Notes under the pieces: generated by a model
Told to the model about the DNA's origin: nothing
Database searches by the model: none
The model's input: only the letters and a program-made list of their open reading frames with translations
From: a virus
Direction: 5' to 3' (one strand)
DNA: 36,507 bases
IMG/VR virus record: IMGVR_UViG_3300047321_000299
In this document: positions 1 through 36,507 of the stretch, piece by piece
Layout of the letters: the number at the start of each line of letters is the position of its first letter
Position numbering within the stretch: position 1 is the stretch's first letter
Translations under genes and position numbers: made by a program

Positions 1-127
1 CAGGTTGTAGACCATTTCGACCTGCCAACCGGTCGTGGTTGTGGTCGGCACCCGGGCGCTGAGGGTGGCGGGGTTCTTGATGGTGGGTAGCGCCGAGGAT
101 CCGCCGAGGGTGTCGACGGCGGCCCAA
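1..127. repeat. Terminal overlap, copy 1 (identical to 36381-36507)
   Basis: Base-by-base comparison shows 127/127 identity. The repeat lies inside one continuous reading frame. Confidence 0.95.
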
Positions 128-1284
128 TCGACCCCGGTCAACTGCAACGGCTTCACACCGCGCACCGGGCTGTACGCGCTGGCGATGGCGGCGGGGCCCT
201 CCTCCATCGGCCAGTACGCGAGCAGGGCCGGGGCGGACGGGATACGGCGGCGCAGCGTCGAGCTGAGGCCCTTCTGCCCCTGGCCCATCCTGCGCGTCAC
301 CCCGGCCGCCTCGATCGGCACCCACACGTCACGGCCGGACACGTCCCACCGCGGGGGCCAGGTGCTGACCTCGCCGGTGAACCGGTACTCGCGGTCGCTG
401 ATCGCGGCCGCACTGCCGAGGGTCCAGAGACGGCCGGCCGCATCAGTCCATCCGGTCGTGCCGGGGGTCAGTGCCCGGGTGTCGAGGGCGGCGACGACGG
501 GGCCGTCGATGCCGTTGCGGACCTCGGCGCGGTGCACCCTGCCTGTCAGGGGAGCTACCCCCGACGCGGCGATGGGGGCGACCTCCAGCGGCGGGGTACC
601 GGCGAACACGCTCGTGACGCCTGCGGCCGTGAACGGGACATCGATCATGGTCCAGGGGCCGTCCATCGACGGTGCCCAGTACATCGTTGCGGTGAATCCG
701 CCGGCCCCGTTGTTGACGTCCAGGACGGCGCGCAGTGCGGCCCGCCGCGGCAGTGCGGGCAGGGGCCGAGAGACGAACAGGGTGGCGCTCCCGGCCGTCG
801 ACCAGTTGAGCGTCAGCCACCCGGGTTCGAGGCGCAGCAGGTAGCACCTTTGGTTGGCCGTCGAGTCCCACTTGCCGATCAGGGACTGACTCTGGACAGC
901 GGTCCAGTCCTCGGCCGTTGCTTCGACTCGTAGGTCGAGGTCGCCGACGATGTCGAGCGCGGCGACGTCCGGCGTGCGGGCGTACGACGATGTGGAGCCG
1001 TCCAGGGCGAGGTACGACTCGGGACCGGGCACGGATACCCGCAAGGGTGTGTTGCGGCCGATCAGCCCGTAGTAGGGCGACATGGGGTTGCGCGGGCTGT
1101 ACTTCCCGCTGCGGTTGTTGAGGCTCATCGAGCAGCGCGACGGGTCGGTCGTGGATGCCTCGTCGGCCGCTCCCCGATCGATGGTGATCGGGTCGCGGGT
1201 GAACGTGTCGCGGGTGATGTCGACCCACGTCGAGGCGACCTGAATTTCGGTCCGCACGTCCAACGGAGTATTCGGGAACGTCAC
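1..1284 (-). CDS. Tail-tip / distal tail (Dit-like) protein, 5' part (about aa 1-386 of a 1,079-aa ORF that continues across the circular junction to 34425)
   Basis: I checked plus-strand triplets 1-3, 4-6 ... 1282-1284 and found no tta/cta/tca, so the minus frame is open over the whole span. GTG at 1284 follows AAAGGGGGG by 5 nt and lies 13 nt after the tape-measure stop. The N-terminus VTFPNTPLDVRTEIQVASTWVDITRD...CSMSLNNRSGKYSPRNPMSPYYG resembles siphophage Dit N-domains. The track omits this ORF because it has no in-window stop. Confidence 0.8.
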   Translation of the reverse strand, partial: MTFPNTPLDVRTEIQVASTWVDITRDTFTRDPITIDRGAADEASTTDPSRCSMSLNNRSGKYSPRNPMSPYYGLIGRNTPLRVSVPGPESYLALDGSTSSYARTPDVAALDIVGDLDLRVEATAEDWTAVQSQSLIGKWDSTANQRCYLLRLEPGWLTLNWSTAGSATLFVSRPLPALPRRAALRAVLDVNNGAGGFTATMYWAPSMDGPWTMIDVPFTAAGVTSVFAGTPPLEVAPIAASGVAPLTGRVHRAEVRNGIDGPVVAALDTRALTPGTTGWTDAAGRLWTLGSAAAISDREYRFTGEVSTWPPRWDVSGRDVWVPIEAAGVTRRMGQGQKGLSSTLRRRIPSAPALLAYWPMEEGPAAIASAYSPVRGVKPLQLTGVDWAAVDTLGGSSALPTIKNPATLSARVPTTTTTGWQVEMVYNL

Positions 1285-1297
1285 GTGTTCCCCCCTT

Positions 1298-3514
1298 TCA
1301 TGCTGCGCCGAATGCGGTCTGTACGGAGCCGCGGCCGTCCACGCGGACCATGCGGCGGATGAGCCGCTTCATGTCGCTGTCCGCGCCGGTGACGTCCAGG
1401 ACGATGCGGCCGCCGCCCACCGCGCCGCCCGATGCCCTGCCGGCCTGCGCTGCTACTGCGGCGGCCGTGGCCGCGCCCGGGGTGGGCACGGACACCAGGT
1501 TTCGCATGGTGCGATCGATGACGCCTGCGTTGTCCTCGGCGCCTTGGGCGATACCGGCCGGGATCCACTGGCCGACCTGATCGGCGAGTACGCGCGACGG
1601 CGAGTGGATGCCGAGGGCGTCCGCGATAGGCCCGGGGATCATTGACTTGGCGAATGACATCAGCTGCGAGCGCAGCCATGAGCCCATCGACTGAACGCCG
1701 TTGAGCAGGCCGCGGATAAGGTCGCGGCCCTTGTCGGCCAGGAGCGTGTTGAGATTCCCGATCGCGCTCATGATGCGGCCGGGCAGACCACGCACCCACC
1801 CGATGAAGTCGGTCACCTTCGTCGCGGCCATGGTCCGAAAGGCGGTGAAGCCCTTACGGGCTGCGCCGGCCAGGGATACGCCGAGGCCTGCGAGGGCCAT
1901 CACTGCGCGGTTGGGAAGGCCGACCAGCCACAGCACCAGGCCGACGAACTTTTCGATGGCCCAGTCTGCTGCCTGCCCGAACCAACCGGCGAGCATCGCT
2001 GGCAGTCCGGCGAACCAATTGATGGCGATGGCGATTCCGGCGATGGCCGTGGAAATGACGGCCTGTATCGCGCCCCATGCGGTCTGCACGATGTTCCGGA
2101 AAGTCTCGCTGTGCTGGTAGGCGAGGATGATCACGGCGATAAGGCCGATGATCGCGCCGATGATGAGCACGATGGGGTTGGCAGCCATAACGGCGTTGAA
2201 GATCGCCTGTGCGACGGTCCACACGCCCATGGCCGTGGCCACGCCGATGACGACACCGGCGAGCGGGCCGATCACGGCAATGTTCTTCGTGACGTACTTG
2301 GCGAACACTTCGAGGATGGGCACGACGGTGTTGCCGAGCAACTCGACGAACCCTTGCGTAAACCCGCGCTTGAGCTGCTCGATGCGCGCCCCGGCCGTCT
2401 CGTGCAGGCTCTTGCCGAGCCGGTCCGTTGCCCCTGCGGCCTTGTCCATGCCGGACGATGCGGCCGCGGTTGCCGGGTCCAGCGCGAACAGGGCCTCGCC
2501 CATGACGGTGCCCGGGTCGCCGAACAGGGCAGTGGCGGCGTTGAGCTTGACTGTCTCGTCTTTGGTGCCGCGCAGTGCGTCGAGGGTCTGCTGTAGGGCC
2601 TCCTCGGCGCTGCTGCCGCCCTTGCCGATCTTCTGTGCCATCGTGTCGGCGTTCAGCCCGATGGAGGCGAACGCCTCCTGCACGCCCGTGCTGCTCGACA
2701 GGGCGAGCTCGCCGAACTGCCCGATGGCGTCGGCGACCTGGTCGCTGTCGCGCGCACCCGCTTTCACGGCCTGGTCGATCAGGCCGAGGGCCGTCTGTCC
2801 GTCGAGGCCGACGCGCCGGAACTGCGTCGAGTACTCGTTGAACGTCTCCAACAAGTCGTCCGCTTTGTTGGCGCTGGTCGTGAAGCCTGCCGCGAGGATG
2901 TCGAACGCTTCATTGGCGCTCGATGCGAGGCCGGTGCGCAGCATCTGCGACACGGCGTTCGTCACACCGCCGAGCTCCTGGTCGAACGTGCCCGCGAGGT
3001 CGGCGACCTTGGTCGAGATGGACTGAATCTGTGCGTTGGTGGCGCCCGGCGGGAGCAGGCCGGAACCCATGGTTGCTTGGATGGTGTCCGCGGCGGTCTG
3101 GAAGTCCTCGGTGATCGCGTTCGCGTACAAGTCGCCTGCGATCTCTCCCAGCCGCTTCGCTTCGGCCGGCGTCTTGCCGAGCTGCGCGCCGAGCTTCGCC
3201 GTGATCTGCTGCTGTTCGACGGCTTGGGCCACGCCTTCCATGAGCGCCGCGCCGATGCCTGCGCCGATGGTCGCGGCGGCGAATCCGCGCAGCTTGCTCC
3301 CCATGCCCTCGACGGCCTGGTCGGCGCCGTCCTCGGCGCCCTCGGCGAGGCCGTCGCCGAGGGCCTGGCCGGAGTCGCGGCCGATGTCGCCCGCGTCGGA
3401 CACGGCGCGGTCTCCGGTGGTTCTGAGGCGCCCCTCGAACCGGCGCAGTCCGGCGGCGCCCTGGCTGTCGTCGACACTGATCGTTGCGGCGAGCTCGCCC
3501 ACTTGAAGCGCCAT
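1298..3514 (-). CDS. Tape measure protein (738 aa)
   Basis: This is the longest ORF directly downstream of the G/GT chaperones. It has an Ala/Gly-rich helical N-half and a cluster of hydrophobic helices (VIGPLAGVVIGVATAMGVWTV, IIGAIIGLIAVIILAY, LVLWLVGLP). An AAGGAGGTG Shine-Dalgarno (SD) sequence lies about 8 nt upstream of the ATG. Confidence 0.85.
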   Translation of the reverse strand: MALQVGELAATISVDDSQGAAGLRRFEGRLRTTGDRAVSDAGDIGRDSGQALGDGLAEGAEDGADQAVEGMGSKLRGFAAATIGAGIGAALMEGVAQAVEQQQITAKLGAQLGKTPAEAKRLGEIAGDLYANAITEDFQTAADTIQATMGSGLLPPGATNAQIQSISTKVADLAGTFDQELGGVTNAVSQMLRTGLASSANEAFDILAAGFTTSANKADDLLETFNEYSTQFRRVGLDGQTALGLIDQAVKAGARDSDQVADAIGQFGELALSSSTGVQEAFASIGLNADTMAQKIGKGGSSAEEALQQTLDALRGTKDETVKLNAATALFGDPGTVMGEALFALDPATAAASSGMDKAAGATDRLGKSLHETAGARIEQLKRGFTQGFVELLGNTVVPILEVFAKYVTKNIAVIGPLAGVVIGVATAMGVWTVAQAIFNAVMAANPIVLIIGAIIGLIAVIILAYQHSETFRNIVQTAWGAIQAVISTAIAGIAIAINWFAGLPAMLAGWFGQAADWAIEKFVGLVLWLVGLPNRAVMALAGLGVSLAGAARKGFTAFRTMAATKVTDFIGWVRGLPGRIMSAIGNLNTLLADKGRDLIRGLLNGVQSMGSWLRSQLMSFAKSMIPGPIADALGIHSPSRVLADQVGQWIPAGIAQGAEDNAGVIDRTMRNLVSVPTPGAATAAAVAAQAGRASGGAVGGGRIVLDVTGADSDMKRLIRRMVRVDGRGSVQTAFGAA

Positions 3515-3556
3515 GCGCGGCCACCTCCTTGTCTGTGGCCGCGCGTGCGCGCGGGA

Positions 3557-4251
3557 TCAGCCGCCGCGCGTGGGGCGCGGTGGCTCGGGTGGGGGGTTGT
3601 TGAGTCGAGACAGGCGGGAGTCGGCCGAGAGCAGGCCATAGATGCGCACCCGTAGCCATCGCCACGAACGGGTGTCGAGCAGGCCGGGGGCGCCGACGTC
3701 CACGCCGTAGATCTCGTGCAAGTCGGCCTCGACGATGGGCCACTCGTCGAGGATCTGCGGCCAACTCACGTGCGGCGCGCGCCCTTGCCCTTTCCGCGGG
3801 GCCGTGCCGGGCGGGTACTCGTACCACTCGTAGAGCCCCGAGACTGGGTCGAGCTCGCCGCACCCGACGGGTTGCGGCGCTGCTGCCTGTTCGAGGCCAG
3901 ACGATTTGGGTCGCCACCGGAGTTCCAGAACCGTTCGGCCTGTTCCTTGTTCTGGACGATCCACACCATGGCGGTGATGGCGGCGTGTTTCATGGCCGGC
4001 CACGTCACGCCGTCGTCGACCATCTCGTCGTACGCGGTGCCGAGGACGTCCGCGTACAGGTCGCGTTCGGCTGCGTCGGCGAGGACGGTCTCGTCTACGC
4101 GGCCGCCGTCCGCGGCGATGGCGGCGGCCTGCATGATGGCCTGCGTGCGCAGACCGATCGCGGCCGACGGGGCGGGGATGCGGTAGGTCTTCCCGCCGAG
4201 CGGGAGGCGCAGCTCGTCGTCGAGCAGTTCGCCCAGTGCTTCAAATGCCAT
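3557..4251 (-). CDS. Tail assembly chaperone GT fusion (about 231 aa) made by -1 programmed frameshift
   Basis: Frame 0 from ATG 4251 reaches the heptamer C CCA AAT (3910-3904). The -1 frame is open from there to the stop at 3557 and is the frame of track ORF 3557..4003. The position between the tail tube gene and the tape measure is canonical. Confidence 0.75.
3766..4251 (-). CDS. Tail assembly chaperone G (161 aa, frame-0 product)
   Basis: The internal ATG at 4251 of track ORF 3766..4659 is preceded by TAAGGAGAG, which overlaps the major-tail stop. The upstream part of the track ORF overlaps the major tail gene and is Arg/Pro-rich junk. Confidence 0.8.
   Translation of the reverse strand: MAFEALGELLDDELRLPLGGKTYRIPAPSAAIGLRTQAIMQAAAIAADGGRVDETVLADAAERDLYADVLGTAYDEMVDDGVTWPAMKHAAITAMVWIVQNKEQAERFWNSGGDPNRLASNRQQRRNPSGAASSTQSRGSTSGTSTRPARPRGKGKGARRT
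3904..3910 (-). promoter_or_regulatory. -1 ribosomal frameshift slippery heptamer CCCAAAT (X XXY YYZ)
   Basis: The plus strand reads atttggg. In the G frame it reads GA|C CCA AAT|. The -1 frame reads CCC AAA TCG and continues open for 116 codons. Confidence 0.7.
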
Positions 4252-4265
4252 GGGTGGAACTCTCC

Positions 4266-4745
4266 TTACGTGGCGGGGTTGGTGATCTCGGTCGGCGCGC
4301 CGTGGCCGGTGAGCGTGACCTTGATGGACTCCAGCTCTTCGGAGTCGCCACCCTCGGGCTCCCACGTCACAAGCGCGAGCCCCTCCCAGTTGTCGCCGTC
4401 GCGGCCGTCGCGGTCGTACCACCGCACGTGCACGTACGACAGGGCGCCGAACGAACGGCCCGCGAGGCGGAGCTTTTCCTGAGCGGCGTTGAACGCCTTG
4501 GTGGTGGGGTGCGCCCGGCGCAGGAACGTTGCCTCGGCCGACCATGTGAGCTTGGTGCGGGTGACCTGTCCCCATCCGTCCGACCCGTAGTCGGTGGAGT
4601 CCTGGTCGGTCGGCTCGATTTTCGGGGCGAACTCGGACATGCCCGGGACGACGGCCCATGAAGGGGTGCCGGTCGCCGACAGGTCGATTTCCAGCCGGTA
4701 GCGGCGGGCGAGCAGGGTTGCGGACTCGGCGGCGATGTCAGCCAC
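4266..4745 (-). CDS. Major tail (tube) protein (159 aa)
   Basis: Assigned from its position between the connector genes and G/GT. A GAGAGGAG SD lies upstream and the size is typical. No sequence-specific motif was recognised. Confidence 0.65.
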   Translation of the reverse strand: MADIAAESATLLARRYRLEIDLSATGTPSWAVVPGMSEFAPKIEPTDQDSTDYGSDGWGQVTRTKLTWSAEATFLRRAHPTTKAFNAAQEKLRLAGRSFGALSYVHVRWYDRDGRDGDNWEGLALVTWEPEGGDSEELESIKVTLTGHGAPTEITNPAT

Positions 4746-4759
4746 GGTGTCGGCTCCTC

Positions 4760-5191
4760 TCAGTCAAGGTTGGGATGCGCCCGGTTGGCGCGGATGGTGT
4801 AGTTGCTGGTCCGCTCGAACCGGCCGGTGGTGTCGGCTCCGAGCGAGGCGGCCGAGGCGCGGTAGATGAGCGCGACGGGGTGGCCGTTGAGGTCGAGCGG
4901 CCCGGCGGCGTGCAGTACCGCGAACACCTGGTCGTCGAGGGCGGCGACGTCGCGCGGGTCCTGGCCGGCGCGGGTGCGGACCTGCACGGAAACGGTGGTG
5001 TCGGTGACGGCGGCAGACTCGGTTCCCGCGTAGGCGGTCAGGCAGATGACGCGGTCGGGGGCGTCCGGCATCACCGTGTCAGTGATGGCGGTCTCTCCTG
5101 CGGCGTAGATGCCATCGGGCCGGTACGTCCCGGCGCCGTTCGCGGCGAGCAGCTGGGCGAGGCCGTCGACGACGTCGACGAGAAAGCTCAC
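4760..5191 (-). CDS. Tail terminator / tail completion protein, putative (143 aa)
   Basis: GTG 5191 forms a GTGA overlap with the upstream stop. The internal start was chosen because the track ORF N-terminus is Arg/Pro junk. Function is assigned by position only. Confidence 0.55.
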   Translation of the reverse strand: MSFLVDVVDGLAQLLAANGAGTYRPDGIYAAGETAITDTVMPDAPDRVICLTAYAGTESAAVTDTTVSVQVRTRAGQDPRDVAALDDQVFAVLHAAGPLDLNGHPVALIYRASAASLGADTTGRFERTSNYTIRANRAHPNLD

Positions 5192-5538
5192 CGCAGTGCC
5201 CTCCGTACCTGTGCGGCGATGAGCGCGGTTGCCGTGTCGGCCTCCTCGATGAGAGGCCGTTCGAGGTACTTGGCGGTGCGCCCGGCGTCGTGCTGGTAGT
5301 TCAACTCTTCGTGCTGGCGCACCGCGTACGGGGTGTCGTACGACACGGCGGCGGTGAGGTTCGCCTCGTCGACGGTGGCGACGCCTGAGCGTTCGAGGGT
5401 GGCCTCCTCGATCGGCACCCGTCCGCGCGATACGGCGAGGACGTGCTCGGCGGCGAGGCGTAGGCCGAGGGCGGAGCCCTGGCGCATGGCGGCGAGGGCT
5501 ATGTCGCCGTCCCATCGGATGGGACCGGACTGCGTCAC
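5188..5538 (-). CDS. HK97 gp10-like head-tail joining protein, putative (116 aa)
   Basis: GTG 5538 forms a GTGA overlap. The segment ...AAVSYDTPYAVRQHEEL... resembles the conserved core of the gp10 family. Confidence 0.55.
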   Translation of the reverse strand: MTQSGPIRWDGDIALAAMRQGSALGLRLAAEHVLAVSRGRVPIEEATLERSGVATVDEANLTAAVSYDTPYAVRQHEELNYQHDAGRTAKYLERPLIEEADTATALIAAQVRRALR

Positions 5539-5855
5539 TCGCACATCACCTCCGTACAGGCGGGCACCGGGAGGCCCGGCGCGGTGTGCTGCGCGTTGCT
5601 GATCACGACGGTGGTGCGCCCGTCCGGCAGGGTGACGCGTGAGCCGGTCGGGCAGTCGAGGCCGGGGGCGGCGATGATCTGCGCGGTGGAAACGACCTCG
5701 GCGCCCGTCGCGTCGCGTGTCCGCTTGATGGTGCTGGCGACCATGGCGGGCACGTCCGCGACGGGCGGCCCGTAGCGGGGCCCGTACGCCCCTACGCCGA
5801 GGTAGGGCTCGATGGTGATCCGGTGGCGCAGCAGCCATGCGGGTACGGCGGTCAC
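5535..5855 (-). CDS. Head closure / head-tail adaptor protein, putative (106 aa)
   Basis: GTG 5855 forms a GTGA overlap with the upstream stop. Function is assigned from position in the connector block. Confidence 0.5.
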   Translation of the reverse strand: MTAVPAWLLRHRITIEPYLGVGAYGPRYGPPVADVPAMVASTIKRTRDATGAEVVSTAQIIAAPGLDCPTGSRVTLPDGRTTVVISNAQHTAPGLPVPACTEVMCE

Positions 5856-6235
5856 CAGATCACCCCCGGCAGGAGTCCGGCGCGCCGTAGGGCTCGGTCG
5901 GCGCGCGGGGCGATGTCGACGTCCCCCGCCCCGCGCGGTGCGTCCTTGCGGCCGGACAGGGCTACCGGGCCGATGCTGACGGAGTCCCATCGGCCGGCCG
6001 CGCCGGTGCCGTCGTCGCCGGTCGCCCGCTGGTACTCGACCTGCGCGCACGTCGCCTCACTGAGTGCGGCGACGATGGCGGGATCGGTGGGCATGCCCTC
6101 GACGTCGGTGCAGTAGACGGCCGTGCGCAAGGCGTCGTCGACGTCCTGCGAGGCGCGTGTCAGCAGCCGTTCGGCATCGGCCGGGGCGGGCTGGCCGGTG
6201 TAGGCGGCGAGCTCCTCGGGCGTCGCGTACACCAT
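5852..6235 (-). CDS. gp6-like head-tail connector protein (127 aa)
   Basis: The N-terminus MVYATPEELAAYTG... and the size are typical of the phage gp6-like connector family. It is the first gene of the connector block. Confidence 0.6.
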   Translation of the reverse strand: MVYATPEELAAYTGQPAPADAERLLTRASQDVDDALRTAVYCTDVEGMPTDPAIVAALSEATCAQVEYQRATGDDGTGAAGRWDSVSIGPVALSGRKDAPRGAGDVDIAPRADRALRRAGLLPGVIW

Positions 6236-6248
6236 GGCCGCGCCCCCC

Positions 6249-6590
6249 TTACCTGGTCTCTTCGATCAGCCCGGCGGTGACCGAGGCGGCCGCGGACCAA
6301 TCGCAGTACACGTATCCGTCGGTCTGGAGTGCCTCCGGGCCCTCGGGGATGTACGCGGTGGCGGACGCGGCGACGGACACGACACGGTCGGGCACGGCCA
6401 GACCAGCGACGCGGCTGTTGCTACGAATGGTGACCGTGACGGCGCTCGCCGCACCGTTGCGGACGATCAGCCGGCGGCGGCCGGTGTAGCGCCACTGGTT
6501 GCCGTTGGTGCCGTCCGCGGCGGTCAGCGTGATGGCGGCGAGCGGTGCGCCTGCGGACACCGACTGTGCGACGAACTCAGTTCGAGGCAT
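6249..6590 (-). CDS. Hypothetical head-associated protein (113 aa)
   Basis: The ATG has an AGGAGG SD about 10 nt upstream, and third codon positions are strongly G/C. The sequence looks beta-rich. It lies between the capsid and connector genes. Confidence 0.7.
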   Translation of the reverse strand: MPRTEFVAQSVSAGAPLAAITLTAADGTNGNQWRYTGRRRLIVRNGAASAVTVTIRSNSRVAGLAVPDRVVSVAASATAYIPEGPEALQTDGYVYCDWSAAASVTAGLIEETR

Positions 6591-6780
6591 CGGCGGTCAC
6601 CTCCTGGTGCTCGTTCTTCTGGCGGGTACGGGAACGCCCCGCGGGCTTGGCCTGCGGGGCGTCGTGGTCCGGCTCGGGTTCCGGCTCGGCCGGGGTGTCC
6701 GACGGGGTGTCGGACGGGTCCGGCGCGGTGTCCGACGGAGTGTCGGACGCCTCGGCCTGGTGGTGGCGGCGCAGCAGCAC
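6577..6780 (-). CDS. Small acidic low-complexity protein with SDTP repeats (67 aa)
   Basis: GTG 6780 lies 7 nt after GGAAGGAGGG. The ORF is in frame with the 3' end of track ORF 6577..7155 and has high GC3. It contains SDTPSDTAPDPSDTPSDTP, encoded by a 23-bp direct repeat. Confidence 0.5.
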   Translation of the reverse strand: MLLRRHHQAEASDTPSDTAPDPSDTPSDTPAEPEPEPDHDAPQAKPAGRSRTRQKNEHQEVTADASN

Positions 6781-6800
6781 GGCGGCGCCCTCCTTCCTGA

Positions 6801-7658
6801 TCAGGTGGTGGCGAGGGTGCCGACGCACACACCGCGGTCGTTGAGGCGCTTGACGGCGTAGTGCATGGTCGTGGTGACGACGGTCGAGCGGGCGAGGATG
6901 TCGCGGTCCGACTCGACCAGCGGGCGCCGCTTGTAGAGCAGGCCAAGCGCGTTGTTCTTGAGCAGCAGAAACTTGCCCGCGGTGATCCGGTTCGTGATGA
7001 ACACGGGCACGCCACCGATCCGGCCGATAGAGCCGGTCACGGCCGCGGACGCACCGTTGCCGAGCTTCGCCGCGTCGACGAACTGCGCGTCGGCCATGGC
7101 CTCGGCGAGCTGAACGCTGTTGAGGTACAGGCCGGCGAAGTCGGACGGCTCCCACTCGTCGCCGAACTGGCCGATGGCGGGCACCATCGAGTCAGCCCAC
7201 GTGAACTTGGTCTTGCCCGTGGCGGTGGTGAACGCGAACGGAGTGCCGCCACCCTGCGCGGTCTCGTTGGCCTGCGCCTGAGCGATCAGCGCCGCGTCGA
7301 CCTTGCGGGCGGCGAGGATGCCGAACTGGCGGCGGGCCTCGGCCTCGGGGTCGCCGAGGGAGGTAAGGCGGGCCTTGTCCGTGATCTCGACCGCCTTACC
7401 GGCCTCCTTGATCGTGGCCGTGGCGTCCGCCGTCGACATGGCGGTCGGGGTCATCGCCGTGGTCTCGGTGAGGTCGTCGAGGTCGCCGATCGCCCCCCAC
7501 TTCGGGAAGTTGACGGTGTCGCCGGGGGCGCCCTCAAGGGTGTTGTCCTCGATGACGGCGGCCGATCCGGCGACGCGGACCTGTCCGACGAAAGACGCCT
7601 GCGCCATGTCGCCCCACACCTCGGGGTTGATCACAGCGGCTGCGGTGGTCTGAGCCAT
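6801..7658 (-). CDS. Major capsid protein (285 aa, no delta domain)
   Basis: It sits immediately downstream of the scaffold gene. A GGAGAGAG SD lies upstream. The size and composition fit a scaffold-dependent HK97-fold capsid protein. Confidence 0.8.
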   Translation of the reverse strand: MAQTTAAAVINPEVWGDMAQASFVGQVRVAGSAAVIEDNTLEGAPGDTVNFPKWGAIGDLDDLTETTAMTPTAMSTADATATIKEAGKAVEITDKARLTSLGDPEAEARRQFGILAARKVDAALIAQAQANETAQGGGTPFAFTTATGKTKFTWADSMVPAIGQFGDEWEPSDFAGLYLNSVQLAEAMADAQFVDAAKLGNGASAAVTGSIGRIGGVPVFITNRITAGKFLLLKNNALGLLYKRRPLVESDRDILARSTVVTTTMHYAVKRLNDRGVCVGTLATT

Positions 7659-7727
7659 GGTCGTTGCTCACTCTCTCCGGCGACGGTGCGCCGGGCTTTG
7701 GGTCGCCCGGCACGGGGCCGGGCAGTT

Positions 7728-8435
7728 TCAGGAACCGGCGAGGCGCCGGTACGTGTCGGGGTCGGACTCGTACAGCGCGGTGCGCGCGGTGTAGTCCATG
7801 GCGGCGAACTGGGCGGGGGTGACCTCGCCGTTTCCGCCGCTGGTGAAGTCGGCGCCGCCGCGGGAGGGCCCGGCGGCGCGGGCGGCGAGGTACGGCTGTG
7901 CGGTGATCGCTGCCTGAATCGCCGCGGTGACGGCCGCGGGGTCGGTCGGGTCGATGGCGGCGAGTGCTGCCATGGCCGATGTGCTGTCGAGCAGCGCGGC
8001 CGGATCGGCGCCGGCCGCGGCGGCGGTGGTGTAGACGGCGGACTGAACGGCGGCCCGCTGGGTCGCGGCCTGTCCGTCGGTGACGAGTCGCTGTGCCCAC
8101 TGCGGGAGACGCTCGACGGCGCCCTCGGCGATCGGCTCGGGCGCGGTCGGCGTGGGCTGCGGCGGCTGCCCGGCAGTCTGCGCCCGGGTCCGGTACTGGG
8201 CTGCCTCGGCGCGGGTGTTCGCGATGAGCGTCTGCGCCCATGCGGGCAGGCTGGCGACGTCCTGCGGCTCACCCTGCGGGGCGGGCTGTGCGGGCGTCTG
8301 CGGCTGTGCGGGCGCGGCCGGGTCCTGCGATGCGGGTACGGCGGCCGGGGCGCCCTGCGGGGCGGTGGCGGCCGGGGCGGCGGGTGCGGGTGCCGGGGCG
8401 GCGGGTGCCGGGGCGGTGGGGGTCGGGGTGGACAT
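7728..8435 (-). CDS. Scaffolding protein (235 aa)
   Basis: The internal ATG at 8435 has a CAGGAGGG SD. The N-terminus is Pro/Ala-rich and is followed by a helical Ala/Gln-rich body. It lies directly upstream of the capsid gene. Confidence 0.65.
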   Translation of the reverse strand: MSTPTPTAPAPAAPAPAPAAPAATAPQGAPAAVPASQDPAAPAQPQTPAQPAPQGEPQDVASLPAWAQTLIANTRAEAAQYRTRAQTAGQPPQPTPTAPEPIAEGAVERLPQWAQRLVTDGQAATQRAAVQSAVYTTAAAAGADPAALLDSTSAMAALAAIDPTDPAAVTAAIQAAITAQPYLAARAAGPSRGGADFTSGGNGEVTPAQFAAMDYTARTALYESDPDTYRRLAGS

Positions 8436-8497
8436 GGGCCCTCCTGGAGCCTTAGTCGGGGACGGGGCGCGCCTGGCGCCCCGCGTGCGGGCATACA

Positions 8498-8529
8498 GAA
8501 AAAGGGGCCCGCTCCTGGCGGACCCCTTT
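8498..8529 (-). terminator. Rho-independent terminator (minus strand)
   Basis: The minus strand reads GAAAGGGGTCCGCCAGGAGCGGGCCCCTTTTTCTGT, a GC-rich stem with one mismatch followed by a T5 run. A second 7-bp hairpin lies at 8464-8482. Confidence 0.7.
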
Positions 8530-8554
8530 CGGGTGGTGCTGTCAGTGGTGGCTG

Positions 8555-8728
8555 TTAGGCGTCGTCGTCGCCCTCGGTGGGGCGAGGCGCGGTGCCTGCG
8601 TAGCCGCGAATCCACGCGGTGCGCAGCACGCTGGTGCGCGGGTACGGGCATGCGGTCGGGGGGTTGCCTTGGCGCCCGGCCTCGGCTCCCTCGGTCACTG
8701 CCCGTGCGATGTCCTCGCGCGTTCCCAT
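8555..8728 (-). CDS. Small Rmf/CrpP-like protein (57 aa)
   Basis: ATG 8728 is preceded by GGAGATGAGG and lies 10 nt after the MuF stop. The translation is MGTREDIARAVTEGAEAGRQGNPPTACPYPRTSVLRTAWIRGYAGTAPRPTEGDDDA. The pattern G..AG..G.....CPY........W..G matches the ribosome-modulation-factor/CrpP fold signature. It is below the track length cutoff. Confidence 0.6.
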   Translation of the reverse strand: MGTREDIARAVTEGAEAGRQGNPPTACPYPRTSVLRTAWIRGYAGTAPRPTEGDDDA

Positions 8729-8737
8729 GTGCTGACC

Positions 8738-10951
8738 TCATCTCCGGTTCTGGTGGTCGGACTCATTCTTACGGGCACCGGATGCCCACCGCTGGGCTTG
8801 GCCGGTGGCCTTCTCGATGAACTCGGCCTGCGTCATGCGGCCGTGTTCGGCCCACCACTCTTTCAGCTCGTCCGACGCGTTCGCGTGGGCGATGCGTGCC
8901 GGGCCAGAGAACAGGGTTATGGGTGCTCGGCCGGCCGCTGCTGCCTTCTTGCTGAGCAGCACACCGCGTAGGTCTTCCTCGGCTTGCAGGTACTGCCGGT
9001 AGATGTACTCGTCGTACAGCTCGCGGGCCTGCCTGCGGGTCAGGAGGGGTGCCGCCTCGGCGGCCTCGGCTCCTCCTGCCTCGGCGACGGCTTCGGCGAG
9101 CTGCTCGGCGAACGCTGCGTCGTCGGCGAGGGCGCCCCACCCTTCCGGGTCGGGGGCGGGGTCCATCGCTTCGGCGAGCGCGTTGCGGTCGGCGAGCAGG
9201 TCGTCGACGGCGTTGCCGGTCGCGGCCGGGTGCGGGAGGTCGACGGCGTCGCGGCTGTCCATCTCCCCCGCAATGCGCAGGATCTCGTCGGGGTGGGCGT
9301 ACTGCATGCACCATGCGAGCTCGTCGTCGCCGACCTGGTCGAGGTCGGCCCGCAGCTCGCCGCTGGGGAAGTGCTGGGCGAGCAGGTCGCGGCGGTGTGC
9401 CTCGGCGGCGAGGGCGTCGCGGTCGGCCGGTGCGTCGCGGTAGCGGGCGGCGAGCTGGTCGTCGGACAGTCCGTGGAGATCGCGGCGCGCCCCGGGGAGT
9501 TGTCCGGCGCGGTCGCGGCGGTCCAGCTCGGACATGACGCGTAGCGCGTCGCTGTCGTCGAGGTGGCCGAACACTTTGCCGAGCTCCTGGTCGGACAGTC
9601 CGAGCAGGTCGTCGGTAAGGCGGCCGCCGGGGGCGGCGCGGTCGAGCAGGGCCTGTTGGTCGCGGCGGTCGGCCTCGGTCTCGATGCGGGCGCGGTCGCG
9701 TTCGGTGAGCTCACCGTGTCGCATGGCGGCTGTCAGCTCGTCGTCGCTCATCTCCCGTGGGGTGAGGTCGTCGCCGGATCGGATGCGGGCGGCCTGCTGT
9801 GCCTCCTCGGGGACCGGGCGGCGAGCAGGGGGGAGGTTCGAGGCACCGGGCTGCTCGCGCTTGGGGTTGCGGCGTAGGTCGGGGTGGGCGGCGAGGTGCT
9901 CGCGCTGGGCGCCCTGCCACTGCCTGACCTTGGCCTCGGCCGCGCGCTTGGCCTCGGGGGAGGTGGCGGCCGCGGCGCGGTTCTTGTGCTTTCGGATGTT
10001 GCGTTCGATGGCGCGCTGCCGTTGGCCGGCCTCGTATCCGTCGGGGTCGCTCTCGGCGTCCTCGGTGCGGGTGAGCCCCGGGGTGTACGCCGATACGGAG
10101 TGACGGCAGTTGGGGTGCTGGAATCCGGCGCGGCGGGCCTCGTCGAGCGATCCGGCGACCCTGACGGGGACCATGCGCCCGTCCTCGATGGCGTGCTCGG
10201 CCTCGACGGTGCGGGCTCCCTCGGCGCCGCTGATCGCCAGTACCTTGCCCTCCCACGGGCGGCACAACGGGCACTCGCGCGGTGCGTTGGACACCACTAC
10301 GAACTGCACTCCGGCCGTGTCCAACGTGCGCATGTGGGCCTCGGTGGCGGCGCGCCCGACGCTGGTGCGCACCGCCATTTCCGCGTACGACGTGAGCTGC
10401 CAACGGCGGCCGGCGCGGTCGCGAAAGCCGGTGATGCCCTCGTCGGCGAACCGGCGCATGGCGTCCTGCGTGGCCTGGCGGCGCGTGCCGGTGCCGAGCA
10501 GGGGCGTGGCGGTGACCTCGGCGACGATGCCGCGGTACCGGTCGTCGACGGCCCGCAGAATGCTGCGGTGGGTCGCGGTGATCCGGTCGACGGTCTCTTG
10601 TGCGAGGCGGTCGACGGCCTGCGCGTTCGGGGTGACGTCGTCGACCAGGCGGCGGGCGTCATCCGACAGTGCGCCGAGCTCGGCGACGGCGGAGCGGTGC
10701 CCCACGTTGTACGCCTCGGCGACCACGTCGAACACTTCCAGCGTGGTCGCCTTGCCGAGCTCGCCGACAACGGCCTGCGAGGCGCGGCGTACGGCCTGCA
10801 CGGCGGACAGCTTCCGCTCGACCCATCCCGGGGCGTCGAGGCCGTCGGCGAGCTGGCGGGCGATGATGCCCAACAGGCGCTGCTCGGCCTGCTCGTACAG
10901 GTCGCGGGTGCCGGTGGCGAGGTCCTCGACCATGCCCGGATGGATCGCCAC
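8738..10951 (-). CDS. MuF-like (SPP1 gp7 family) minor head protein with a 350-aa-plus C-terminal extension (737 aa)
   Basis: The core ...RRWQLTSYAEMAVRTSVGRAATEAH...VVVSNAPRECPLCRPWEGKVLAI... is the Phage_Mu_F signature. GTG 10951 lies 7 nt after TAAGGAGGG. The 83 aa further upstream in the track ORF overlap the portal gene and are Pro/Arg/Ser junk. Confidence 0.85.
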   Translation of the reverse strand: MAIHPGMVEDLATGTRDLYEQAEQRLLGIIARQLADGLDAPGWVERKLSAVQAVRRASQAVVGELGKATTLEVFDVVAEAYNVGHRSAVAELGALSDDARRLVDDVTPNAQAVDRLAQETVDRITATHRSILRAVDDRYRGIVAEVTATPLLGTGTRRQATQDAMRRFADEGITGFRDRAGRRWQLTSYAEMAVRTSVGRAATEAHMRTLDTAGVQFVVVSNAPRECPLCRPWEGKVLAISGAEGARTVEAEHAIEDGRMVPVRVAGSLDEARRAGFQHPNCRHSVSAYTPGLTRTEDAESDPDGYEAGQRQRAIERNIRKHKNRAAAATSPEAKRAAEAKVRQWQGAQREHLAAHPDLRRNPKREQPGASNLPPARRPVPEEAQQAARIRSGDDLTPREMSDDELTAAMRHGELTERDRARIETEADRRDQQALLDRAAPGGRLTDDLLGLSDQELGKVFGHLDDSDALRVMSELDRRDRAGQLPGARRDLHGLSDDQLAARYRDAPADRDALAAEAHRRDLLAQHFPSGELRADLDQVGDDELAWCMQYAHPDEILRIAGEMDSRDAVDLPHPAATGNAVDDLLADRNALAEAMDPAPDPEGWGALADDAAFAEQLAEAVAEAGGAEAAEAAPLLTRRQARELYDEYIYRQYLQAEEDLRGVLLSKKAAAAGRAPITLFSGPARIAHANASDELKEWWAEHGRMTQAEFIEKATGQAQRWASGARKNESDHQNRR

Positions 10952-10964
10952 GGCGGCACCCTCC

Positions 10965-12449
10965 TTACATGGGGAACGTGCCGACGGGGTCGGGTGCGCC
11001 TGCGCCGGTCTCGGCGAGGATCGCGGCGGCCTCGGCGGCGACGGCGGTGTCGTCCCAATCCGGGTGCAGGATCTTGACCTTGGTGCCGGTCGACACGGCG
11101 CCCGCCCGGTTGAGCAGGTCGAGGGTCGTGGCGGTGGCCTGCTCGGACTCCGCGACGCCGTCGCCGAACTCGACGCGCGGCCGCTCCGGCTTGATCGCAC
11201 GGTTGCCGAACAGGGCGGCGTCCAGTTGCAGCATGACGTGCAGCATGTCGGCGAGCGGGTGCCGCCAATAGCCGGTCTTCTTCTTCCGGGTCACCATCGA
11301 CCGCTGATCGCGGCTGTCTACCTCGGTGGCGGTGACGGCCTGGCCCTCGCCGTCGAGGCCGAGAGACTGCGCCGAATAGCCGGCCGACTGCGCGGCCTGG
11401 CGCACGATCGCCTCGACGGTGGCGCGGTGCTCCTCCACCCGGATCGCGAACTGCGACAGGGTGATTGAGTTGCCCTGCTCGGTGGGCGGGATGTTCAGCT
11501 GTTGGAAGACCTCGCGGTCGTCGTCGAAGCTGGCGCCCTCGCCGCGGCCGTTGCTGCGCAGGTAGGCGTCGGGAACGATCAGGCGGGCGCGGGCGAGGCG
11601 AATGTCGCGCATCCACGACGTCCACGTCTCGTCGAGCGCGTCGAACAGGTCGTGAACGCCACCCGCGTAGTCGCTGCGCCCGACGGGGCTGTCTCGGTGC
11701 AGCCGGTTGGGCAGCATGTTCGGCACGTAGGCGGCGGTGAGGTCGCGGATACCCGTGCTGATCGTCTGCCCGTCGCCGTCCTTGTCGAGGGACTCGATAA
11801 GGCCTGTGGTGTCGGGGTGCGCGGTGAGCGGCACAAGGCGGCCGAGGCTGTCCGGTGCGCCCTCGTACAGGCCGTGGCGGATACTGCCGCTCTCGTGCCG
11901 TTCGAGGTGCCGGTAAACGGTCTGCGTGGTGCTGCCGCTCAGCTCACGCCAGAACGTGACGGCGCGCAGCATCCCGAACCGGAACTCCGGTACGGCGCGG
12001 TCCGGCTGCATGACGGTGAGTAGGGGCCGCTCGGCGAGTTCGCGGTCCCAGGTCACGCGCAGGAACACACCGCTAAGGGCGGCGGCCTGCTCGGCTGCTC
12101 CGAGCAGCACCTGTTGCACGCGGCCCTCATCGATGAGCACCGCGAGGCGGTCCTGTGTGGCCGTGTTCTCGACGGTCAGGACGGGCATGGTGGCGAACAA
12201 CAGGTCGGCGCTGGTGCTGGCGATGTCGCCCGGCAACGGGACGTGCAGGCGGTGTTCGCGCTTGTGCGGGTGCTGGATGCGGCGGCGGCCCCATAGCGTC
12301 CGGCGCTCGTTGTGGTGCTGCGCGTGCCCGTAGACGCGGGCGAGGCGGCGGCGGTCGCCGGAGTACCACGCGTCGTCGACGCGCATCTCGGCATAGATCG
12401 GGGCCCACTGCGGGGGCGGCCACGCGGTGCCGTTCTCAGGCAGTGCCAC
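10965..12449 (-). CDS. Portal protein (494 aa)
   Basis: Size, position between terL and MuF, and overall composition all fit a portal. GTG 12449 lies 9 nt after GAGGAGG and is preferred over the TTG at 12467. Confidence 0.85.
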   Translation of the reverse strand: MALPENGTAWPPPQWAPIYAEMRVDDAWYSGDRRRLARVYGHAQHHNERRTLWGRRRIQHPHKREHRLHVPLPGDIASTSADLLFATMPVLTVENTATQDRLAVLIDEGRVQQVLLGAAEQAAALSGVFLRVTWDRELAERPLLTVMQPDRAVPEFRFGMLRAVTFWRELSGSTTQTVYRHLERHESGSIRHGLYEGAPDSLGRLVPLTAHPDTTGLIESLDKDGDGQTISTGIRDLTAAYVPNMLPNRLHRDSPVGRSDYAGGVHDLFDALDETWTSWMRDIRLARARLIVPDAYLRSNGRGEGASFDDDREVFQQLNIPPTEQGNSITLSQFAIRVEEHRATVEAIVRQAAQSAGYSAQSLGLDGEGQAVTATEVDSRDQRSMVTRKKKTGYWRHPLADMLHVMLQLDAALFGNRAIKPERPRVEFGDGVAESEQATATTLDLLNRAGAVSTGTKVKILHPDWDDTAVAAEAAAILAETGAGAPDPVGTFPM

Positions 12450-12666
12450 GGGTGCTCGCCTCCTCAAATGGGATGTGCACGGTGGTGGTCAGTACGTCGT
12501 CGCCGTGGGTGATGCGGCGGCCCTCGCGGTCGCGGACGTACAGCAGGGCGCGCACGCCGTCGTCAACGTCCAGGTGCACGCTGCGCACAAGGGACGGCGG
12601 CAGGCCGAGGGCACGGCACACGGTGCGGACCTGCTCGGTACTCAGGGCGACAGGGATGTCGGTCAT
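12436..12666 (-). CDS. Hypothetical protein (76 aa)
   Basis: ATG 12666 forms an ATGA overlap with the terL stop, and GC3 is high. Confidence 0.6.
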   Translation of the reverse strand: MTDIPVALSTEQVRTVCRALGLPPSLVRSVHLDVDDGVRALLYVRDREGRRITHGDDVLTTTVHIPFEEASTRGTA

Positions 12667-13946
12667 GCGGGGGCCTCCTTCGGCGCGGCGAGTAGGTGAC
12701 GCCACTCGTGGGCGGTGGTGTGGACGGAGTAGCGCAGCGCGTCGGCCGAGTGGTCGTTGACCTTCAACGGCTTGTCCTCGCCGCGCTCGGTCGCTTTCGG
12801 ATCCCAGCTGTAACCGGGCATCTCGGTGAGCAGGCCGGTGCAGCTCTCATGGACGAACAGGCGCCCGGCGGCGAGGACGGACGACACGGAACGGATCCCG
12901 TCCGACACGTCGTTGTTGGCGCGGGTCACGCCCTGGTGCCCGTCGGCCCATAGCTGCGTGATGAAGCTCGCGGCGCTGGGGTCGACGAACGTCCACTCCG
13001 GTGCGACGCCCGGCGGTGTGCCGGGGCCGGCCGCAGGGTGCCGCCACTCGCCGAGCCACTCGCGCAACGCTGCGGAGTACTGCGCGTCCGTCATGCTGCG
13101 GTGCGTGGCGCGGGAGTCGTGGCGCCACTCGGCGCACGCGTACAGGCGGTCGTCGGCGCCGAGGCCGAGCAGGATTGCGGAGAAAGGGTTCGTCGTGCCG
13201 TAGTCGAGGCCGACCCAATAGCGGCGCATCTCGGGGAGGTCGGTGACGACGTGGGCCCGCTCGTCCCACATGTCGTAGATGGCGCCTTCGGCGACCACCC
13301 ACGCCCCATCGATCATGCGGCGGCGCCATAGGCCGACGTACTCGGCTGACAGGTCGGCGACGTACTCGGGCGACAGGCTCGGGTTGTCGGCCAACTTGAA
13401 GTGCCAGGCACGCAAGTTCAGTTCGGCGGCGCGGTCGAGGTATCCGGCTTTGAGCCAGTGCCGCGGGCTGTCGGGGTTGGTCGTCGCGTACAGGCGGGCG
13501 CCCGGCACGGACAGTCGGGCGAGTAGCTGCGTCCAGAATCCCTCGGGCAGGAGGGTCGCCTCGTCGACGTACGCGAGCTGCGCGGTGAGGCCTCGTAGGC
13601 GGCCCTCGGCCCGGGTGTCGGCGGCGCCGATCAGGTGGACGGTGCGGCCGAGGATCGTGGCGGTGGTGGCGCCCCGGGTGTGGTGCACGTGCTGGGCGAG
13701 GGGGCCGAACAGTGCGGCGTCCTGCAACGGCTCGAACACGTTGCGCTCGATCGTCTGGAGCGACCGCCCACAGATGATGATCAGTCCGGACGGGCCGGCC
13801 GTGGCCACGGCGATGACGAACGCGAGCAGGCTTGCGATGGTCTTGCCGGATCGCACGGACCCGTGCCACAGGTTGATGCGGGCCGTGGCGCGGCCGATGC
13901 TGCGCAGCTGCTTTCGGGAGAGGGGGAGCGCGTCGAGGTCGAGCAC
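12663..13946 (-). CDS. terL: Terminase large subunit (427 aa)
   Basis: It has a Walker A motif (GSVRSGKT), a Walker B-like motif (LAYVDEA), and C-terminal nuclease-type motifs (VGLDYG, NDHSADALRY). Confidence 0.9.
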   Translation of the reverse strand: MLDLDALPLSRKQLRSIGRATARINLWHGSVRSGKTIASLLAFVIAVATAGPSGLIIICGRSLQTIERNVFEPLQDAALFGPLAQHVHHTRGATTATILGRTVHLIGAADTRAEGRLRGLTAQLAYVDEATLLPEGFWTQLLARLSVPGARLYATTNPDSPRHWLKAGYLDRAAELNLRAWHFKLADNPSLSPEYVADLSAEYVGLWRRRMIDGAWVVAEGAIYDMWDERAHVVTDLPEMRRYWVGLDYGTTNPFSAILLGLGADDRLYACAEWRHDSRATHRSMTDAQYSAALREWLGEWRHPAAGPGTPPGVAPEWTFVDPSAASFITQLWADGHQGVTRANNDVSDGIRSVSSVLAAGRLFVHESCTGLLTEMPGYSWDPKATERGEDKPLKVNDHSADALRYSVHTTAHEWRHLLAAPKEAPA

Positions 13947-13949
13947 GCG

Positions 13950-14459
13950 TCACCCCCCGTCGTCGCCCCCGTCGTCGTCGGCTGCGCGGGTCAGGGCCTC
14001 GCCAAGGGCGCCGAGCATCGAGCGCACCTGGTCGGCTCCCTCGCCACCCTCGGCGGGGGCGAGCTTGAGTGACTGCTGAATCGCGGTGCCGGTCGCGGCG
14101 ATGATCTGGCGCTGGTCTACGAACCGCGGGCGGTCGAGGTCGACGTGTTGCCACGTGCCGTCTTTGCCTGCGAACTCGCCGTACGTGGTGGGCGCCCACA
14201 GTTGGGCGCGCAGCTTCTCGGCGTCCTGGTGCAGCTGCTCGGCGAGCAGGGTGCGACGCGCGGCGAGGTCGATACGGCGGGCCTCGGTGGCGGCGATGAC
14301 CTCGGGCCCTCGCTCGAAGCTGAGGCCGAGCTCCTCGGCGAGCTTCGAAACGGTCGAGGTACTGCGCTTGATCTTCTTGGCGATGGCGTTGCGGGTCATG
14401 CCCGCGGCGTGGTGGCGGCGCACTGCTCGCCGGTCGGTGTCAGTGATGGGTCGGCCCAT
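13950..14459 (-). CDS. terS: Terminase small subunit, putative (169 aa)
   Basis: It lies immediately upstream of terL. It has an N-terminal HTH (RNAIAKKIKRSTSTVSKLAEELG) and an acidic C-terminus. A GAGGAGG SD lies upstream. Confidence 0.65.
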   Translation of the reverse strand: MGRPITDTDRRAVRRHHAAGMTRNAIAKKIKRSTSTVSKLAEELGLSFERGPEVIAATEARRIDLAARRTLLAEQLHQDAEKLRAQLWAPTTYGEFAGKDGTWQHVDLDRPRFVDQRQIIAATGTAIQQSLKLAPAEGGEGADQVRSMLGALGEALTRAADDDGGDDGG

Positions 14460-14604
14460 GGGCGCGTCACCTCCTCGCCGCGGGGTGCGGGCATGCGAAA
14501 CGCCCCGCCGGGGGGGATGACGGGGCGTTCGGGTCTCTTATGGCGCCGCCCGTTTCCGGGCACGCCGGGGCCGCTCTCCACGATAGGTCACGGAAAGGTC
14601 ACGG

Positions 14605-15129
14605 TCAAAGAGGCTTGGGGTCGGGGCACGTCACGGCGAGGCCGGCCTTTCCGCCGTAGATCTGCGCGGCGTCGTCGTCGGCGCGCCACTCGCCGCGGCA
14701 CACGATGACGGCGGCGTCTCGACTGCGGACGGTGCCGATCTCGAATGCGCGGGGCCCGTCAATGCGCTTGGCGTAGTCCCGTATGGCGGCCTCGGCCTGC
14801 TCGGGTGTGGCCTTCGGCATGAGCAGGTCGGCGCGCCCCTGCTTCCCGCCGGTGTCCTCGTTGATGACCTTGTACGCGGGGGCCTTCGGCGCGGTCTTGG
14901 TGGCGGCCTGGTCGTCGTCGCCGGAACCACCGACGGCGGCCGCCACGATCAGCGCCGCGACGATGGCACCGACGGCAAAGGGCCACCGAGGGCGTTTGCG
15001 CGGCGGGGCCGGTATCGGGTGCGGCGGTTGCTGGTACTGCGGGGCGGGCTGCGCGGGCTGCTGCTGTCCCCACGTCACGTACTGCGGCGGCTGCGGCGGC
15101 TGGTACGGCGGGCGGGGCGGCTGCGACAT
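14605..15129 (-). CDS. Membrane-anchored protein with Pro/Gln-rich N-terminus (174 aa)
   Basis: The internal ATG at 15129 has a GAGGAG SD 6 nt upstream. It has PPYQPPQPPQY repeats, one TM helix (WPFAVGAIVAALIVAAAVGG), and then a roughly 90-aa extracytoplasmic domain. Confidence 0.7.
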   Translation of the reverse strand: MSQPPRPPYQPPQPPQYVTWGQQQPAQPAPQYQQPPHPIPAPPRKRPRWPFAVGAIVAALIVAAAVGGSGDDDQAATKTAPKAPAYKVINEDTGGKQGRADLLMPKATPEQAEAAIRDYAKRIDGPRAFEIGTVRSRDAAVIVCRGEWRADDDAAQIYGGKAGLAVTCPDPKPL

Positions 15130-15303
15130 GAACGCTCCTCGTGTGCAGGTGGGATGTATGTGCTGTGACGGTTCTGTGTGCCGCATGGTTGCAGAGCGGT
15201 CGGCGCGGTGGCGCTGCCTGTGCCCGCACGACGGGTGTCGCGTCCGGACATACGGCTGCGCCCCGCCGTGTCGTACAGCGGGGCGCAGCGTGTCGTGCGG
15301 GCG

Positions 15304-15588
15304 TCATACGGCCTGGTCAAGGGCCTTTGATGCGTCGTACGGGGCGAGCTGGTGAGCGAGGATCTGGGGCGTCGTGCCGGGCGGGTAGTGCCCGCTTGCC
15401 CATGCTGCGTGATACGCGTTCGCGACGATGTACAGGGCCTGTCGTACGGCGTCGGACGCGTTGCAGCCGGTGCGCATGATGACGGCGAGGTCGTCGCGCA
15501 TGCCCTCGTCGAGCACGCGGACCGTGACCGGCTTGCCTACCTCGGGGATGGCGTTGGTGTCGGTCTGGGTAGTCTTCGGCTTAGCCAT
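15304..15588 (-). CDS. Hypothetical protein, possibly ribbon-helix-helix DNA-binding (94 aa)
   Basis: The start is the internal ATG at 15588 of a junk 522-aa track ORF. The segment KPVTVRVLDEGMRDDLAVIMRTGCNASDAVRQALYIV has a strand-helix-helix pattern, but the functional call is weak. Confidence 0.6.
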   Translation of the reverse strand: MAKPKTTQTDTNAIPEVGKPVTVRVLDEGMRDDLAVIMRTGCNASDAVRQALYIVANAYHAAWASGHYPPGTTPQILAHQLAPYDASKALDQAV

Positions 15589-15665
15589 GGCGGGGTTTGC
15601 TCCCGGTGTGGTGAGGGCCTGTTCGCGATGTGGAGTCGCGGGCGGGCCCGTTTGCGTGTGGTGGG

Positions 15666-16175
15666 TCAGTTGGTCGCGCGCTGCTCGCGCCGGACGCGGT
15701 AGACGTACGAGGGCGTGAGGCCGAGGTCTGCGGCCGTGTCGCCGACGTTCACCCCTGCGTCTGCGTCCGCGTAGATGAGCCGCGGGGTGATGGCGACGGC
15801 GGCCTCGGCAGCGAGGCGCAGCGCCCGTACCTGGCTGGTGTCGAGGCGGTCGGCGAGGCGGTCGAGCAGGGCGGCGCGGCGGTCGGCGTCGTCGGCGGTG
15901 TCGGCCCACTCGTCGGCGATGGCGCGCACCTGCTCGAACGGGTCGCGGTCCTCGTCCGGGTCGGCCCCGGCGGCGATCCGCTCGGCGCGGCGCTCGCGCT
16001 CGAACTGCTCGACCGCGGCGAGCAGGCTGGATTGAAGCCGGCCGAGCGGAGCGGCGCCGTGCTCGGCGAGCAGGCGGTCGATGTCGGCGACCTGCGCGGC
16101 GGGTGCGGCCGGTAGTTCGTCCTCGGGGGTGCGGCGGTAGTGGTCGGTGGTCGGCTGCTCGTCGCTGGTGCTCAT
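15666..16175 (-). CDS. Hypothetical protein with C-terminal HTH (169 aa)
   Basis: ATG 16175 has a GAGGAGAA SD. The body is acidic and helical. The C-terminus GVNVGDTAADLGLTPSYVYRVRREQ is HTH-like. Confidence 0.7.
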   Translation of the reverse strand: MSTSDEQPTTDHYRRTPEDELPAAPAAQVADIDRLLAEHGAAPLGRLQSSLLAAVEQFERERRAERIAAGADPDEDRDPFEQVRAIADEWADTADDADRRAALLDRLADRLDTSQVRALRLAAEAAVAITPRLIYADADAGVNVGDTAADLGLTPSYVYRVRREQRATN

Positions 16176-16195
16176 ACGGGGTTCTCCTCGGCGAG

Positions 16196-16220
16196 GGCCC
16201 GCCCCGGTGTGGGGCGGGCC
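16196..16220 (-). other. GC-rich intercistronic stem-loop, copy B of a duplicated element
   Basis: GGCCCGCCCC-ggtgt-GGGGCGGGCC forms a 10-bp perfect stem. It starts 9 nt after a TAA stop and lies just upstream of the next SD. It is near-identical to 24916-24940. Confidence 0.8.
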
Positions 16221-16228
16221 GGGGTGGG

Positions 16229-17110
16229 TTACGCGAACAGGGCGCCCTGTTCGCGGTCGGGGGTGAGGGTGAACAGGGCGTCGTCGGCGGCGGCCTGGCC
16301 GATCCACTCGCCGCGCCACGTTCCGGCGGTGGCTTCGGCCTCGGTGACCAGCTGCGCGGCGAACAGGGCTTCGGCGTCCTCGACAGTCTCGACGGCGGCG
16401 CCGGTCTGCTCGGCGTACTCGACGGCGTCGACGGCGCGGGCCGCGGTGGCGAATGCGACGTCGGCCGCGTTGGCGGTGAAGCAACCGGGCTCGCTGTTCG
16501 CAGTGAGCAGGTGCTCGGCCATGGCGAGGTGTCGCAGGAGGCCCCAACTCGTGCTGCGGGCGACGTCGACCCCGGCGGCCTTGAGCGTGGCGGCGGCGCG
16601 GTCGGTGTTCCAGCCGCCGAGCTCGGCCTCGACGGCGGCGCGCAGGATCGCGAGGGGTTCGGCCGGCGCCTGCTCGGCGGCGGGCTGCTCGACGGTCGCG
16701 GCGAGCGAGCGGGCGTATGCGCGCTTCTCGGCGGCGCGGTCGCACGGTACGCACAGCTCGTGTCCCTTGTTGAACAGGGCGAGCAGGTCGGAACCGTCGA
16801 CGTACTCGGAGACCTCGCGGCCGCAGAGGGTGTCGTCGTTGTTCGAGTAGTGGACGCGGCGGCCGGTGCCAACGGTGGCGTAGCGGACTCCGGCGCGCTC
16901 GGCGAGGGTCGGGCCGTCGACGGCGTGGTCGGCGGCGACCTGTTCGGCGGCGACGCGGTCGCGCTTCTCGGCCTTGGCGCACGGGGCGCAGATGTGGTTC
17001 CGGATGCCGTTGTTGGGCTCGTGCATGAGCTCGCGGCCGCAGTAGCTCGTGTGGGTGCCGGGCTTGGCGTAGTGGCCGGTGCGTCCGTAGCCGTGTGCGT
17101 AGGTGTCCAT
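16229..17110 (-). CDS. Hypothetical protein with a duplicated Cys-cluster module (293 aa)
   Basis: The internal ATG at 17110 has a GGGAGC SD. The two modules are YCGRELMHEPNNGIRNHICAPCAKAEKRD and LCGREVSEYVDGSDLLALFNKGHELCVPCDRAAEKRA. Confidence 0.7.
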   Translation of the reverse strand: MDTYAHGYGRTGHYAKPGTHTSYCGRELMHEPNNGIRNHICAPCAKAEKRDRVAAEQVAADHAVDGPTLAERAGVRYATVGTGRRVHYSNNDDTLCGREVSEYVDGSDLLALFNKGHELCVPCDRAAEKRAYARSLAATVEQPAAEQAPAEPLAILRAAVEAELGGWNTDRAAATLKAAGVDVARSTSWGLLRHLAMAEHLLTANSEPGCFTANAADVAFATAARAVDAVEYAEQTGAAVETVEDAEALFAAQLVTEAEATAGTWRGEWIGQAAADDALFTLTPDREQGALFA

Positions 17111-17157
17111 GGGGTTTGCTCCCTGGGTTGGTCGGTGCCGTGTGGAGCGGCAACGCC

Positions 17158-17188
17158 TACTGTACTCAGTACAGTACCTAGTACACAA
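17158..17188 (-). promoter_or_regulatory. Candidate sigma70-type promoter overlapped by a 19-bp perfect palindrome (operator)
   Basis: The minus strand reads TTGTGT-18 nt-TACAGT. The palindrome TACTGTACTCAGTACAGTA (17158-17176) covers the spacer and -10. This is an A+T-richer island about 50 nt upstream of ATG 17110. Confidence 0.5.
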
Positions 17189-17201
17189 GGGGGTCGGGGA
17201 A

Positions 17202-17230
17202 AGGGGCGCCGGTCAACTCCCGGCGCCCCT
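17202..17230 (-). terminator. Stem-loop / weak terminator after gene 17239..18096
   Basis: AGGGGCGCCGG-tcaactc-CCGGCGCCCCT forms an 11-bp perfect stem 8 nt after the stop. Only a short TT follows it on the minus strand. Confidence 0.5.
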
Positions 17231-17238
17231 CGGCCCGT

Positions 17239-18096
17239 TCATGCCGCGGGCTGCTCCTCGCCCCTGCGCTGGGCCGCGTCGAGGGCGGTCCACAAACCGA
17301 CCAGCTCGGCGCCCCGCCATACCCGCCGGCCTCGGTCGAGCAGCACGGGCGCGGTGCACGCCTCGCCCCGCGTGCACGTGACGGACGGTTCGCCCCCCGG
17401 CTGCGTCCGGCCGGTGAGCGGGCCGTCGCACCACGGGCATGGCCGGTCAAGGGCGAGGGTGCGCCCGTCGCGGCCGAGGGCTCGCTCGACCTTGCGACGG
17501 GCGAGCGAGGCGACGCGGGCGAGGTCGTCGAGGGTGCGGGCCGGTACCGGAGCAAACAGGGGCTGGTGCACGGTGTTGCTCGGCCTCGGCGCGGTGGTGC
17601 CTTCGCCGAGGGCGCGCCCCTCAAGCCACACCGCGGCCCAATGGAGCCCATACGCGCGGCTGCCGGGCGAGGTGGCTGCCTGGTAGTGCCACCGTGCCGG
17701 GTCGGCGGCGTCGTCCGGGTCCGGCATGGTGGCGTCGGGGTTGCCGTACGTCGGGATGGGCACGGTTCGGATGGGCCGCTGTACCACTTCGGCGATGGCG
17801 TCGGCCGTGTCGAACAGGGCCTCCTCGACGGCGAGGGCGGCGTCGAGCGCGTCGAGGTTGAGCGGGGCGGGGTGCTCGCGCAGTACGAGCGGCATGCGGC
17901 CGATGGTGTCGGCCTGGTGCTCGTCGTCAACGGGGGCGGGGCGGTCGAAGTCGCGGGCGTCGCGCGGGGGCCACTCGGCGGCCGGCGCCTGCTCGATGGC
18001 GGCGAGCAGGTCGCCCCACTGCTCGCGTACGGCGGCGAGGTCGACGGCGGCCCGGTGCGCGGCGGGGGGCGCGATGCGGTCGAGGGTGTCAGTCAC
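17239..18096 (-). CDS. Hypothetical protein with C-terminal Cys4 zinc-ribbon-like motif (285 aa)
   Basis: GTG 18096 lies 8 nt after CAGGAGCAG. The upstream part of track ORF 17239..18717 is Pro/Ser/Ala junk. The C-terminus contains CPWCDG...CTRGEAC. Confidence 0.7.
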   Translation of the reverse strand: MTDTLDRIAPPAAHRAAVDLAAVREQWGDLLAAIEQAPAAEWPPRDARDFDRPAPVDDEHQADTIGRMPLVLREHPAPLNLDALDAALAVEEALFDTADAIAEVVQRPIRTVPIPTYGNPDATMPDPDDAADPARWHYQAATSPGSRAYGLHWAAVWLEGRALGEGTTAPRPSNTVHQPLFAPVPARTLDDLARVASLARRKVERALGRDGRTLALDRPCPWCDGPLTGRTQPGGEPSVTCTRGEACTAPVLLDRGRRVWRGAELVGLWTALDAAQRRGEEQPAA

Positions 18097-18112
18097 GGAG
18101 TACTGCTCCTGA

Positions 18113-18268
18113 TCAGTCGTCGAGAAACGCGATGGTGGCGATGCCGCACCACGTGATGACAGCGGCGATGGCGGCGGCGATGGCGGCGAGCTGCGTCTCG
18201 CCGGTGAGGACGTAGGTGCCTGCGCCGGATATGGCGCCGAGCGATAGGCCGAGCAGGAACCGGGGCAT
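18113..18268 (-). CDS. Small two-helix membrane protein (51 aa)
   Basis: ATG 18268 lies 3 nt after the upstream stop, with an AGGAG about 10 nt upstream. The translation is MPRFLLGLSLGAISGAGTYVLTGETQLAAIAAAIAAVITWCGIATIAFLDD. GC3 is high. It is below the track cutoff. Confidence 0.55.
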   Translation of the reverse strand: MPRFLLGLSLGAISGAGTYVLTGETQLAAIAAAIAAVITWCGIATIAFLDD

Positions 18269-18271
18269 GGG

Positions 18272-18895
18272 TCAGTGCTCCTGGTGGACGAGGTCGGCGA
18301 GGGCGGCGCGCAGCTGGGCGAGCTCGGCCTCGGTCTGGTCGGCGCGCTGCTCGGCCTTGCGGGCGCGGTCGGCGACCTGCTCGACGGCGGCGGCGTCGCG
18401 CTTGGCCTGGTCGAGGCGCTGAGCGGCTTTGGTGGCGTGCTTCTGCTGCCGGTTGCGGTCGGCCTCCATGGCGGCGAGGGCCTTGTCGGCGGCGAGCAGG
18501 CGGGCGCCGTTGCCGGTGAGGGTGCGGGCCGCGTACTCGCCGAGCTGTTCGAGGGGTGTCTCGGCGGGCTGGGCGAGGATGGCGGCGAGGCGGCGGCGGT
18601 GCGTGTCGAGGCGCTGCTCGGCCTTGGTGGCGCGGGCGTCGGCGTCGAGGGTGGCGCGTGCCGTGGTGGTGACGTCGTTCTCGGCGCCCGTCCATGCCTT
18701 GGCCAACCGGCGGGCACGGTGCTCGGCGGCCTCGGCGCGCTTCTCGGCGTTCCGTAGCTGCTCGGCGGTGTCGCACGCTTTCCGCTGCACGCGGCCGAGC
18801 TCGGCCTCGGACTGGGCGGCCTCCGCGAGGGAGCGTACGAGGGTAGGCAAGGCGTCCTCGATGGTGGCGAGGGCTTTCAGCGCTTCGATGGTCAC
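18272..18895 (-). CDS. Coiled-coil hypothetical protein (207 aa)
   Basis: Track ORF. The start forms a GTGA overlap with the upstream gene. The sequence is Ala/Glu/Arg-rich with heptad-like periodicity. Confidence 0.75.
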   Translation of the reverse strand: MTIEALKALATIEDALPTLVRSLAEAAQSEAELGRVQRKACDTAEQLRNAEKRAEAAEHRARRLAKAWTGAENDVTTTARATLDADARATKAEQRLDTHRRRLAAILAQPAETPLEQLGEYAARTLTGNGARLLAADKALAAMEADRNRQQKHATKAAQRLDQAKRDAAAVEQVADRARKAEQRADQTEAELAQLRAALADLVHQEH

Positions 18896-19383
18896 GGCTG
18901 CTGCTCCGGTGTGGTGTCAGTGGTGCGCGGGGCGTTGTCGAGGGTGGCGTCGAGCTCGTATCCGGCGTGGCGGGTGTTGGCGTCGCGGGAGACTCGCCAC
19001 GTGGCGGAGAGTCGGCGGGCCCGGTCGTAGGCATCGCGGATACGGCGGGTGCGGTCGATGGCGTCGGGCCCGTAGACGGCGAGGTACATGCGCAGCTGCT
19101 CGTCGCGGTCGGCGGCGTGCTGCTCGGCCTCGACGATGGCCTCGTGTGCGGCGTCGAGCTGGCGGCCCTGCTGCTGGATGACGTCCTGTTGTCCGGCGAC
19201 GGTGCGGCGCAGCTCGTTGGACTCGGTGAGCTCGACCTCGACGTGTGCGCGGAGTAGGGATGCCTCGGCCGGGGTGATGGGTACGGCGCGTTGGACGCGG
19301 GAGAGGAGTACGAGCAGGCTGTCGCGGCGGGTGTCGCGGTCGGCGGCGCGGCGCTTGCGCTCGGCCATGGTGCGGCGTGGCAT
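18892..19383 (-). CDS. Coiled-coil hypothetical protein (163 aa)
   Basis: Track ORF. A GGGAGC SD lies upstream of ATG 19383. Confidence 0.75.
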   Translation of the reverse strand: MPRRTMAERKRRAADRDTRRDSLLVLLSRVQRAVPITPAEASLLRAHVEVELTESNELRRTVAGQQDVIQQQGRQLDAAHEAIVEAEQHAADRDEQLRMYLAVYGPDAIDRTRRIRDAYDRARRLSATWRVSRDANTRHAGYELDATLDNAPRTTDTTPEQQP

Positions 19384-19443
19384 GGGGTGGGCTCCCGGTG
19401 GTGCGGGGGCGCCGCGCGGCGGCGGCGCCCCGGTGGATGTCGG

Positions 19444-19686
19444 CTAGTGGGGCTGGGATCCGCACTTGCGGCCGCACGTCCAGCACCAATCGGGGTCGCG
19501 CTGAGGGTCGTTGGCGATGGTCACGGCGGGGGCTCCGGTGGTTCGAGCGAGGCGGGCGAGGTGGCGGTCGGCGATGCGGCGGCGGTGCCATCGGTTCGAG
19601 AACGGCACGTCGTGGAACAGGAGGGATGGGGAGCACAGCAGGCCGGTGCGGTGGGCGAGGTAGCGCCACCCGGTGCGGCGGATCAT
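19444..19686 (-). CDS. Small Cys-containing basic protein (80 aa)
   Basis: ATG 19686 forms an ATGA overlap with the upstream stop, and GC3 is very high. The C-terminus contains DWCWTCGRKCGSQPH. Confidence 0.6.
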   Translation of the reverse strand: MIRRTGWRYLAHRTGLLCSPSLLFHDVPFSNRWHRRRIADRHLARLARTTGAPAVTIANDPQRDPDWCWTCGRKCGSQPH

Positions 19687-20606
19687 CGGCCGGCCTCGGC
19701 GGCGTCGCGCTTCTCCAGCTCGGCGACGCGGGCGCGCAGCTGGGCGGCCTCGGCCTGGGCGTCGTCGCGCTCGATGGCGGTCCGGGCGTACATCTCGACG
19801 GCGTGGTCGGCGCGGCCCTTCCACGACAGCTCGGCGGGCTGCTCCTCGGCGGGCCTGTACTCGCGGTGGAACACGTCGATGGGGCAGGCGCTGCCGCACT
19901 GGCCGGGCTTGTCGTCGCGCCACTCGTACGCGACGGCGGTGTGTCCGTCCTCGGCCTGCCATACGCGGGTCACGGTGACGGTCTGGTTGGGGTTGAGCCG
20001 CTTGGTGTAGCGGGCGCCGATGGGCGGGGCGGGCTGCTCGGCGGCCTGGTGCTCGTCGTCGACGGGCCGGGCCGGGGCGAGGTGCGGGGCGAGGCGTCCG
20101 GCGTACTCGGCGAGGCGGGCGGCCTGGTCGAGGCAGCAGTCGCAGCGCGGGTGCGCGGCGGTGCGCAGCATGGCGGACAGGTCGCGGGCGTGCTCGGCGA
20201 GCAGGATGCGGGCGGCTCCGTATGCGGCGACGGGGGTGGGTGCGCGCTCCTCGTCGAGCAGGGCCGTGGCGAGGGCGGGGAGAACGGGGGAGGTGTGGTC
20301 GTCGTCGAGGTGCGCGGCGACGTGGTCGAGCAGCGCGTCGAGGCCGGCCGGGCGCTGGGCGTTGCGGGCGTTGGCCTCGGCAATGGTGTCGGCGTCGAGC
20401 GGCTGGTCGCCCACGGCCGCGGCGTCGGCGTCGAACCGGTCGGCAACCTGGCGGAGCGCGTACGCGGCGGCGCGCTTGCTCATCCCGTGTGAGGCGGCCT
20501 CAACGGCGTACGTGCCCAAGTCGTCGTTGTCGTCGGCGGCCGGGGCGGGTCGGATGATGACGTACGCCATGGCGTCGAGCTCGGCGAGGGTGGCGCGGTG
20601 GTTCAT
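19683..20606 (-). CDS. Hypothetical protein (307 aa)
   Basis: The start is the internal ATG at 20606 (MNHRATLAELD...). The preceding 154 aa of the track ORF are Arg/Pro junk that overlaps ssb. Confidence 0.7.
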   Translation of the reverse strand: MNHRATLAELDAMAYVIIRPAPAADDNDDLGTYAVEAASHGMSKRAAAYALRQVADRFDADAAAVGDQPLDADTIAEANARNAQRPAGLDALLDHVAAHLDDDHTSPVLPALATALLDEERAPTPVAAYGAARILLAEHARDLSAMLRTAAHPRCDCCLDQAARLAEYAGRLAPHLAPARPVDDEHQAAEQPAPPIGARYTKRLNPNQTVTVTRVWQAEDGHTAVAYEWRDDKPGQCGSACPIDVFHREYRPAEEQPAELSWKGRADHAVEMYARTAIERDDAQAEAAQLRARVAELEKRDAAEAGR

Positions 20607-20701
20607 GGGTTGGTCCTGTCTCGTGTGGAGTCGAGCGGGGCTGGGGTGCGCGCGGTCTGCTCGCGCGCACGGCTGGGGCCGCGACCGGTCGCGGGCGCGG
20701 G

Positions 20702-21205
20702 TCAGAACGGGGGTTCGTCGGTGTATCCCTGGCGGGGCTGCTGCTGGGCCCACGGGTCTTGGGCGGGCTGCTGGCCGTATCCCTGGGTCTGCTGGCCGTA
20801 TCCGCCGGTGCTGGGCTGCTGGCGGGTCTGCTGGCCGTTGTTGCCGTTGGTCTTGGTGACGGCGGCGGTGGCGGTCTTGAGCGAGGGGCCGATTTCCTCG
20901 ACCTGGAGCTCGTAGGCGACGCGCTTCTGTCCGTCCTTCTCGTAGCTGCGCTGGGTGAGTCGGCCTTGGGCGATGACGCGCATGCCGCGGGTGAGGGATT
21001 CGGCGGCGTTCTCGGCGGCCTGGCGCCATACGGCGGACCGGAGAAAGAGGGTCTCGCCGTCCTTCCACTCGTTCGTCTGCTTGTCGAAGATGCGGGGGGT
21101 GCTGGCGATGGTGAAGTTGGCGACGGGGGCGCCGGACGGGGTGAACCTGAGTTCGGGGTTATCGGTGATGTTCCCGATGACGGTGATGATGGTTTCGCCG
21201 GACAT
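20702..21205 (-). CDS. ssb: Single-stranded DNA-binding protein (167 aa)
   Basis: It has an OB-fold N-terminus ([29 protein letters not shown]...[19 protein letters not shown]), a Gly/Gln-rich linker, and the acidic tip DEPPF. Confidence 0.9.
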
Positions 21206-21207
21206 GG

Positions 21208-21684
21208 TTATGCGGCCCTTCGGTATGCGGTGGGGGTCTGTGCGGTGCGGGGGGCGCGGCGGCGGTTGCGCTGGCATGCGCGGCATTGGCGGGTGCCGTT
21301 GGGGCGTATGCGGGTGTTGGCCGTGTCGAACTTGTGGCCTGCGATGCAGTGGGTTCGGGCGGCGCGTATGGCGGCGACGTTGGAGCTGCGCAGCACGTTT
21401 TCGCGGTGCGTGACGGCTTCGAGGTGGGCGGGGTTGACGCATGCGCGGGTGCGGCATCGGTGGTCGACTTCGAGGCCGGCGGGGATGGGGCCTATGTGGA
21501 GCTCGTAGGCGTAGCGGTGGGCCTTGACGTTGCGCCCGGCGGTCCAGAACCGCCCGTATCCCTTGGCGTTGGGGCGGCCGGTCCATAGGTGGCAGGGGCC
21601 GGGGGCGTCCTTGCGGAGGGAGAGGGGCCCGGCGGTGTTCACCTTGTCGGCGAATCGCTCGGCGGTTGTGGCTGCTGCGGGCAT
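21208..21684 (-). CDS. HNH endonuclease (158 aa)
   Basis: [16 protein letters not shown]...[43 protein letters not shown] is the HNH_3-type signature. Confidence 0.85.
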
Positions 21685-21797
21685 GGCACCTATCCCCGTT
21701 CCGTATGTCCCGTGAACGATCCTCGATCATCCATGGATGAAACCTACCTGTCAGGGGGGTGCGGTGGCTACTTGGGGTGCACCCCCCTGGTGAGGCT

Positions 21798-21959
21798 CTA
21801 CGCGGCCCGTAGAGCGGAGTTGGCGACGTCCGGGGCGACGATGTGCCACCCCTCGCGTTGTAGGGCTGCTACGGCGGCGCGGGCGACGGCCTCGGGCGTG
21901 CTGCCGGGGTGGTCTCGGATGGTGGCGGCGATGACGGCGGCGACGGCGTCGGGAATCAT
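21798..21959 (-). CDS. Small hypothetical protein (53 aa)
   Basis: ATG 21959 forms a TGATG overlap with the upstream stop. It is the only non-junk part of track ORF 21798..22337 ([53 protein letters not shown]). Confidence 0.55.
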
Positions 21960-22435
21960 CAGCGGCCGCCTGCGGTGTGCCGGGCGCGGCGGTCGGTGCG
22001 GGTGTTGGGCGGGGCGGTCATCAACTGGCGGGCGTAGCGGGCGGCGTCTCGGTCGCGGCGGACGCGGGCAAGGCGGTCGGCCTCGGCCTGGGCGGCGCGG
22101 TCCTGCTCGAACGCGCGGGCGCGGTCGGCGGCTTCGGCGGCGGCCTGCTCGGCGGCGGCGCGCTCGGCGAGCAGGGCGGGCCCGTCCAGCTCGTACAGGG
22201 TGCGGTAGGCGCTGTGGCCGAGGTGCTCCTCGACGATCACGTATGCGCCGTCGTCTGCCATCTGGCGGGCCATGCGGCGGGCGGCCTTGCGGTCGGGGGT
22301 GGCACGGATGGCGGGCCGGTCGGGACGGGCGTCCCATGACGCGGTGACGCGGTAGCCGTTGCGGTTGTGGGTGCGGTCGGTGGCGGCGGCCTTGCGCCTG
22401 TGGGTCTTGCCCGGGTGCTTTCCGTTGCGGTTCAT
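21959..22435 (-). CDS. Hypothetical protein (158 aa)
   Basis: The internal ATG at 22435 forms an ATGA overlap. The N-terminus is basic and the C-terminal half is coiled-coil. Confidence 0.65.
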   Translation of the reverse strand: MNRNGKHPGKTHRRKAAATDRTHNRNGYRVTASWDARPDRPAIRATPDRKAARRMARQMADDGAYVIVEEHLGHSAYRTLYELDGPALLAERAAAEQAAAEAADRARAFEQDRAAQAEADRLARVRRDRDAARYARQLMTAPPNTRTDRRARHTAGGR

Positions 22436-23136
22436 GCTGCGACCTCGGTCTGTGCGTGGTGGCGGGCGGTGGCGGCGTCGAGGCGGGACGGGTGGGCGGT
22501 GGCGCGGGTCGGCCGGCCGCGTGTGGGGTTGCGGCACTTCTCGCCGGTCGGGGCGCGGCACGGCTCGTAGGGGCACGGCACGTTGAGCGGGTCGGGGCGG
22601 CCGGTGCGGGCGAGGCGTTCGCGTTCGGCCCGGTCGGGGCGGTGGGTGGCGAGGGCGTCGGCGACGGTGCGCGGCAGGTAGGTGCCGAGGGCGGCGAGGC
22701 GGGCCTGTGCCTCGGCCTCGGGGCCCGCGGTGAGCTCCTTGAACGGCCGGGCAGGAACGGCTCCGGTGGCTACGGCCTGGCGGTCGGCGTACAGGGCGCG
22801 CTGATATCCGGCGACGTCGTCGGGGTCCAGCTCGGGGTGCCTGCTCGGCTCAAAGGTGCCCGTGTGGCGGCTGACTACGTCGGCCTTGAACGCGTGCCAC
22901 GGCCGCGATACGTCGCTGGGCTTGATCGGGTAGGGGCTGGTCGCGATGTGGTGGCGTACGGCCTGCGAGGCGTCCCACCCGAGGCCGTTGGGGTGCGGGG
23001 CCGTCGGGGGGACGTCGGCGAGGATGTCGGCCCACTGGTCGAGGGTTTCCTCGGCGGCGGCGGCGTCGGTGGGAGCGCTGCGGGGGTCGAGGCGGACGGC
23101 GTAGGCGAGCAGCGCGGCGACGTGCTGACGGATCAT
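22432..23136 (-). CDS. Hypothetical replication-module protein with C-terminal Cys cluster (234 aa)
   Basis: The internal ATG at 23136 forms an ATGA overlap with the initiator stop. The C-terminus contains VPCPYEPCRAPTGEKCRNP...HPSR. Confidence 0.65.
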   Translation of the reverse strand: MIRQHVAALLAYAVRLDPRSAPTDAAAAEETLDQWADILADVPPTAPHPNGLGWDASQAVRHHIATSPYPIKPSDVSRPWHAFKADVVSRHTGTFEPSRHPELDPDDVAGYQRALYADRQAVATGAVPARPFKELTAGPEAEAQARLAALGTYLPRTVADALATHRPDRAERERLARTGRPDPLNVPCPYEPCRAPTGEKCRNPTRGRPTRATAHPSRLDAATARHHAQTEVAA

Positions 23137-24035
23137 CGAACGTTCTCCTGGGGGTCGAGGCCGGCCGCGGCGGCGAACATGGCCTGCGCGGTGGCTACGC
23201 GGCCCTGGCGGCGAGGGCCTGCGGCGAGGGGGATCACGTCGGCTCCGGGCCCGGCGGGCTGCGCGGGGACGGTGCCGGGGGCGGGGAGCGCGGGCAGGGA
23301 CTGCCAGGCGCGCAGGAAGTACCGGGCGTGGCCTACGTCCTTCTTCGTGGCGGCCCTGACGGCGACGGCGGCGAGCATGTCGACACCGGAGCGCTTGATC
23401 AGGGCGTCGACCTTGAACCACTCACCGGGGGTGAGGTTCCACGGGACGTAGACGCGGGCGGCGGTGATCTGGCCGACCAGCTGCTCGGCGAACTGGGGGA
23501 TGACGGCCGAGGGCGGGCCCTCTTCCCTCACTCCTTCATTCACTCTCTCTATTGGGTGGTAGAGGGGTCCGGAATTCGGACCACAAGCGGTCTGAGATTC
23601 GGACCACAAACCGGCCTCGGGCTCTGCGGGTTGTGGTCCGGGATTCGGACCACTAGCGGGGGCGGTTGTGGTCTGAGATTCGGACCGGTAGCCGTTTGTG
23701 GTCTGAGATTCGGACCCCCGGGTGTCGTGCGTTTGCGGTCCGGATTTCGGACCGGTAGCGCGCACGTAGTCGACGGCTCCGGGGATGCGGTAGGTGGCCG
23801 CTCGACTGCCTGCGGCGGCCTCGGTGATCTCCAGCTCGCCGGACGCGAGGGCGGCCGCGACGGCGTCGAGGACGGTCGAGCGGGCCGCGTTGACCCTGCG
23901 CACCATTTCGGCGGTGCCCATGCGCACGGTGGCCGTGGCGTCGGGTGCTTTGTCGGCGACGGCGAGCAGGACGAGACGCGCGTTACCGCGGCTGCGGGAC
24001 CGGGTCCATACCCAATCCATGGCGTCGAGGGTCAC
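23133..24035 (-). CDS. Replication initiator / replisome-organiser-like protein (300 aa): N-terminal winged HTH, repeat linker, DnaD-like C-terminus
   Basis: GTG 24035 has a CAGGAGC SD. The N-terminus AMDWVWTRSRSRGNARLVLLAVADKA is typical of phage wHTH initiators. The C-terminus ...VGHARYFLRAWQSL resembles the ends of DnaD-type domains. The gene contains the iteron array. Confidence 0.65.
   Translation of the reverse strand: MTLDAMDWVWTRSRSRGNARLVLLAVADKAPDATATVRMGTAEMVRRVNAARSTVLDAVAAALASGELEITEAAAGSRAATYRIPGAVDYVRATGPKSGPQTHDTRGSESQTTNGYRSESQTTTAPASGPNPGPQPAEPEAGLWSESQTACGPNSGPLYHPIERVNEGVREEGPPSAVIPQFAEQLVGQITAARVYVPWNLTPGEWFKVDALIKRSGVDMLAAVAVRAATKKDVGHARYFLRAWQSLPALPAPGTVPAQPAGPGADVIPLAAGPRRQGRVATAQAMFAAAAGLDPQENVR
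23566..23753. repeat. Iteron array (6 x 17 bp, GGTCYG-N5-CGGACC), candidate origin of replication
   Basis: Copies lie at 23566-82, 23589-605, 23635-51, 23670-86, 23700-16 and 23737-53. Three are identical (GGTCTGAGATTCGGACC). Positions were cross-checked against the codon phase of the host ORF. Confidence 0.75.
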
Positions 24036-24108
24036 GGGGTGGTGCTCCTGTTCGGGGGCGTGGCGCCCGGGGCGAGGGGCGCGGCGGCTCGTTCTCGCCC
24101 CGGGGCCG

Positions 24109-24315
24109 TCACTGGGGGCGGCGGTAGAACGGGTGGGTGTTGGCGGGCTGGTGCTCGTCGCACATGGGGCCGCACGGGTACGGGCGGGCCGGTTGGGCGC
24201 CGCACCGGGGGTTGCCGTAGTTGCATGTGGGGGCGGGCCGGTCGGCGGGCGGCGGCCCGTTGTAGCGCTTGGCGGGCGAGGCGGCCGGTCGGCGACGGCG
24301 GGCGGCGGGCGTCAC
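24109..24315 (-). CDS. Small Cys-rich protein (68 aa)
   Basis: GTG 24315 forms a GTGA overlap with the HNH stop, and almost every third codon position is G/C. It contains CNYGNPRCGAQPARPYPCGPMC. Confidence 0.5.
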   Translation of the reverse strand: MTPAARRRRPAASPAKRYNGPPPADRPAPTCNYGNPRCGAQPARPYPCGPMCDEHQPANTHPFYRRPQ

Positions 24316-24899
24316 CCGGCGGCCCTGCGGGCTCTGTTGGCGTCCTCGTGGCACGTGCCGCAGTACGACGTGCCGTCGCTCGCGTAGCGGCGGTGGGTGG
24401 CGACGGCGTGGCCGCGGGTGCACTCGGTGATGCGGGGGGTGCGGCCGAGCAGGGCGCCGAACTGGGAGCGCACGCGGTTGCGGCCCTGCTCGTCTTCGAG
24501 GTGATCGGGCGCGACACAGTCGGGCCGGCCGCACTCCGGTTTGACGTAGCCGATGGGGTCGCGGCCGTGCCGGATCCGAAACGCCACGATGCGGGCGGTG
24601 TGGGTGCGCTCCCTGTACGTCATGACCGGTGTGGCGCCGACCTTGGTGCGTCGCCCGGTCCATTCGAGGTGTCCGCCGTCGCCCTCGGCGGGGCGGGTGT
24701 ACGTCGCCCACTTCTGCTCGATGGTGAGCGGCGAACGGTTCCGCGGCAGGGTACGGGTGGCGGGGGCGATGCCGAGCAGGCGGCGGTAGTGGGCCGGGGT
24801 GCTCTTGTCGACGTTCAGCTCGCGGGCGATGGCGCGGTTGGTGGCGCCCTCTTTCAGCAGCTCGACAATGCGGCTGCGGATGGCGTCAGAGATGGGCAT
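24312..24899 (-). CDS. HNH endonuclease with N-terminal HTH (195 aa)
   Basis: The HTH is IVELLKEGATNRAIARELNVDKST. The segment GGHLEWTGRR...ARIVAFRIRHGRDPIGYVKPECGRPDCVAPDHLE is an HNH_3-type signature. A GGAAGGA SD lies upstream. Confidence 0.8.
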   Translation of the reverse strand: MPISDAIRSRIVELLKEGATNRAIARELNVDKSTPAHYRRLLGIAPATRTLPRNRSPLTIEQKWATYTRPAEGDGGHLEWTGRRTKVGATPVMTYRERTHTARIVAFRIRHGRDPIGYVKPECGRPDCVAPDHLEDEQGRNRVRSQFGALLGRTPRITECTRGHAVATHRRYASDGTSYCGTCHEDANRARRAAG

Positions 24900-24915
24900 G
24901 CGGTGGTCCTTCCGG

Positions 24916-24940
24916 GGCCCGCCCCGGCGTGGGGCGGGCC
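24916..24940 (-). other. GC-rich intercistronic stem-loop, copy A of a duplicated element
   Basis: GGCCCGCCCC-ggcgt-GGGGCGGGCC forms a 10-bp perfect stem. It starts 8 nt after a TAA stop and is followed by the next gene's SD. Confidence 0.8.
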
Positions 24941-24947
24941 GGGGCGG

Positions 24948-25667
24948 TTACTGCTCGGCGGGGGCGAGGGCGGGCAGCACGATCGGGGCGAGGTCCCCGC
25001 GGCGCCACGCCTGGGCGACCAACTCGCGGCCGTCGACGGGCGACGACTTCGACGTGCGAGAGAACGTCATGCGGTGCGAGCGGGCGCGGCTGGGCCGGAT
25101 CTCGACTCCGGGCACGTCGTGGACCTCGCCCGTTTCCGGGTCGGCCCACTGCGTCACACCGGCCGCGGTCATCGCGGCGAGCATCAGCGAACTGAATGCC
25201 GGTCGCACGGACTTGACGATTTCAATCGTGGTCTCGGCCGGGTACGCCTCGGCGACCCATGCCCGAAACGCTGCGGCGTCGATGATCTGCGCGGCGGTCT
25301 CGCCACTGGTCCGGCTGATGGAACCGACCTTGGTGCCGTCCGGCAACGTCGCGTCGACCTTCGTCGTGCCGGTCGCCTCGTACTGCTGGTCGAGCAGGTA
25401 CTGAACGTCCGTCTTCGCGGCGGCGAGGGCCTCGCCGATCTCCTTGGACAGCGCGGCGAGGACGGCCTCGCGGGTAACGGCCTCACGGACGGCGGCCCGG
25501 TTGGCGGCGGCCCGCTCGGCTGCGGCGCGCTCGATCTGCTCGGCGGTCGGCTCCTGCTCGCCCTGCTCGGCGCGCTCGGCGGCGGCGAGGCGGGCGAGGC
25601 CGAGGCGCTCAACGATGGTGTCTTCGTGGTGCTTGTAGATCTGCTCGGCGAGGGTCTGCTCGGTCAT
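24948..25667 (-). CDS. Hypothetical recombination-module protein (239 aa); weak resemblance to Mu Gam-like architecture
   Basis: ATGA overlap with the erf stop. It has an N-terminal coiled coil and a C-terminal domain (..LPDGTKVGSI...GEVHDVPGVEIRPSRARSHRMTF). The Gam-like idea rests on architecture only. Confidence 0.7.
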   Translation of the reverse strand: MTEQTLAEQIYKHHEDTIVERLGLARLAAAERAEQGEQEPTAEQIERAAAERAAANRAAVREAVTREAVLAALSKEIGEALAAAKTDVQYLLDQQYEATGTTKVDATLPDGTKVGSISRTSGETAAQIIDAAAFRAWVAEAYPAETTIEIVKSVRPAFSSLMLAAMTAAGVTQWADPETGEVHDVPGVEIRPSRARSHRMTFSRTSKSSPVDGRELVAQAWRRGDLAPIVLPALAPAEQ

Positions 25668-26719
25668 GCGGTCGCCCCGTTCTGGCGGGCGGCGTCGAGC
25701 AGGTCGTCGCGCAGGGCGCGCAGGGCGGCGGTGGTCGCGGCCTGCGGTGCCGTCTTGTGGTGGGTGACCATGACGGCGTCGGCTTCCTCGCGGGTGAGGC
25801 CGGCGGACTTGGCGGCGTCGTACATCTCGCCGAGGGCGGCGGCGTGCTCCTGGTCCTCGACGACACCCGCGGCGGGGGCCTGCTGCTGCCGCTGCGGCTT
25901 GTTCGCGGCGGCCTGCTTCTGCGCGGCCACGGCGTCGAGGCTGGCGAGGTATTCCGGCGGCGCCCCGGCGGCGACGGCATCGGCGCGCACCTTGGCGAAC
26001 GCCTGCGGGCTGGGCGCGGCGGTCGCCTCGGCGAGGTAGTCGCGGCTCGGGGCCTGCTGTGCCGGGTCGGGCCCGCCACGGTTGGGGCGCTGCTGCCGCC
26101 CGTTCTGCGGGCGCTGCTGGTTGCGCTGCTGCCCGTTCTGCTGCCGCTGGTTGCGGCGCTGCTGGTTCTGCTGCCGCTCGGCGCGGTGCTCCTCGGACAC
26201 GGGGTGTTCGCGGTCGCCGTCGTCGATGCTGCGGCCGTCCACAGGCAGCATGAACAGGGTGAACAACAGGTACTTGAGCGCCGCGGACTGAGCCTTGTTC
26301 GTCGCCTTGTCCGCAAAGTCGAACGCCTCGCCCGGCACAGTCGCGATCAGGCAGTCACCCGCGGGCCCGTAGATGCGATACCGCATCATGATCATGGTCC
26401 GCGTCATCTTCCCGTCGCGGTCCTGCTTGTGGCTGGCGATGCTCGGCAGGATGAACACGCCGTGCGTCCGCATCGGCCCGGCCATGGCCGACATGACGTC
26501 GTCGATACCGCGGAAGTTGTAGTTCTGCTGCGTGTTCTTCTGGTCCTTGCCCACGGGCATCGCATCCCGCATGACGCCACCGATCGCAACGAAGACGCGC
26601 GGGGCGTCCGCGGGGGCGCCCTCGGGTGCGGGCTCGTAAGTGACCTCGACGGCGGGCAGGTTGGCGGACGGCATCGGCGCGGCGGGCGAGTATCCGGGGT
26701 GCAGTGCGGTGACGGTCAT
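25664..26719 (-). CDS. erf: ERF-family single-strand annealing protein (351 aa)
   Basis: VGKDQKNTQQNYNFRGIDDVMSAMAGPMRTHGVFILPS matches the ERF core pattern. A Gln/Arg-rich low-complexity linker follows. Confidence 0.8.
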   Translation of the reverse strand: MTVTALHPGYSPAAPMPSANLPAVEVTYEPAPEGAPADAPRVFVAIGGVMRDAMPVGKDQKNTQQNYNFRGIDDVMSAMAGPMRTHGVFILPSIASHKQDRDGKMTRTMIMMRYRIYGPAGDCLIATVPGEAFDFADKATNKAQSAALKYLLFTLFMLPVDGRSIDDGDREHPVSEEHRAERQQNQQRRNQRQQNGQQRNQQRPQNGRQQRPNRGGPDPAQQAPSRDYLAEATAAPSPQAFAKVRADAVAAGAPPEYLASLDAVAAQKQAAANKPQRQQQAPAAGVVEDQEHAAALGEMYDAAKSAGLTREEADAVMVTHHKTAPQAATTAALRALRDDLLDAARQNGATA

Positions 26720-27090
26720 CGGCTGGTCCTGTTCGCGGTGTTGCGGATGTGGGCGGCGAGCTTGGTAATGCGGGTGGCGAGGGTGATTGCGTCGTCCGGG
26801 CCGAGCAGGGGGTCGGCCTGGTGCTCGTCGGGGAGGTCGGCGAGCAGGGCCTCGCGGGTGCCGTCGGCCTCGGCGGCGCGCATGTGCCGTTCGTGGTCGG
26901 GCATGTCGTCGGAGACTTCGGCGTGGTCGAGGCGCAACACCGATGCGGCGTGCCGGGCGAGCAGGTGCCCGAACGTGACGGGGTCCTCGGCGTAGGCGAT
27001 GGCGACGTCGTCGAGCAGCGGGGCGAGCAGCTGGTCGCGGACGGGGATACGGACGTGGCGGCCGTCGGCGGTGAGTCCGGGGCGCATCAT
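26716..27090 (-). CDS. Hypothetical early protein (124 aa)
   Basis: The internal ATG-ATG at 27090 forms an ATGA overlap. The track ORF N-terminus is Arg/Pro junk. Confidence 0.65.
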   Translation of the reverse strand: MMRPGLTADGRHVRIPVRDQLLAPLLDDVAIAYAEDPVTFGHLLARHAASVLRLDHAEVSDDMPDHERHMRAAEADGTREALLADLPDEHQADPLLGPDDAITLATRITKLAAHIRNTANRTSR

Positions 27091-27497
27091 CGGGCGGCCT
27101 GCGCGGTGTCGATGCCGAGGCCGGCCGGGACGGCGAGCGGCGGCGGGGTGGTGAGCTGGCCGGTGTGGGTGTCGTAGTCCTGCGGGCGGGTCCAGTCGGC
27201 GCCCGGGAACGCGTCGTGCAGCAGCTTGCGGGCGGCGCGGTGCGCGGCGCGGTCGGCGGCGAGGGGCTGGCCGAGGGCGTTGTCGAGGGTGACCCACGTC
27301 GACACGCGGGCGGTGCCGCTGCCGTCCGTCCACACGGGGACGGTGCGCACGGTGGTGATACCGGGGGCGATGCGGTCGAGCTCGGCGGCGAGGGCGGCGC
27401 GGTGGGCGAGGAAGGTGCGGGCTCCGCGGGCGCCTCGGATGGCGAGGTGGGCGCGCAGGGTGCGGGTATTCGTGCGGGTAATCTGCGGGGTGTTCAC
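27087..27497 (-). CDS. Hypothetical early protein (136 aa)
   Basis: GTG 27497 lies 8 nt after GAGGAG. Confidence 0.65.
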   Translation of the reverse strand: MNTPQITRTNTRTLRAHLAIRGARGARTFLAHRAALAAELDRIAPGITTVRTVPVWTDGSGTARVSTWVTLDNALGQPLAADRAAHRAARKLLHDAFPGADWTRPQDYDTHTGQLTTPPPLAVPAGLGIDTAQAAR

Positions 27498-27524
27498 GAT
27501 TCGTGTCTCCTCACGGGTCGTGGT

Positions 27525-27555
27525 GGGCCGCCCCGGGCGCAATCCGGGGCGGCCC
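27525..27555 (-). other. GC-rich intercistronic stem-loop
   Basis: GGGCCGCCCCGG-gcgcaat-CCGGGGCGGCCC forms a 12-bp perfect stem between genes 27566..27754 and 27087..27497. The arms are related to the 16196 and 24916 elements. Confidence 0.7.
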
Positions 27556-27565
27556 GCTGTCGTTT

Positions 27566-27754
27566 TCAGGCGGCGGCGCGGTGGGGTGTAGCGGTCTGGT
27601 GGCGCTGCTGGCGTTCGAGGCGGCGGCAAATGAGCTCGACCTCGGGGGCGAGGCGTCCGGCGGCGCGGTCGGCGTCGCGGCGGGCGCGGGCGGCGTCGAG
27701 GACGCGGCGGGCGTTCGCGAACGCCTGCTCGCGGGTGACCGTGGGGGCGGTCAT
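27566..27754 (-). CDS. Hypothetical early protein (62 aa)
   Basis: ATG 27754 forms an ATGA overlap with the Cro-like gene stop. Confidence 0.55.
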   Translation of the reverse strand: MTAPTVTREQAFANARRVLDAARARRDADRAAGRLAPEVELICRRLERQQRHQTATPHRAAA

Positions 27755-27990
27755 GCCGCGTCCGCGGTGTCTGCGGGGAACAGGGCGGCGGGGGTGACTC
27801 CGTAGGTGCGCTCGATGGCGGCGAGCGCGGGGCCGGCGGGGATGCCTCGGCCGCTGGTCCACCGACGGACAGTGGCGTAAGGGCAGTTGAGGCGGGCGGC
27901 GATCGCGACGGCGGTGTTGTCGCCGAGCTCGGCGGCGGCGGCGCGCAGGGGGCGGGGGTTGAACGGCACGGCGGTACCTCGCTGATTCAT
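27751..27990 (-). CDS. Cro-like / XRE-type HTH protein, first gene of the leftward lytic operon (79 aa)
   Basis: The start is the internal ATG at 27990. The HTH is NTAVAIAARLNCPYATVRRWTSGRGIP. The gene is divergent from the repressor gene across an A+T-richer switch region. Confidence 0.7.
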   Translation of the reverse strand: MNQRGTAVPFNPRPLRAAAAELGDNTAVAIAARLNCPYATVRRWTSGRGIPAGPALAAIERTYGVTPAALFPADTADAA

Positions 27991-28000
27991 GAGCGATCGT

Positions 28001-28039
28001 GTATCGATCACGGATGAAACATAACACGTATCGATCACG
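28001..28039. promoter_or_regulatory. Candidate operators: two copies of GTATCGATCACG (28001-12, 28028-39)
   Basis: This is an exact 12-mer direct repeat with 27-bp periodicity. It lies 11-49 nt upstream of the Cro-like ATG and brackets a TATGTT -10-like hexamer on the minus strand. Confidence 0.5.
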
Positions 28040-28247
28040 CATGGAACGACCAAGTGGAGGGGTTGACTCCGATGTGTGCGAGGTACGAGGCTTCGTAATG
28101 AGAATGTGAAAGAAGCGTGCTCAATCGAGCATGTGTGCGATAAGTTGTACGTGCAACTACTGGATAAGCGGGCGAGGGGGGACCTCGGCATGTGTGGAAT
28201 CTGTGCGCACCTGTCAAAAAACCGTTCATGCGCGATACATTGCCCGC

Positions 28248-28652
28248 ATGACAAGACCAGAGCCGCCCCTGACGGCGAGCATCGGCGAGTGGCTCGGATG
28301 GGCCCTCCCGCGCCGCGGGTACGACCTAGAAGAGCGCGGTAGCCGGGCGCGCTTCGCCGAAGCCTCCGGCATCCCCGTCGCGACGGTCTCACGACTCCTG
28401 CGGGACGCAGGGTCACCCGACGCCCGCACGCTCCTCGCAGTCGCCAAGACACTCGAAGTCCCGGTAATGCCGCTACTCGCGCGCGCCGGCCTCCTGCCAC
28501 TCGAAGAGCTCTACGAGTCCGACGCGCAAACCCCGACGAAGATCTCTTCACATGAAGCGCTAGCGGCCCTCGGCGTGACCGAAGAGGCCGACCAAATCGC
28601 AGTCCTCAGCATGATTCGCGCCCTCCGCGCAAAGGGGGAGAGCGCAACCTAG
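28248..28652 (+). CDS. cI-like XRE-family repressor (134 aa), probably leaderless
   Basis: The HTH is RARFAEASGIPVATVSRLLRDAGSPDARTLLAVAKTL. ATG 28248 has no SD. TACATT (28236-41) ends 6 nt upstream of it. The 39 codons further upstream in the track ORF are Cys-rich junk in the intergenic region. Confidence 0.75.
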   Translation: MTRPEPPLTASIGEWLGWALPRRGYDLEERGSRARFAEASGIPVATVSRLLRDAGSPDARTLLAVAKTLEVPVMPLLARAGLLPLEELYESDAQTPTKISSHEALAALGVTEEADQIAVLSMIRALRAKGESAT

Positions 28653-28664
28653 GAAGGTCCACCC

Positions 28665-28991
28665 GTGTCATCACGCACAACCCTGTACCTGACTGCCGCG
28701 CTTTCCGCCGGACTTCTCTTGATCGGCCTCACCATCCTGATCACCGGTGTACTCACGGACAGACGGGTCGGGTTGGTCATCCAGACCGGTACCACCACGA
28801 CCGCCATCGGCGTCATCGCCACCGTGGTCAACGGCTACCGGGCACTGAACGAATACATCACGTCACGCGTGGCGCACGCCGACAGCGCCGCACTCGTGAA
28901 GGCCATCGTTCAGCACGACGCCCAATTCACCGCGCCGAGCACCGTCGTTGAGTTCGACGCGGCACGACGTCAACGGGAGAACGCAACGTGA
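28665..28991 (+). CDS. Two-TM membrane protein in the lysogeny module (108 aa)
   Basis: GTG 28665 lies 8 nt after GGAAGG. The TM helices are LYLTAALSAGLLLIGLTILITGVL and TTTAIGVIATVV. About 20% of codons end in A/T, versus far fewer in neighbouring phage genes. Confidence 0.7.
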   Translation: MSSRTTLYLTAALSAGLLLIGLTILITGVLTDRRVGLVIQTGTTTTAIGVIATVVNGYRALNEYITSRVAHADSAALVKAIVQHDAQFTAPSTVVEFDAARRQRENAT

Positions 28992-30610
28992 CAGCAGGAC
29001 CAACTCAGCACGTGCCAAGCACGTTCCAGGGCTTGCCGACCGATGAGGACGGCGAGCCCTGGCTCGGTTATATCCGGGTGAGCACGTGGAAAGAGGAGAA
29101 GATCAGCCCCGAGCTGCAAGAGGCAGCCCTACGGGCGTGGGCAAAGCGCACCGGGCGCCGCCTGCTCGAACCGTTCATCACCGACCTCGACGCCACCGGC
29201 CGGAACTTCAAGCGGCGCATCATGGGCGCCATCAAGCGCGTTGAGGACGGCGAGGCGCGCGGCATCGCCGTATGGAAATACAGCCGCTTCGGCCGCAGCC
29301 GCGACGGTATCGCCGTCAACCTCAAACGCCTTGAGGACGCGGGCGGGACGCTGGAGTCTGCGACCGAGGAGGGCGACGCGCGTACGGCGACCGGCCGACT
29401 GCAACGCGGGATCCTGTTCGAGTTCGCGGCATATGAATCCGACGTGCGCGGCGAGCAGTGGAAGGAGACCCATGACCACCGCCGCTACAAACTGCACCTG
29501 CCCGCCACCGGCCGCCCCCGCTTCGGCTACATCTGGCACCCCCGCCGACTCCCCGACGGCCGCGGGGGCTGGACCACGCAAGAGGAGAGATACCTAGCCG
29601 ACCCGAAAACGGGGCCAGTCATGGCCGACCGATACCGGCAGTACACCGACGGAGACGCGTTCTATTCGCTCGTCGGCGAGCTCAACGCGGCCGGCCACCG
29701 GACGGTACGCGGCGGGCTGTGGTCCGAACAGACACTGATCCGGTACATGGACTCCGGATTTGCCGCAGGCCTGCTCCGCATCCATGACCCAAAGTGCCTG
29801 TGCAACCCAGAGACGCGCAACAACTGTCAAAACTGCCTGTTCGTCCCTGGGGCGCAAGAGGAACTGATCGATGCCGAGCTGTGGCAGCAGTACCGCGACC
29901 GCCGCGAGGAGGTGCGGAACACACCGCCGCGGGCCCGCCGTGCCACGTACATGCTGACCAACCTTGTCCGGTGCGGGCAGTGCCGCGGCACGACGCCCGC
30001 GAACTCTGCCGTGCGCGTCATCAACGACGTTCCGACCAACGTCCTCGGCTACTCGTACACATGCGGCCGGCGGGCGGTACAGGCCGCCCACGGCTGTGAC
30101 GGAGTATGGGTCAAGCGCGAAGACGTCGAGGCCGAGGTGTTGAAGTGGCTCGCCAAGGAGGCCGCCCCCGGAATCGACACCGCGCCGAGCATCCCTCAGC
30201 AGCGCATCGAGCAGCGCGACCACCGCGCCGCCGCCGCGCTCGACCGTGCCAGGCTGCAAGCCGAGGTCGACAAACATGCCGCCGCCCTCGCCAACCTGCG
30301 GGCCCAACGCGCAGCCGACCCGGACGAATTCGAGCCGGGCGAGTATGAGGCCGCCCGCGATCTCATCCGGAAGAAGCAGGCGGCGACGCAGGCCGCATTG
30401 GAACGGGTCTCTACCGTCGAGACCACCCCGCACCGCGCCGACTATGTGCCTCTGCTGGTCGGCACGGTCGCGGAGTGGCCGACGCTGGACACGCGCGGGA
30501 GAAACGGCCTACTCAAGCAGCTTGCGCGACGGGTGGCACTGGTACGCACCGAGGACGGCACAAAGGTCGTGGTGCATCCTGTGTGGGAGCCGGACCCGTG
30601 GGCCGAGTAG
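28988..30610 (+). CDS. int: Large serine recombinase (integrase, 540 aa)
   Basis: It has a resolvase-type N-domain (GYIRVSTWKEEKISPELQ..., GIAVWKYSRFGRS, RLQRGILFEFAAYES). It also has a recombinase domain, a Cys cluster (CGQCRG...CG...C) and a C-terminal coiled coil. The start forms a GTGA overlap with the upstream gene. Confidence 0.9.
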   Translation: MTAGPTQHVPSTFQGLPTDEDGEPWLGYIRVSTWKEEKISPELQEAALRAWAKRTGRRLLEPFITDLDATGRNFKRRIMGAIKRVEDGEARGIAVWKYSRFGRSRDGIAVNLKRLEDAGGTLESATEEGDARTATGRLQRGILFEFAAYESDVRGEQWKETHDHRRYKLHLPATGRPRFGYIWHPRRLPDGRGGWTTQEERYLADPKTGPVMADRYRQYTDGDAFYSLVGELNAAGHRTVRGGLWSEQTLIRYMDSGFAAGLLRIHDPKCLCNPETRNNCQNCLFVPGAQEELIDAELWQQYRDRREEVRNTPPRARRATYMLTNLVRCGQCRGTTPANSAVRVINDVPTNVLGYSYTCGRRAVQAAHGCDGVWVKREDVEAEVLKWLAKEAAPGIDTAPSIPQQRIEQRDHRAAAALDRARLQAEVDKHAAALANLRAQRAADPDEFEPGEYEAARDLIRKKQAATQAALERVSTVETTPHRADYVPLLVGTVAEWPTLDTRGRNGLLKQLARRVALVRTEDGTKVVVHPVWEPDPWAE

Positions 30611-30632
30611 TGGGGCACGGGCCCACGCATAA

Positions 30633-30688
30633 GGGGAGAGTGTTTTGATCACAGTGACCAGCGTGAGTGTGTCTAAAACACTCTCCCC
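30633..30688. other. Candidate attP for the serine integrase (56-bp imperfect palindrome)
   Basis: GGGGAGAGTGTTTT-28 nt-AAAACACTCTCCCC forms perfect 14-bp outer arms. The inner 28 nt are partly symmetric (8 of 14 pairs) around a non-palindromic centre. It lies 23 nt after the int stop. Confidence 0.5.
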
Positions 30689-30768
30689 CGTGCTCGCTCC
30701 GAGTGAGGCAAGGTCGGGCCGCTCCTGCCCCGGGGCGGCCCGCCACCTACAAGCCTGACATGCAGAAA

Positions 30769-30803
30769 CCCCCGACCATCTGACGGGGGCAGATGATCGG
30801 GGG
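30769..30803 (-). terminator. Rho-independent terminator of the small-protein operon
   Basis: The minus strand reads CCCCCGATCATCTG-ccccgt-CAGATGGTCGGGGG followed by TTTCTGC. The stem pairs 13 of 14 positions. Confidence 0.6.
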
Positions 30804-30857
30804 CGTGGAGCCCCGCCCGCACCCTGACCGCCGCCGGCCTCGGGTGCGCGCGGGAGA

Positions 30858-31019
30858 TCAGCTACGCCACGTGGTCCCGGGGTGGTCCCACGATGGCCGA
30901 GTGTGCGGGTCGTAGTGCTCGTCCCCCTTGTGGTGGGGGTCCTTTCGGCAGCGCGCCCCGGTCTTCGGGTCCAGGTCCCAGCAGACGTGCGTGATGACGT
31001 CGGTTGACTCGGTCTTCAT
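30858..31019 (-). CDS. Small His/Asp-rich protein (53 aa)
   Basis: ATG 31019 forms an ATGA overlap with the upstream stop. The translation is MKTESTDVITHVCWDLDPKTGARCRKDPHHKGDEHYDPHTRPSWDHPGTTWRS. GC3 is high. It is below the track cutoff. Confidence 0.5.
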   Translation of the reverse strand: MKTESTDVITHVCWDLDPKTGARCRKDPHHKGDEHYDPHTRPSWDHPGTTWRS

Positions 31020-31162
31020 CCCCGCGCCGCCCGCCATGCGCGATTGAGCCGGGCAGCCGTGGGGCAGGCGGCGCGAGCGCGGCAGGTGGCACAGGTGACC
31101 GTGTGCCCGATGAGCGTTCGGTACGCGGTGTCCGTCGGTTGGGTCGGTTGCGTCGTGGTCAC
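31016..31162 (-). CDS. Small Cys3 protein (48 aa)
   Basis: GTG 31162 forms a GTGA overlap. The translation is VTTTQPTQPTDTAYRTLIGHTVTCATCRARAACPTAARLNRAWRAARG. It is below the track cutoff. Confidence 0.5.
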   Translation of the reverse strand: MTTTQPTQPTDTAYRTLIGHTVTCATCRARAACPTAARLNRAWRAARG

Positions 31163-31404
31163 TGCGCTGCCTCTCTGTCGAGCTCGGCCCATACGGTGTC
31201 GCTGGCCTCGGTGCGGTCGTGCCCGTACCGGTCCGCAGCCGCGAGGGCGGTGAGGATGGTGGTGCGCCTGGTTGCTGTCAGCTCGTCGGGGAGGTCGGCC
31301 TCTACGCGAACGCTGGTGGCCGTCGCGGTGGTTCTTGGCTCGTTGCCGGTCGCGGCGGCGAGCATGCCCGCGAGGGCAACGGCACGCGGAGGCACGACTG
31401 ACAT
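31159..31404 (-). CDS. Hypothetical protein (81 aa), first gene of the operon divergent from the GntR regulator
   Basis: Track ORF. A GGGGAG SD lies 6 nt upstream of ATG 31404. Confidence 0.6.
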   Translation of the reverse strand: MSVVPPRAVALAGMLAAATGNEPRTTATATSVRVEADLPDELTATRRTTILTALAAADRYGHDRTEASDTVWAELDREAAQ

Positions 31405-31513
31405 AGCACTCCCCTGGTGATCAGCCTGTCACTTTTCGTGATGCTGAGTATTCAGCTTCGACCTGATGGGTTAGCTTTGTCAACGTCGACGGACAATGCT
31501 CGGAGCTGCGCAT

Positions 31514-32278
31514 ATGCCACGGGAAACGCCCTACTTGCAGGTGGCCGACGCTCTGCGCGCCCGCATCAAAGGCGGCGAGTGGGCGGTAGGCGACAAGCTG
31601 CCCAGCCGCGCACGGTTCGCCGAGGAGTACAACGTCGGCCAGTCCGTTGCCCAGCGCGCGATGGAGCGCCTGATCATCGAGGGCATCCTCGAAGGCCGCG
31701 CCGGATCCGGCACGTACGTCCGCCGGCCACGCGAACGCCTGCGCATGGTCCGTTCCCGTCACCGCGAACGCCGCGGCGGGTCCCCGTTCCGTGCCGACAT
31801 GAAAGAGCAGGGCCGCGCTGGCACATGGGAGTCGCGCAGCGCAGCCCGCACCCCAGCACCGGCACACATCGCGGAACGGTTGGCCATCGAACCGGGCGAC
31901 CTCTGCGTCGTGACGAATTACGAGTTCCTTGCCGACGGCCTCCCTGTCCAACTCTCCGAGAGCTGGGAGCCGATGGCCATCACGGACGGCACCCCGGTCG
32001 TGCTGCCCGAGATGGGCCCGCACGCGGGTGCTGGCGTGGTGGAACGCATGCGGTCAATCGGCGTCATCATCGAGACCGCCGTCGAAGTGCCGCGCCCGGC
32101 CCGCGCGTCGCAGGAACAGGCCAACCTCCTCGGCATCTCGGTCGGCGACCTGATCACTGAAGTCGAGCGAACCTACTACGCCACCGACGGGCGACCGGTC
32201 GAGACCGCAGACATCGTCGTACCCGATATCCGGTGGGAGATCGCTTACGAGATCGGCATCGACCAGCCCGACGCCTGA
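31514..32278 (+). CDS. GntR-family transcriptional regulator, HutC/UTRA subfamily (254 aa)
   Basis: The wHTH is YLQVADALRARIKGGEWAVGDKLPSRARFAEEYNVGQSVAQRAMERLIIEGILEGRAGSGTYV. The C-terminal 170 aa fit a UTRA-type effector domain. ATG 31514 has a GGAG 9 nt upstream and is preferred over ATG 31496. Confidence 0.8.
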   Translation: MPRETPYLQVADALRARIKGGEWAVGDKLPSRARFAEEYNVGQSVAQRAMERLIIEGILEGRAGSGTYVRRPRERLRMVRSRHRERRGGSPFRADMKEQGRAGTWESRSAARTPAPAHIAERLAIEPGDLCVVTNYEFLADGLPVQLSESWEPMAITDGTPVVLPEMGPHAGAGVVERMRSIGVIIETAVEVPRPARASQEQANLLGISVGDLITEVERTYYATDGRPVETADIVVPDIRWEIAYEIGIDQPDA

Positions 32279-32296
32279 CCCCGGATACGCGAAAGG

Positions 32297-32334
32297 CGCC
32301 CCCCGTACGGCCGCGCATGGCCGTACGGGGGGCG
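32297..32334. terminator. Bidirectional stem-loop between convergent genes
   Basis: CGCCCCCCGTACGGCC-gcgcat-GGCCGTACGGGGGGCG forms a 16-bp perfect stem between the GntR stop (32278) and the lysis-cassette end (32355). Confidence 0.75.
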
Positions 32335-32354
32335 TTGTGCTGCTGCTCGGCGGG

Positions 32355-32660
32355 CTACCGCCACAGGGATACGACAAGGCCGGACACGCCGACCAGTGCG
32401 GCCACGGACGGGATCGGCCACCGGGCCCGCTCCAACGCGTCGAGGCGTGCCGTGTCCCGCTTCTGTCGCTCCGTCTCGCCCCGCTCGCTGGCGTCGAGGC
32501 GCCGCTCGTGGTCTTCGAGGCGTCGGTCGGTCTGGTCGCCGCGCTGGGCGAGTAGTGCCAGCGATCCGTTGACGGTGGCGAATCCTTCGGCCATGGTCCC
32601 GCGCAGCTCGGCGAGGGCGACCGCGACGGCGGCCGCGGTCGAGTCGTTCGGCTCGGTCAC
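32355..32660 (-). CDS. C-terminally anchored membrane protein, last gene of the lysis cassette (101 aa)
   Basis: GTG 32660 forms a GTGA overlap with the holin stop. It has a coiled-coil body and a C-terminal TM helix (WPIPSVAALVGVSGLVVSLW). Confidence 0.65.
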   Translation of the reverse strand: MTEPNDSTAAAVAVALAELRGTMAEGFATVNGSLALLAQRGDQTDRRLEDHERRLDASERGETERQKRDTARLDALERARWPIPSVAALVGVSGLVVSLWR

Positions 32661-32893
32661 TCGCTGCCGTCCTCGACGTCGTCGACCAGGCCGAGGCCGA
32701 GGCGGTCGAGCAGCTGCTCGACGGCGGGCAGGGCCATGATGCGGGCGAGGCCGGCGGATACGGCGACGGCACCCGCGACCCATGGCAGGGACTCGGGTAT
32801 GCCGGACGCGGCAACGATCGCGGGCAGGGCGAGCGCGAAACCGACGACGCCCTGAATGGCGGTGCGGATGGTGCGCTTGTTGGCGGGGGTCAT
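32657..32893 (-). CDS. Holin, putative (78 aa, two TM helices, acidic C-terminus)
   Basis: The internal ATG at 32893 has a GAGG about 9 nt upstream. The TM helices are AIQGVVGFALALPAIVAASGI and LPWVAGAVAVSAGLARIMAL. It lies downstream of the endolysin. Confidence 0.65.
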   Translation of the reverse strand: MTPANKRTIRTAIQGVVGFALALPAIVAASGIPESLPWVAGAVAVSAGLARIMALPAVEQLLDRLGLGLVDDVEDGSE

Positions 32894-33027
32894 GGGGGGA
32901 CCTCGGTTCGGGGTGCGGATGGGCGGGGTGCGCCCCGGCGGCGCGGTGTCGAATGCTCGAGCATTGTCGTCAGGCTGACGAGAAAACTCGAGGTTTTTGG
33001 CGGCGCGGTGCCGGGGCGGTGGGGCGG

Positions 33028-33957
33028 CTACTTGCCGTAGGCGAGGCGGAACAGGGCGGCCCAACCCTTGGGGCCGATCGCCGGATCGTGCTGCTTTCCG
33101 GCGGCGCGGTACTGCGTGTGCGCGTTGTGGAAGCGGGCGACGGCGGCCTGAGTCTGCGGGCCGTAGTTGTCGGCCTCGGGCACGCTCTTGGCGAGGTATC
33201 CGGCGGCCTTCAGCGCGCGCTGCAAGCTCCGCGCCGACGGCTTCGTACGGCCCGGGGCGAGGCCGGCCGGGAACTTCGGCGGGGTGTACGGCGTGGGCTT
33301 CGGCGGCTTGCTCGGGGTCGACGGCTTGCTCGGTGCCTTCGCGTCAAGCAGCTCGGCGACGCGGGCCCGGATCTTCCCCATGGTGAGTGCGGGCCCGCCG
33401 GTCTTGCCGATCGGGCCGCGCGGGTCGATCTTGCCGGGCTGCCACTCGCTGTGGCCGATGACGGACTCGGCGCCCCATCCATGCGCGCGGCAGATAGCCG
33501 CGGCGGTGCGGGCTATGGCCTCGACCTGTGCCTCGGGCCACGGGTCCTTGTTGTCGCCGAGGTTGATGCACTCGAAGCCGTAGAACCGTGCGTTGCCGTC
33601 GGTGTTGGCTTCGTTGTCGGCCGGTAGGGCGCGCTCGGCGATGACGGCGGCGAGTACGTCATCGTCGCCGAGTCCGGCGTGATTCGCGCGCCCGTAGCCG
33701 ACCAGGTGCACGGTCCCGGCCTTGTCGATTACGCCGTGACAGAGCGGGCCGGGAAGGTCGCTGTGGCCGTCGCGGCAGATGGCTACCGAGCTTGCGACGC
33801 CCGACGTCACGGTGTGGTGAATCATGATGCCGTGCATGGGGCCCCACGCCCCGTGTCCGGCCCTGTTGTGGGTGCGCCAGGATCCGACCTCGACGACGTC
33901 GACGTCCGCGCCGCGCAGGGCGGACAGGAACCGAGCCGCGGTGAGCGGTGTTGCCAT
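33028..33957 (-). CDS. Endolysin: N-acetylmuramoyl-L-alanine amidase (Amidase_2/PGRP) plus C-terminal peptidoglycan-binding domain (309 aa)
   Basis: Amidase motifs are GIMIHHTV, FYGFECIN and VIGHSEWQPGKIDP. A Pro/Lys linker follows. The PG_binding_1 pattern is SLQRALKAAGYLAK...DNYGPQTQAAVARFH. ATG 33957 has a GGAGA 8 nt upstream and is preferred over 33975 and 34056. Confidence 0.85.
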   Translation of the reverse strand: MATPLTAARFLSALRGADVDVVEVGSWRTHNRAGHGAWGPMHGIMIHHTVTSGVASSVAICRDGHSDLPGPLCHGVIDKAGTVHLVGYGRANHAGLGDDDVLAAVIAERALPADNEANTDGNARFYGFECINLGDNKDPWPEAQVEAIARTAAAICRAHGWGAESVIGHSEWQPGKIDPRGPIGKTGGPALTMGKIRARVAELLDAKAPSKPSTPSKPPKPTPYTPPKFPAGLAPGRTKPSARSLQRALKAAGYLAKSVPEADNYGPQTQAAVARFHNAHTQYRAAGKQHDPAIGPKGWAALFRLAYGK

Positions 33958-33976
33958 GGTGGTGTCTCCAGACATG

Positions 33977-34005
33977 CAAAAAGCCCCGGCCATAGGGCGC
34001 GGGGC
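33977..34005 (-). terminator. Weak terminator between tail genes and lysis cassette
   Basis: The minus strand reads GCCCCG-11 nt-CGGGGC followed by TTTTT. The stem is only 6 bp. Confidence 0.4.
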
Positions 34006-34022
34006 GGGCGGGGTGTGGGCTC

Positions 34023-34415
34023 TTACGGGGTGTACGTGATGTGGATGGAGAGCCACGTAATGCTGGCCAGGTTCGCCGTGAGGGCGAACAGGGTTACGTC
34101 ACCGGTCGTGGACAGGTCCACGTGCGCGTTCAACGTGGCGTTGGCCGAGTTCGTCGCTGGTGCGCTTCGGCGCAGTCCCGTGCTCGGCCGCGCCCATGTC
34201 GGTAGCGTCGCGATAGCCGCACTCGTGGTGGTGTTGATGGCGACGTCCAGTTGCAGTTCAACCTGTCCGTCGGGGTGTCTGCGGATCCGGTGCAGAGACT
34301 GCCCGGGTGCGCCGTCGGAGGCGGCGCCCTTGATCGGCAGGTCTTGCCACTCGATCAGGTCCCCCAGGAGTCGGTCCCCGGTGATGATCATTCCTGGCAG
34401 CCAGGCAGTTGGCAT
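34023..34415 (-). CDS. Small tail / tail-tip protein, hypothetical (130 aa)
   Basis: Track ORF. An AGGAGGAG SD overlaps the upstream TAG. The sequence looks beta-rich. GC3 is noticeably lower, with about 25 of 131 codons ending in A/T. Confidence 0.7.
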   Translation of the reverse strand: MPTAWLPGMIITGDRLLGDLIEWQDLPIKGAASDGAPGQSLHRIRRHPDGQVELQLDVAINTTTSAAIATLPTWARPSTGLRRSAPATNSANATLNAHVDLSTTGDVTLFALTANLASITWLSIHITYTP

Positions 34416-34424
34416 GGGCTCCTC

Positions 34425-36507
34425 CTAAAGGGCGACGATGGTGGGGTGGGCAAGGCTCACGGGCGTGCCCTTGGTCTGCGGCTTGGTGATGCCGTTGACG
34501 GAACGGACCACGGTCATCGTCTGCGGGCTGGACGTGGACACCGAGGCGTCCGGGCGGAGTTGGAGATTCCACCAGTACGAGACATCGGTCAGTGCCGGGG
34601 ACGCCCCGATGCGGGCACGGATCCGGGCCCGTGATGTCAGAGCTGGGGCGGTGGCAGTCACCGTGATGAACGTCCACTGACCGGCGGGTACGGCTATCGG
34701 AACCGACGGGGAGGTTGAGAGAGCCACATTCGCGGCGTCGAACCAGTCGGTGACGATCCTCATGTCGGACCACGCGACGGGTGAGTACACCCACCCGGAC
34801 ATCGTGTACGAGGCGCCGGGGGTGATGCTGCCGACAGCCGTGTTGACGGCCTGCGGGGCGGACGCGGATGTTGCGCCCGTACCCGTCACCCGCATTGAGG
34901 CGGTCGCCCCTGCGGCGCGGTGCACGACGGTGGTGTCGTAGGCGATCGTCGCCGAGAGTCCCGACCAGCCGGTGAGGTCGGACAGCAACAAGGGGTTGTC
35001 GCCGAGAACGGGGCCGGCCGCCACGGCGGTGACAACCTCGCCGCCCACCCTGAGATCAAACGGGTAGTCGCGGGGGTCAGTTACCCACGGCCGTCCGACC
35101 GTGGTTGCCACCGACAATGTCGTCGCCGACGGGGTTGCATCGGCGGCGAGCTGTGATCCGTCCGTGTCCACCCGGCTCACCGGGCTGCCGACCACGCCCA
35201 CCGACCACGGCCCGGCGGGCGTGCAGTTCTGCGTAATGGTCCACGTGAACGGGGCGAGGGTCTCGGTGTATCCGCGCATGTGCTGATCGATCGCACCGGG
35301 TGCCAGCCACGGCGGGGGGTTGGCGATGGTGAGACGGTCGCCAATGTCCATGGCAAGGACGTCGGGAATCAGATGCGGCGCGGTGTGCAGCCACACCGTG
35401 ACCGTCGGATACCGGGCTTCGTCCCACGTGCCCAAGTGCATGCGCCATGCGGCGAGCCGCTCGGGCTGCGTGTCGTCGCCGAGGGACAGGGTCACCGCCT
35501 CGTCGTAGATGCCGACACCGGCCGGCGGTGGCAGTACGGACAGGGGCCCGTCCTCGCGGACGGCCCGGCCGGATGATCCGCCGTCCCGCGTGACCGTGAC
35601 GTCGTTGCGTAGGTGCTGGTCGTCCTCGGTCGGTTCCAGCGGCGGCGGTACCTCCCCCGCGGCTGTGTAGTCCAGGGTCAGGGCGGGGCGCTGGTTGTAG
35701 AGCGATGTGCGGTCGCGGTAGATCAGTCCGAGGCGGTCGCGGTTCTCGTACAGGATCCCGCCGTCTGTCCCTGCTGCTTCTTCGAGCAGGGACAGGAGAG
35801 GGGCCGGGCGCTGCGGGCCCATGCGCTCGGTGGCCGCGGTCGTGTCGCCGTCGACGGTGGACAGGTGGACCTGTGTGGCCTCCTCGATGGCGAGGCGTCG
35901 CATTCGGTCGAGGGCCGTCTCGCCCGTGAATCCGTTGTCCGCCCCCTCGAAAATGGTGCTGGTGGGGGGCGAGCCTGCGACCCCGGTGCCCGGGGTGGCG
36001 AACACGGCGAGGTGCCCGATACCCATCCCCTCGGTACCGGCTCCCCAGGTGGCGGAGACTCCGGCGACACGGCCCTGTGCGGTGATGGGGTTCGTCGATA
36101 CGTACCAGCGGATGTTGGTCACGACGTCGCGCCACGTGGCTTGGAGCATGGTGCGGCCGCCACCCGCGTTACCGGTGTAGAACGCAAGGCGGTTCCAGAC
36201 TCCGACGAACGCGCTGAGCGCGCCCGGGTCGTTGTACGTGACGCCCCCGATCAGGGCGTCGTCCTGGTCGCGGGCCTCGATCCGGATTCCGGCCGTGGAC
36301 GCGTAGAGGACGGCCGTTTGCATCGCGGCGCCGCCCACCTGCACGCGCAGGATCTCCGTCTGTGTGGTGGGCAGGGTGCGCAGGTTGTAGACCATTTCGA
36401 CCTGCCAACCGGTCGTGGTTGTGGTCGGCACCCGGGCGCTGAGGGTGGCGGGGTTCTTGATGGTGGGTAGCGCCGAGGATCCGCCGAGGGTGTCGACGGC
36501 GGCCCAA
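34425..36507 (-). CDS. Tail-tip protein, 3' part (about aa 386-1079) of the ORF that starts at 1284
   Basis: The frame of track ORF 34425..36431 stays open to the window end. It is in phase with the open frame at 1-1284 through the 127-bp overlap. It contains the conserved actinophage minor-tail block (GGILYENRDRLGLIYRDRTSLYNQRPALTLDY...DDQHLRNDVTVTRDGGSS) and a C-terminal CBM-like beta module. Confidence 0.85.
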   Translation of the reverse strand, partial: WAAVDTLGGSSALPTIKNPATLSARVPTTTTTGWQVEMVYNLRTLPTTQTEILRVQVGGAAMQTAVLYASTAGIRIEARDQDDALIGGVTYNDPGALSAFVGVWNRLAFYTGNAGGGRTMLQATWRDVVTNIRWYVSTNPITAQGRVAGVSATWGAGTEGMGIGHLAVFATPGTGVAGSPPTSTIFEGADNGFTGETALDRMRRLAIEEATQVHLSTVDGDTTAATERMGPQRPAPLLSLLEEAAGTDGGILYENRDRLGLIYRDRTSLYNQRPALTLDYTAAGEVPPPLEPTEDDQHLRNDVTVTRDGGSSGRAVREDGPLSVLPPPAGVGIYDEAVTLSLGDDTQPERLAAWRMHLGTWDEARYPTVTVWLHTAPHLIPDVLAMDIGDRLTIANPPPWLAPGAIDQHMRGYTETLAPFTWTITQNCTPAGPWSVGVVGSPVSRVDTDGSQLAADATPSATTLSVATTVGRPWVTDPRDYPFDLRVGGEVVTAVAAGPVLGDNPLLLSDLTGWSGLSATIAYDTTVVHRAAGATASMRVTGTGATSASAPQAVNTAVGSITPGASYTMSGWVYSPVAWSDMRIVTDWFDAANVALSTSPSVPIAVPAGQWTFITVTATAPALTSRARIRARIGASPALTDVSYWWNLQLRPDASVSTSSPQTMTVVRSVNGITKPQTKGTPVSLAHPTIVAL
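36381..36507. repeat. Terminal overlap, copy 2 (identical to 1-127)
   Basis: Same 127-nt string as the window start. The offset of 36,380 is consistent with ORF-track anchors on both sides. Confidence 0.95.

Follow-up and report, generated by a model that had tools for sequence, protein, structure and literature searches.

A predicted tail-tip hub with spliced-in lectin-type modules, encoded by one gene across the ends of a circular siphophage contig

The window, a viral sequence of 36,507 nucleotides (IMG/VR record IMGVR_UViG_3300047321_000299), carries as its largest tail gene a single open reading frame of 1,079 amino acids, whose product is most probably the tail-tip hub (BHP/Tal) of a temperate siphophage infecting Streptomyces or another actinomycete related to it. 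Structure models suggest that one gp27-like hub fold carries three spliced-in lectin-type modules: a LamG/ConA-like domain (LamG1) interrupts hub domain 1, a second one (LamG2) separates domains 1 and 2, and a CBM_4_9-like cassette is set into a small domain at the C-terminus. The N-terminus had been labelled a Dit in the first-pass annotation of this DNA, a label that is not supported by our analysis.

One gene across the ends of a circular contig

Bases 1..127 of the window are repeated exactly at 36381..36507, a 127-bp terminal duplication that is the assembly overlap of a circular contig and not biology. The circle has a unique length of 36,380 bp and was opened inside a gene. On the minus strand, the frame starting at GTG 1284 is open to base 1, resumes at 36380 in phase with the listed ORF 34425..36431 and ends at the TAG stop 34427..34425, giving a total of 3,240 nt and 1,079 amino acids, with codons 1–428 in 1..1284 (-) and codons 429–1079 plus the stop in 34425..36380 (-). 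The rotated window matches JGI contig Ga0495603_0000134 (36,547 bp) at 100% identity along 15,219 bp, and there the gene lies unbroken in mid-contig; this contig may come from the same population and so demonstrates contiguity, not independent biology. Homologues are also colinear across the junction with no frameshift, Cumberbatch gp18 aligning to residues 1–1079 in one piece at 47% identity and P0005–P0008 covering 100% of the protein at 65–69% identity. The largest tail gene is intact, as had been proposed from the phasing, and its apparent cut is an artefact of opening the circular contig inside it.

The tape measure ORF (738 aa; 1298..3514, -) ends in a TGA 13 nt before the start codon GTG 1284, which is preceded by AAAGGGGGG. 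A public gene caller begins the gene at TTG 1263 (1,072 aa), and we retain the GTG start of the earlier annotation because homologues begin M(T/A)FP(T)TPLDVRTE. The GC content of the three codon positions (0.64/0.58/0.87) shows the coding pattern that is also seen in neighbouring phage genes. Two overlapping ORFs previously set aside as junk are shadows of the hub frame: ORF 443..1228 (-) has a GC1 of 0.89 and a GC3 of 0.58, and ORF 35..844 (+) is an antisense frame with its wobble position in common with that of the real frame. Because the circular contig was opened within it, the largest tail gene escaped the ORF tracks; annotation pipelines should call genes on circular contigs only after rotation.

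Gene neighbourhood and protein family

The gene sits between the tape measure gene and the lysis genes. The tape measure protein encoded immediately upstream is identified by Pfam PhageMin_Tail and tape measure PHROGs, and a 159-aa major tail (tube) protein (4266..4745, -; NCBIfam tube_lmo2291, phrog_3884) would provide the ring for the hub to cap. Downstream, a 130-aa ORF (34023..34415, -) begins at ATG 34415, 9 nt past the hub stop and behind a GGAGGAG Shine-Dalgarno sequence, and is indeed the only ORF between the hub gene and the endolysin gene (33028..33957, -; Amidase_2 and PG_binding_1), whose start is that of the public gene call, with the first in-frame start at 34056. The 130-aa product starts MPTAWLPGMIITGDRL, an N-terminal motif common to otherwise unrelated proteins encoded after the hub gene in relatives; the gene downstream of the hub opens with [AP]G..[ILVG]T..L at 58 of the 72 loci, compared with 5 of 1,386 control windows. 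Motif-bearing ORF23 of Thermobifida phage P1312 has been detected in virions by mass spectrometry (PMC4569894). The 130-aa product probably serves as a tip or receptor-binding protein that can be exchanged, not as a Dit.

The hub protein matches phrog_5313 (E 1.4e-276; residues 1–920 against profile positions 141–1048 of 1052), a family already catalogued and labelled 'unknown function'. It has >1,700 homologues, mainly in Streptomyces genomes; 440 homologues were counted in IMG/VR, and full-length homologues occur in the Streptomyces phages Cumberbatch (gp18), Eklok (gp18, as in AxeJC and Ignacio), Dubu (gp16), phiSASD1 (gp38), Dagobah (HUN42_00025) and ShakeNBake (gp24). The proteins of these phages resemble ours at 32–47% identity over nearly the full length and are likewise encoded directly after the tape measure gene, with small ORF(s) and an endolysin gene downstream. 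They differ in that the nearest of these cultured phage proteins is only 47% identical and in having none or several modules where ours has one CBM. Public records annotate them as 'hypothetical', 'minor tail protein' (ShakeNBake) or 'carbohydrate binding domain-containing protein', with 'hub' used for none of them. The gene is ordinary; the 'unusually compact baseplate' suggested earlier holds for the gene count, as a trait of a large family with sequenced phages among its members and not of the window in particular.

Mean identity among homologues is 63–76% for the hub parts, 52% for LamG2 and 41% for the CBM, which is present in only 21 of the 46 aligned homologues. Homologues fall into length classes of ~920, 1080, 1120, 1280 and 1500 aa, with the C-terminal cassette as the sole difference, and those without the CBM_4_9-like cassette have other lengths or extra modules in its place. 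The C-terminal cassette is exchangeable, and such lectin cassettes are likely host-range determinants of this family. In Streptomyces phages and prophages, >1,700 proteins whose present labels are 'hypothetical' or 'unknown function' could be annotated as putative tail-tip hubs.

Domain organisation

The first half of hub domain 1 (residues 1–86; 1027..1284, -) shares 60% identity with residues 203–280 of P1312 ORF21, and its second half (residues ~293–351; 232..408, -) is placed by structure models and the comparison with P1312. Between them lies LamG1 (residues ~87–292; 409..1026, -), which we regard as an insertion because P1312 ORF21 is without this domain. LamG2 begins at residue ~352 (to 428; 1..231, -) and continues over the junction (residues 429–~559; 35988..36380, -), as indicated by the full-length model and Foldseek. 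A linker and hub domains 2–4 follow (residues ~560–887; 35004..35987, -), predicted to comprise an alpha/beta domain, a beta-rich domain and a small beta domain; within them, residues ~668–753 form the most conserved segment (76% mean identity), with low pLDDT in the monomer. The CBM_4_9-like cassette (residues ~888–1043; 34536..35003, -) precedes ~36 C-terminal residues that are conserved in the homologue alignment (34428..34535, -) and end TVVRSVNGITKPQTKGTPVSLAHPTIVAL, a segment found likewise at the end of P1312 ORF22 and of a 568-aa neighbouring protein from a Streptomyces prophage.

The full-length AlphaFold model (pLDDT 79.9) matched tandem LG-domain proteins over ~500 columns in Foldseek, including laminin LG4-5 (E 3e-9), neurexin and Gas6, and its relatives in BFVD are named 'Concanavalin A-like lectin/glucanases superfamily'. 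Both LamG domains are thus predicted to be jelly-roll sandwiches of the LG type, which bears out the LamG/ConA-like insert read from the sequence in the N-terminal domain and assigns the second jelly-roll block to the LamG type. A check against Laminin_G_3 had been suggested; no Pfam model, Laminin_G_3 included, matched the excised LamG1 or LamG2 at E<=10, and the LG fold is seen via Foldseek. The full-length model also matched CBM4 and CBM16 proteins, including CBM4-2. Pfam CBM_4_9 (PF02018) gave a weak match here (E 0.011; 16.6 bits against a gathering cut-off of 25.9), and PF02018 is precomputed on several homologues. A CBM4/9 fold is likely for the C-terminal cassette, in agreement with the earlier reading of a conserved 'minor tail' block followed by a C-terminal CBM-like module.

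A predicted hub fold

Because LamG and CBM matches swamped the Foldseek output of the full-length model, we modelled a 478-aa core from which both LamG domains and the CBM were excised, with full-length homologues as the other alignment rows. The core model has a pLDDT of 71 and a pTM of 0.70, with low confidence at residues ~668–753. All 50 of its 50 PDB matches with E<=0.001 are hub/spike, VgrG or Tal proteins, over 400–600 columns, and no Dit is among them. These matches include T4 gp27, Mu gp44, the HFTV1 hub, Listeria gp18 (3gs9), 80alpha Tal, NF5 Tal, the baseplate of mycobacteriophage Douge and the MuSo2 43-kDa protein (3cdd; E 1e-11, TM 0.61–0.64 on target). Across the gp27-like hubs, E-values range from 1e-11 to 7e-5 and TM-scores on target from 0.55 to 0.66, consistent with a multi-domain gp27/gp44-like fold, in which an alpha/beta domain lies between two tube-like domains. 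The predicted domain order of the core is a tube-like domain, an alpha/beta domain and beta domains, and the gp27/gp44 layout agrees with this order only when the N-terminal domain is hub domain 1. As Foldseek shows no residue ranges, we infer from the alignment length, TM-scores and domain order that the N-terminal domain lies within the hub alignment.

Sequence searches were largely silent on this fold. Pfam gave no family at E<=0.1 on the whole protein, and Pfam and NCBIfam on the whole protein and five excised domains gave nothing beyond the sub-threshold CBM_4_9. Named hub/Tal families (e.g. Pfam Prophage_tail, Phage_GPD) had no Pfam, NCBIfam or PDB sequence or profile match, and PDB phmmer and two profile searches returned only chance matches (ATP synthase delta, DNMT1). 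With no sequence-level link to a named hub/Tal family, the hub assignment rests on AlphaFold models and Foldseek. Identity to the gp27-like hubs is 8–15%, and our protein further differs from them in its two ~200-aa LamG domains in or after domain 1 and in the lack of a preceding Dit gene, whereas the predicted core fold and the location next to the tape measure gene are alike.

A Dit consists of an N-terminal tube-like belt domain and a C-terminal galectin-like domain, and stand-alone Dits have ~100–450 aa. The first-pass annotation saw a fusion of Dit, Tal-like and receptor-binding functions; in a true fusion of this kind, the N-terminal tube-like domain and jelly roll would constitute a Dit with a CBM insert (an 'evolved Dit') and the C-terminal half would be Tal-like. 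The gene does occupy the Dit position, 13 nt after the tape measure gene, though position alone does not define a Dit; no alternative Dit candidate was found; a tube-like domain with a ConA/galectin-superfamily sandwich after it is reminiscent of Dit architecture; and P1312 encodes the N-terminal part (to residue ~652) as a protein of its own, after the tape measure gene. We nevertheless consider such a fusion unlikely. The N-terminal domain models as part of the hub fold, and the LamG-free core matches whole hubs over its 400–600 columns. Residues 560–887 start with the alpha/beta domain and span ~330 aa, an order and a length that do not allow them to hold all four hub domains by themselves, and the N-terminal protein of P1312 also holds hub domain 2, which is missing from Dits. 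Neither Sipho_tail (PF05709), another family against which a check had been suggested, nor SPP1_Dit (PF22768) gave a match at E<=10 on the excised N-terminal domain, LamG1 or LamG2, yet the same Pfam library detects SPP1_Dit in gp17 of the related phage Tubberson (E 3e-8). A fusion is also stoichiometrically awkward: Dit is present in 6 copies and the hub in 3, and one chain cannot satisfy a 6:3 ratio. Of the proposed fusion, the single polypeptide and its domain order survive and the Dit is not supported, the core having a predicted hub fold and no Dit signal.

The three lectin-type modules, the 'unknown function' of the PHROG and the Dagobah annotation, which says merely that the protein contains a carbohydrate binding domain, would also fit a peripheral fibre, adhesin or secreted lectin, with the hub-like match an artefact of the deletion construct. 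This is highly improbable, since the full-length model, which involves no deletion construct, already matched the hub-containing baseplate chains 7b5h_AJ and 8kea_A, the secondary structure of the core regions is the same in both models, and the fixed place after the tape measure gene in 72/72 loci is typical of tube-closing proteins. The homologous region of P1312 is encoded as ORF21 and ORF22, with a 4-nt overlap and a split between hub domains 2 and 3, so a single-chain hub is not obligatory, and the long ORF could by comparison give rise to two or more virion proteins through an internal start, proteolysis or an undetected frameshift. We judge this very unlikely: the frame is unbroken here and in the identical public contig, a single ORF of 900–1,500 aa is kept by >100 listed homologues and at 78 of 80 inspected IMG/VR loci, and in P1312 the division falls where a PhoD phosphatase domain, missing here, has been inserted. 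A single-chain tail-tip hub remains the preferred assignment.

Is a Dit absent?

In 72/72 related viral loci the hub gene starts -4 to +31 nt from the end of a TMP-sized ORF, which leaves a Dit gene no space at its canonical position. Profile matches on the structural ORFs gave no candidate for a Dit gene elsewhere in the window. The 130-aa ORF is unlikely to be a minimal lambda gpM-like Dit, having 5 homologues against >1,700 for the hub and only its N-terminal peptide in common with unrelated 110–550-aa proteins at the same position. The protein p99 was discarded, its 69%-identical homologue being in Tubberson, which has its own Dit, as were the 127-, 106- and 143-aa ORFs, which encode neck proteins. 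A 113-aa ORF (6249..6590), which matches phrog_16194 'tail protein' with no phage tblastn or PDB match, could conceivably encode a Dit. The idea of one tube protein serving both tip types was dropped, the Tubberson tube protein being only 28% identical and the mosaic breakpoint being located upstream of the terminator.

The solved siphophage tips consulted here have a Dit-type connector ring between tube and hub (PMC13252515, PMC13595954, PMC12617516), and a literature phrase search for Dit-less siphophages returned no relevant paper. It is possible, though we lean against it, that the whole family (Cumberbatch-like phages, phiSASD1 and many Streptomyces prophages) builds a siphophage tip without a distal tail protein. 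On this tentative reading, the trimeric hub might dock directly on the last tail-tube ring, and lectin modules in the hub together with small plug-in proteins bearing the conserved N-terminal peptide might replace the Dit adhesion platform. If true, this would be the most gene-poor siphophage tip described, consisting of the hub and one small protein, and an exception to the 6:6:3 tube-Dit-hub core of the solved siphophage tips consulted; it would challenge that core as universal and show a tip reduced to one decorated protein. The cultured relatives Cumberbatch, Eklok and phiSASD1 make the question directly testable.

Proposed working of the tip

By analogy with solved tips, three hub chains would together close the tube and grip the C-terminus of the tape measure protein (PMC13252515, PMC13595954). 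The LamG and CBM modules may face outward and downward and bind host cell-wall glycopolymers, while the small protein encoded downstream could dock on the hub via its conserved N-terminal peptide and add strain-specific binding. Receptor engagement would then open the hub, allowing the tape measure protein and DNA to exit. This assembly model is incomplete because a Dit-type connector gene is not detectable here.

Comparison with known systems

In siphophages of lactic acid bacteria, CBMs inserted in 'evolved' Dit and Tal proteins participate in adhesion to cell-wall saccharides (PMC7533335, PMC7291167). The hub described here is similar in having carbohydrate-binding-type modules inserted in a core tail-tip protein and differs in that these are of LamG and CBM_4_9 type, in an actinophage hub, and inside or just after hub domain 1; a non-exhaustive literature survey found no earlier description of LamG insertion points within or after hub domain 1. 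The gp44 hub of Haloferax tailed virus 1 (953 aa; PDB 9h4p) has 3CDD as its closest structural relative and a C-terminal carbohydrate/galactose-binding domain (bioRxiv 10.1101/2024.12.09.627619). Our protein is likewise a long hub with 3CDD as closest relative and matches HFTV1 gp44 in Foldseek (E 1e-10), but in HFTV1 a distinct protein, gp41, forms a trimeric, pseudo-hexameric connector from tube to hub, and tail fibres are present; a gene for such a connector is not seen here.

P1312 provides the comparison in which the parts of the protein are divided between two products, ORF21 being homologous over hub domain 1, LamG2 and domain 2, and ORF22 over domains 3–4, the CBM_4_9 module and the C-terminal motif. 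In addition to lacking LamG1, the P1312 proteins differ in an extra 200-aa N-terminus and the PhoD-like phosphatase domain. Residues 648–817 of the hub protein match P1312 ORF22 and phrog_24476 (profile positions 424–600) outside the PhoD phosphatase part, and the PHROG label 'phosphodiesterase' is inapplicable to the hub protein because it stems from the PhoD-like domain of P1312.

The probable hub gene is continuous across the contig junction

The contig is the genome of a temperate siphophage. Window bases 1..127 are identical to 36381..36507, and this exact 127-bp terminal duplication shows that the contig is circular, with 36,380 unique bases and an arbitrary opening point. The minus-strand gene encoding the probable tail-tip hub protein starts at GTG 1284, 13 nt past the TGA that ends the tape measure protein (TMP) ORF (1298..3514, 738 aa), with AAAGGGGGG ahead of the start. 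Its frame is free of stops down to base 1 and is in phase across the junction with the listed ORF 34425..36431, ending at TAG 34427..34425. The resulting gene (1..1284 and 34425..36380; 3,240 nt, 1,079 aa) has exactly the length claimed in the first-pass annotation, and its GC content at codon positions 1/2/3 (0.64/0.58/0.87) resembles that of adjacent phage genes. A public JGI contig, 100% identical over 15.2 kb to the window after rotation, carries the gene mid-contig and unbroken, and homologues are colinear with the hub protein across the junction. The observation is confirmed, and the apparent cut is an artefact of representation. Homologue N-termini read M(T/A)FP(T)TPLDVRTE, which favours GTG 1284 over TTG 1263, the start chosen in the public gene call. 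The two mechanically called ORFs over the gene, 35..844 (+) and 443..1228 (-), had been dismissed as junk, and both are shadows rather than genes: one is out of frame (GC1 0.89, GC3 0.58), while the other is an antisense frame using the same wobble position as the hub frame. The JGI copy of this genome is 36,547 bp long, a difference from the window that reflects another circularisation or trimming.

Domain architecture and identity of the hub protein

Modelled in full with AlphaFold2 (pLDDT 79.9; full-protein numbering), the protein opens with a beta-rich N-terminal domain whose two parts (residues 1-86 and 293-351) are separated by a jelly roll of ~200 aa (LamG1, 87-292). There follow a second jelly roll (LamG2, 352-559), an alpha/beta domain, a low-confidence, highly conserved segment (~668-753), beta-rich domains to residue ~887, and a ~155-aa sandwich (CBM, 888-1043) set into a small C-terminal domain. 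In Foldseek searches of the PDB, both jelly rolls match tandem LG domains of laminin (LG4-5, E 3e-9) and neurexin, and the sandwich matches CBM4-2 and CBM16. Model and searches agree with the domain order read earlier from the sequence, namely a LamG/ConA-like insert, a second jelly roll, a conserved block and a C-terminal CBM-like module. LamG1 is an insertion, as the alignment with ORF21 of Thermobifida phage P1312 (60% identity over hub residues 8-85) skips it and resumes directly at residue ~284. Among 46 aligned homologues, the hub parts are 63-76% identical, with the low-pLDDT segment most conserved (76%); the CBM is a cassette, found in 21 of them at 41% identity.

Because lectin matches swamped the full-length search, both LamG domains and the CBM were excised and the remaining core was modelled (478 aa, pLDDT 71, pTM 0.70). 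At E<=0.001 Foldseek matches this core to 50 PDB entries, every one of them a baseplate-hub or spike protein, in alignments of 400-600 columns. They include the MuSo2 43-kDa tail protein 3CDD (E 1e-11, TM 0.61-0.64 on the target), Mu gp44, T4 gp27, VgrG-type spikes of CIS and T6SS, the HFTV1 hub, Listeria gp18 (3GS9), the Tal proteins of 80alpha and NF5, and the mycobacteriophage Douge baseplate. The first-pass annotation had proposed a distal tail protein (Dit) as the N-terminus, fused to Tal. No Dit occurs among the 50 matches, and the Pfam Dit models gave no match to the hub protein even at E<=10, while the same library detects SPP1_Dit in gp17 of Streptomyces phage Tubberson; a Dit-Tal fusion is therefore unlikely. 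The core runs from a tube-like domain through an alpha/beta domain to beta domains, an order that we take to fit the gp27/gp44 layout only with the N-terminal domain as hub domain 1; residues 560-887, which start with the alpha/beta domain in the model, would alone be too short for a whole hub. We conclude from the models that the protein is probably a single gp27-like hub (BHP/Tal) bearing three lectin-type modules. The continuous ORF and domain order of the earlier reading therefore stand, and its Dit label is not supported. The gene is intact and appears to encode an ordinary tail-tip hub whose predicted domain architecture is unusual, from a family that is known yet unannotated.

A widespread family with exchangeable downstream proteins

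The hub protein matches phrog_5313 ('unknown function', E 1e-276). Full-length homologues in Streptomyces phages include gp18 of Cumberbatch, Eklok, AxeJC and Ignacio (46-47% identity), and Dubu gp16, phiSASD1 gp38, a Dagobah protein and ShakeNBake gp24, the last publicly annotated as 'minor tail protein'. More than 1,700 homologues were found, the majority in Streptomyces genomes, in length classes of ~920, 1080, 1120, 1280 and 1500 aa, and IMG/VR holds 440 relatives. The single-polypeptide architecture is thus a family trait, already in databases yet unannotated. The label 'phosphodiesterase' (phrog_24476) was rejected, as it stems from the PhoD domain of P1312 ORF22, which is absent here.

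Directly after the hub gene lies a 130-aa ORF (34023..34415, -) with five homologues among 5.8 billion proteins, and hence not a conserved core component. Proteins encoded at this position are unrelated in sequence and 110-550 aa long (phiSASD1 gp39, 528 aa), and nearly all start (W)x(A/P)G(M/Q)x(I/V)Txx(R)L, which reads MPTAWLPGMIITGDRL in the window. Of 72 IMG/VR loci, 58 carry the motif no more than ~60 codons from the hub stop, compared with 5 of 1,386 control windows, and further bearers are encoded in comparison loci L001 (9274-9606), L005 (10936-11787), P1312 (L006:10671-11213) and L002 (9211-10797). P1312 ORF23, which bears it, was found in virions by mass spectrometry (PMC4569894). 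Probably it is a conserved peptide by which exchangeable receptor-binding heads dock. The last ~30 hub residues (34428..34535, -; TVVRSVNGITKPQTKGTPVSLAHPTIVAL) recur at the C-termini of P1312 ORF22 (L006:7359-10649) and of a 568-aa Gamma_PGA_hydro protein neighbouring a prophage hub (L007:9777-11483), and variable modules are inserted immediately before them; speculatively, they may form the module matching the docking peptide.

No Dit gene in the canonical place after the tape measure gene

A ring with tube-like fold lies between tube and hub in the solved siphophage tips considered: mycobacteriophage tips, with a TTP-Dit-BHP core at 6:6:3 (PMC13252515), lambda, with six copies of the small gpM (PMC12617516), the 'simplest' Lactococcus tip, which still has two DTPs (PMC13595954), and HFTV1, with a pseudo-hexameric trimer (bioRxiv 10.1101/2024.12.09.627619). 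In the hub family, all 72 IMG/VR loci with enough DNA upstream of the hub gene have an ORF of 536-1,226 aa ending -4 to +31 nt from the hub start (median 11 nt). The same adjacency holds in the Streptomyces sp. NBC_00842 prophage, phiAsp2 and cultured phages, and the homologue is directly 3' of the TMP gene in all annotated loci examined (Cumberbatch, phiSASD1, Dagobah, ShakeNBake). Upstream of TMP in the window, the search for a Dit candidate found only neck proteins, the tube protein and chaperones.

Either a divergent Dit resides in an unrecognised small gene or the family is Dit-less. The candidate for the former is an all-beta-looking 113-aa ORF (6249..6590, -) between the capsid and adaptor genes, which matches phrog_16194 'tail protein' (E 8.5e-16); it has no match in phage genomes (tblastn) or the PDB, and no counterpart in Tubberson. 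It is also the sole small structural ORF left without an assignment. We consider it possible, but less likely than not, that the family lacks any Dit. The single point meriting follow-up is that, family-wide, no Dit gene occupies the canonical position.

Tubberson has a canonical Dit (Pfam SPP1_Dit) and four more tip genes where the window phage has one gene. Its head and neck proteins (capsid, adaptor, stopper, 99-aa protein) are 69-78% identical to those of the window, whereas the terminator (34%), tube protein (28%) and TMP (44%) are less so and the whole tail tip lies outside the shared region; sequence comparison with Tubberson (L090) thus places a mosaic breakpoint within 4760..7658 (-). 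In P1312 (L006 5389-10649), the homologous hub is encoded by two overlapping genes split between hub domains 2 and 3. The first has an additional 200-aa N-terminus, the second opens with a PhoD-like phosphatase domain that the window hub lacks, and LamG1 is absent.

Proposed tip mechanism and genome context

Three hub chains would assemble on the TMP C-terminus, with hub domains 1 and 3 forming a pseudo-hexameric ring that closes the tube. The segment ~668-753 probably makes inter-subunit and channel contacts, which would account for its low confidence in a monomer model. Nine lectin-type modules per tip, together with the plug-in protein, may bind cell-wall glycopolymers, and this binding could open the hub to release TMP and DNA.

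Besides TMP, the 1,079-aa hub and the 130-aa ORF, the genome encodes a terminase, an SPP1-like portal, a MuF-like protein, a capsid protein, neck proteins, chaperones and a tube protein (NCBIfam tube_lmo2291). An Amidase_2 endolysin, an ERF recombinase (25664..26719, -), a large serine integrase (28988..30610, +; Resolvase, Recombinase and Zn ribbon domains) and a GntR/UTRA-type regulator (31496..32278, +) are also present, the regulator (Pfam, public gene call) sitting in the stretch that separates lysis genes from integrase. In the 820-aa ORF 8738..11200 (-), the Phage_min_cap2 (MuF-like) match spans residues 88-436 only, leaving a C-terminal extension of ~380 aa unassigned. Since the listed start runs into the portal ORF (10965..12467), the real one probably lies further downstream.

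Follow-up and report, generated by a model that had tools for sequence, protein, structure and literature searches.

The short gene that follows the MuF gene in this phage encodes a 57-residue member of an already catalogued family of phage ‘Rmf/CrpP fold proteins’ (NCBIfam NF041887, PHROG 13106). Downstream of it lies an array, not noticed before, of three hairpins whose stems covary and whose pentaloops read CAGGN; together they make up the leader of the scaffold and capsid genes. The small gene, the MuF gene and the hairpins are common to more than 100 related phages and prophages. The window, by which is meant the whole stretch of 36,507 nucleotides that was analysed, is the whole genome of a temperate Streptomyces siphophage of the SV1/Raleigh/Austintatious/Alderaan type. 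Its late operon is on the minus strand, as are all the features described here unless otherwise noted.

The MuF-type minor head protein (731 amino acids, gene at 8738–10933) matches Pfam PF06152 with an E-value of 1.9e-65 and, over its full length, phrog_12049 (‘head morphogenesis’). Its gene is followed by the small gene (8555–8728, ATG start), by the three hairpins, and then by the gene for a scaffolding protein of 235 amino acids with a Pro/Ala-rich N-terminus (7728–8435). The last of these is assigned from its syntenic counterpart in Tubberson (position and annotation) and from matches to phrog_8952 and phrog_22063. The major capsid protein gene (285 amino acids, 6801–7658) matches Pfam Phage_capsid_4 and carries the same annotation in relatives.

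An earlier note on this DNA, made from the sequence alone, had proposed that the 57-residue reading frame is a real gene with a good Shine–Dalgarno sequence, and this is upheld by family matches and conserved synteny. The Shine–Dalgarno sequence is GAGG (8736–8739), 7 nt before the ATG and overlapping the TGA stop codon of the MuF gene (8738–8740). Twelve residues of the protein are invariant among the 42 homologues compared, identity across relatives is 55–86%, and the gene is under purifying selection, with a dN/dS of about 0.4. The high GC3 that had also been cited is there (0.83), but it does not discriminate in this genome because a spurious plus-strand reading frame that overlaps the gene (8619–8735) has a GC3 of 0.82. 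In related phages the homologues are annotated ‘hypothetical protein’; in Streptomyces genomes they are named ‘Rmf/CrpP fold protein’.

Profile searches bear out the Rmf/CrpP-type motif that had been read in the small protein. It scores 55.1 bits against the Pfam RMF model PF04957 (cut-off 27.9), 77.8 bits against NF041887 ‘Rmf_like_phage’ (cut-off 40) and 61.6 bits against NF041886 (cut-off 28), and it matches phrog_13106 with an E-value of 1.4e-27. It differs in nothing from the family defined by NF041887 and PHROG 13106; a literature search found no paper mentioning this family and nothing relevant on phage Rmf/CrpP proteins. An AF2 model (pLDDT 81) places helices at residues 4–20 and 34–46, and the top PDB matches of this model in Foldseek are structures of RMF (2jrm, 9iot and 6h4n; TM 0.62–0.70, rmsd 1.0–3.1 Å). 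The protein is thus predicted to fold like RMF, as two helices joined by a CPY-type linker.

The fold is shared with ribosome modulation factor (RMF) of gammaproteobacteria, which silences ribosomes, as is a core consisting of G14, A17, G18, G21, C27-P28-Y29, R36, W39 and G42. However, RMF is encoded by a stationary-phase gene, whereas the small gene belongs to the head module of a phage with an actinobacterial host. Against the RMF equivalog model NF011162 the small protein scores 35 bits, under the 40-bit cut-off. Arg3, Lys5, Arg8, Arg11 and Arg15 of RMF bind the 16S rRNA backbone (bioRxiv 10.1101/382572). In a phmmer alignment these correspond to M1, T3, D6, R9 and E13 of the small protein, such that four of the five anchoring basic residues are gone, two positions are now acidic (Asp6 and Glu13) and only that of Arg11 is retained as basic (R9). 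The net charge is –1, compared with a median of +0.5 for the family and +7 for E. coli RMF. This near-neutral charge, together with the lost contacts to the rRNA backbone, argues against RMF-like ribosome binding. The sub-threshold score, the lost residues and the charge led us to reject the protein as an RMF equivalog, and, as judged from its sequence, a classical RMF function is unlikely. In E. coli RMF, the part comprising the linker and helix 2 holds the 3′ tail of 16S rRNA (E. coli 100S structure paper), and it is with this part that the CPY linker, Arg36 and Trp39 of the small protein align. Similarity to the ICE-associated CrpP family (NF033696) is distant, although it extends over the same core (29.6 bits against a cut-off of 55; E-value 5.5e-7). 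CrpP family members are found in integrative conjugative elements, in contrast to the location of the small gene in the head module of a phage late operon, and this assignment was likewise rejected.

The small gene is closely tied to its upstream neighbour. MuF lies directly upstream in 126 of the 133 loci found via the small protein and, conversely, 70 of the 71 loci found via MuF have the small gene, the remaining one having a degenerate copy. The gap between the two genes is 3–14 nt in annotated relatives and in these loci, and phages with a different type of capsid gene, such as Raleigh, still have the pair. The suggestion that MuF and the small gene form a self-contained cassette can therefore be retained in part: they are a linked pair that travels as a unit, but the cassette comprises the two genes alone, because the hairpins do not travel with them.

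MuF polymorphic toxins with an immunity gene downstream were reportedly described by Jamet and colleagues in 2017, and the present locus resembles such systems in having a long MuF protein with a small gene at once downstream. By this analogy, MuF might end in a toxin domain for which the small protein supplies immunity or an antidote, as the earlier note had considered; the position of the small gene is the only point in favour. The Phage_min_cap2 domain of MuF is N-terminal, and the C-terminal half is acidic and all-helical; comparison with the Alderaan MuF resolves it into four repeats of ~35–40 residues each. No Pfam domain was found beyond residue 436, PHROG searches gave head morphogenesis with no match to toxins, and a PDB sequence search of the C-terminal half gave no match. 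An AF2 model of the last 220 residues (all-helical, pLDDT 84) had no fold match in the PDB by Foldseek. The C-terminus is also conserved rather than polymorphic. Between subgroups the difference is one of repeat number alone (four here versus two in Alderaan), without swapping of domains, and the last ~100 residues align full-length with the Alderaan protein inside a 276-column segment that is 59% identical. No change of the small protein in step with the MuF C-terminus was seen, and none of 236 relatives has the two proteins fused. The proposal is already close to refuted, and we consider it very improbable.

A role in the head that does not involve toxicity has more to commend it. The small protein could be a head-assembly accessory or internal virion protein whose partner is MuF or the portal; it might, for instance, chaperone the acidic MuF repeats or serve as an adaptor for them, and the RMF fold would then be merely a reused two-helix scaffold. 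Several features are consistent with this: the small gene is constantly next to MuF and probably coupled to it in translation; it occupies the stretch of the head module that separates MuF from the scaffold gene; the pair survives when scaffold and capsid genes are exchanged; and the rRNA-anchoring residues are lost, with a charge near neutral. However, gapless adjacency can be plain co-inheritance, and the constant linkage may reflect no more than a lack of intergenic space in which recombination could part the genes. The absence of fusions among the 236 relatives also counts against it, as does the occurrence of RMF-fold proteins elsewhere. Small proteins of this fold are found in many unrelated phages (143 matches in BFVD, including Serratia PS2, Delftia IME-DE1 and Caulobacter CcrSC), and divergent copies of the small gene are present in Streptomyces genomic islands that have no MuF. 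DUF6892, the upstream neighbour of these island copies, was considered as a relative of the MuF C-terminus and proved to be unrelated. Sequence searches of phage collections were less productive: tblastn with two distant homologues returned the same Streptomyces phages only, E. coli RMF as query matched no phage record, and single-protein scans for distant relatives gave one locus or none. On balance, a head accessory role is possible but doubtful.

Both hairpins that the earlier note had described downstream of the small gene are real and agree with the coordinates given there; they fall within the 119 nt (8436–8554) ahead of the scaffold gene. H1 (8499–8530) has the sequence GGGGTCCGC-CAGGA-GCGGGCCCC, with a stem of 9 GC base pairs (13 bp with its A/U extension, spanning 8500–8530), a CAGGA pentaloop at 8513–8517, a T5 run at 8499–8503 and an energy of –18.3 to –23 kcal/mol; the equivalent of the H1/spacer region in Alderaan (MT711975) is at ~11.74–11.85 kb, in a wider stretch (~11,574–11,850) that takes in gp15, the intergenic region and the start of gp16. 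H2 (8462–8484) has a 9-bp stem, GCGGGGCGC/GCGCCCCGT, and a CAGGC pentaloop at 8471–8475. A third hairpin, H3 (8437–8451), has a 5-bp stem, GGCTC/GGGCC, and a CAGGA loop (8442–8446) that displays the Shine–Dalgarno sequence of the scaffold gene, AGGAGG (8440–8445), whose ATG is at 8433–8435. H1, H2 and H3 are the only clustered hairpins with CAGGN loops in the window. It is the clustering alone that is special, since such hairpins are not enriched across the window as a whole, and nor is the motif GCCAGGMGC (four matches against 2.75 expected). No Rfam family reached its gathering score anywhere in the window, with noise only in 8380–8780, and a literature search found nothing relevant on stem-loops in SV1-type phages.

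The array is conserved as structure. Of 111 distinct related loci, 84% have a hairpin after the stop codon of the small gene, compared with 30% of control windows taken inside MuF; for a hairpin of –18 kcal/mol or lower with a T-rich tail the corresponding values are 72% and 0.9%. Because indels left RNAalifold with a poor consensus on a MAFFT alignment, a loop-anchored, gap-free alignment with explicit counting of pairs was used instead; it contains only sequences with three CAGGN loops. In this alignment compensatory changes are found at five of the 12 pairs of H1, six of the nine of H2 and three of the five of H3, so that 14 of 26 pairs show double changes. None of 500 shuffles reached the observed covariation of the three-hairpin structure, and 85% of the cells of the whole array are paired (92.5% for H1), compared with at most 54% in slid controls. 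The stem of H3 appears as GCAC/GTGC, GCCC/GGGC, GTCC/GGAC and GGCC/GGCC; in H2 the CAGGN loop and the two innermost stem pairs are invariant. Pairwise identity is 0.81–0.84 in the hairpins and 0.60 at the third codon positions of the small gene. That the stems covary while the loops are constant is the opposite of what is expected for the half-sites and spacer of an operator, and the palindromes were rejected as a DNA-level operator. In H1 and H2, half of the loops read CAGGC, a poor partner for pairing to the anti-Shine–Dalgarno sequence; the loops are therefore not uniformly Shine–Dalgarno mimics.

A GC-rich stem followed by three to five T residues is the textbook signature of an intrinsic terminator. 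In H1 the stem-loop is followed directly by T5, a T3–5 run follows the stem in 63 of 70 sequences, and its pairing is supported by the compensatory changes found in the three-loop alignment. T runs are uncommon in this DNA, which has a G+C content of 71%: the whole window contains just 16 stretches of at least four consecutive T or A. A general terminator scan of the window did not list H1, which was found by a purpose-written scan for hairpins with a T run. The description of H1 as the best canonical terminator in the genome is slightly overstated: ranked by energy among hairpins that precede four or more T, it comes second to one on the plus strand that ends at 27562 (–37.4 kcal/mol, T4). 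Internal terminators are familiar from other long structural operons, namely T-phi of T7, which follows the capsid gene, and the terminators of the lambda late operon, which are read through by Q-modified polymerase. H1 is like these in being a GC-rich hairpin with a U run, but differs in lying upstream rather than downstream of scaffold and capsid genes and in being the first of three CAGGN-pentaloop hairpins. Unless read-through is efficient, the genes needed most are transcribed less when a strong terminator precedes them, and no antiterminator was identified.

H1 had been taken to close the small gene. In prophages with inserted DNA, however, the hairpin array stays with the scaffold gene and away from the small gene; thus H1 is not specifically the terminator of the latter. 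A second, similarly built terminator is present in the late operon before the endolysin gene, in Tubberson as well as in the window phage. It thus looks as if these phages are built with terminators inside the operon where modules meet. Alternatively, the scaffold and capsid genes might be served by a promoter of their own, located within the hairpin region or immediately behind it, with H1 insulating this promoter from upstream transcription. A terminator directly before highly needed genes would make sense in this case, and a sequence GCATG(C/T)CC is conserved after the T run of H1 and recurs after the second late-operon terminator. Such a separate capsid promoter had been among the earlier suggestions, but no sigma-70-type match was found in the spacer (phage-specific promoter types being a separate matter), and there is little room, with ~20 nt between H1 and H2 and ~65 nt from H1 to the start codon. 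We regard a separate promoter as improbable.

The strand between H1 and H2 is U-rich, with TTTTGCATGCCC in most relatives, and H1 could mainly be a boundary for RNA processing and stability rather than a transcription stop. An endonuclease would cut the U-rich strand, H1 would guard the upstream 3′ end, and H2 and H3 would guard the 5′ end of a long-lived scaffold–capsid mRNA, such that abundance would be uncoupled without a promoter. Intercistronic hairpins are known to give differential mRNA stability in the pap operon of E. coli and the puf operon of Rhodobacter. The order of elements (stable hairpin, U-rich spacer, stable hairpins) and the association of the array with the scaffold leader are in keeping with such a boundary, which would also resolve the paradox of a stop signal before the most needed genes. 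Against this, H1 has the terminator signature, with a T run conserved in spite of the high G+C content, although termination and processing are not mutually exclusive. Processing as the main role of H1 seems rather unlikely to us.

The explanation that best accommodates these observations overall, at a little short of even chances, is that the small protein is a late RMF-fold tuner of translation, and that H1 is a leaky terminator separating blocks of low-copy and high-copy genes. The small protein would be made late, by translational coupling to MuF, and in MuF-like (that is, low) amounts. It would keep the helix–linker–helix core of RMF, with the CPY linker, Arg36 and Trp39, having lost the basic anchor on helix 1. 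Since the core is kept and the anchor lost, we think that its likeliest role is to bind single-stranded RNA or the ribosome platform, as a small protein that tunes late translation rather than hibernating ribosomes; this is put forward tentatively, and an accessory in MuF or portal assembly ranks next. H1 would be an intrinsic, probably leaky terminator and also a hairpin stabilizing the 3′ end, dividing the low-copy block (terminase, portal, MuF and the Rmf-fold protein) from the high-copy block (scaffold and capsid). Read-through of H1, or a cut within the U-rich spacer, would yield an mRNA starting with H2 and H3, the loop of H3 holding the scaffold Shine–Dalgarno sequence open; H2 is assigned no role in this scheme.

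It can be asked whether the two halves of this explanation are connected. The three CAGGN-pentaloop hairpins might be bound by an RNA-binding factor that recognizes their loops, perhaps the RMF-fold protein, and this binding would switch H1 to read-through and/or load ribosomes on the scaffold–capsid leader. In bacterial RMF it is the conserved linker and helix 2 that grip a single-stranded rRNA tail. The idea is a long shot. There is a likeness to boxB of the lambda nut site, which also has a short GC stem and a conserved purine-rich pentaloop beside a terminator. In the array, too, the stems covary and the loop is conserved, but this is a resemblance only: there is neither a boxA-like element nor an arginine-rich N-like protein, and the loop is CAGGN, one copy of which is a real ribosome-binding site.

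Small RMF-fold proteins are common in phages, as the structural matches in BFVD indicate. The lineage described here offers a clean handle on them: the genomic position is fixed, over 100 variants occur in nature, and SV1, Alderaan and Austintatious can be cultured; public RNA-seq data exist for Alderaan (mBio 2022; GSE213718). A binding partner, if shown, be it the ribosome platform, RNA or MuF/portal, would give a widespread family a function. The three-hairpin leader, together with the second internal terminator, points to conserved RNA structures as the means by which these temperate Streptomyces phages partition their late operon; this bears on how the stoichiometry of capsid proteins is set without separate promoters and on the sites of mosaic recombination and gene insertion. 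Binding of the CAGGN loops by the RMF-fold protein, if true, would amount to boxB/N-like or ribosome-platform-directed control of capsid gene dosage.

With a G+C content of 71% in this region, the window is a complete temperate phage genome that is reverse-complemented and circularly permuted, as can be seen when the proteins of phage Tubberson are mapped onto it. A DNA search with a 4.4-kb query returned Streptomyces phages only; Tubberson and SoJo were the best matches, at 76% identity across the full query. Alderaan, a relative, belongs to actinophage cluster BC and uses headful packaging (PMC7650747). The late operon runs on the minus strand from ~14.5 kb down to 1 and then from 36.5 kb down to ~32.3 kb (tail and lysis genes). 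The early genes, from 27.5 to 14.5 kb, lie on the same strand, and the repressor (28,275-28,628) and serine integrase (29,012-30,607) on the plus strand. The head genes, all on the minus strand, are the portal (10,965-12,467), the minor head protein MuF (8,738-10,933), a small ORF encoding 57 aa (8,555-8,728), the scaffold (7,728-8,435) and the major capsid protein (6,801-7,658). The sole sigma-70-like promoter match in the scanned positions 1-20,000, TTGACC-17-TATCGT at 14580-14608 on the minus strand, lies a short way upstream of the HTH and terminase genes with which the late operon opens; this is one match observed versus 0.5 expected by chance.

The small ORF had been described in the earlier note as an Rmf/CrpP-like gene with a good Shine-Dalgarno sequence and high GC3. 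The ORF is present, as is the Shine-Dalgarno sequence (GAGG, 7 nt before the ATG and overlapping the MuF stop codon). The GC3 value is indeed high (0.83), but it is no evidence for the gene, because a certainly spurious overlapping ORF on the plus strand scores 0.82. The real evidence lies in homology and conservation. A profile search bears out the proposed relationship, with 55.1 bits against Pfam RMF (cut-off 27.9) and 77.8 bits against NCBIfam NF041887 'Rmf_like_phage' (cut-off 40); phrog_13106 is also matched (E 1.4e-27). The 47 close homologues are all from Streptomyces, most with 'Rmf/CrpP fold protein' in their names. Twelve residues are invariant among 42 small-protein sequences, and dN/dS is ~0.4 along the entire gene, including the free C-terminal tail. 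An AF2 model (pLDDT 81) consists of two helices joined by a CPY loop, and its best PDB matches are three RMF structures (TM 0.62-0.70). The small gene is a real gene with an RMF fold, fixed beside MuF, and a further member of a curated, functionally uncharacterised family.

The fold does not bring the function with it: the protein failed the tests for RMF function and is not an RMF equivalog. It scores 35 bits against the RMF equivalog model (cut-off 40) and 29.6 bits against the CrpP family model (cut-off 55). In the E. coli 100S particle, RMF is anchored to the 16S rRNA backbone by hydrogen bonds from Arg3, Lys5, Arg8, Arg11 and Arg15; its linker and helix 2 grip the 3' tail of that rRNA, and S1 is contacted by Arg37 (bioRxiv 10.1101/382572). 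The five anchor residues align (phmmer) with M1, T3, D6, R9 and E13 of the small protein; unlike RMF, it has thus lost four of the five, two being replaced by acidic residues, and its net charge is -1 (family median +0.5) versus +7. The C27-P28-Y29 linker, R36 and W39 are invariant. The protein would be made late, in translational coupling with MuF, and it may bind single-stranded RNA or the ribosome platform through the conserved linker and helix-2 surface, a reading that is held with low confidence but is slightly ahead of its alternative. Small proteins with an RMF fold are widely carried by unrelated phages (143 BFVD matches), and are so divergent that tblastn with E. coli RMF found no phage record. 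When 1.84 billion representatives were searched with a profile, 236 relatives emerged, nearly all of 40-80 aa. A few of ~240 aa combine an unknown N-terminal domain with two tandem RMF-like domains; the longer relatives are P0084, P0093, P0105, P0116, P0049 and P0169. One longer relative is a fusion with DUF3310, and one of 1140 aa contains 18 partial RMF-like stretches.

The position of the gene is strongly conserved. In eight annotated phages the homologue, 'gp5, hypothetical protein', follows MuF at a distance of 3-10 nt and is separated from the scaffold gene by ~100 nt. Among 133 loci collected via the small protein (52 loci from Streptomyces genomes, 73 from IMG/VR and those of these eight phages), MuF is directly upstream in 126. 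To guard against ascertainment bias, IMG/VR was also searched with MuF itself; the small gene is present in 70 of the 71 loci with enough downstream DNA, and the single exception, L191, has the most divergent MuF and a degenerate copy of the small gene that has lost the cysteine. The pair persists with another type of capsid gene, for example in Raleigh. As an alternative to RNA or ribosome binding, the small protein may assist MuF or the portal while the head is assembled, a reading that is almost as likely. The seven loci that lack MuF, like three divergent members of the family that were inspected, occupy chromosomal or island contexts. Divergent RMF-fold genes occur without MuF in Streptomyces genomic islands (L210 3542-4243, L057 3490-4144, L211 and L212), two of them directly behind a DUF6892 gene, which is unrelated to the MuF C-terminus; one of these two, in L210, adjoins an integrase and a GmrSD-like gene.

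It had also been suggested that the small protein is the partner of a MuF toxin. No toxin domain was found in MuF (731 aa) by Pfam, PHROG, or PDB sequence and fold searches, and the small protein is not a toxin-immunity partner. The Pfam match is Phage_min_cap2 alone (residues 88-436 of the ORF), and phrog_12049 'head morphogenesis' matches the entire protein. The C-terminal half has no relative in a PDB sequence search, and the final 220 aa are modelled confidently (pLDDT 84) as helices throughout, without a fold match in the PDB. This half is homologous to that of Alderaan throughout, the sole difference being the copy number of an acidic repeat of ~35-40 aa ([LMV]sDdeL...DRRD; ~9150-9720, minus strand), with four copies here versus two in Alderaan. 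Variation by repeat number alone is the reverse of what a polymorphic toxin tip would show. None of the 236 relatives of the small protein is fused to MuF. A 70-aa protein, P0080, joins a MuF C-terminal motif (LTRGEMYDEYVHRQYL) straight to the second half of the RMF-fold protein, and looks like either the product of a natural deletion that fused the neighbouring genes or an artefact of assembly.

Both hairpins that the earlier note placed behind the small gene are present, at the coordinates it gave. The first, H1 (8499-8530), had been called the best canonical terminator in the genome; it ranks second among window hairpins followed by at least four T, behind a hairpin on the plus strand whose end is at 27,562, and was not reported by a built-in terminator scan. 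That hairpin (~27519-27566; a 19-bp perfect stem in a 44-nt fold, -37.4 kcal/mol, then T4) is the strongest in the window and lies where the early genes border on the immunity region. An alignment of 70 non-redundant regions from the small-gene stop codon to the scaffold start is highly ordered and contains three hairpins rather than two, each with a CAGGN pentaloop closed by C-G. H1 has a stem of 9-13 bp, and in 63 of the 70 sequences 3-5 T come after it; H2 (8462-8484) has a stem of 4-9 bp. In H3 (8437-8451; stem of 3-5 bp) the loop is almost always CAGGA and is itself the scaffold gene's Shine-Dalgarno sequence, with the start codon 8-10 nt further on. The loops of H1 and H2 are not uniformly Shine-Dalgarno mimics, since half of them read CAGGC. 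Clustered CAGGN hairpins occur nowhere else in the window, and Rfam has no family match for the region or the window. The 20-25 nt between the small-gene stop codon and H1 (8531-8554; alignment A2, columns ~20-35) are C/A-rich and conserved (CAGCACCACCCC), with a vague resemblance to an anti-Shine-Dalgarno sequence; a similar stretch, ACACCACC, immediately precedes the start codon of the endolysin gene.

Sequence changes affect the stems and spare the loops, a pattern that speaks for hairpins in RNA and against operators in DNA. Covariation was assessed on 39 distinct sequences, selected for three CAGGN motifs and phylogenetically related, in an alignment anchored on the loops and free of gaps. 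In it, 85% of cells are paired versus at most 54% with slid partners, 14 of 26 pairs have changes on both sides, and none of 500 shuffles reached the observed values. Pairwise identity is 0.81-0.84 in the hairpins versus 0.60 at third codon positions of the small gene.

The array belongs to the genes that follow it. Extra DNA in prophages always lies between the small-gene stop codon and H1 (for example in L014, L033, L035, L045, L046, L055, L105 and L117), a junction that behaves as an insertion hot spot. In many prophages the inserts are 0.3-1 kb long, unrelated and lower in G+C; in L191 the insert is a reverse-strand gene. At these loci the sequence upstream of H1 is unrelated, and H1, its T run, H2, H3 and the scaffold start stay together; the array is thus the leader of the scaffold-capsid block, or its left border. 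H1 is not a private terminator of the small gene, and as a putative terminator would act on whatever lies upstream. It may stop or pause part of transcription and stabilise the upstream 3' end, with H2 and H3 forming a stable 5' leader in which H3 would keep the Shine-Dalgarno sequence exposed. A processing model in which the transcript is cut within the U-rich spacer deserves serious consideration as an alternative, and it can coexist with this arrangement of an H1 stop and an H2-H3 leader.

A second canonical terminator is found in the late operon (minus strand, 33973-34005; hairpin 33,983-34,005, T5 at 33978-33982, then GCATGTC), in the gap that separates the final ORF of the tail region (34023-34415) from the endolysin gene. 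Tubberson shares this arrangement (L134 9240-9310), with a C-rich run, a GC hairpin, T5-6 and CATGTCTGGAGACACCACC-ATG. Given this second case in both phages, internal terminators at module borders seem to be a design element of these phages. Since they look like part of the design, the downstream genes are most likely expressed by read-through, either by leaky termination or by some antitermination mechanism; a scan of the spacer gave no sigma-70-type promoter. The new elements are the near-obligate linkage of the small gene to MuF, the specific loss of rRNA-anchor residues with the linker and helix-2 surface kept, the three-hairpin CAGGN leader that stays linked to the scaffold gene, and the second internal terminator; they are useful leads rather than a surprise.

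Follow-up and report, generated by a model that had tools for sequence, protein, structure and literature searches.

The window analysed here, a 36,507-nucleotide stretch of viral DNA (IMG/VR record IMGVR_UViG_3300047321_000299), encodes on its minus strand a MuF-like head protein of 737 aa (8738..10951, stop codon at 8738-8740). The protein consists of a MuF core, four acidic helical-hairpin repeats (residues 392-568), a very acidic linker and an all-alpha C-terminal domain (CTD). Judging from the distribution of homologous sequences, the extension behind the core is an autonomous module riding on its MuF carrier. A 57-aa protein of the Rmf/CrpP fold, encoded immediately downstream, is the conserved partner of this module.

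A MuF carrier between the portal and scaffold genes

The gene starts with GTG, preceded by an AAGGAGG ribosome-binding site. Its start at 10951 lies directly downstream of the portal ORF, which ends at 10965, and annotated phages are syntenic here. The portal gene (10965..12467, minus strand) was recognised as an ORF with DNA similarity to annotated Streptomyces phage portal genes, and its true start may lie downstream of the ORF start. On the other side lie a scaffolding protein gene (7728..8435, minus strand; 235 aa from MSTPTPT), recognised as an ORF with a ribosome-binding site and syntenic with the scaffolding genes of Tubberson and Vondra, and a major capsid protein gene (6801..7658, minus strand), an ORF similar to annotated major capsid genes. 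The capsid protein is short (285 aa) and the scaffold is encoded by a gene of its own.

The MuF core (residues 5-353; 9893..10939, minus strand) matches the Pfam family PF06152, Phage_min_cap2 of the MuF2 family, with an E-value of 1.4e-65 and 222 bits against a curated cut-off of 26.3. Both the profile score and the position immediately 3' of the portal gene place the protein in the MuF/Phage_min_cap2 group. Full-length homologues occur in 36 Streptomyces phages, and a match to phrog_12049 spans residues 1-737. The gene order of portal, MuF, scaffold and major capsid is shared with SPP1, whose gp7 is a member of the MuF superfamily. gp7 is a single-domain protein of about 300 aa and is not known to carry an extension or to have an Rmf-like neighbour. 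A role in portal binding and infectivity is experimental for gp7 only (PMC6316719).

The extension carries four hairpin units

A preliminary description of this DNA had reported an extension of more than 350 aa with four tandem repeats behind the MuF core, locating the repeats at 9245-9769. This interval corresponds to residues ~395-569 and is the repeat array, with the four quoted units all present and in register. In unit-versus-unit Smith-Waterman comparisons the repeats persisted under formal alignment statistics and did not dissolve, scoring z=2.9-8.8, with the observed score reached in 0-38 of 2000 composition-preserving shuffles. A repeat HMM, which was seeded on the same four units and iterated on homologues and is therefore partly circular, returned exactly four units with domain E-values of 1e-10 to 1e-13. 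Unit 1 (residues 392-431; 9659..9778; E=1.1e-11) is present in every homologue, be it a one-, two- or four-unit form, and folds as a helix-turn-helix in the AlphaFold2 (AF2) model. Units 2 (residues 443-480; 9512..9625; E=9.8e-12) and 3 (residues 486-522; 9386..9496; E=1.5e-10) are missing in SV1, Bioscum and Vondra, and unit 4 (residues 531-568; 9248..9361; E=1.8e-13) is missing only in one-unit homologues; all four lie on the minus strand.

The unit is about 40 aa long and acidic, with the consensus DL...SDdeL-(10-14)-RIaAExDRRD. Four copies are found in Raleigh, Darolandstone, Tubberson, ToastyFinz and Mojorita, two in Bioscum and SV1, and a single one in Vondra. Close IMG/VR relatives have one to four units each, and the module overall carries one to five. 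Shuffles, HMM and copy-number variation agree in bearing out the repeats as first described, and rule out chance similarity or low complexity. Tandem Repeats Finder (TRF) detected no tandem repeat at the DNA level; recent DNA duplication is thereby ruled out, and the repeats are old. The unit precedes the CTD in 109 of 147 distant proteins, always on its N-terminal side and with a median gap of 68 aa. By these comparisons, the hairpin repeats belong to the module as a rule, vary in copy number and are not peculiar to the 737-aa protein.

The whole extension was modelled by AF2 as all-helical with a mean pLDDT of 89, and the value exceeds 90 along the hairpin array, inter-unit turns included. 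The preliminary description had left room for a known structural domain; the array is predicted to be entirely helical, and Foldseek, run on the complete extension against the PDB, returned matches at E>1 only. Nor did the repeat unit give a significant profile or fold match to known helical repeat families (FliG/MgtE-N ARM-like, SAP/HeH). A likeness to FliG/MgtE_N was dropped, with MgtE_N at a sub-threshold E=0.051, FliG and MgtE at E=0.5-0.7 and Foldseek at E>1. When the unit was searched by profile against PDB sequences, the best matches were exclusively de novo designed hairpins.

An acidic linker leads to a compact C-terminal domain

The linker (residues 569-637; 9041..9247, minus strand) has a net charge of -14 and a pI of 4.05. 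Its N-terminal part, LPxPAxTGNAVDDLLADRxAL, is kept across the Streptomyces group, and its second half is modelled with a lower pLDDT of 58-78. The CTD (residues 638-737; 8741..9040, minus strand) has by contrast a pI of 9.45. From the AF2 model and profile search it appears to be a compact all-alpha domain of an undescribed family; modelled alone, it reached a pLDDT of 84 and a pTM of 0.72. The charge of the linker and the compactness of the modelled CTD fit the earlier proposal of an acidic linker followed by a distinct terminal domain of roughly 100 aa.

Sequence, profile and fold searches found no relative of the CTD or the extension in Pfam, NCBIfam or the PDB. Profile searches against PDB sequences returned nothing for either, and Foldseek returned three PDB matches for the CTD alone, each at E>4. 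The only matches in BFVD were other long actinophage MuF-like proteins. The cargo had gone unrecognised in the preliminary description, and so it stayed by both sequence and fold.

The module occurs on many carriers

A profile search with the CTD collected 1055 protein clusters, defined at 50% identity, and as far as sampled the family occurs in genomes of Actinomycetota and in phages of Actinomycetota hosts. In 140 of the 147 best matches examined, no more than 25 aa separate the CTD from the C-terminus. The domains at its N-terminal side are very different: PF06152 (17 of 53 carriers), VG15 (7), portal fusions (4), and also PF04233, 2H phosphoesterase and ART. By type, the carriers comprise MuF1, MuF2, VG15, portal fusions and giant polyvalent proteins, several of them unrelated to each other and portal-adjacent. 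The giant proteins that end in the CTD are 1.3-5.1 kaa long (up to 5140 aa). One of these is Atuin gp71 (3113 aa), which contains ART and UvrD helicase domains and is encoded directly 3' of the portal gene.

The module also exists as genes of its own. In an S. marianii prophage, two neighbouring genes encode the MuF core (380 aa) and the module (355 aa) separately, and in some Streptomyces prophages a 355-aa module gene stands behind the MuF core gene and ahead of the small gene. Stand-alone CTD proteins of about 100 aa are numerous; they are encoded in early/regulatory operons at a distance from the head genes, with antirepressor, SSB and HTH genes as neighbours. In one DUF3631 protein the CTD is N-terminal. 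The diverse CTD loci were gathered by a degenerate DNA pattern scan, the alignment of diverse CTDs having no sufficiently conserved stretch.

The preliminary description had viewed the extension as a possibly swappable cargo or toxin cassette. The autonomy of the module, with its varied carriers and split genes, speaks for the cassette; the exchange does not hold, as the same CTD is present in 36 of 36 related Streptomyces phages and repeat number alone varies (1, 2 or 4). Across these phages the extension is therefore not a polymorphic cassette; it ends in a CTD of one large conserved family that sits on very different proteins. In eight aligned homologues, the mean identity is 67% in the CTD versus 78% in the MuF core.

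Giant proteins of this kind resemble the polyvalent proteins of Iyer et al. 2017 (PMC5512222), in that the CTD ends giant multi-effector proteins encoded next to portal genes and also has solo versions in phages, two traits which that article describes for the domains of polyvalent proteins. Polyvalent proteins combine at least two effector domains in one polypeptide with a link to a packaging or transfer apparatus, whereas the 737-aa protein has MuF and one module only. True polyvalent proteins do end in the CTD. The terminal place of the CTD is fixed, in contrast to the generally free arrangement of domains in polyvalent proteins (PMC5512222). In the searched text of that article the terms RMF and CrpP do not occur, and we noticed no description of the CTD there.

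An Rmf-like gene accompanies the module

A conserved gene of the Rmf/CrpP fold lies immediately downstream. It was absent from the preliminary description and is the most informative feature of the locus. The gene (8555..8728, minus strand) begins 9 nt past the MuF stop codon and encodes a 57-aa protein that scores above both curated cut-offs, with 55.1 bits against 27.9 for PF04957 (Rmf) and 77.8 bits against 40 for NCBIfam NF041887 (Rmf_like_phage). RMF proper is a hibernation factor of gammaproteobacteria. For the phage family, a role at the ribosome would be a prediction.

The association of this gene with the module is close. Of 93 close loci, 88 have the Rmf-like gene directly 3' of the CTD gene, and in each of the 36 Streptomyces phages it likewise comes after the CTD gene. 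Among 5299 ORFs from 38 diverse loci, all 24 matches to the Rmf-like HMM were directly downstream of a CTD ORF. There, 24 of 28 long CTD forms have the partner and none of the nine short stand-alone forms does; the long forms without it are Laroye gp17 and three others. Two proteins, P0177 and P0141, are natural CTD-Rmf fusions, and P0177 joins MuF1, CTD, Rmf-like and protease-like regions in a single head-gene polypeptide.

A tie of the Rmf-like gene to MuF itself was ruled out on two counts. Three phages with a short MuF2 protein and no CTD (Jace, Spocter and pMLP1) also have no Rmf-like gene. The prophage with split genes carries the Rmf-like gene behind the module and not behind the MuF core. 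In the window, the MuF stop codon and the Rmf-like ATG are in frame. Programmed read-through into the Rmf-like gene was considered as well and ruled out, the two genes sharing a frame in just 21 of 110 pairs. In the literature searched, neither Rmf nor CrpP was found linked to MuF or to phage heads, nor was the Rmf-like family to the MuF C-terminal domain.

Cluster K homologues are cytotoxic

The only members of the module family with experimental data belong to cluster K mycobacteriophages, and these are reported as extremely cytotoxic. Waterfoul gp8 and Amelie gp6, each expressed alone, were extremely cytotoxic in M. smegmatis, to the extent that no transformants were recovered and induction was not needed (PMC9339283; PMC11797047). 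A nonsense allele at codon 2 of Waterfoul gene 8 gave partial rescue only, for which the authors invoke truncated products (PMC9339283). The homologous Hammy gp9 is highly toxic according to the Amelie paper (PMC11797047).

The proteins of Waterfoul (gp8), Amelie (gp6) and Adephagia (gp10) are like the 737-aa protein in ending with the CTD, in the Rmf-like gene at their 3' side and in their position between the portal and scaffold genes. However, their N-terminal region is VG15 (PF25310) in place of PF06152, their CTD is only ~30% identical to that of the 737-aa protein, and their hairpin unit is too diverged for the repeat HMM. On the toxin part of the earlier claim the outcome is accordingly mixed: cytotoxic cluster K proteins that share the CTD make a host-directed or toxic role plausible, but the searches matched no known toxin domain.

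Possible functions of the module

The explanation we favour, although tentatively, is that of an effector module which is directed at the host, anchored at the portal, packaged in the capsid and paired with a small protein as its cognate partner. In SPP1, the portal directs gp7 into the procapsid interior, and gp7 aids the start of infection (PMC6316719). By analogy with gp7, the MuF core here would dock on the portal, so that the procapsid takes up a few copies, which exit with the DNA. The CTD would be the host-directed, growth-inhibiting end, as suggested by the cytotoxicity of the cluster K proteins, by the stand-alone CTDs in early operons and by the CTD at the end of polyvalent effector proteins. 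The model and the copy-number variation suggest that the hairpin array may act as a well-ordered acidic spacer of adjustable length. The Rmf/CrpP-fold protein would be the cognate partner of the CTD, which might neutralise or chaperone it in the producing cell or travel along with it. Several observations stand against this explanation. The cluster K toxicity may stem from regions other than the CTD; in the proteins concerned, the N-terminal region is a different one (VG15) and is joined by a long middle part. The CTD is small and helical with no enzyme-like fold match. For a toxin/antidote pair, the CTD-Rmf fusions and the complete lack of polymorphism would be unusual, and stand-alone CTD genes and four long forms occur without an Rmf-like neighbour. 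The strict C-terminal place and constant hairpin spacing would equally suit a structural docking element.

Such a structural or assembly role is possible but somewhat doubtful. The module would then be an internal component of the head, the CTD would dock on DNA, scaffold, capsid interior or portal, the hairpins would serve as a ruler or tether, the Rmf-like protein would be a co-assembled cofactor, and the cytotoxicity of the homologues would be an overexpression artefact. A strictly C-terminal CTD at constant spacing from the last hairpin, a gene between those for portal and scaffold, and the P0177 fusion within one head-gene polypeptide are all consistent with this role. By eye, moreover, the last CTD helices resemble a helix-turn-helix (R.T..EF....G...), and major capsid and tape measure proteins were likewise toxic in the same screens. 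However, Waterfoul gp8 and Amelie gp6 fall in the strongest toxicity class and are lethal uninduced, and the many stand-alone CTDs of ~100 aa are encoded in early/regulatory operons away from the head genes. The CTD is, besides, N-terminal in the DUF3631 protein. The MuF2 phages Jace, Spocter and pMLP1 build heads without the module, and SPP1 gp7 is not needed for assembly (PMC6316719).

A classical MuF polymorphic toxin (Jamet et al. 2017, PMC5576092), in which the cassette is exchanged between lineages and serves bacterial competition while the small ORF encodes an immunity protein, is very unlikely. The layout fits, with an N-terminal MuF right after the portal gene, an extension that closes with a domain at the very C-terminus, and a small ORF directly 3'. 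Homologues expressed in the absence of the small gene are, moreover, cytotoxic. Unlike the MuF polymorphic toxins, however, the present protein has a hairpin array ahead of a CTD that is invariant across relatives and carriers, and its small partner comes from a conserved family of the Rmf/CrpP fold, members of which are sometimes fused to the CTD. Polymorphism is absent, a single CTD being found in 36 related phages and >1000 clusters, and the CTD has no likeness to any known toxin domain (nuclease, peptidase, ART or RelA-like). Fusion of the CTD to its putative immunity protein in two proteins, and stand-alone CTD genes without a small partner, also argue against such a toxin. Several of the phage carriers searched may also lack an annotated lysogeny context.

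The GenBank label of homologues in Vondra, Tubberson, SoJo, Eklok and others, which would make the 737-aa protein a capsid maturation protease or a protease-MuF fusion, is hardly credible: weak matches to PHROG families called 'head maturation protease' and genuine MuF-CTD-Rmf-protease-like fusions elsewhere (e.g. P0177) speak for it, but Pfam and NCBIfam gave zero protease families at E<=1, the PHROG 'protease' matches are confined to the CTD and to the C-terminal end of those profiles, the extension is wholly helical in the AF2 model, and a separate scaffold gene with a 285-aa capsid protein resembles protease-less SPP1-type heads. We therefore dropped a protease function. The "capsid maturation protease" labels in the databases are unsupported, which corrects a widely propagated annotation.

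Implications for MuF proteins of actinophages

Long actinophage versions of MuF have so far been regarded as having an extension without a predicted domain, which now becomes a discrete and very common module. It is marked by a fixed layout and a dedicated small partner, on carriers of up to 5140 aa, and both the CTD and the hairpin unit are candidates for new domain-family models. The module is also tied to an unexplained result from cluster K, where the genes of three phages were among the most toxic in whole-genome screens. Among the candidates for delivering proteins out of siphovirus capsids, the MuF type ranks first. A further proposal, that the module and its Rmf/CrpP-fold partner may form an undescribed two-component host-takeover system widespread in Actinomycetota phages, we consider unlikely. 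If it were true, the CTD would strongly inhibit growth and would be either made early, as a protein of ~100 aa, or pre-loaded in the capsid on MuF, portal or polyvalent carriers, while its control in the producing cell would fall to the Rmf-like protein. The target, as the Rmf fold would hint, could then be the ribosome or translation initiation, and the partner might, for instance, shield the target site instead of binding the toxin.

The MuF-like gene and its neighbourhood

The MuF-like gene (8738..10951, minus strand) encodes a 737-aa protein and begins 14 nt past the portal ORF, the most plausible start codon being the GTG at 10951, which has AAGGAGG upstream. It is followed on the same strand by a 57-aa ORF (8555-8728), the scaffolding gene (235 aa, 7728-8435) and the major capsid gene (6801-7658). 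The DNA of this head region is ~77-81% identical to head genes of Streptomyces siphoviruses (Tubberson, SoJo, Raleigh, Darolandstone, Alderaan and SV1 relatives). In Pfam, residues 5-353 match PF06152 (Phage_min_cap2, the "MuF2" family) and no second family appears at E<=1; PHROG 12049 spans the entire protein. The N-terminus of the scaffolding protein (8100-8435, minus strand) consists of ~60 Pro/Ala/Gln-rich low-complexity residues (MSTPTPTAPAPAAPAPAPAAP...). Farther along the window, at 28001-30000, G+C drops to 0.65 compared with ~0.72 elsewhere, GC and AT skews flip sign, and a 540-aa ORF lies on the plus strand (28988-30610); this stretch is possibly of foreign origin, for example an integration/immunity segment.

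Four acidic hairpin repeats follow the MuF core

The preliminary description had placed four tandem repeats at 9245-9769 (residues ~395-569), and all four are present and in register. Unit-to-unit local alignments scored 2.9-8.8 SD over composition-preserving shuffles, and an HMM seeded on the window units and then iterated on homologues found exactly four hairpin units, at 392-431, 443-480, 486-522 and 531-568. Stronger and independent support comes from copy number: in an alignment with eight phage homologues, five phages show four units, Bioscum and SV1 show two (1 and 4 being retained) and Vondra a single one. Close IMG/VR relatives carry 1-4 units, most commonly four, and no tandem repeat remains in the array at the DNA level. 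Net charge is -17 in the array and -14 in the linker (pI 4.05); the C-terminal 100 residues are mildly basic. Using a 43-sequence alignment, AlphaFold2 modelled residues 371-737 as all-helical (mean pLDDT 89), each unit being a short helix (SDxEL...) joined to a long one (...AExDRRD); confidence is >90 across the inter-unit turns and falls solely in the acidic linker's latter half.

An undescribed terminal domain with many carriers

The C-terminal domain (CTD, residues 638-737), initially unrecognised, indeed matches nothing in Pfam, NCBIfam or the PDB (sequences and folds alike). A PDB fold search with a domain-only model (pLDDT 84, pTM 0.72) gave a best E=4.6, and BFVD returned nothing beyond other long actinophage MuF-like proteins. 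Searching with the extension by tblastn, we found that the last ~90 residues recur at the C-terminal end of several otherwise unlike proteins: Adephagia gp10 (836 aa, with PF25310 VG15 N-terminally), Laroye gp17 (530 aa, PF04233) and gp71 of Arthrobacter phage Atuin (locus L014, 4693-14031; 3113 aa), encoded immediately after the portal gene. The last is annotated 'DNA helicase', contains ADP-ribosyltransferase and UvrD helicase domains, and is a polyvalent protein.

A 106-position CTD profile, run against 1.84 billion representative proteins, matched 1055 clusters at E<=1e-3 and 552 at E<=1e-10, in proteins of 74-5140 aa. Among the 147 best matches examined, the CTD lies <=25 residues from the C-terminus in 140, and the hairpin unit occurs in 109, in 1-5 copies, invariably N-terminal to the CTD (median gap 68 residues). 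Companion domains in 53 mid-sized matches include PF06152 (17), VG15 (7), portal fusions (4), 2H/LigT phosphoesterase, PF04233, ART, DUF3631, SAP and Rho_N; one 3393-aa protein bears a PI3/4-kinase-like domain and ART-PolyVal. Named sources are exclusively Actinomycetota (Streptomyces, Microbacterium, Aeromicrobium, Actinomadura), and the viral loci mostly have 59-77% G+C.

The CTD also occurs by itself. When a diverse CTD alignment was used as query, most of the proteins retrieved were 93-200 aa long, labelled "hypothetical proteins" and encoded by genomes of Microbacterium and other actinobacteria. In a Microbacterium maritypicum prophage the 100-aa CTD gene is the second of a rightward early operon, after a divergent small-gene region and an antirepressor gene, with SSB downstream, and other viral stand-alone loci have a similar neighbourhood. 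One 171-aa version retains a hairpin unit before the domain. Gp53 of Microbacterium phage Pickles13 (locus L011, 2965-3315), a 116-aa stand-alone CTD, sits amid HTH genes. Phages and prophages of Microbacterium commonly encode such ~100-aa proteins (loci L011; L133, 7001-7303; L119, L121, L130 and L131). These stand-alone genes lie in early operons, beside HTH, antirepressor and SSB genes, with no Rmf-like neighbour.

The CTD is paired with an Rmf-like gene

The 57-aa ORF, 9 nt past the MuF stop codon, encodes an Rmf/CrpP-fold protein, scoring 55 bits against PF04957 (cut-off 27.9) and 77.8 bits against NCBIfam NF041887 "Rmf_like_phage" (cut-off 40). A gene of this family also comes after the CTD gene in Raleigh, Vondra, the S. 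marianii prophage and Adephagia (gp11), with a weaker match in Atuin (gp72, downstream of gp71); it trails the CTD gene in 88 of 93 close loci and in 36/36 Streptomyces phages. The short MuF2 proteins of Jace, Spocter and pMLP1 have neither a CTD nor an Rmf-like gene. A degenerate YASEEL..WW pattern was then used to collect 38 diverse viral contigs. Their 5299 ORFs gave 24 Rmf-like HMM matches, every one on the same strand as, and immediately 3' of, a CTD ORF; 24 of 28 long CTD forms are paired, against 0/9 short complete stand-alone forms. Fusions also exist. P0141, a 330-aa protein, joins the CTD directly to an Rmf-like segment, and P0177, a 1158-aa metagenomic representative, carries MuF1 (177-303), the CTD (514-614) and an Rmf-like segment (653-699) in one ORF, its C-terminal ~460 aa resembling a prohead protease; P0177 is a natural fusion of the entire head-gene block. 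The pairing across loci, together with the fusions, argues from sequence that, in the long forms encoded among the head genes, the CTD and the Rmf-like protein make up a functional pair that has been conserved.

The MuF stop TGA and the Rmf-like ATG share a frame (8729-8740, minus strand), and the GAGG ribosome-binding site of the Rmf-like gene lies inside the MuF 3' end. Read-through was rejected because the same-frame layout is not conserved (21/110 pairs); the junction rather indicates translational coupling.

The extension is a separable module

A swappable cassette, as first envisaged, is not what we found within the clade: one CTD is common to 36/36 Streptomyces phage homologues, and mean identity to the window protein in eight aligned homologues is 0.67 (CTD), 0.78 (MuF core) and 0.54-0.63 (repeats plus linker). 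Even so, the extension can stand as a module of its own. Proteins of ~355 aa, retrieved by a word-indexed search, have a distinct short N-terminus and then the repeats and CTD; in Streptomyces marianii the 355-aa protein is encoded between the MuF core gene (380 aa, PF06152) and a 52-aa gene, with terminase and then portal before them and scaffold and then capsid after. The split-gene versions share a conserved ~45-aa N-terminal motif, MGKAFVAKLA..GARDPEALAAWIGR.K.GK.AF (P0014, P0023, P0030, P0037, P0058, P0060, P0068, P0082 and P0085; locus L009, 8001-9068). This motif is missing from the window and fused forms, and may stand in for the covalent connection to the MuF core.

Cluster K homologues are reported as toxic, and a host-directed role is tentatively favoured

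In whole-genome overexpression screens, cluster K mycobacteriophage genes Waterfoul 8 and Amelie 6 gave no M. smegmatis transformants even uninduced (PMC9339283; PMC11797047), and the homologue Hammy 9 was "highly toxic" (PMC11797047). Placing a stop at codon 2 of Waterfoul 8 brought transformants back in part only, which the authors put down to truncated products from internal starts (PMC9339283). The products of Waterfoul 8 and Amelie 6, gp8 (914 aa) and gp6 (851 aa), are both portal-adjacent long proteins ending in the CTD (E=8e-23 and E=1e-17), with Rmf-like genes downstream (E~1e-15). In the part before the CTD they differ from the window protein, and the toxicity is that of whole proteins.

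In SPP1, the portal binds gp7 and so puts a few copies into the procapsid; gp7 is not needed for assembly and aids the start of infection (PMC6316719). Two further papers view MuF and portal fusions as carriers of injected effectors (PMC5576092, PMC5512222). The most economical reading, which we hold tentatively, has four elements. The MuF part would be an anchor and the hairpin array an acidic spacer of variable length; the CTD would be host-directed, other phages simply expressing it early; and the Rmf-like protein would be its cognate partner, required where the CTD is produced late and in large amounts. A structural docking role is rather unlikely, yet stays a serious rival because of the rigid C-terminal position of the CTD and the existence of the MuF-CTD-Rmf-protease fusion. 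A classical polymorphic toxin/immunity cassette is improbable, since nothing is polymorphic. The "capsid maturation protease" label of many GenBank records (Tubberson gp4, Vondra gp5, SoJo, Eklok, AxeJC and others, including loci L002 and L004) is unsupported and almost certainly wrong: no protease domain is detectable in the homologues so annotated, so the label seems to spread via PHROG or pham families having solely the C-terminal domain in common. Another homologue, ToastyFinz gp3, is annotated 'portal protein'.

The CTD, the hairpin unit and the Rmf/CrpP link are undescribed in the profile libraries and literature searched. The module is not a new kind of system, but a new, well-delimited addition to the known theme of MuF-borne C-terminal modules.

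Follow-up and report, generated by a model that had tools for sequence, protein, structure and literature searches.

A probable replication origin embedded in the initiator gene of a temperate Streptomyces phage

Why should a phage gene carry, in the middle of its reading frame, six copies of one palindrome and, beside them, a run of DNA from which one base is missing altogether? The question is raised by a temperate phage of Streptomyces, from an uncharacterized high-GC phage family, whose DNA was analyzed as a stretch of 36.5 kb (the window). The gene concerned (23133..24035, minus strand, GTG start at 24035) encodes a protein of 300 amino acids. We consider it likely that positions 23518–23753 form a theta-type replication origin built into the phage's own initiator gene. 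An earlier note had proposed an iteron-type origin here, following the logic of lambda O and its ori, and every computational test capable of overturning that proposal came out in its favor.

The palindromes are unmistakable. GGTCYGNNNNNCGGACC matches exactly six times in the window, with starts at 23566, 23589, 23635, 23670, 23700, and 23737. The unit, GGTCYG-N5-CGGACC, is 17 bp long with 6-bp arms; all six copies lie within 23566–23753, and the rest of the window holds none. Shuffled windows give a mean of 0.10 matches and a maximum of 2. Start-to-start distances are 23, 46, 35, 30, and 37. Exact matching thus confirms the reported six-copy inverted repeat, with three identical copies and spacings of 23–46 bp. 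Specifically, iteron 1 (23566..23582), the copy closest to the purine tract described below, is GGTCCGGAATTCGGACC, with perfect 6-bp arms. Iterons 2 (23589..23605), 4 (23670..23686), and 5 (23700..23716) are all GGTCTGAGATTCGGACC, iteron 3 (23635..23651) is GGTCCGGGATTCGGACC, and iteron 6 (23737..23753) is GGTCCGGATTTCGGACC. The extended flanks said to be common to several copies are real, and they are polar: ...CGGACCACAA stands to the right of copies 1–3, and TTGTGGTC... to the left of copies 3–5, with TTGCGGTC in its place at copy 6. Copies 1 and 2 have ACAA on the right, copy 3 has TTGT... on the left and ...ACTA on the right, copies 4 and 5 have TTGT on the left, and copy 6 has TTGC on the left. 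CGGACCGGTAGC is found at the iterons at 23670 and 23737, both of which have GGTAGC on the right.

The six sites occupy codons 95–157. In order of rising coordinates they encode GPNSGP, WSESQT, GPNPGP, RSESQT, GSESQT, and GPKSGP, the very peptides that had been assigned to them. Iterons 1, 3, and 6 are read in codon phase 0 and iterons 2, 4, and 5 in codon phase 1; that is, identical repeat DNA is used in two phases within one gene, giving GPxxGP in one and SESQT in the other. GC3, at 0.88–0.93 in the domain-coding parts of the gene, drops to 0.59 over the repeats and 0.56 over the tract, a collapse that can mislead GC3-based gene callers. A lambda-type origin has at least four dyad-symmetric sites in the part of the initiator gene that encodes the inter-domain linker. 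Here, there are six.

A lambda-type origin also has, beside the iterons and distal to the promoter, an easily melted tract, and such a tract lies here, 12 nt from iteron 1. This candidate DNA-unwinding element (23518..23553, 36 nt) is G-free on the plus strand, so that the coding strand is rich in purines and lacks C, and it encodes ..PIERVNEGVREEG.. using rare A/T-ending codons. It is the longest G-free run in the window (the runner-up measures 18 nt), and a G-free run of 36 nt was reached in 3 of 1000 Markov simulations. It had been described as a polypyrimidine tract of about 35 nt. The absence of G and the exceptional character hold, but the tract is not strictly polypyrimidine, because 4 of its 36 nt are A (the other 32 are pyrimidines). 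GC content is 44% at 23528–23563 versus 71.3% for the whole window, and among 40-bp duplex stretches of the genome only one is less stable than 23522–23561; the windows ranking beside this stretch for low stability lie outside called genes. Across the family, third-codon-position identity is 0.84 in the tract versus 0.67–0.71 in the protein domains, and GC3 is 0.53 versus 0.91–0.93. These values indicate that the tract is conserved as DNA beyond coding need. Position, stability, and DNA-level conservation together suggest an unwinding role; the tract is only relatively AT-rich (44–55% GC), and its conservation could instead have a sequence-specific reason.

The repeats, too, are maintained as DNA. 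We examined 36 homologous genes: three from annotated phages, 29 from prophage loci found by genome scan, three from loci fetched by protein, and the one in the window. At least 33 of these 36 genes, from Streptomyces phages and prophages, carry five to six palindromes at nt ~280–470. Repeats are present by eye in L031 and L032 and degenerate in L033. Spacing is nearly fixed across homologues (36/37(28)-30-24/35-46-23), and frame patterns differ between lineages. The palindromes fall into at least eight sequence classes, namely, GGTCCG, GGTCGG (several variants), GGCCCG, GGGCCG/GGACCG, and GCCCCG, and one class is common to all copies of a genome. From class to class, the two arms of the palindrome change in step. 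Arms from one genome are 0.92 identical, and those of orthologous copies from different classes 0.81. The linker peptide is poorly conserved, with an amino acid identity of 0.47. Thus, what relatives preserve at the DNA level is how many palindromes there are, where they lie, and how they are spaced. The pattern that the earlier note had named as speaking against an origin, a preserved linker peptide over scrambled 17-mers, was not seen; rather, peptide, frame, and palindrome sequence change concertedly.

Judged by its sequence, the gene that houses these elements belongs to a phage replication-initiator family. Residues 1–261 match the profile phrog_6643, "replication initiation protein" (1.8e-48), and residues 1–151 weakly match phrog_391, "replication initiation O-like" (2e-7). 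Searches of Pfam (E <= 0.1) and NCBIfam gave no match; among Pfam families, Phage_rep_O, RepA_N (PF06970), and SPP1 G38P (pfam09524) are all unmatched. The start codon is backed by an invariant TLDA.DWVW in homologues. The AF2 model has a pLDDT of >90 at residues 1–90 and 175–250 and of <50 at residues 99–171, and it predicts a lambda-O-like layout: an N-terminal winged helix (encoded by 23760–24035), a disordered linker (aa 99–171, about 23514–23759), and a helical C-terminal domain (about 23286–23513), then a tail. The predicted disorder coincides exactly with the repeats and the tract. The helix-turn-helix (HTH) and beta-wing (23760..23921, codons 39–92) are the presumed iteron-reading part, with the recognition helix at aa 52–65 (nt 23841–23882); DSSP elements of the model are H41-48, H52-65, E69-72, and E80-83. 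A PDB sequence search with the family profile yielded only a marginal MarR-type winged HTH, AdcR (E 0.031), and that alignment was used solely to locate the recognition helix. BFVD fold matches include "replication protein O" (8.7e-4), "GpO N-terminal" (1.3e-3), and proteins named "Replisome organizer". Foldseek against the PDB returned generic winged helices only (E >= 0.05), with MarR/Fur/TubR-type folds at the top and TubR the best (E 0.05), plus a weak match to the RepA_N-type N-terminal domain 4pql_B (E 0.14). Homologues of the protein are mostly annotated as "hypothetical", "DNA binding protein", or "HTH domain protein".

How might such a locus start replication? The N-terminal winged-helix domain would bind, probably in dimeric form, to the six dyad-symmetric iterons of 17 bp, as suggested by the dyad symmetry, the concerted evolution, and the co-variation of the repeats with the HTH-plus-wing segment. 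The resulting nucleoprotein complex, on supercoiled DNA, would destabilize the adjoining purine/pyrimidine-asymmetric, low-stability tract at 23518–23553. The conserved helical C-terminal domain would then recruit the replicative helicase, primase, and polymerase of the host, possibly helped by a translationally coupled zinc-finger protein and the phage single-strand DNA-binding protein (SSB). The recruitment of host machinery is suggested by analogy and by the absence of phage replication enzymes. The genome had been said to encode no helicase, primase, or polymerase, and, indeed, none of these families was detected among the genes scanned, several of which encode proteins without an assigned function. 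The SSB (20702..21205, minus strand; phrog_44, 3.9e-41) is the only other recognizable replication-fork component. The origin DNA itself would be translated as the disordered linker; because the amino acid sequence of that linker is largely unconstrained, a cis-acting element can live inside the gene.

The palindromes could, alternatively, be operators or transcription roadblocks, bound by the initiator or another phage protein for autoregulation of the replication operon or for superinfection exclusion, with the origin elsewhere. Palindromic sites for winged-helix dimers, the kind of fold that tops the structural matches, are typical operators; the initiator gene is also preceded, a short way upstream, by a conserved inverted repeat; and GC skew carries no origin signal. 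Specifically, the skew has no switch at 23518–23753; it is positive over minus-strand genes and changes sign only in the integrase region, which is on the plus strand. Because the skew tracks transcription direction, it is uninformative about the origin. Weighing against operators, six sites with conserved spacing in a dispensable-looking linker, a conserved low-stability tract, and an initiator-family protein together make up the canonical origin layout (PMC7466680, PMC5737612, PMC5703833), and the genome contains no second repeat cluster that could act as an alternative origin. We judge it improbable that the sites are operators. A search of the window for host DnaA boxes (TTGTCCACA, <=1 mismatch) gave one chance-level match at 26307 and none near the proposed origin, and a scan for sigma-70-type promoters and terminators around the initiator gene found nothing meaningful.

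A different possibility accepts the origin and assigns its recognition to the neighboring gene (22432..23136, minus strand), which has an ATGA overlap with the initiator gene and is translationally coupled to it, a synteny kept in all relatives seen. Its 234-aa helical product has a C-terminal zinc finger and matches Phage_zn_bind_8 (1.3e-8), the sole Pfam domain found and one described as a "putative DNA-binding phage zinc finger", and phrog_8924 (2.3e-71). Such a protein, always encoded next to the initiator, could be the true origin-binding protein, and its identity does correlate with repeat class (AUC 0.92). That value, however, is below the 0.997 obtained with aa 39–92 of the initiator, the HTH plus wing, which predict repeat class best. 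Pairs of different class can be up to 84% identical in the zinc-finger protein, the dyad-symmetric 17-mers fit a dimeric winged helix, and in the precedents the binder is the product of the gene that contains the origin. We therefore find a zinc-finger reader very improbable. Among the remaining initiator segments, helices 1–2 give an AUC of 0.77 and the C-terminal domain gives 0.987; because the C-terminal value is so high, most of the co-variation reflects linkage, and it cannot alone point to the N-terminal domain. Alignment columns 60, 70, 80, and 83 of the initiator separate the repeat classes, and in natural chimeras (L014, L021, L025, L027, and L028) the repeat class goes with the recognition helix. 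Thus, iteron specificity co-evolves with the initiator across at least eight classes, as in iteron-type theta origins, with linkage contributing.

The zinc-finger protein is a possible partner in replisome recruitment. Its homologue is annotated as a "helicase loader" in SoJo and Eastland. As a description of 22432..23136, that label is unsupported: the protein resembles no solved loader in sequence or fold and has neither a PDB sequence match nor an NCBIfam match. We reject the label because Foldseek with a good model (pLDDT 83.6, from a 48-sequence alignment) found nothing (best E 1.4). The P-like or DnaC-like loader that adjoins a lambda-type origin is thus not found here.

Could the repeats instead act as RNA, with hairpins in the initiator message or an antisense transcript affecting translation, stability, or pausing? 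Each unit can fold into a stem of 6 bp topped by a loop of 5 nt (-9.4 kcal/mol for perfect copies), and both arms vary together across lineages: pair 3-15 is G-C in 58 cases, T-A in 33, A-T in 8, and C-G in 5, and pair 5-13 is C-G in 125 and G-C in 9. These statistics leave out seven loci with other arrangements or shifted centers (Eklok, L004, L026–L028, L030, and L035), because fixed-spacing templates skipped them; repeats are evident in all seven. Read in the mRNA sense, three of the window's six copies contain a C.A mismatch, and the family-wide non-Watson-Crick arm pairs on that strand comprise 41 of C.A type, 17 of G.U type, and 27 others, which shows no bias toward RNA-compatible pairs. 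An RNA stem, moreover, would need neither the same arms in all copies of a genome nor the conserved GAATC-type center (GAATC/GAATT), and the Rfam scan found no family anywhere in the window. A role as hairpins is extremely improbable.

Equally hard to credit is a packaging (pac/cos) or centromere-like partition site, of the kind known from pac sites in small-terminase genes or from TubR/tubC. TubR, the best PDB fold match, is a winged-helix centromere binder of iterated repeats. On the other side, the gene belongs to an early module for recombination and replication (ERF, SSB, HNH), well away from the terminase at 12663–13946, and its family is a replication-initiator PHROG. A serine integrase is encoded by this phage and by its relatives, and no partition genes were seen. 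Finally, selection for the Gly/Pro/Ser low-complexity linker peptides, with the DNA repeats as a by-product, is almost certainly not the explanation: GPxSGP-like peptides do recur in the linker, but the frame analysis already contradicts this account, with the same DNA read in two frames here and in other frame patterns elsewhere, the codons used are rare A/T-ending ones, and site number and spacing are kept at a linker identity of only 0.47.

Returning to the origin, we offer one further speculation about its parts. The family consensus of the C-free tract is ATAGAGGGAGTGAGTGAAGGAGTGAGGGAG, with a period-4 ARKG pattern. The tract could be functionally like DnaA-trios, by analogy, instead of a passive AT-rich melting element, and its reader could be the C-terminal domain of the initiator or the coupled zinc-finger protein. 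The at least eight iteron/recognition-helix classes, for their part, may constitute an incompatibility or exclusion system among Streptomyces temperate phages. That both hold, so that a sequence-specific single-strand recognition element is joined to a rapidly diversifying replication-specificity system, strikes us as unlikely. If true, a single-strand recognition tract would suit genomes of 70% GC, in which AT-rich unwinding elements are costly inside genes.

The literature searched contained neither a description of this origin in Streptomyces phages nor a study of the group's replication. The locus supplies a testable candidate pair of origin and initiator for widespread Streptomyces temperate phages and prophages (SV1, Picard, ToastyFinz, SoJo, Eklok, and ~140 homologues). 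Because several natural specificity classes exist, such modules could be developed for Streptomyces genetics into small replicons that are compatible with one another. Likewise, the matched iteron/recognition-helix variants form a natural data set for studying joint shifts in the specificity of a winged-helix protein and its sites.

The closest comparison is with lambda. In lambda and Stx phages, the origin lies mid-gene in the initiator, with four to six dyad-symmetric iterons and, transcriptionally downstream of them, a tract that melts easily; lambda O consists of an N-terminal DNA-binding domain, an origin-encoded linker, and a C-terminal domain, and extra iterons just add linker residues (PMC7466680). 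The Streptomyces phage shares the mid-gene iterons, the promoter-distal tract, the three-part protein, and the co-expressed downstream gene, along with the weak PHROG "O-like" match and the BFVD matches to O proteins. Unlike in lambda, there is no Pfam Phage_rep_O match, and the iterons, 17-bp units at irregular distances of 23–46 bp, are unrelated in sequence. In a genome of 71% GC, the melting tract is AT-rich only in relative terms and shows purine/pyrimidine asymmetry; the product of the next gene downstream does not resemble P, and the host is a high-GC Gram-positive bacterium.

Similarly, SPP1 oriL lies in gene 38 and combines repeated G38P-binding boxes with an adjoining AT-rich unwinding element; the initiator G38P has no AAA+ domain, and the phage SSB participates (PMC5737612). 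Embedding of the origin in the initiator gene and BFVD matches named "Replisome organizer" are common ground. SPP1, however, has its own helicase G40P, loader G39P, and a second origin, oriR, whereas here no helicase was detected among the early genes, there is no second repeat cluster, and the G38P Pfam family is not matched. In the RepA_N plasmid pSK41, the initiator Rep has an N-terminal winged helix, a dispensable linker encoded by the ori, and a genus-specific C-terminal domain, with the Rep boxes central in rep (PMC5703833); in RepA_N-type iterons, which are semi-palindromic, inverted sub-repeats meet at an A/T-rich center (PMC7145576). The phage gene likewise has central binding boxes in a variable linker-coding segment, as in RepA_N-type genes, and an A/T center, here GAATC/GAATT. 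Unlike RepA_N replicons, it belongs to a phage, not a plasmid, and it has no RepA_N Pfam match and only the weak 4pql_B fold match. Nearest by host genus are the Streptomyces linear plasmids pSLA2 and pSCL, in which Chang, Kim and Cohen (1996) reportedly described "phage-like" internal origin repeats inside rep1, said to encode an essential DNA-binding replication protein; these plasmids, too, would have origin repeats within a replication-protein gene. By analogy, then, the origin described here is very probably of the lambda O/ori type, a layout already known and seen also in SPP1 gene 38/oriL and pSK41 Rep/ori. Its occurrence in this phage is no conceptual surprise and extends the lambda/SPP1/pSK41 layout to high-GC actinophages.

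The window contains six copies of a palindromic 17-mer, all inside the gene for the putative replication initiator (23133-24035, minus strand; 300 aa). Specifically, an exact search of the 36.5-kb window with GGTCYGNNNNNCGGACC returns matches at 23566, 23589, 23635, 23670, 23700, and 23737, and zero outside this cluster. Dinucleotide-preserving shuffles yield a mean of 0.10 and a maximum of 2 chance matches, and a two-mismatch search is at chance level except at the six exact sites. Start-to-start spacing is 23, 46, 35, 30, and 37 bp, and copies 2, 4, and 5 share one sequence. Thus, the six 17-bp palindromes, three of them identical, that the earlier note described are borne out. The repeat unit is polar and extends beyond 17 bp: copies 1-3 have the right flank ...CGGACCACAA, copies 3-5 carry its complement, TTGTGGTC..., as their left flank, and copy 6 has TTGCGGTC there. 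In the coding orientation, four units run in one direction, followed by two inverted units adjoining a purine-rich tract.

Read from codon phase 0, copies 1, 3, and 6 give GPNSGP, GPNPGP, and GPKSGP, while copies 2, 4, and 5, which start in phase 1, give W/R/G-SESQT. One DNA word is therefore retained in two reading frames of the same gene, which means that selection is not for a peptide repeat. The N- and C-domains have GC3 values of 0.88 and 0.93, compared with 0.59 in the repeats and 0.56 in the tract, where rare codons (e.g., ATA, AGA, AAT, GAA, GGA, and AGG) are used. Because GC3 collapses in this linker, a simple GC3-based gene caller shortened the initiator to 23133-23531; embedded origins can thus distort automatic gene calls in high-GC genomes. 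The JGI gene call begins at Met6 (295 aa), but conservation points to the GTG at 24035 as the start.

The tract, at 23518-23553, is a 36-nt G-free run on the plus strand, twice the length of the next longest in the window and matched in 3 of 1000 first-order Markov simulations. The earlier note's exceptional G-free tract therefore stands; its description as polypyrimidine is not strictly correct (32/36 pyrimidine). The overlapping 40 bp at 23522-23561 have a mean nearest-neighbor energy of -1.32 kcal/mol per bp versus a genome mean of -1.67 and rank second least stable in the genome; the windows that rank alongside lie outside called genes. On the coding strand, the tract in most homologs is ATAGAGGGAGTGAGTGAAGGAGTGAGGGAG, C-free for 30-36 nt, and A or T is invariant at several third positions. 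Across the family, codons 159-172 show third-position identity of 0.84 and GC3 of 0.53, versus 0.67-0.71 and 0.91-0.93 in the domains. Thus, the tract is kept across repeat classes, whereas the 17-mers diverge. Its ATAGA anchor is absent from five homologs (L004, L026-L028, and L030). The coding-strand tract also has a period-4 pattern, roughly (A-R-K-G)n with ~7 units (self-identity 0.59 at lag 4, ~0.3 at most other lags), which is odd within a gene, where a period of 3 would be expected. A less likely possibility is that this conserved pattern marks a sequence-specific single-strand element instead of a passive DNA unwinding element (DUE).

PHROG assigns the initiator to phrog_6643 ("replication initiation protein," 1.8e-48), with a weak second hit to phrog_391 ("replication initiation O-like," 2e-7); Pfam and NCBIfam searches return no match. 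Its ~144 homologs all come from Streptomyces or soil metagenomes, most labeled "hypothetical," and a JGI contig of 36,547 nt encodes an identical protein. An AlphaFold2 model built with 60 homologs shows a winged helix of high confidence across residues 1-90 (H3-12, H18-29, E36-39, H41-48, H52-65, E69-72, E80-83), pLDDT below 50 at residues 99-171, and a confident helical domain at residues 175-250. The repeats occupy codons 95-157 and the tract about codons 161-173; thus, the entire DNA element is predicted to be translated as a disordered linker. Comparison with solved structures relates the N-domain to winged helices of a generic kind (TubR, Fur, MarR, and the RepA_N-type N-domain 4pql_B; all E >= 0.05). 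When the family profile is aligned to the AdcR MarR-type HTH, residues 52-65 correspond to the recognition helix and residues 69-83 to the wing. A search of predicted viral structures gives 42 hits below 1e-3, many covering both domains, including "Replisome organizer," "Putative replication protein O [phage Min27]," and "lambda GpO N-terminal." Just 5' of the initiator start lies a perfect 11-bp inverted repeat, CCCGGGGCGAG ... CTCGCCCCGGG (24066-24076/24094-24104; 17-nt loop), with no T-run behind it; the stem also occurs upstream of the homologous gene in phages ToastyFinz, Eklok, and SoJo. It could be an operator, a terminator lacking a U-tract, or an RNA element, and may lie inside a small ORF whose end overlaps the initiator start by GTGA.

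The nearest annotated relatives are the Streptomyces phages ToastyFinz, Eklok, SoJo/Tubberson, Picard, Mojorita, and SV1 (54-61% initiator identity), in which the gene is annotated as "DNA binding protein," "HTH DNA-binding domain protein," "replication initiation protein," or "RepA-like replication initiator." The window's own 17-mer is present in none of them. Each has six palindromes of its own at the matching position in the gene, with nearly the same spacing, e.g., GTCCGGGATTCCCGACC in Eklok, GGGCCGGATTCCGGCCC in ToastyFinz, and GGGCCGGAATCCGGCCC in SoJo. We scanned one genome per species to obtain 31 Streptomyces prophage loci and added three closer relatives (65-70% identity) by exact protein look-up. 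An unbiased 17-mer repeat search of each gene finds 5-6 palindromes, located at nt ~280-470, in almost every one; two seeming exceptions (L031 and L032) have repeats on inspection, and L033 is degenerate. Coding-orientation spacing is 36/37 (or 28), 30, 24/35, 46, and 23, and frame patterns differ by lineage (0,1,1,0,1,0; 0,0,0,0,1,0; or all 0). Loci L026, L027, L028 (genes at 3001-), L030, and L004 have a differing array of 5-6 copies in a single frame, spaced 42-42-30-24 or 24-30-42-30-24; L030 also differs in its downstream ORF, which has 464 aa versus the usual about 235. The earlier note held that relatives keeping the peptide with scrambled 17-mers would speak against an origin. The opposite is found: amino acid identity is poor in the linker (0.47) versus 0.72-0.73 in the domains. 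Within the linker-coding stretch of this initiator-family gene, selection acts at the DNA level on an array of dyad-symmetric sites and an adjacent tract of low stability.

The family holds at least eight repeat classes: GGTCCG...CGGACC (the window), GGTCGG...CCGACC, GGTCGG...CCGGAC, GGTCCG...CCGACC, GGTCGG...CGGACC, GGCCCG...CGGGCC, GGGCCG/GGACCG...CGGCCC (the majority), and GCCCCG...GGGGC. In 26 genes fitting standard spacing templates, pair 3-15 is G-C 58, T-A 33, A-T 8, and C-G 5 times, plus A.C 33 and G.T 15, and pair 5-13 is C-G 125 and G-C 9 times; dyad symmetry is thus upheld by changes on both sides. Arm identity is 0.92 among the six copies of one genome versus 0.81 for orthologous copies across classes, which is concerted evolution, the outcome anticipated if one protein reads all the sites and its specificity has changed.

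As for the protein that recognizes the repeats, sequence comparison indicates that the sites evolve in concert with the initiator's HTH plus wing. Columns 60 (recognition helix) and 70, 80, and 83 (wing) show no overlap between the majority class and all others, and L014, L020, L021, L025, L027, and L028 combine a minority-like first helix with the majority recognition helix VSRSTARAAVDAAL and majority repeats. When sequence identity is used to predict "same repeat class" over 528 locus pairs, the AUC is 0.997 for residues 39-92 (HTH plus wing), 0.987 for the C-terminal domain, 0.919 for the downstream zinc-finger protein, and 0.771 for residues 1-38 (helices 1-2). This ranking favors HTH plus wing and disfavors the downstream protein; given the C-domain value, much of the class signal reflects linkage, which leaves the assignment supported but short of proof.

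That downstream gene, 22432-23136, overlaps the initiator gene by ATGA and is present in every relative examined. Its product carries a C-terminal zinc finger (Pfam Phage_zn_bind_8). PDB and NCBIfam sequence searches return no match, and its confident model (pLDDT 83.6) matches no solved structure (best E 1.4); we therefore treat it as a coupled partner only. Database names are inconsistent: "helicase loader" (SoJo), "DnaC-like helicase loader" (Eastland), "cell surface glycoprotein" (many genomes), and "zinc finger protein." Its 5' part (22877-23120, 240 nt) has 76-81% DNA identity with 14 further phage records, seven of them named Streptomyces sanglieri phages, including AxeJC, Piccadilly, Ignacio, and Eastland. 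Megablast detects no DNA similarity between these records and the rest of the 3.3-kb query, so the partner's N-terminus is shared more widely than the initiator.

We consider it quite probable that the repeat array and tract form the phage origin of replication. The earlier note's observation is confirmed, and its placement of an origin inside the initiator gene is supported, as a candidate, by DNA-level conservation in relatives. The notion is that initiator dimers would bind the six sites, the complex would melt the purine tract on supercoiled DNA, and the helicase, primase, and polymerase of the host would be brought in by the C-domain, perhaps together with the zinc-finger protein and phage SSB. 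PHROG and Pfam scans of 25 genes, several with no known function, match no helicase, primase, or polymerase family, in agreement with the earlier note. Alternatively, the palindromes may serve as operators alone, but this reading leaves the conserved melting tract and the replication-initiator family assignment unexplained. As to a reading of the repeats as mRNA hairpins, a C.A mismatch is present on the sense strand in three of the six copies, non-canonical sense-strand arm pairs across the family number 41 C.A-type, 17 G.U-type, and 27 other, and an Rfam search matches no family. A packaging or partition site is unlikely, as the initiator gene lies within the early module (ERF, 25664-26719; SSB, 20702-21205; HNH), distant from terminase (12663-13946), and the phage carries a likely serine integrase.

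Bases 1-127 of the window are identical to 36381-36507, so the assembly is circular, a complete, permuted genome of ~36,380 bp starting within structural genes. The minus strand carries nearly all genes; GC skew tracks transcription and is uninformative, and a search for Streptomyces DnaA boxes finds none near the repeat array. Both GC content (about 51% in a 250-nt stretch) and duplex stability reach their genome minimum at 27975-28260, presumably the immunity/lysis-lysogeny switch region, which separates the leftward early operon from rightward genes toward ORF 28988-30610 (540 aa), by synteny with relatives the likely serine integrase. Short low-stability spots occur at 17151-17190 and 21714-21753, in gene gaps 17110-17239 and 21642-21959. 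Besides an HNH gene at 21208-21642, there is an HTH-plus-HNH endonuclease gene (24312-24899) that separates the initiator from the recombination genes. The slot of the latter endonuclease gene holds a DNA methyltransferase in ToastyFinz and hypothetical proteins in Eklok and thus looks like a variable insertion point.

Practically, these findings aid origin annotation and offer candidate compatible replicons for Streptomyces, and the family provides a natural series of co-evolving protein/site specificities. In the Streptomyces linear plasmids pSLA2/pSCL, the origin lies within rep1. Our literature search found no description of this candidate origin in Streptomyces phages, and a mycobacteriophage RepA study could identify no repeats (PMC7157519). 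An origin within the initiator gene is the arrangement of lambda and Stx phages (PMC7466680). In SPP1, oriL, with its G38P boxes and DUE, sits within gene 38 (PMC5737612), and in pSK41, Rep boxes lie centrally in rep, ori encodes a central domain that serves as a linker and can be dispensed with, and the C-domain is specific to the genus (PMC5703833). These layouts are the one found here, whereas the sequence families differ: the initiator has no Pfam match to the G38P, RepA_N, or O families. RepA_N iterons are semi-palindromes converging on an A-rich center (PMC7145576); the center here is GAATC/GAATT. By analogy, the initiator appears to work like the O, RepA_N, and G38P systems yet belongs to its own, uncharacterized family, phrog_6643. 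Thus, the embedded-origin layout is already known from other systems, and the present case adds an uncharacterized family to it.

Follow-up and report, generated by a model that had tools for sequence, protein, structure and literature searches.

A GntR-HutC regulator and its small divergent partner gene in a cassette beside the attachment site of a Streptomyces phage

Introduction

A Streptomyces temperate phage carries, adjoining its attachment site, a cassette in which a transcriptional regulator faces away from three very small genes. The question that this arrangement raises is whether the regulator takes part in the phage's own choice between lysis and lysogeny, or acts locally on the genes beside it, and in the latter case which of these genes really belong to it. 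The window analysed here, meaning the whole stretch of 36,507 nucleotides, contains the regulator gene on the plus strand (31514-32278) and, divergent from it on the minus strand (31404-30858), an operon encoding proteins of 81, 48 and 53 residues, which we call p81, p48 and p53. An original prediction, made from the sequence alone, presented these four genes as a self-contained island, composed of a regulator and three unknown cargo proteins, and suggested a possible role in the lysis-lysogeny decision.

Results

Layout and boundaries of the cassette

Re-examination of the window showed that the coordinates and anatomy of the island had been described correctly. The regulator has 254 residues, with a winged helix-turn-helix followed by a UTRA domain, and all orthologues, as well as a conserved GGAG, speak for its ATG start at 31514. 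The control region shared by the two transcription units was re-derived as the 109 bp between the p81 and regulator genes (31405-31513). The three minus-strand reading frames are joined through GTGA and ATGA overlaps: p81 (31159-31404) begins with ATG, and has GGGGAG 4 nt upstream; p48 (31016-31162) begins with a GTG that overlaps the p81 stop, with GAGAGG 7 nt upstream; and p53 (30858-31019) begins with an ATG that overlaps the p48 stop. The small protein previously said to contain C-A-T-C...C is p48, and the one said to be His/Asp-rich is p53 (6 His, 7 Asp, and two Cys). All four genes are under purifying selection, with dN/dS of 0.19 for the regulator, 0.45 for p81, about 0.3 for p48 and 0.25 for p53, for which GC3 is 0.89. 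The small reading frames are conserved elsewhere and have dN/dS below 1 in each case, as expected of real genes.

The cassette was also predicted to be closed by terminators on both sides. The hairpins were indeed found, but the canonical run of T is missing. The distal hairpin after the small-protein operon (30769-30803, minus strand) is an inverted repeat with 14-nt arms that are 93% complementary. The 101-nt minus-strand region containing it folds at -68 kcal/mol (z = -5.9), and its RNA ends in GGGGGUUUCU, which makes it terminator-like. A proximal hairpin (30812-30854, minus strand, 13-nt arms, 92% complementary) begins 4 nt past the p53 stop and belongs to the minimum-energy fold. At the other end, between the convergent regulator gene and a lysis-cassette gene, a hairpin with perfect 16-bp arms (32297-32334, 100% complementary) has a folding energy of -48 kcal/mol on both strands, with z near -4.4, and is terminator-like in both directions. 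Both z-scores are relative to 200 shuffles, of which 0/200 were as good. A simple terminator scan found none at the cassette hairpins, because these lack the canonical T-run; the simple promoter and terminator scans used here are tuned to AT-rich consensus sequences.

On the integrase side, the cassette begins about 170 bp beyond an attP-like repeat (30633-30688), and the small-protein operon is convergent with the gene for a serine integrase (28988-30610). In the related phages Raleigh and Alderaan the cassette is absent and other genes occupy the slot, while nine prophages carry it in the same slot, by the endolysin or holin. We therefore agree that this is a self-contained, hairpin-bounded accessory cassette, lying in a variable slot that extends from the lysis genes to attP.

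The regulator

The assignment as a UTRA-domain GntR protein of the HutC subfamily is secure, since both Pfam matches lie above the curated cut-offs. The GntR winged helix-turn-helix (PF00392) matches residues 6-69 over the full profile length (E = 4.4e-16, 58.7 bits, cut-off 27), and UTRA (PF07702) matches residues 98-234 over profile positions 1-133 of 141 (E = 9.5e-16, 58.3 bits, cut-off 23.8). The UTRA domain is thus intact, which points to a small-molecule ligand. The closest solved structure is 3eet (E = 3e-55), and the protein matches phrog_10724 at 6e-37. The analogy with DasR drawn in the original prediction holds at the family level but not as a close relationship: the similarity has E = 5e-5 and is confined to the HTH, with no stretch passing alone, and does not support a DasR orthologue.

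In sequenced phages, the best tblastn match to the regulator has about 30% identity, and the cassette has no nucleotide match by megablast in 50,697 phage records. PADLOC models gave no match to the regulator, p81, p48, p53 or the fused forms described below, and on this basis a known anti-phage defence system was rejected.

The control region

Within the control region, a core of 46 bp (31438-31483) has a median identity to the window of 95.7% over 35 distinct loci, compared with 64-67% for its flanks and a synonymous divergence dS of about 0.73. The core is therefore far more conserved than the coding DNA. From the pattern of conservation, we infer that it comprises two fully overlapping divergent promoters together with their operators.

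Site A (31443-31456, GCTGAgtatTCAGC), with the dyad GCTGA-GTAT-TCAGC, is the presumed operator of the regulator. Its symmetry is retained even where its arms are altered. Four loci (L007, L017, L035 and L036) have GCTnC-TTAA-GnAGC, and other arms are seen in the more distant family members L047 (TAATGCATTA) and L050 (TAATCGATTA). The GCTnC-TTAA-GnAGC variant coincides with a change in the recognition helix from Q43-S44 to R43-N44. The variant loci may belong to a single clade, so this link could reflect one or a few evolutionary changes. A related, half-palindromic site B (31462-31475, CCTGATGGGTTAGC) lies about 19 bp away from site A and is unique in the window. In L047, L050 and L008, sites A and B have a half-site in common, and this half-site differs from locus to locus. 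HutC-type operators have the form GT-N-TA-N-AC, which neither site fits.

Two palindromes had originally been proposed in this region. The one at 31443-31456 proved to be a conserved dyad, namely site A, but the one at 31477-31496 (TTGTCAACGTCGACGGACAA) has no more than 5+5 outer arms around an inner CGTCGACG that is offset. Its only part that is invariant across related loci is the left arm, TTGTCAA; the right arm is not conserved, and it was rejected as an operator dyad. TTGACA on the minus strand (31478-31483) is the putative -35 of the p81 operon. All loci have it unchanged, even where the operators differ, apart from one or two that are among the most divergent. The sequence GAAGCT (31459-31454), 18 nt downstream of it, is weak as the proposed -10. 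On the plus strand, TAGCTT (31472-31477) is the putative -10 (TAnnnT) of the regulator promoter, and is conserved across loci, with TAGCTT, TAACTT or TAGATT in the divergent ones. These hexamers are proposed from conservation; a consensus scan gave no sigma-70 match. In the p81 leader there is also an inverted repeat, TCAC-N5-GTGAT (31429-31442), whose consensus TCAC.....GT.AT is kept around a variable spacer (for example ATCACGCCTCGTGAT in L010); it may serve as an additional operator or form a hairpin in the RNA.

The operator motifs have no further copy in the phage genome, as judged over the window, and a separate canonical phage repressor (phrog_3949) is encoded at 28131-28652. For these two reasons the regulator was rejected as the phage immunity repressor, and it is unlikely to take part, as had been suggested, in the lysis-lysogeny decision.

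Constant pairing of the regulator with p81

At 43 of the 45 loci examined, the regulator gene adjoins the p81 gene and is divergent from it. These loci lie in prophages, viral contigs, a plasmid and chromosomes. The pair occurs in 6/6 viral contigs and 28/28 genome loci, and also in the plasmid L043 and the distant family members L045, L047, L048 and L050. There are exceptions: L044 has a close regulator homologue (75% identity) without p81, and one p81 subfamily adjoins a GerE-type gene instead. It is concluded that evolution has kept the regulator and p81 together as a fixed, divergently arranged pair. Behind p81, or fused with it, come small Cys/His domains, which in this phage are p48 and after it p53.

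The genes that follow p81, by contrast, vary. They encode a NUDIX protein in L037, a UCP032817-like protein in L039 with an unassigned homologue in L003 and L004, and CAWH-type cysteine proteins in L010 and L008; in L047 they are conservon-like genes, and in L032 there are none. The unit is therefore not a regulator with three cargo proteins, as had been proposed, but a near-obligate regulator-p81 pair with changeable genes behind it.

Nor is the cassette phage-specific, given its plasmid copy and its chromosomal copies in the S. griseus clade. The latter are held at one chromosomal position, and have no match to the genes of this phage within 8 kb. The p81 homologue of plasmid L043 has 43% identity over 60 residues; it was missed when p81 was compared with plasmids using tblastn, probably because of the low-complexity filter, and the negative result for plasmids is accordingly void.

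Properties of p81

For p81 there are 28 close homologues and 164 representative clusters; no match to p81 was found in Pfam, NCBIfam, PHROG or PADLOC. The AF2 model is confident (pLDDT 92.8), with the order α-β-β-α-β-β. A Foldseek search of the PDB with this fold gave nothing with E < 0.001 (TM-scores at most 0.56, all E-values above 0.02). The model of the p81-p48 fusion is likewise confident, and neither model gave a functional clue. The notion that p81 is a cut-down HATPase_c_2 or STAS domain was rejected as unsupported; p81 has no Pfam match to HATPase_c_2 (Bergerat ATPase). There is a weak local match to gp26 of phage Raleigh (E = 0.04; hhalign probability 26% over 50 columns). The p81 domain occurs joined with varied partner domains. 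It adjoins HATPase_c_2 in P0147 and L047.

At 19 loci p81 and p48 are fused in frame, while they are split in the window and in L037; the GTGACCAC junction and the GAGAGG upstream of it are kept in both forms. p81 persists while the genes downstream of it change. Together with p48, its second half, it is therefore most likely either part of the switch itself or the first output of the switch.

Two further readings of this pair should be weighed here. In the first, p81 would be a dedicated antagonist or co-factor of the regulator, either an anti-repressor or a feedback arm, and together they would make a device, bistable or pulse-generating, by which whatever cargo lies downstream is gated. p81 is always first past the operator, and is followed by anything from conservon-like genes to micro-proteins; its domain has varied partners, as expected of an adaptor; and in Raleigh the corresponding slot is taken by an XRE-TPR regulator together with an HATPase_c_2 protein. 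Pairs of a regulator and a small partner exist in Streptomyces, for example in WhiJ/BldB-type loci. However, the linkage is equally well explained by p81 as a regulated output, and the intact UTRA domain points towards a small molecule as the ligand. We consider this reading fairly unlikely. Much the same chance can be given to a broader form of it, in which the GntR-UTRA regulator and p81 constitute an undescribed and widespread two-protein switch of Streptomyces mobile elements. Here p81 and p48 together would have as their direct target either the regulator or a transcription factor of the host. They would be a plug-in head that makes arbitrary cargo, from micro-proteins to signalling operons of the conservon-like kind, respond to host physiology in phages, plasmids and chromosomes, and p81-p48 might sense metal or redox state.

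In the second reading, p81 is, alone or together with p48 and p53, a 'kil' product that inhibits growth or development, and the regulator is the 'kor' that silences it in the lysogen, so that de-repression would harm the host or a superinfecting phage. The strict regulator-p81 linkage would fit this, as would prophages such as L032 that have just these two genes. There is precedent in the GntR-HutC Kor repressors of Streptomyces integrative elements (PMC8584621, PMC2440964), and the NUDIX cargo of L037 recalls Pif of pSAM2 (PMC2440964). Against it, the regulator gene of L025 appears frameshifted, yet the p81-p48 frame is open, an arrangement not to be expected of a toxic p81. The single chromosomal position of the cassette throughout the S. 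griseus clade also argues against it, as do the lack of a PADLOC match for the cassette proteins and the failure to find p81 next to the Kor-like regulators encoded by pMLP1 (an integrative element) and ZL12 (a plasmid-phage). On balance it is distinctly improbable.

The micro-proteins p48 and p53

Homologues of p48 were found by tblastn at more than 20 loci, with 53-88% identity, and only one exists as a called protein among 5.8 billion database entries, implying that p48 is usually left unannotated. p48 has the invariant pattern D..YR.L..HT..C..CR....C....L.R.WR..R, which includes an H-x3-C-x2-C motif (H20, C24 and C27) and a further cysteine, C33; these four residues are invariant in 15 aligned homologues. 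The model is a helical hairpin with pLDDT above 90. p53 has 12 homologues, mostly of 52-53 residues, with 68-100% identity. A possible kinship with the CxxC...CxxC protein encoded third in the S. griseus-clade loci was rejected, as the p53 profile matches only the window and L040-L042. Both p48 and p53 probably bind metal and would be micro-proteins of the zinc type.

The ATGA coupling of a p48 homologue to p53 recurs in L041, and the p48-p53 pair is also found behind an unrelated XRE-type (XRE-TPR) regulator. It is thus a separately mobile pair.

Given its location, p48 and/or p53 could be imagined to assist the adjacent serine integrase under the control of the regulator, perhaps in the role of a recombination directionality factor. 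The operon ends close to the attP-like repeat and converges with the integrase gene, the p48-p53 pairs of L040 and L041 also adjoin serine-recombinase gene fragments, and known directionality factors are small and diverse. However, there is no close kinship among the serine recombinases that lie beside the p48-p53 copies, and the regulator-p81 cassette occurs with tyrosine integrases too (L003, L005 and L048). In addition, no recognisable integrase lies near the S. griseus-clade copies or plasmid L043, and fusions of p48 to p81 occur at loci without integrases. An accessory role in integration or excision is therefore highly improbable.

Discussion

The question posed at the outset can now be answered, with moderate confidence, as follows. 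The best overall explanation is that the locus is a portable, locally acting Kor-like repressor/operator cassette carried as prophage cargo. A dimer of the regulator would bind the related sites A (31443-56) and B (31462-75), which would overlie two completely overlapping promoters, TTGACA-N18-GAAGCT leftward and TAGCTT rightward. Binding there would repress the regulator gene and the p81-p48-p53 operon alike, and a signal received through the UTRA domain would lift the repression. One transcript would then give rise to the three small proteins, with translational coupling at GTGA and ATGA. Of these p81, with p48 as its second half, would be the likeliest switch component or first output, working by protein-protein contact rather than enzyme activity. 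The cassette is local in its action and separate from the phage immunity switch. The regulator could also be an activator instead of a repressor.

Several points follow. The p81 family, with about 164 clusters, is nameless in the libraries tried and is tied almost always to one clade of GntR regulators, while p48 and p53 are conserved micro-proteins that are mostly invisible to gene callers. The putative 46-bp overlapping promoter/operator is a compact piece of logic that is directly testable, and could serve as an expression switch in Streptomyces. Finally, the attP-proximal slot in this phage group swaps host-type regulatory modules rather than toxins or enzymes, which suggests that these prophages alter host regulation.

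Comparison with known systems

DasR and NagR (YvoA) are dimeric repressors that bind palindromic operators and respond to small ligands. The cassette regulator has the same architecture of GntR winged helix-turn-helix plus UTRA, although the similarity is remote (E = 1e-13 for YvoA, and for DasR the HTH match noted above). Unlike them, its cassette contains no sugar-metabolism genes, and its nearest solved relative, 3eet, is uncharacterised. To our knowledge the cassette operators do not resemble the DasR dre site.

H-x3-C-x2-C is the signature of ZAS (zf-HC2) domains, and p48 has it, invariant, in a helix-turn-helix-like hairpin. The zf-HC2 profile (PF13490) gives no match for p48 (E up to 1) or for the L029 fusion (E up to 0.1). 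p48 also differs in having half the length of the anti-sigma domain, in having its fourth ligand, C33, downstream rather than upstream, and in having no adjacent sigma-factor gene.

Phage morons are cassettes for lysogenic conversion that have a promoter and terminator of their own. Like them, the cassette described here lies between functional modules by the attachment site, is bounded by hairpins and is absent from related phages. Unlike morons, it has its own dedicated repressor and conserved operator, as well as chromosomal and plasmid copies. In the WhiJ-like XRE loci, which are developmental loci of Streptomyces with a small partner and an HATPase_c_2 protein, the regulator likewise faces away from a short operon that encodes small proteins. 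One such locus, gp25 to gp28, occupies the identical slot in phage Raleigh, and the other p48-p53 copies stand behind an XRE-TPR regulator of the same type. The cassette differs from these loci in having a GntR-UTRA regulator rather than XRE-TPR, and p81 is no clear relative of HATPase_c_2 proteins, as the low hhalign probability indicates.

The closest described analogue is the KorSA/SCO3932 type of GntR-HutC repressor of actinomycete integrative elements. KorSA (of pSAM2) and SCO3932 are autoregulating GntR-HutC repressors on Streptomyces integrative elements, in which the kor gene is undeletable, and the divergent SCO3932/SCO3933 control region has two footprinted sites (PMC8584621, PMC2440964). 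There are differences. The cassette is on a tailed phage, not a conjugative element, and it contains no rep or tra genes. KorSA-type regulators control pra, and through it replication, excision and transfer genes; such control finds no support here, where the operator motifs occur only in the cassette. Its partner is p81, which has no detectable relative beside the Kor-like regulators of pMLP1 or ZL12, themselves about 30% identical to the cassette regulator. There are also likenesses. In both cases a GntR-UTRA regulator is found on a Streptomyces integrating element near int and attP, and shares a divergent control region with a small gene. pSAM2, moreover, has an associated Nudix gene, Pif (PMC2440964), just as one copy of the cassette, in L037, has a NUDIX gene.

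Anatomy of the cassette and its small genes

The original prediction described a GntR/UTRA regulator divergent from three small overlapping genes, between two hairpins. Its coordinates were all correct on re-check, and the observation is confirmed. The interpretation attached to it is supported in part; a role in defence, exclusion or lysis-lysogeny control has no support so far. The regulator gene (31514-32278, plus strand) gives Pfam GntR and UTRA matches exceeding the curated cut-offs, and its closest solved relative is 3eet, which is uncharacterised. The minus-strand operon encodes proteins of 81, 48 and 53 aa (p81, 31159-31404; p48, 31016-31162; p53, 30858-31019), joined by overlaps of GTGA at 31159-31162 and ATGA at 31016-31019. 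The bounding inverted repeats are present at 30769-30803 and 32297-32334, with a third at 30812-30854. The hairpin regions have folding z values of -5.9 and -4.4, and no shuffle folded equally well. The bounding hairpins carry no T-run, and are therefore missed by a simple terminator scan; terminator hairpins of this kind are usual in high-GC actinomycetes.

The proposal that all three small ORFs are genes holds, since each has homologues and a dN/dS below 1. dN/dS relative to the window comes to 0.19 (regulator), 0.45 (p81), about 0.3 (p48) and 0.25 (p53). Third-position GC is supportive for p81 (0.82) and p53 (0.89) and ambiguous for p48. p81 has 28 close homologues, every one labelled 'hypothetical', and an exhaustive profile search places 164 representative clusters in its family. 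The 12 homologues of p53 are mostly of 52-53 aa, in support of a start at the ATG at 31019. p48 has a single called homologue among 5.8 billion proteins, but tblastn locates copies with 53-88% identity in over 20 loci, and it is therefore systematically unannotated. Homologues left uncalled in the public annotation of their assemblies include L037 10243-10389 (88% identical) and L042 5864-5998 (71%).

Location in the phage and distribution

The window is a 36.5-kb Streptomyces temperate siphophage with most genes on the minus strand. Its structural, recombination and integrase genes share 72-82% nucleotide identity with those of the related phages Raleigh, Darolandstone, Alderaan and Tubberson. 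The cassette lies between the serine integrase (28988-30610; Resolvase, Recombinase and zinc-ribbon domains) with its attP-like repeat on one side, and the endolysin (33028-34056) and holin-like genes (reaching down to 32355) on the other. The repeat, a 56-bp imperfect inverted repeat at 30633-30688 (26-nt arms, 81% complementary, 4-nt centre), begins 23 bp past the integrase stop codon and is likely to be attP. Upstream of the integrase, a canonical phage repressor of 173 aa (28131-28652, plus strand; phrog_3949 match, 1.6e-15) and a hydrophobic 108-aa protein (28665-28991, plus strand) probably form the phage's real immunity repressor region.

In the lysis cassette (32355-33064, minus strand), two ORFs of 142 and 135 aa overlap by 127 nt. 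The phrog_5225 match of the 142-aa product begins only at residue 48, and the listed starts of both ORFs are probably too far upstream.

In Raleigh (L001, 7931-10651) the corresponding slot holds a different divergent module of one regulator and three genes, namely the XRE/TPR regulator gp25, the HATPase_c_2 anti-sigma-like gp26, gp27 and gp28. The slot between attP and lysis genes seems to collect host-type regulatory cassettes. The cassette directly follows an endolysin/holin gene in prophages L003, L004, L009, L011, L014, L015, L032, L039 and L048, and the integrase of cassette-bearing prophages is of either the tyrosine or the serine type. In the S. griseus clade its chromosomal position, near glnA, is fixed, and none of the window phage's genes has a match within 8 kb of it. 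Among sequenced phages, it was found in 0 of 50,697 records.

The regulator and p81 form a fixed pair with variable cargo

Six viral-contig loci were fetched via relatives of the regulator and 28 genome loci via relatives of p81, and in all 34 the two homologues are adjacent and divergent, as they are on a linear plasmid (L043). Remote p81-family members, found by profile search only, have the same divergent regulator arrangement (L045, L047, L048 and L050). A divergent GntR-UTRA gene is present at 43 of the 45 loci having a p81-family ORF; one exception is truncated where its contig stops, and the other has a GerE-type gene instead. One locus (L044) has a close regulator homologue without p81. 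The regulator and p81 are thus a fixed pair, and the genes downstream are variable. In the window they are p48 and p53, and in L037 they are p48, a 72-aa protein and a NUDIX hydrolase. L039 has a resolvase fragment and a UCP032817-like protein, and L003 and L004 encode an unassigned 167-169-aa homologue of the latter. L010 and L008 have CAWH-type Cys proteins, L047 has a conservon-like operon, and in L032 nothing follows p81.

Several of these loci have further features. In L047 (2649-8580), the regulator and a 344-aa p81-domain protein, with a weak, below cut-off HATPase_c_2 match at its C-terminal end, precede genes resembling a Streptomyces conservon (HATPase_c kinase-like gene, Robl_LC7, DUF742, GTPase). 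The L039 fragment (10243-10629) is a 128-aa Resolvase-domain piece directly after p81; this prophage abuts host competence-type genes (12572-14592; weak Pfam Competence and HHH_3 matches), which places the cassette at the prophage end. An ORF of 41-45 aa (..EWIDPRYAELV.AWKRAQ..) follows the UCP032817-like gene in L039 (11238-11363) and the unassigned L003 homologue of that gene (2087-2224), and is likely to be another unannotated micro-protein. In L025 (S. globisporus JCM 4378) the regulator gene (7099-7861) is apparently frameshifted, giving two tblastn pieces in different frames, and the p81-p48 frame (8001-8420) extends 20 codons beyond the usual stop; these irregularities reflect either decay or sequencing error.

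Relationships among p81, p48 and p53

In 19 genome loci p81 and p48 form a single reading frame of about 125-137 aa. They are split in the window and in L037/L038, where a 2-nt difference sets TGA over GTG; the junction GTGACCAC and the upstream GAGAGG are retained in both forms. We consider p81 and p48 to belong together. In other p81 proteins the fusion partner is a different Cys-rich tail, DUF6415, or a region that weakly matches HATPase_c_2.

The AlphaFold model of p81 (pLDDT 92.8) has the order alpha-beta-beta-alpha-beta-beta. In the model of the fusion (pLDDT 90.9), the p48 part is a helical hairpin beyond a flexible linker. Comparison with the PDB gave no match with E < 0.001 for either model. 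The invariant residues of p48 are H20, C24, C27 and C33. The arrangement H-x3-C-x2-C is the zinc anti-sigma signature, and p48 has this motif; no zinc anti-sigma profile matched it.

Judged from its gene contexts, p48-p53 is also a separately mobile pair. It occurs with an identical 4-nt overlap in L040, L041 and L042, after an unrelated 129-aa gene in the first two, and in all three is divergent from a 410-421-aa XRE-HTH/TPR regulator. Raleigh gp25 is similar to this regulator; in its phage it occupies the slot that holds the cassette in the window, accompanied by a HATPase_c_2 protein and two small genes.

The control region

Within the control region, a 46-bp core (31438-31483) has a median identity to the window of 95.7% across 35 distinct loci, against 64-67% in its flanks and a dS of about 0.73 at synonymous sites. 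The first of two predicted palindromes (site A, 31443-31456) is conserved across related loci; only the left arm of the second (31477-31496) is. Divergent loci retain the site A dyad with new arms, GCTnC-TTAA-GnAGC, TAATGCATTA or TAATCGATTA, and site B (31462-75), about 19 bp from site A, bears the same altered half-site. The TTAA-type dyad accompanies a change from Q43-S44 to R43-N44 where the recognition helix begins. This is suggestive of a link between helix and operator dyad, although the variant loci may be one clade.

The positions of TTGACA (31483-31478, minus strand) and TAnnTT (31472-77, plus strand) stay unchanged while the operators vary, and we therefore infer that they are promoter elements, the predicted -35 of the p81 promoter and -10 of the regulator promoter respectively. 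The two opposite-strand promoters would share the same 36 bp, and sites A and B would cover both. The control-region motifs do not recur elsewhere in the window, which suggests local action by the regulator.

Comparison with known systems

DasR belongs to the same family as this regulator but is only distantly related to it. Of the systems described, the KorSA/SCO3932 class comes closest; its members are GntR-HutC repressors of actinomycete integrative elements, which control their own expression and repress pra, a small regulatory gene next to them. In SCO3932/SCO3933 the shared divergent region contains two sites, and pSAM2 also encodes the Nudix protein Pif (PMC8584621, PMC2440964). The window cassette appears similar in outline, but is phage-borne and controls no replication or transfer genes, and the Kor-like regulators of pMLP1 and ZL12 have no p81 next to them. 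The cassette is best described as Kor-like, moron-type cargo that is predicted to regulate itself, and is distinctive in its obligate unnamed protein partner, p81, and its train of micro-proteins, which are predicted to be translationally coupled.
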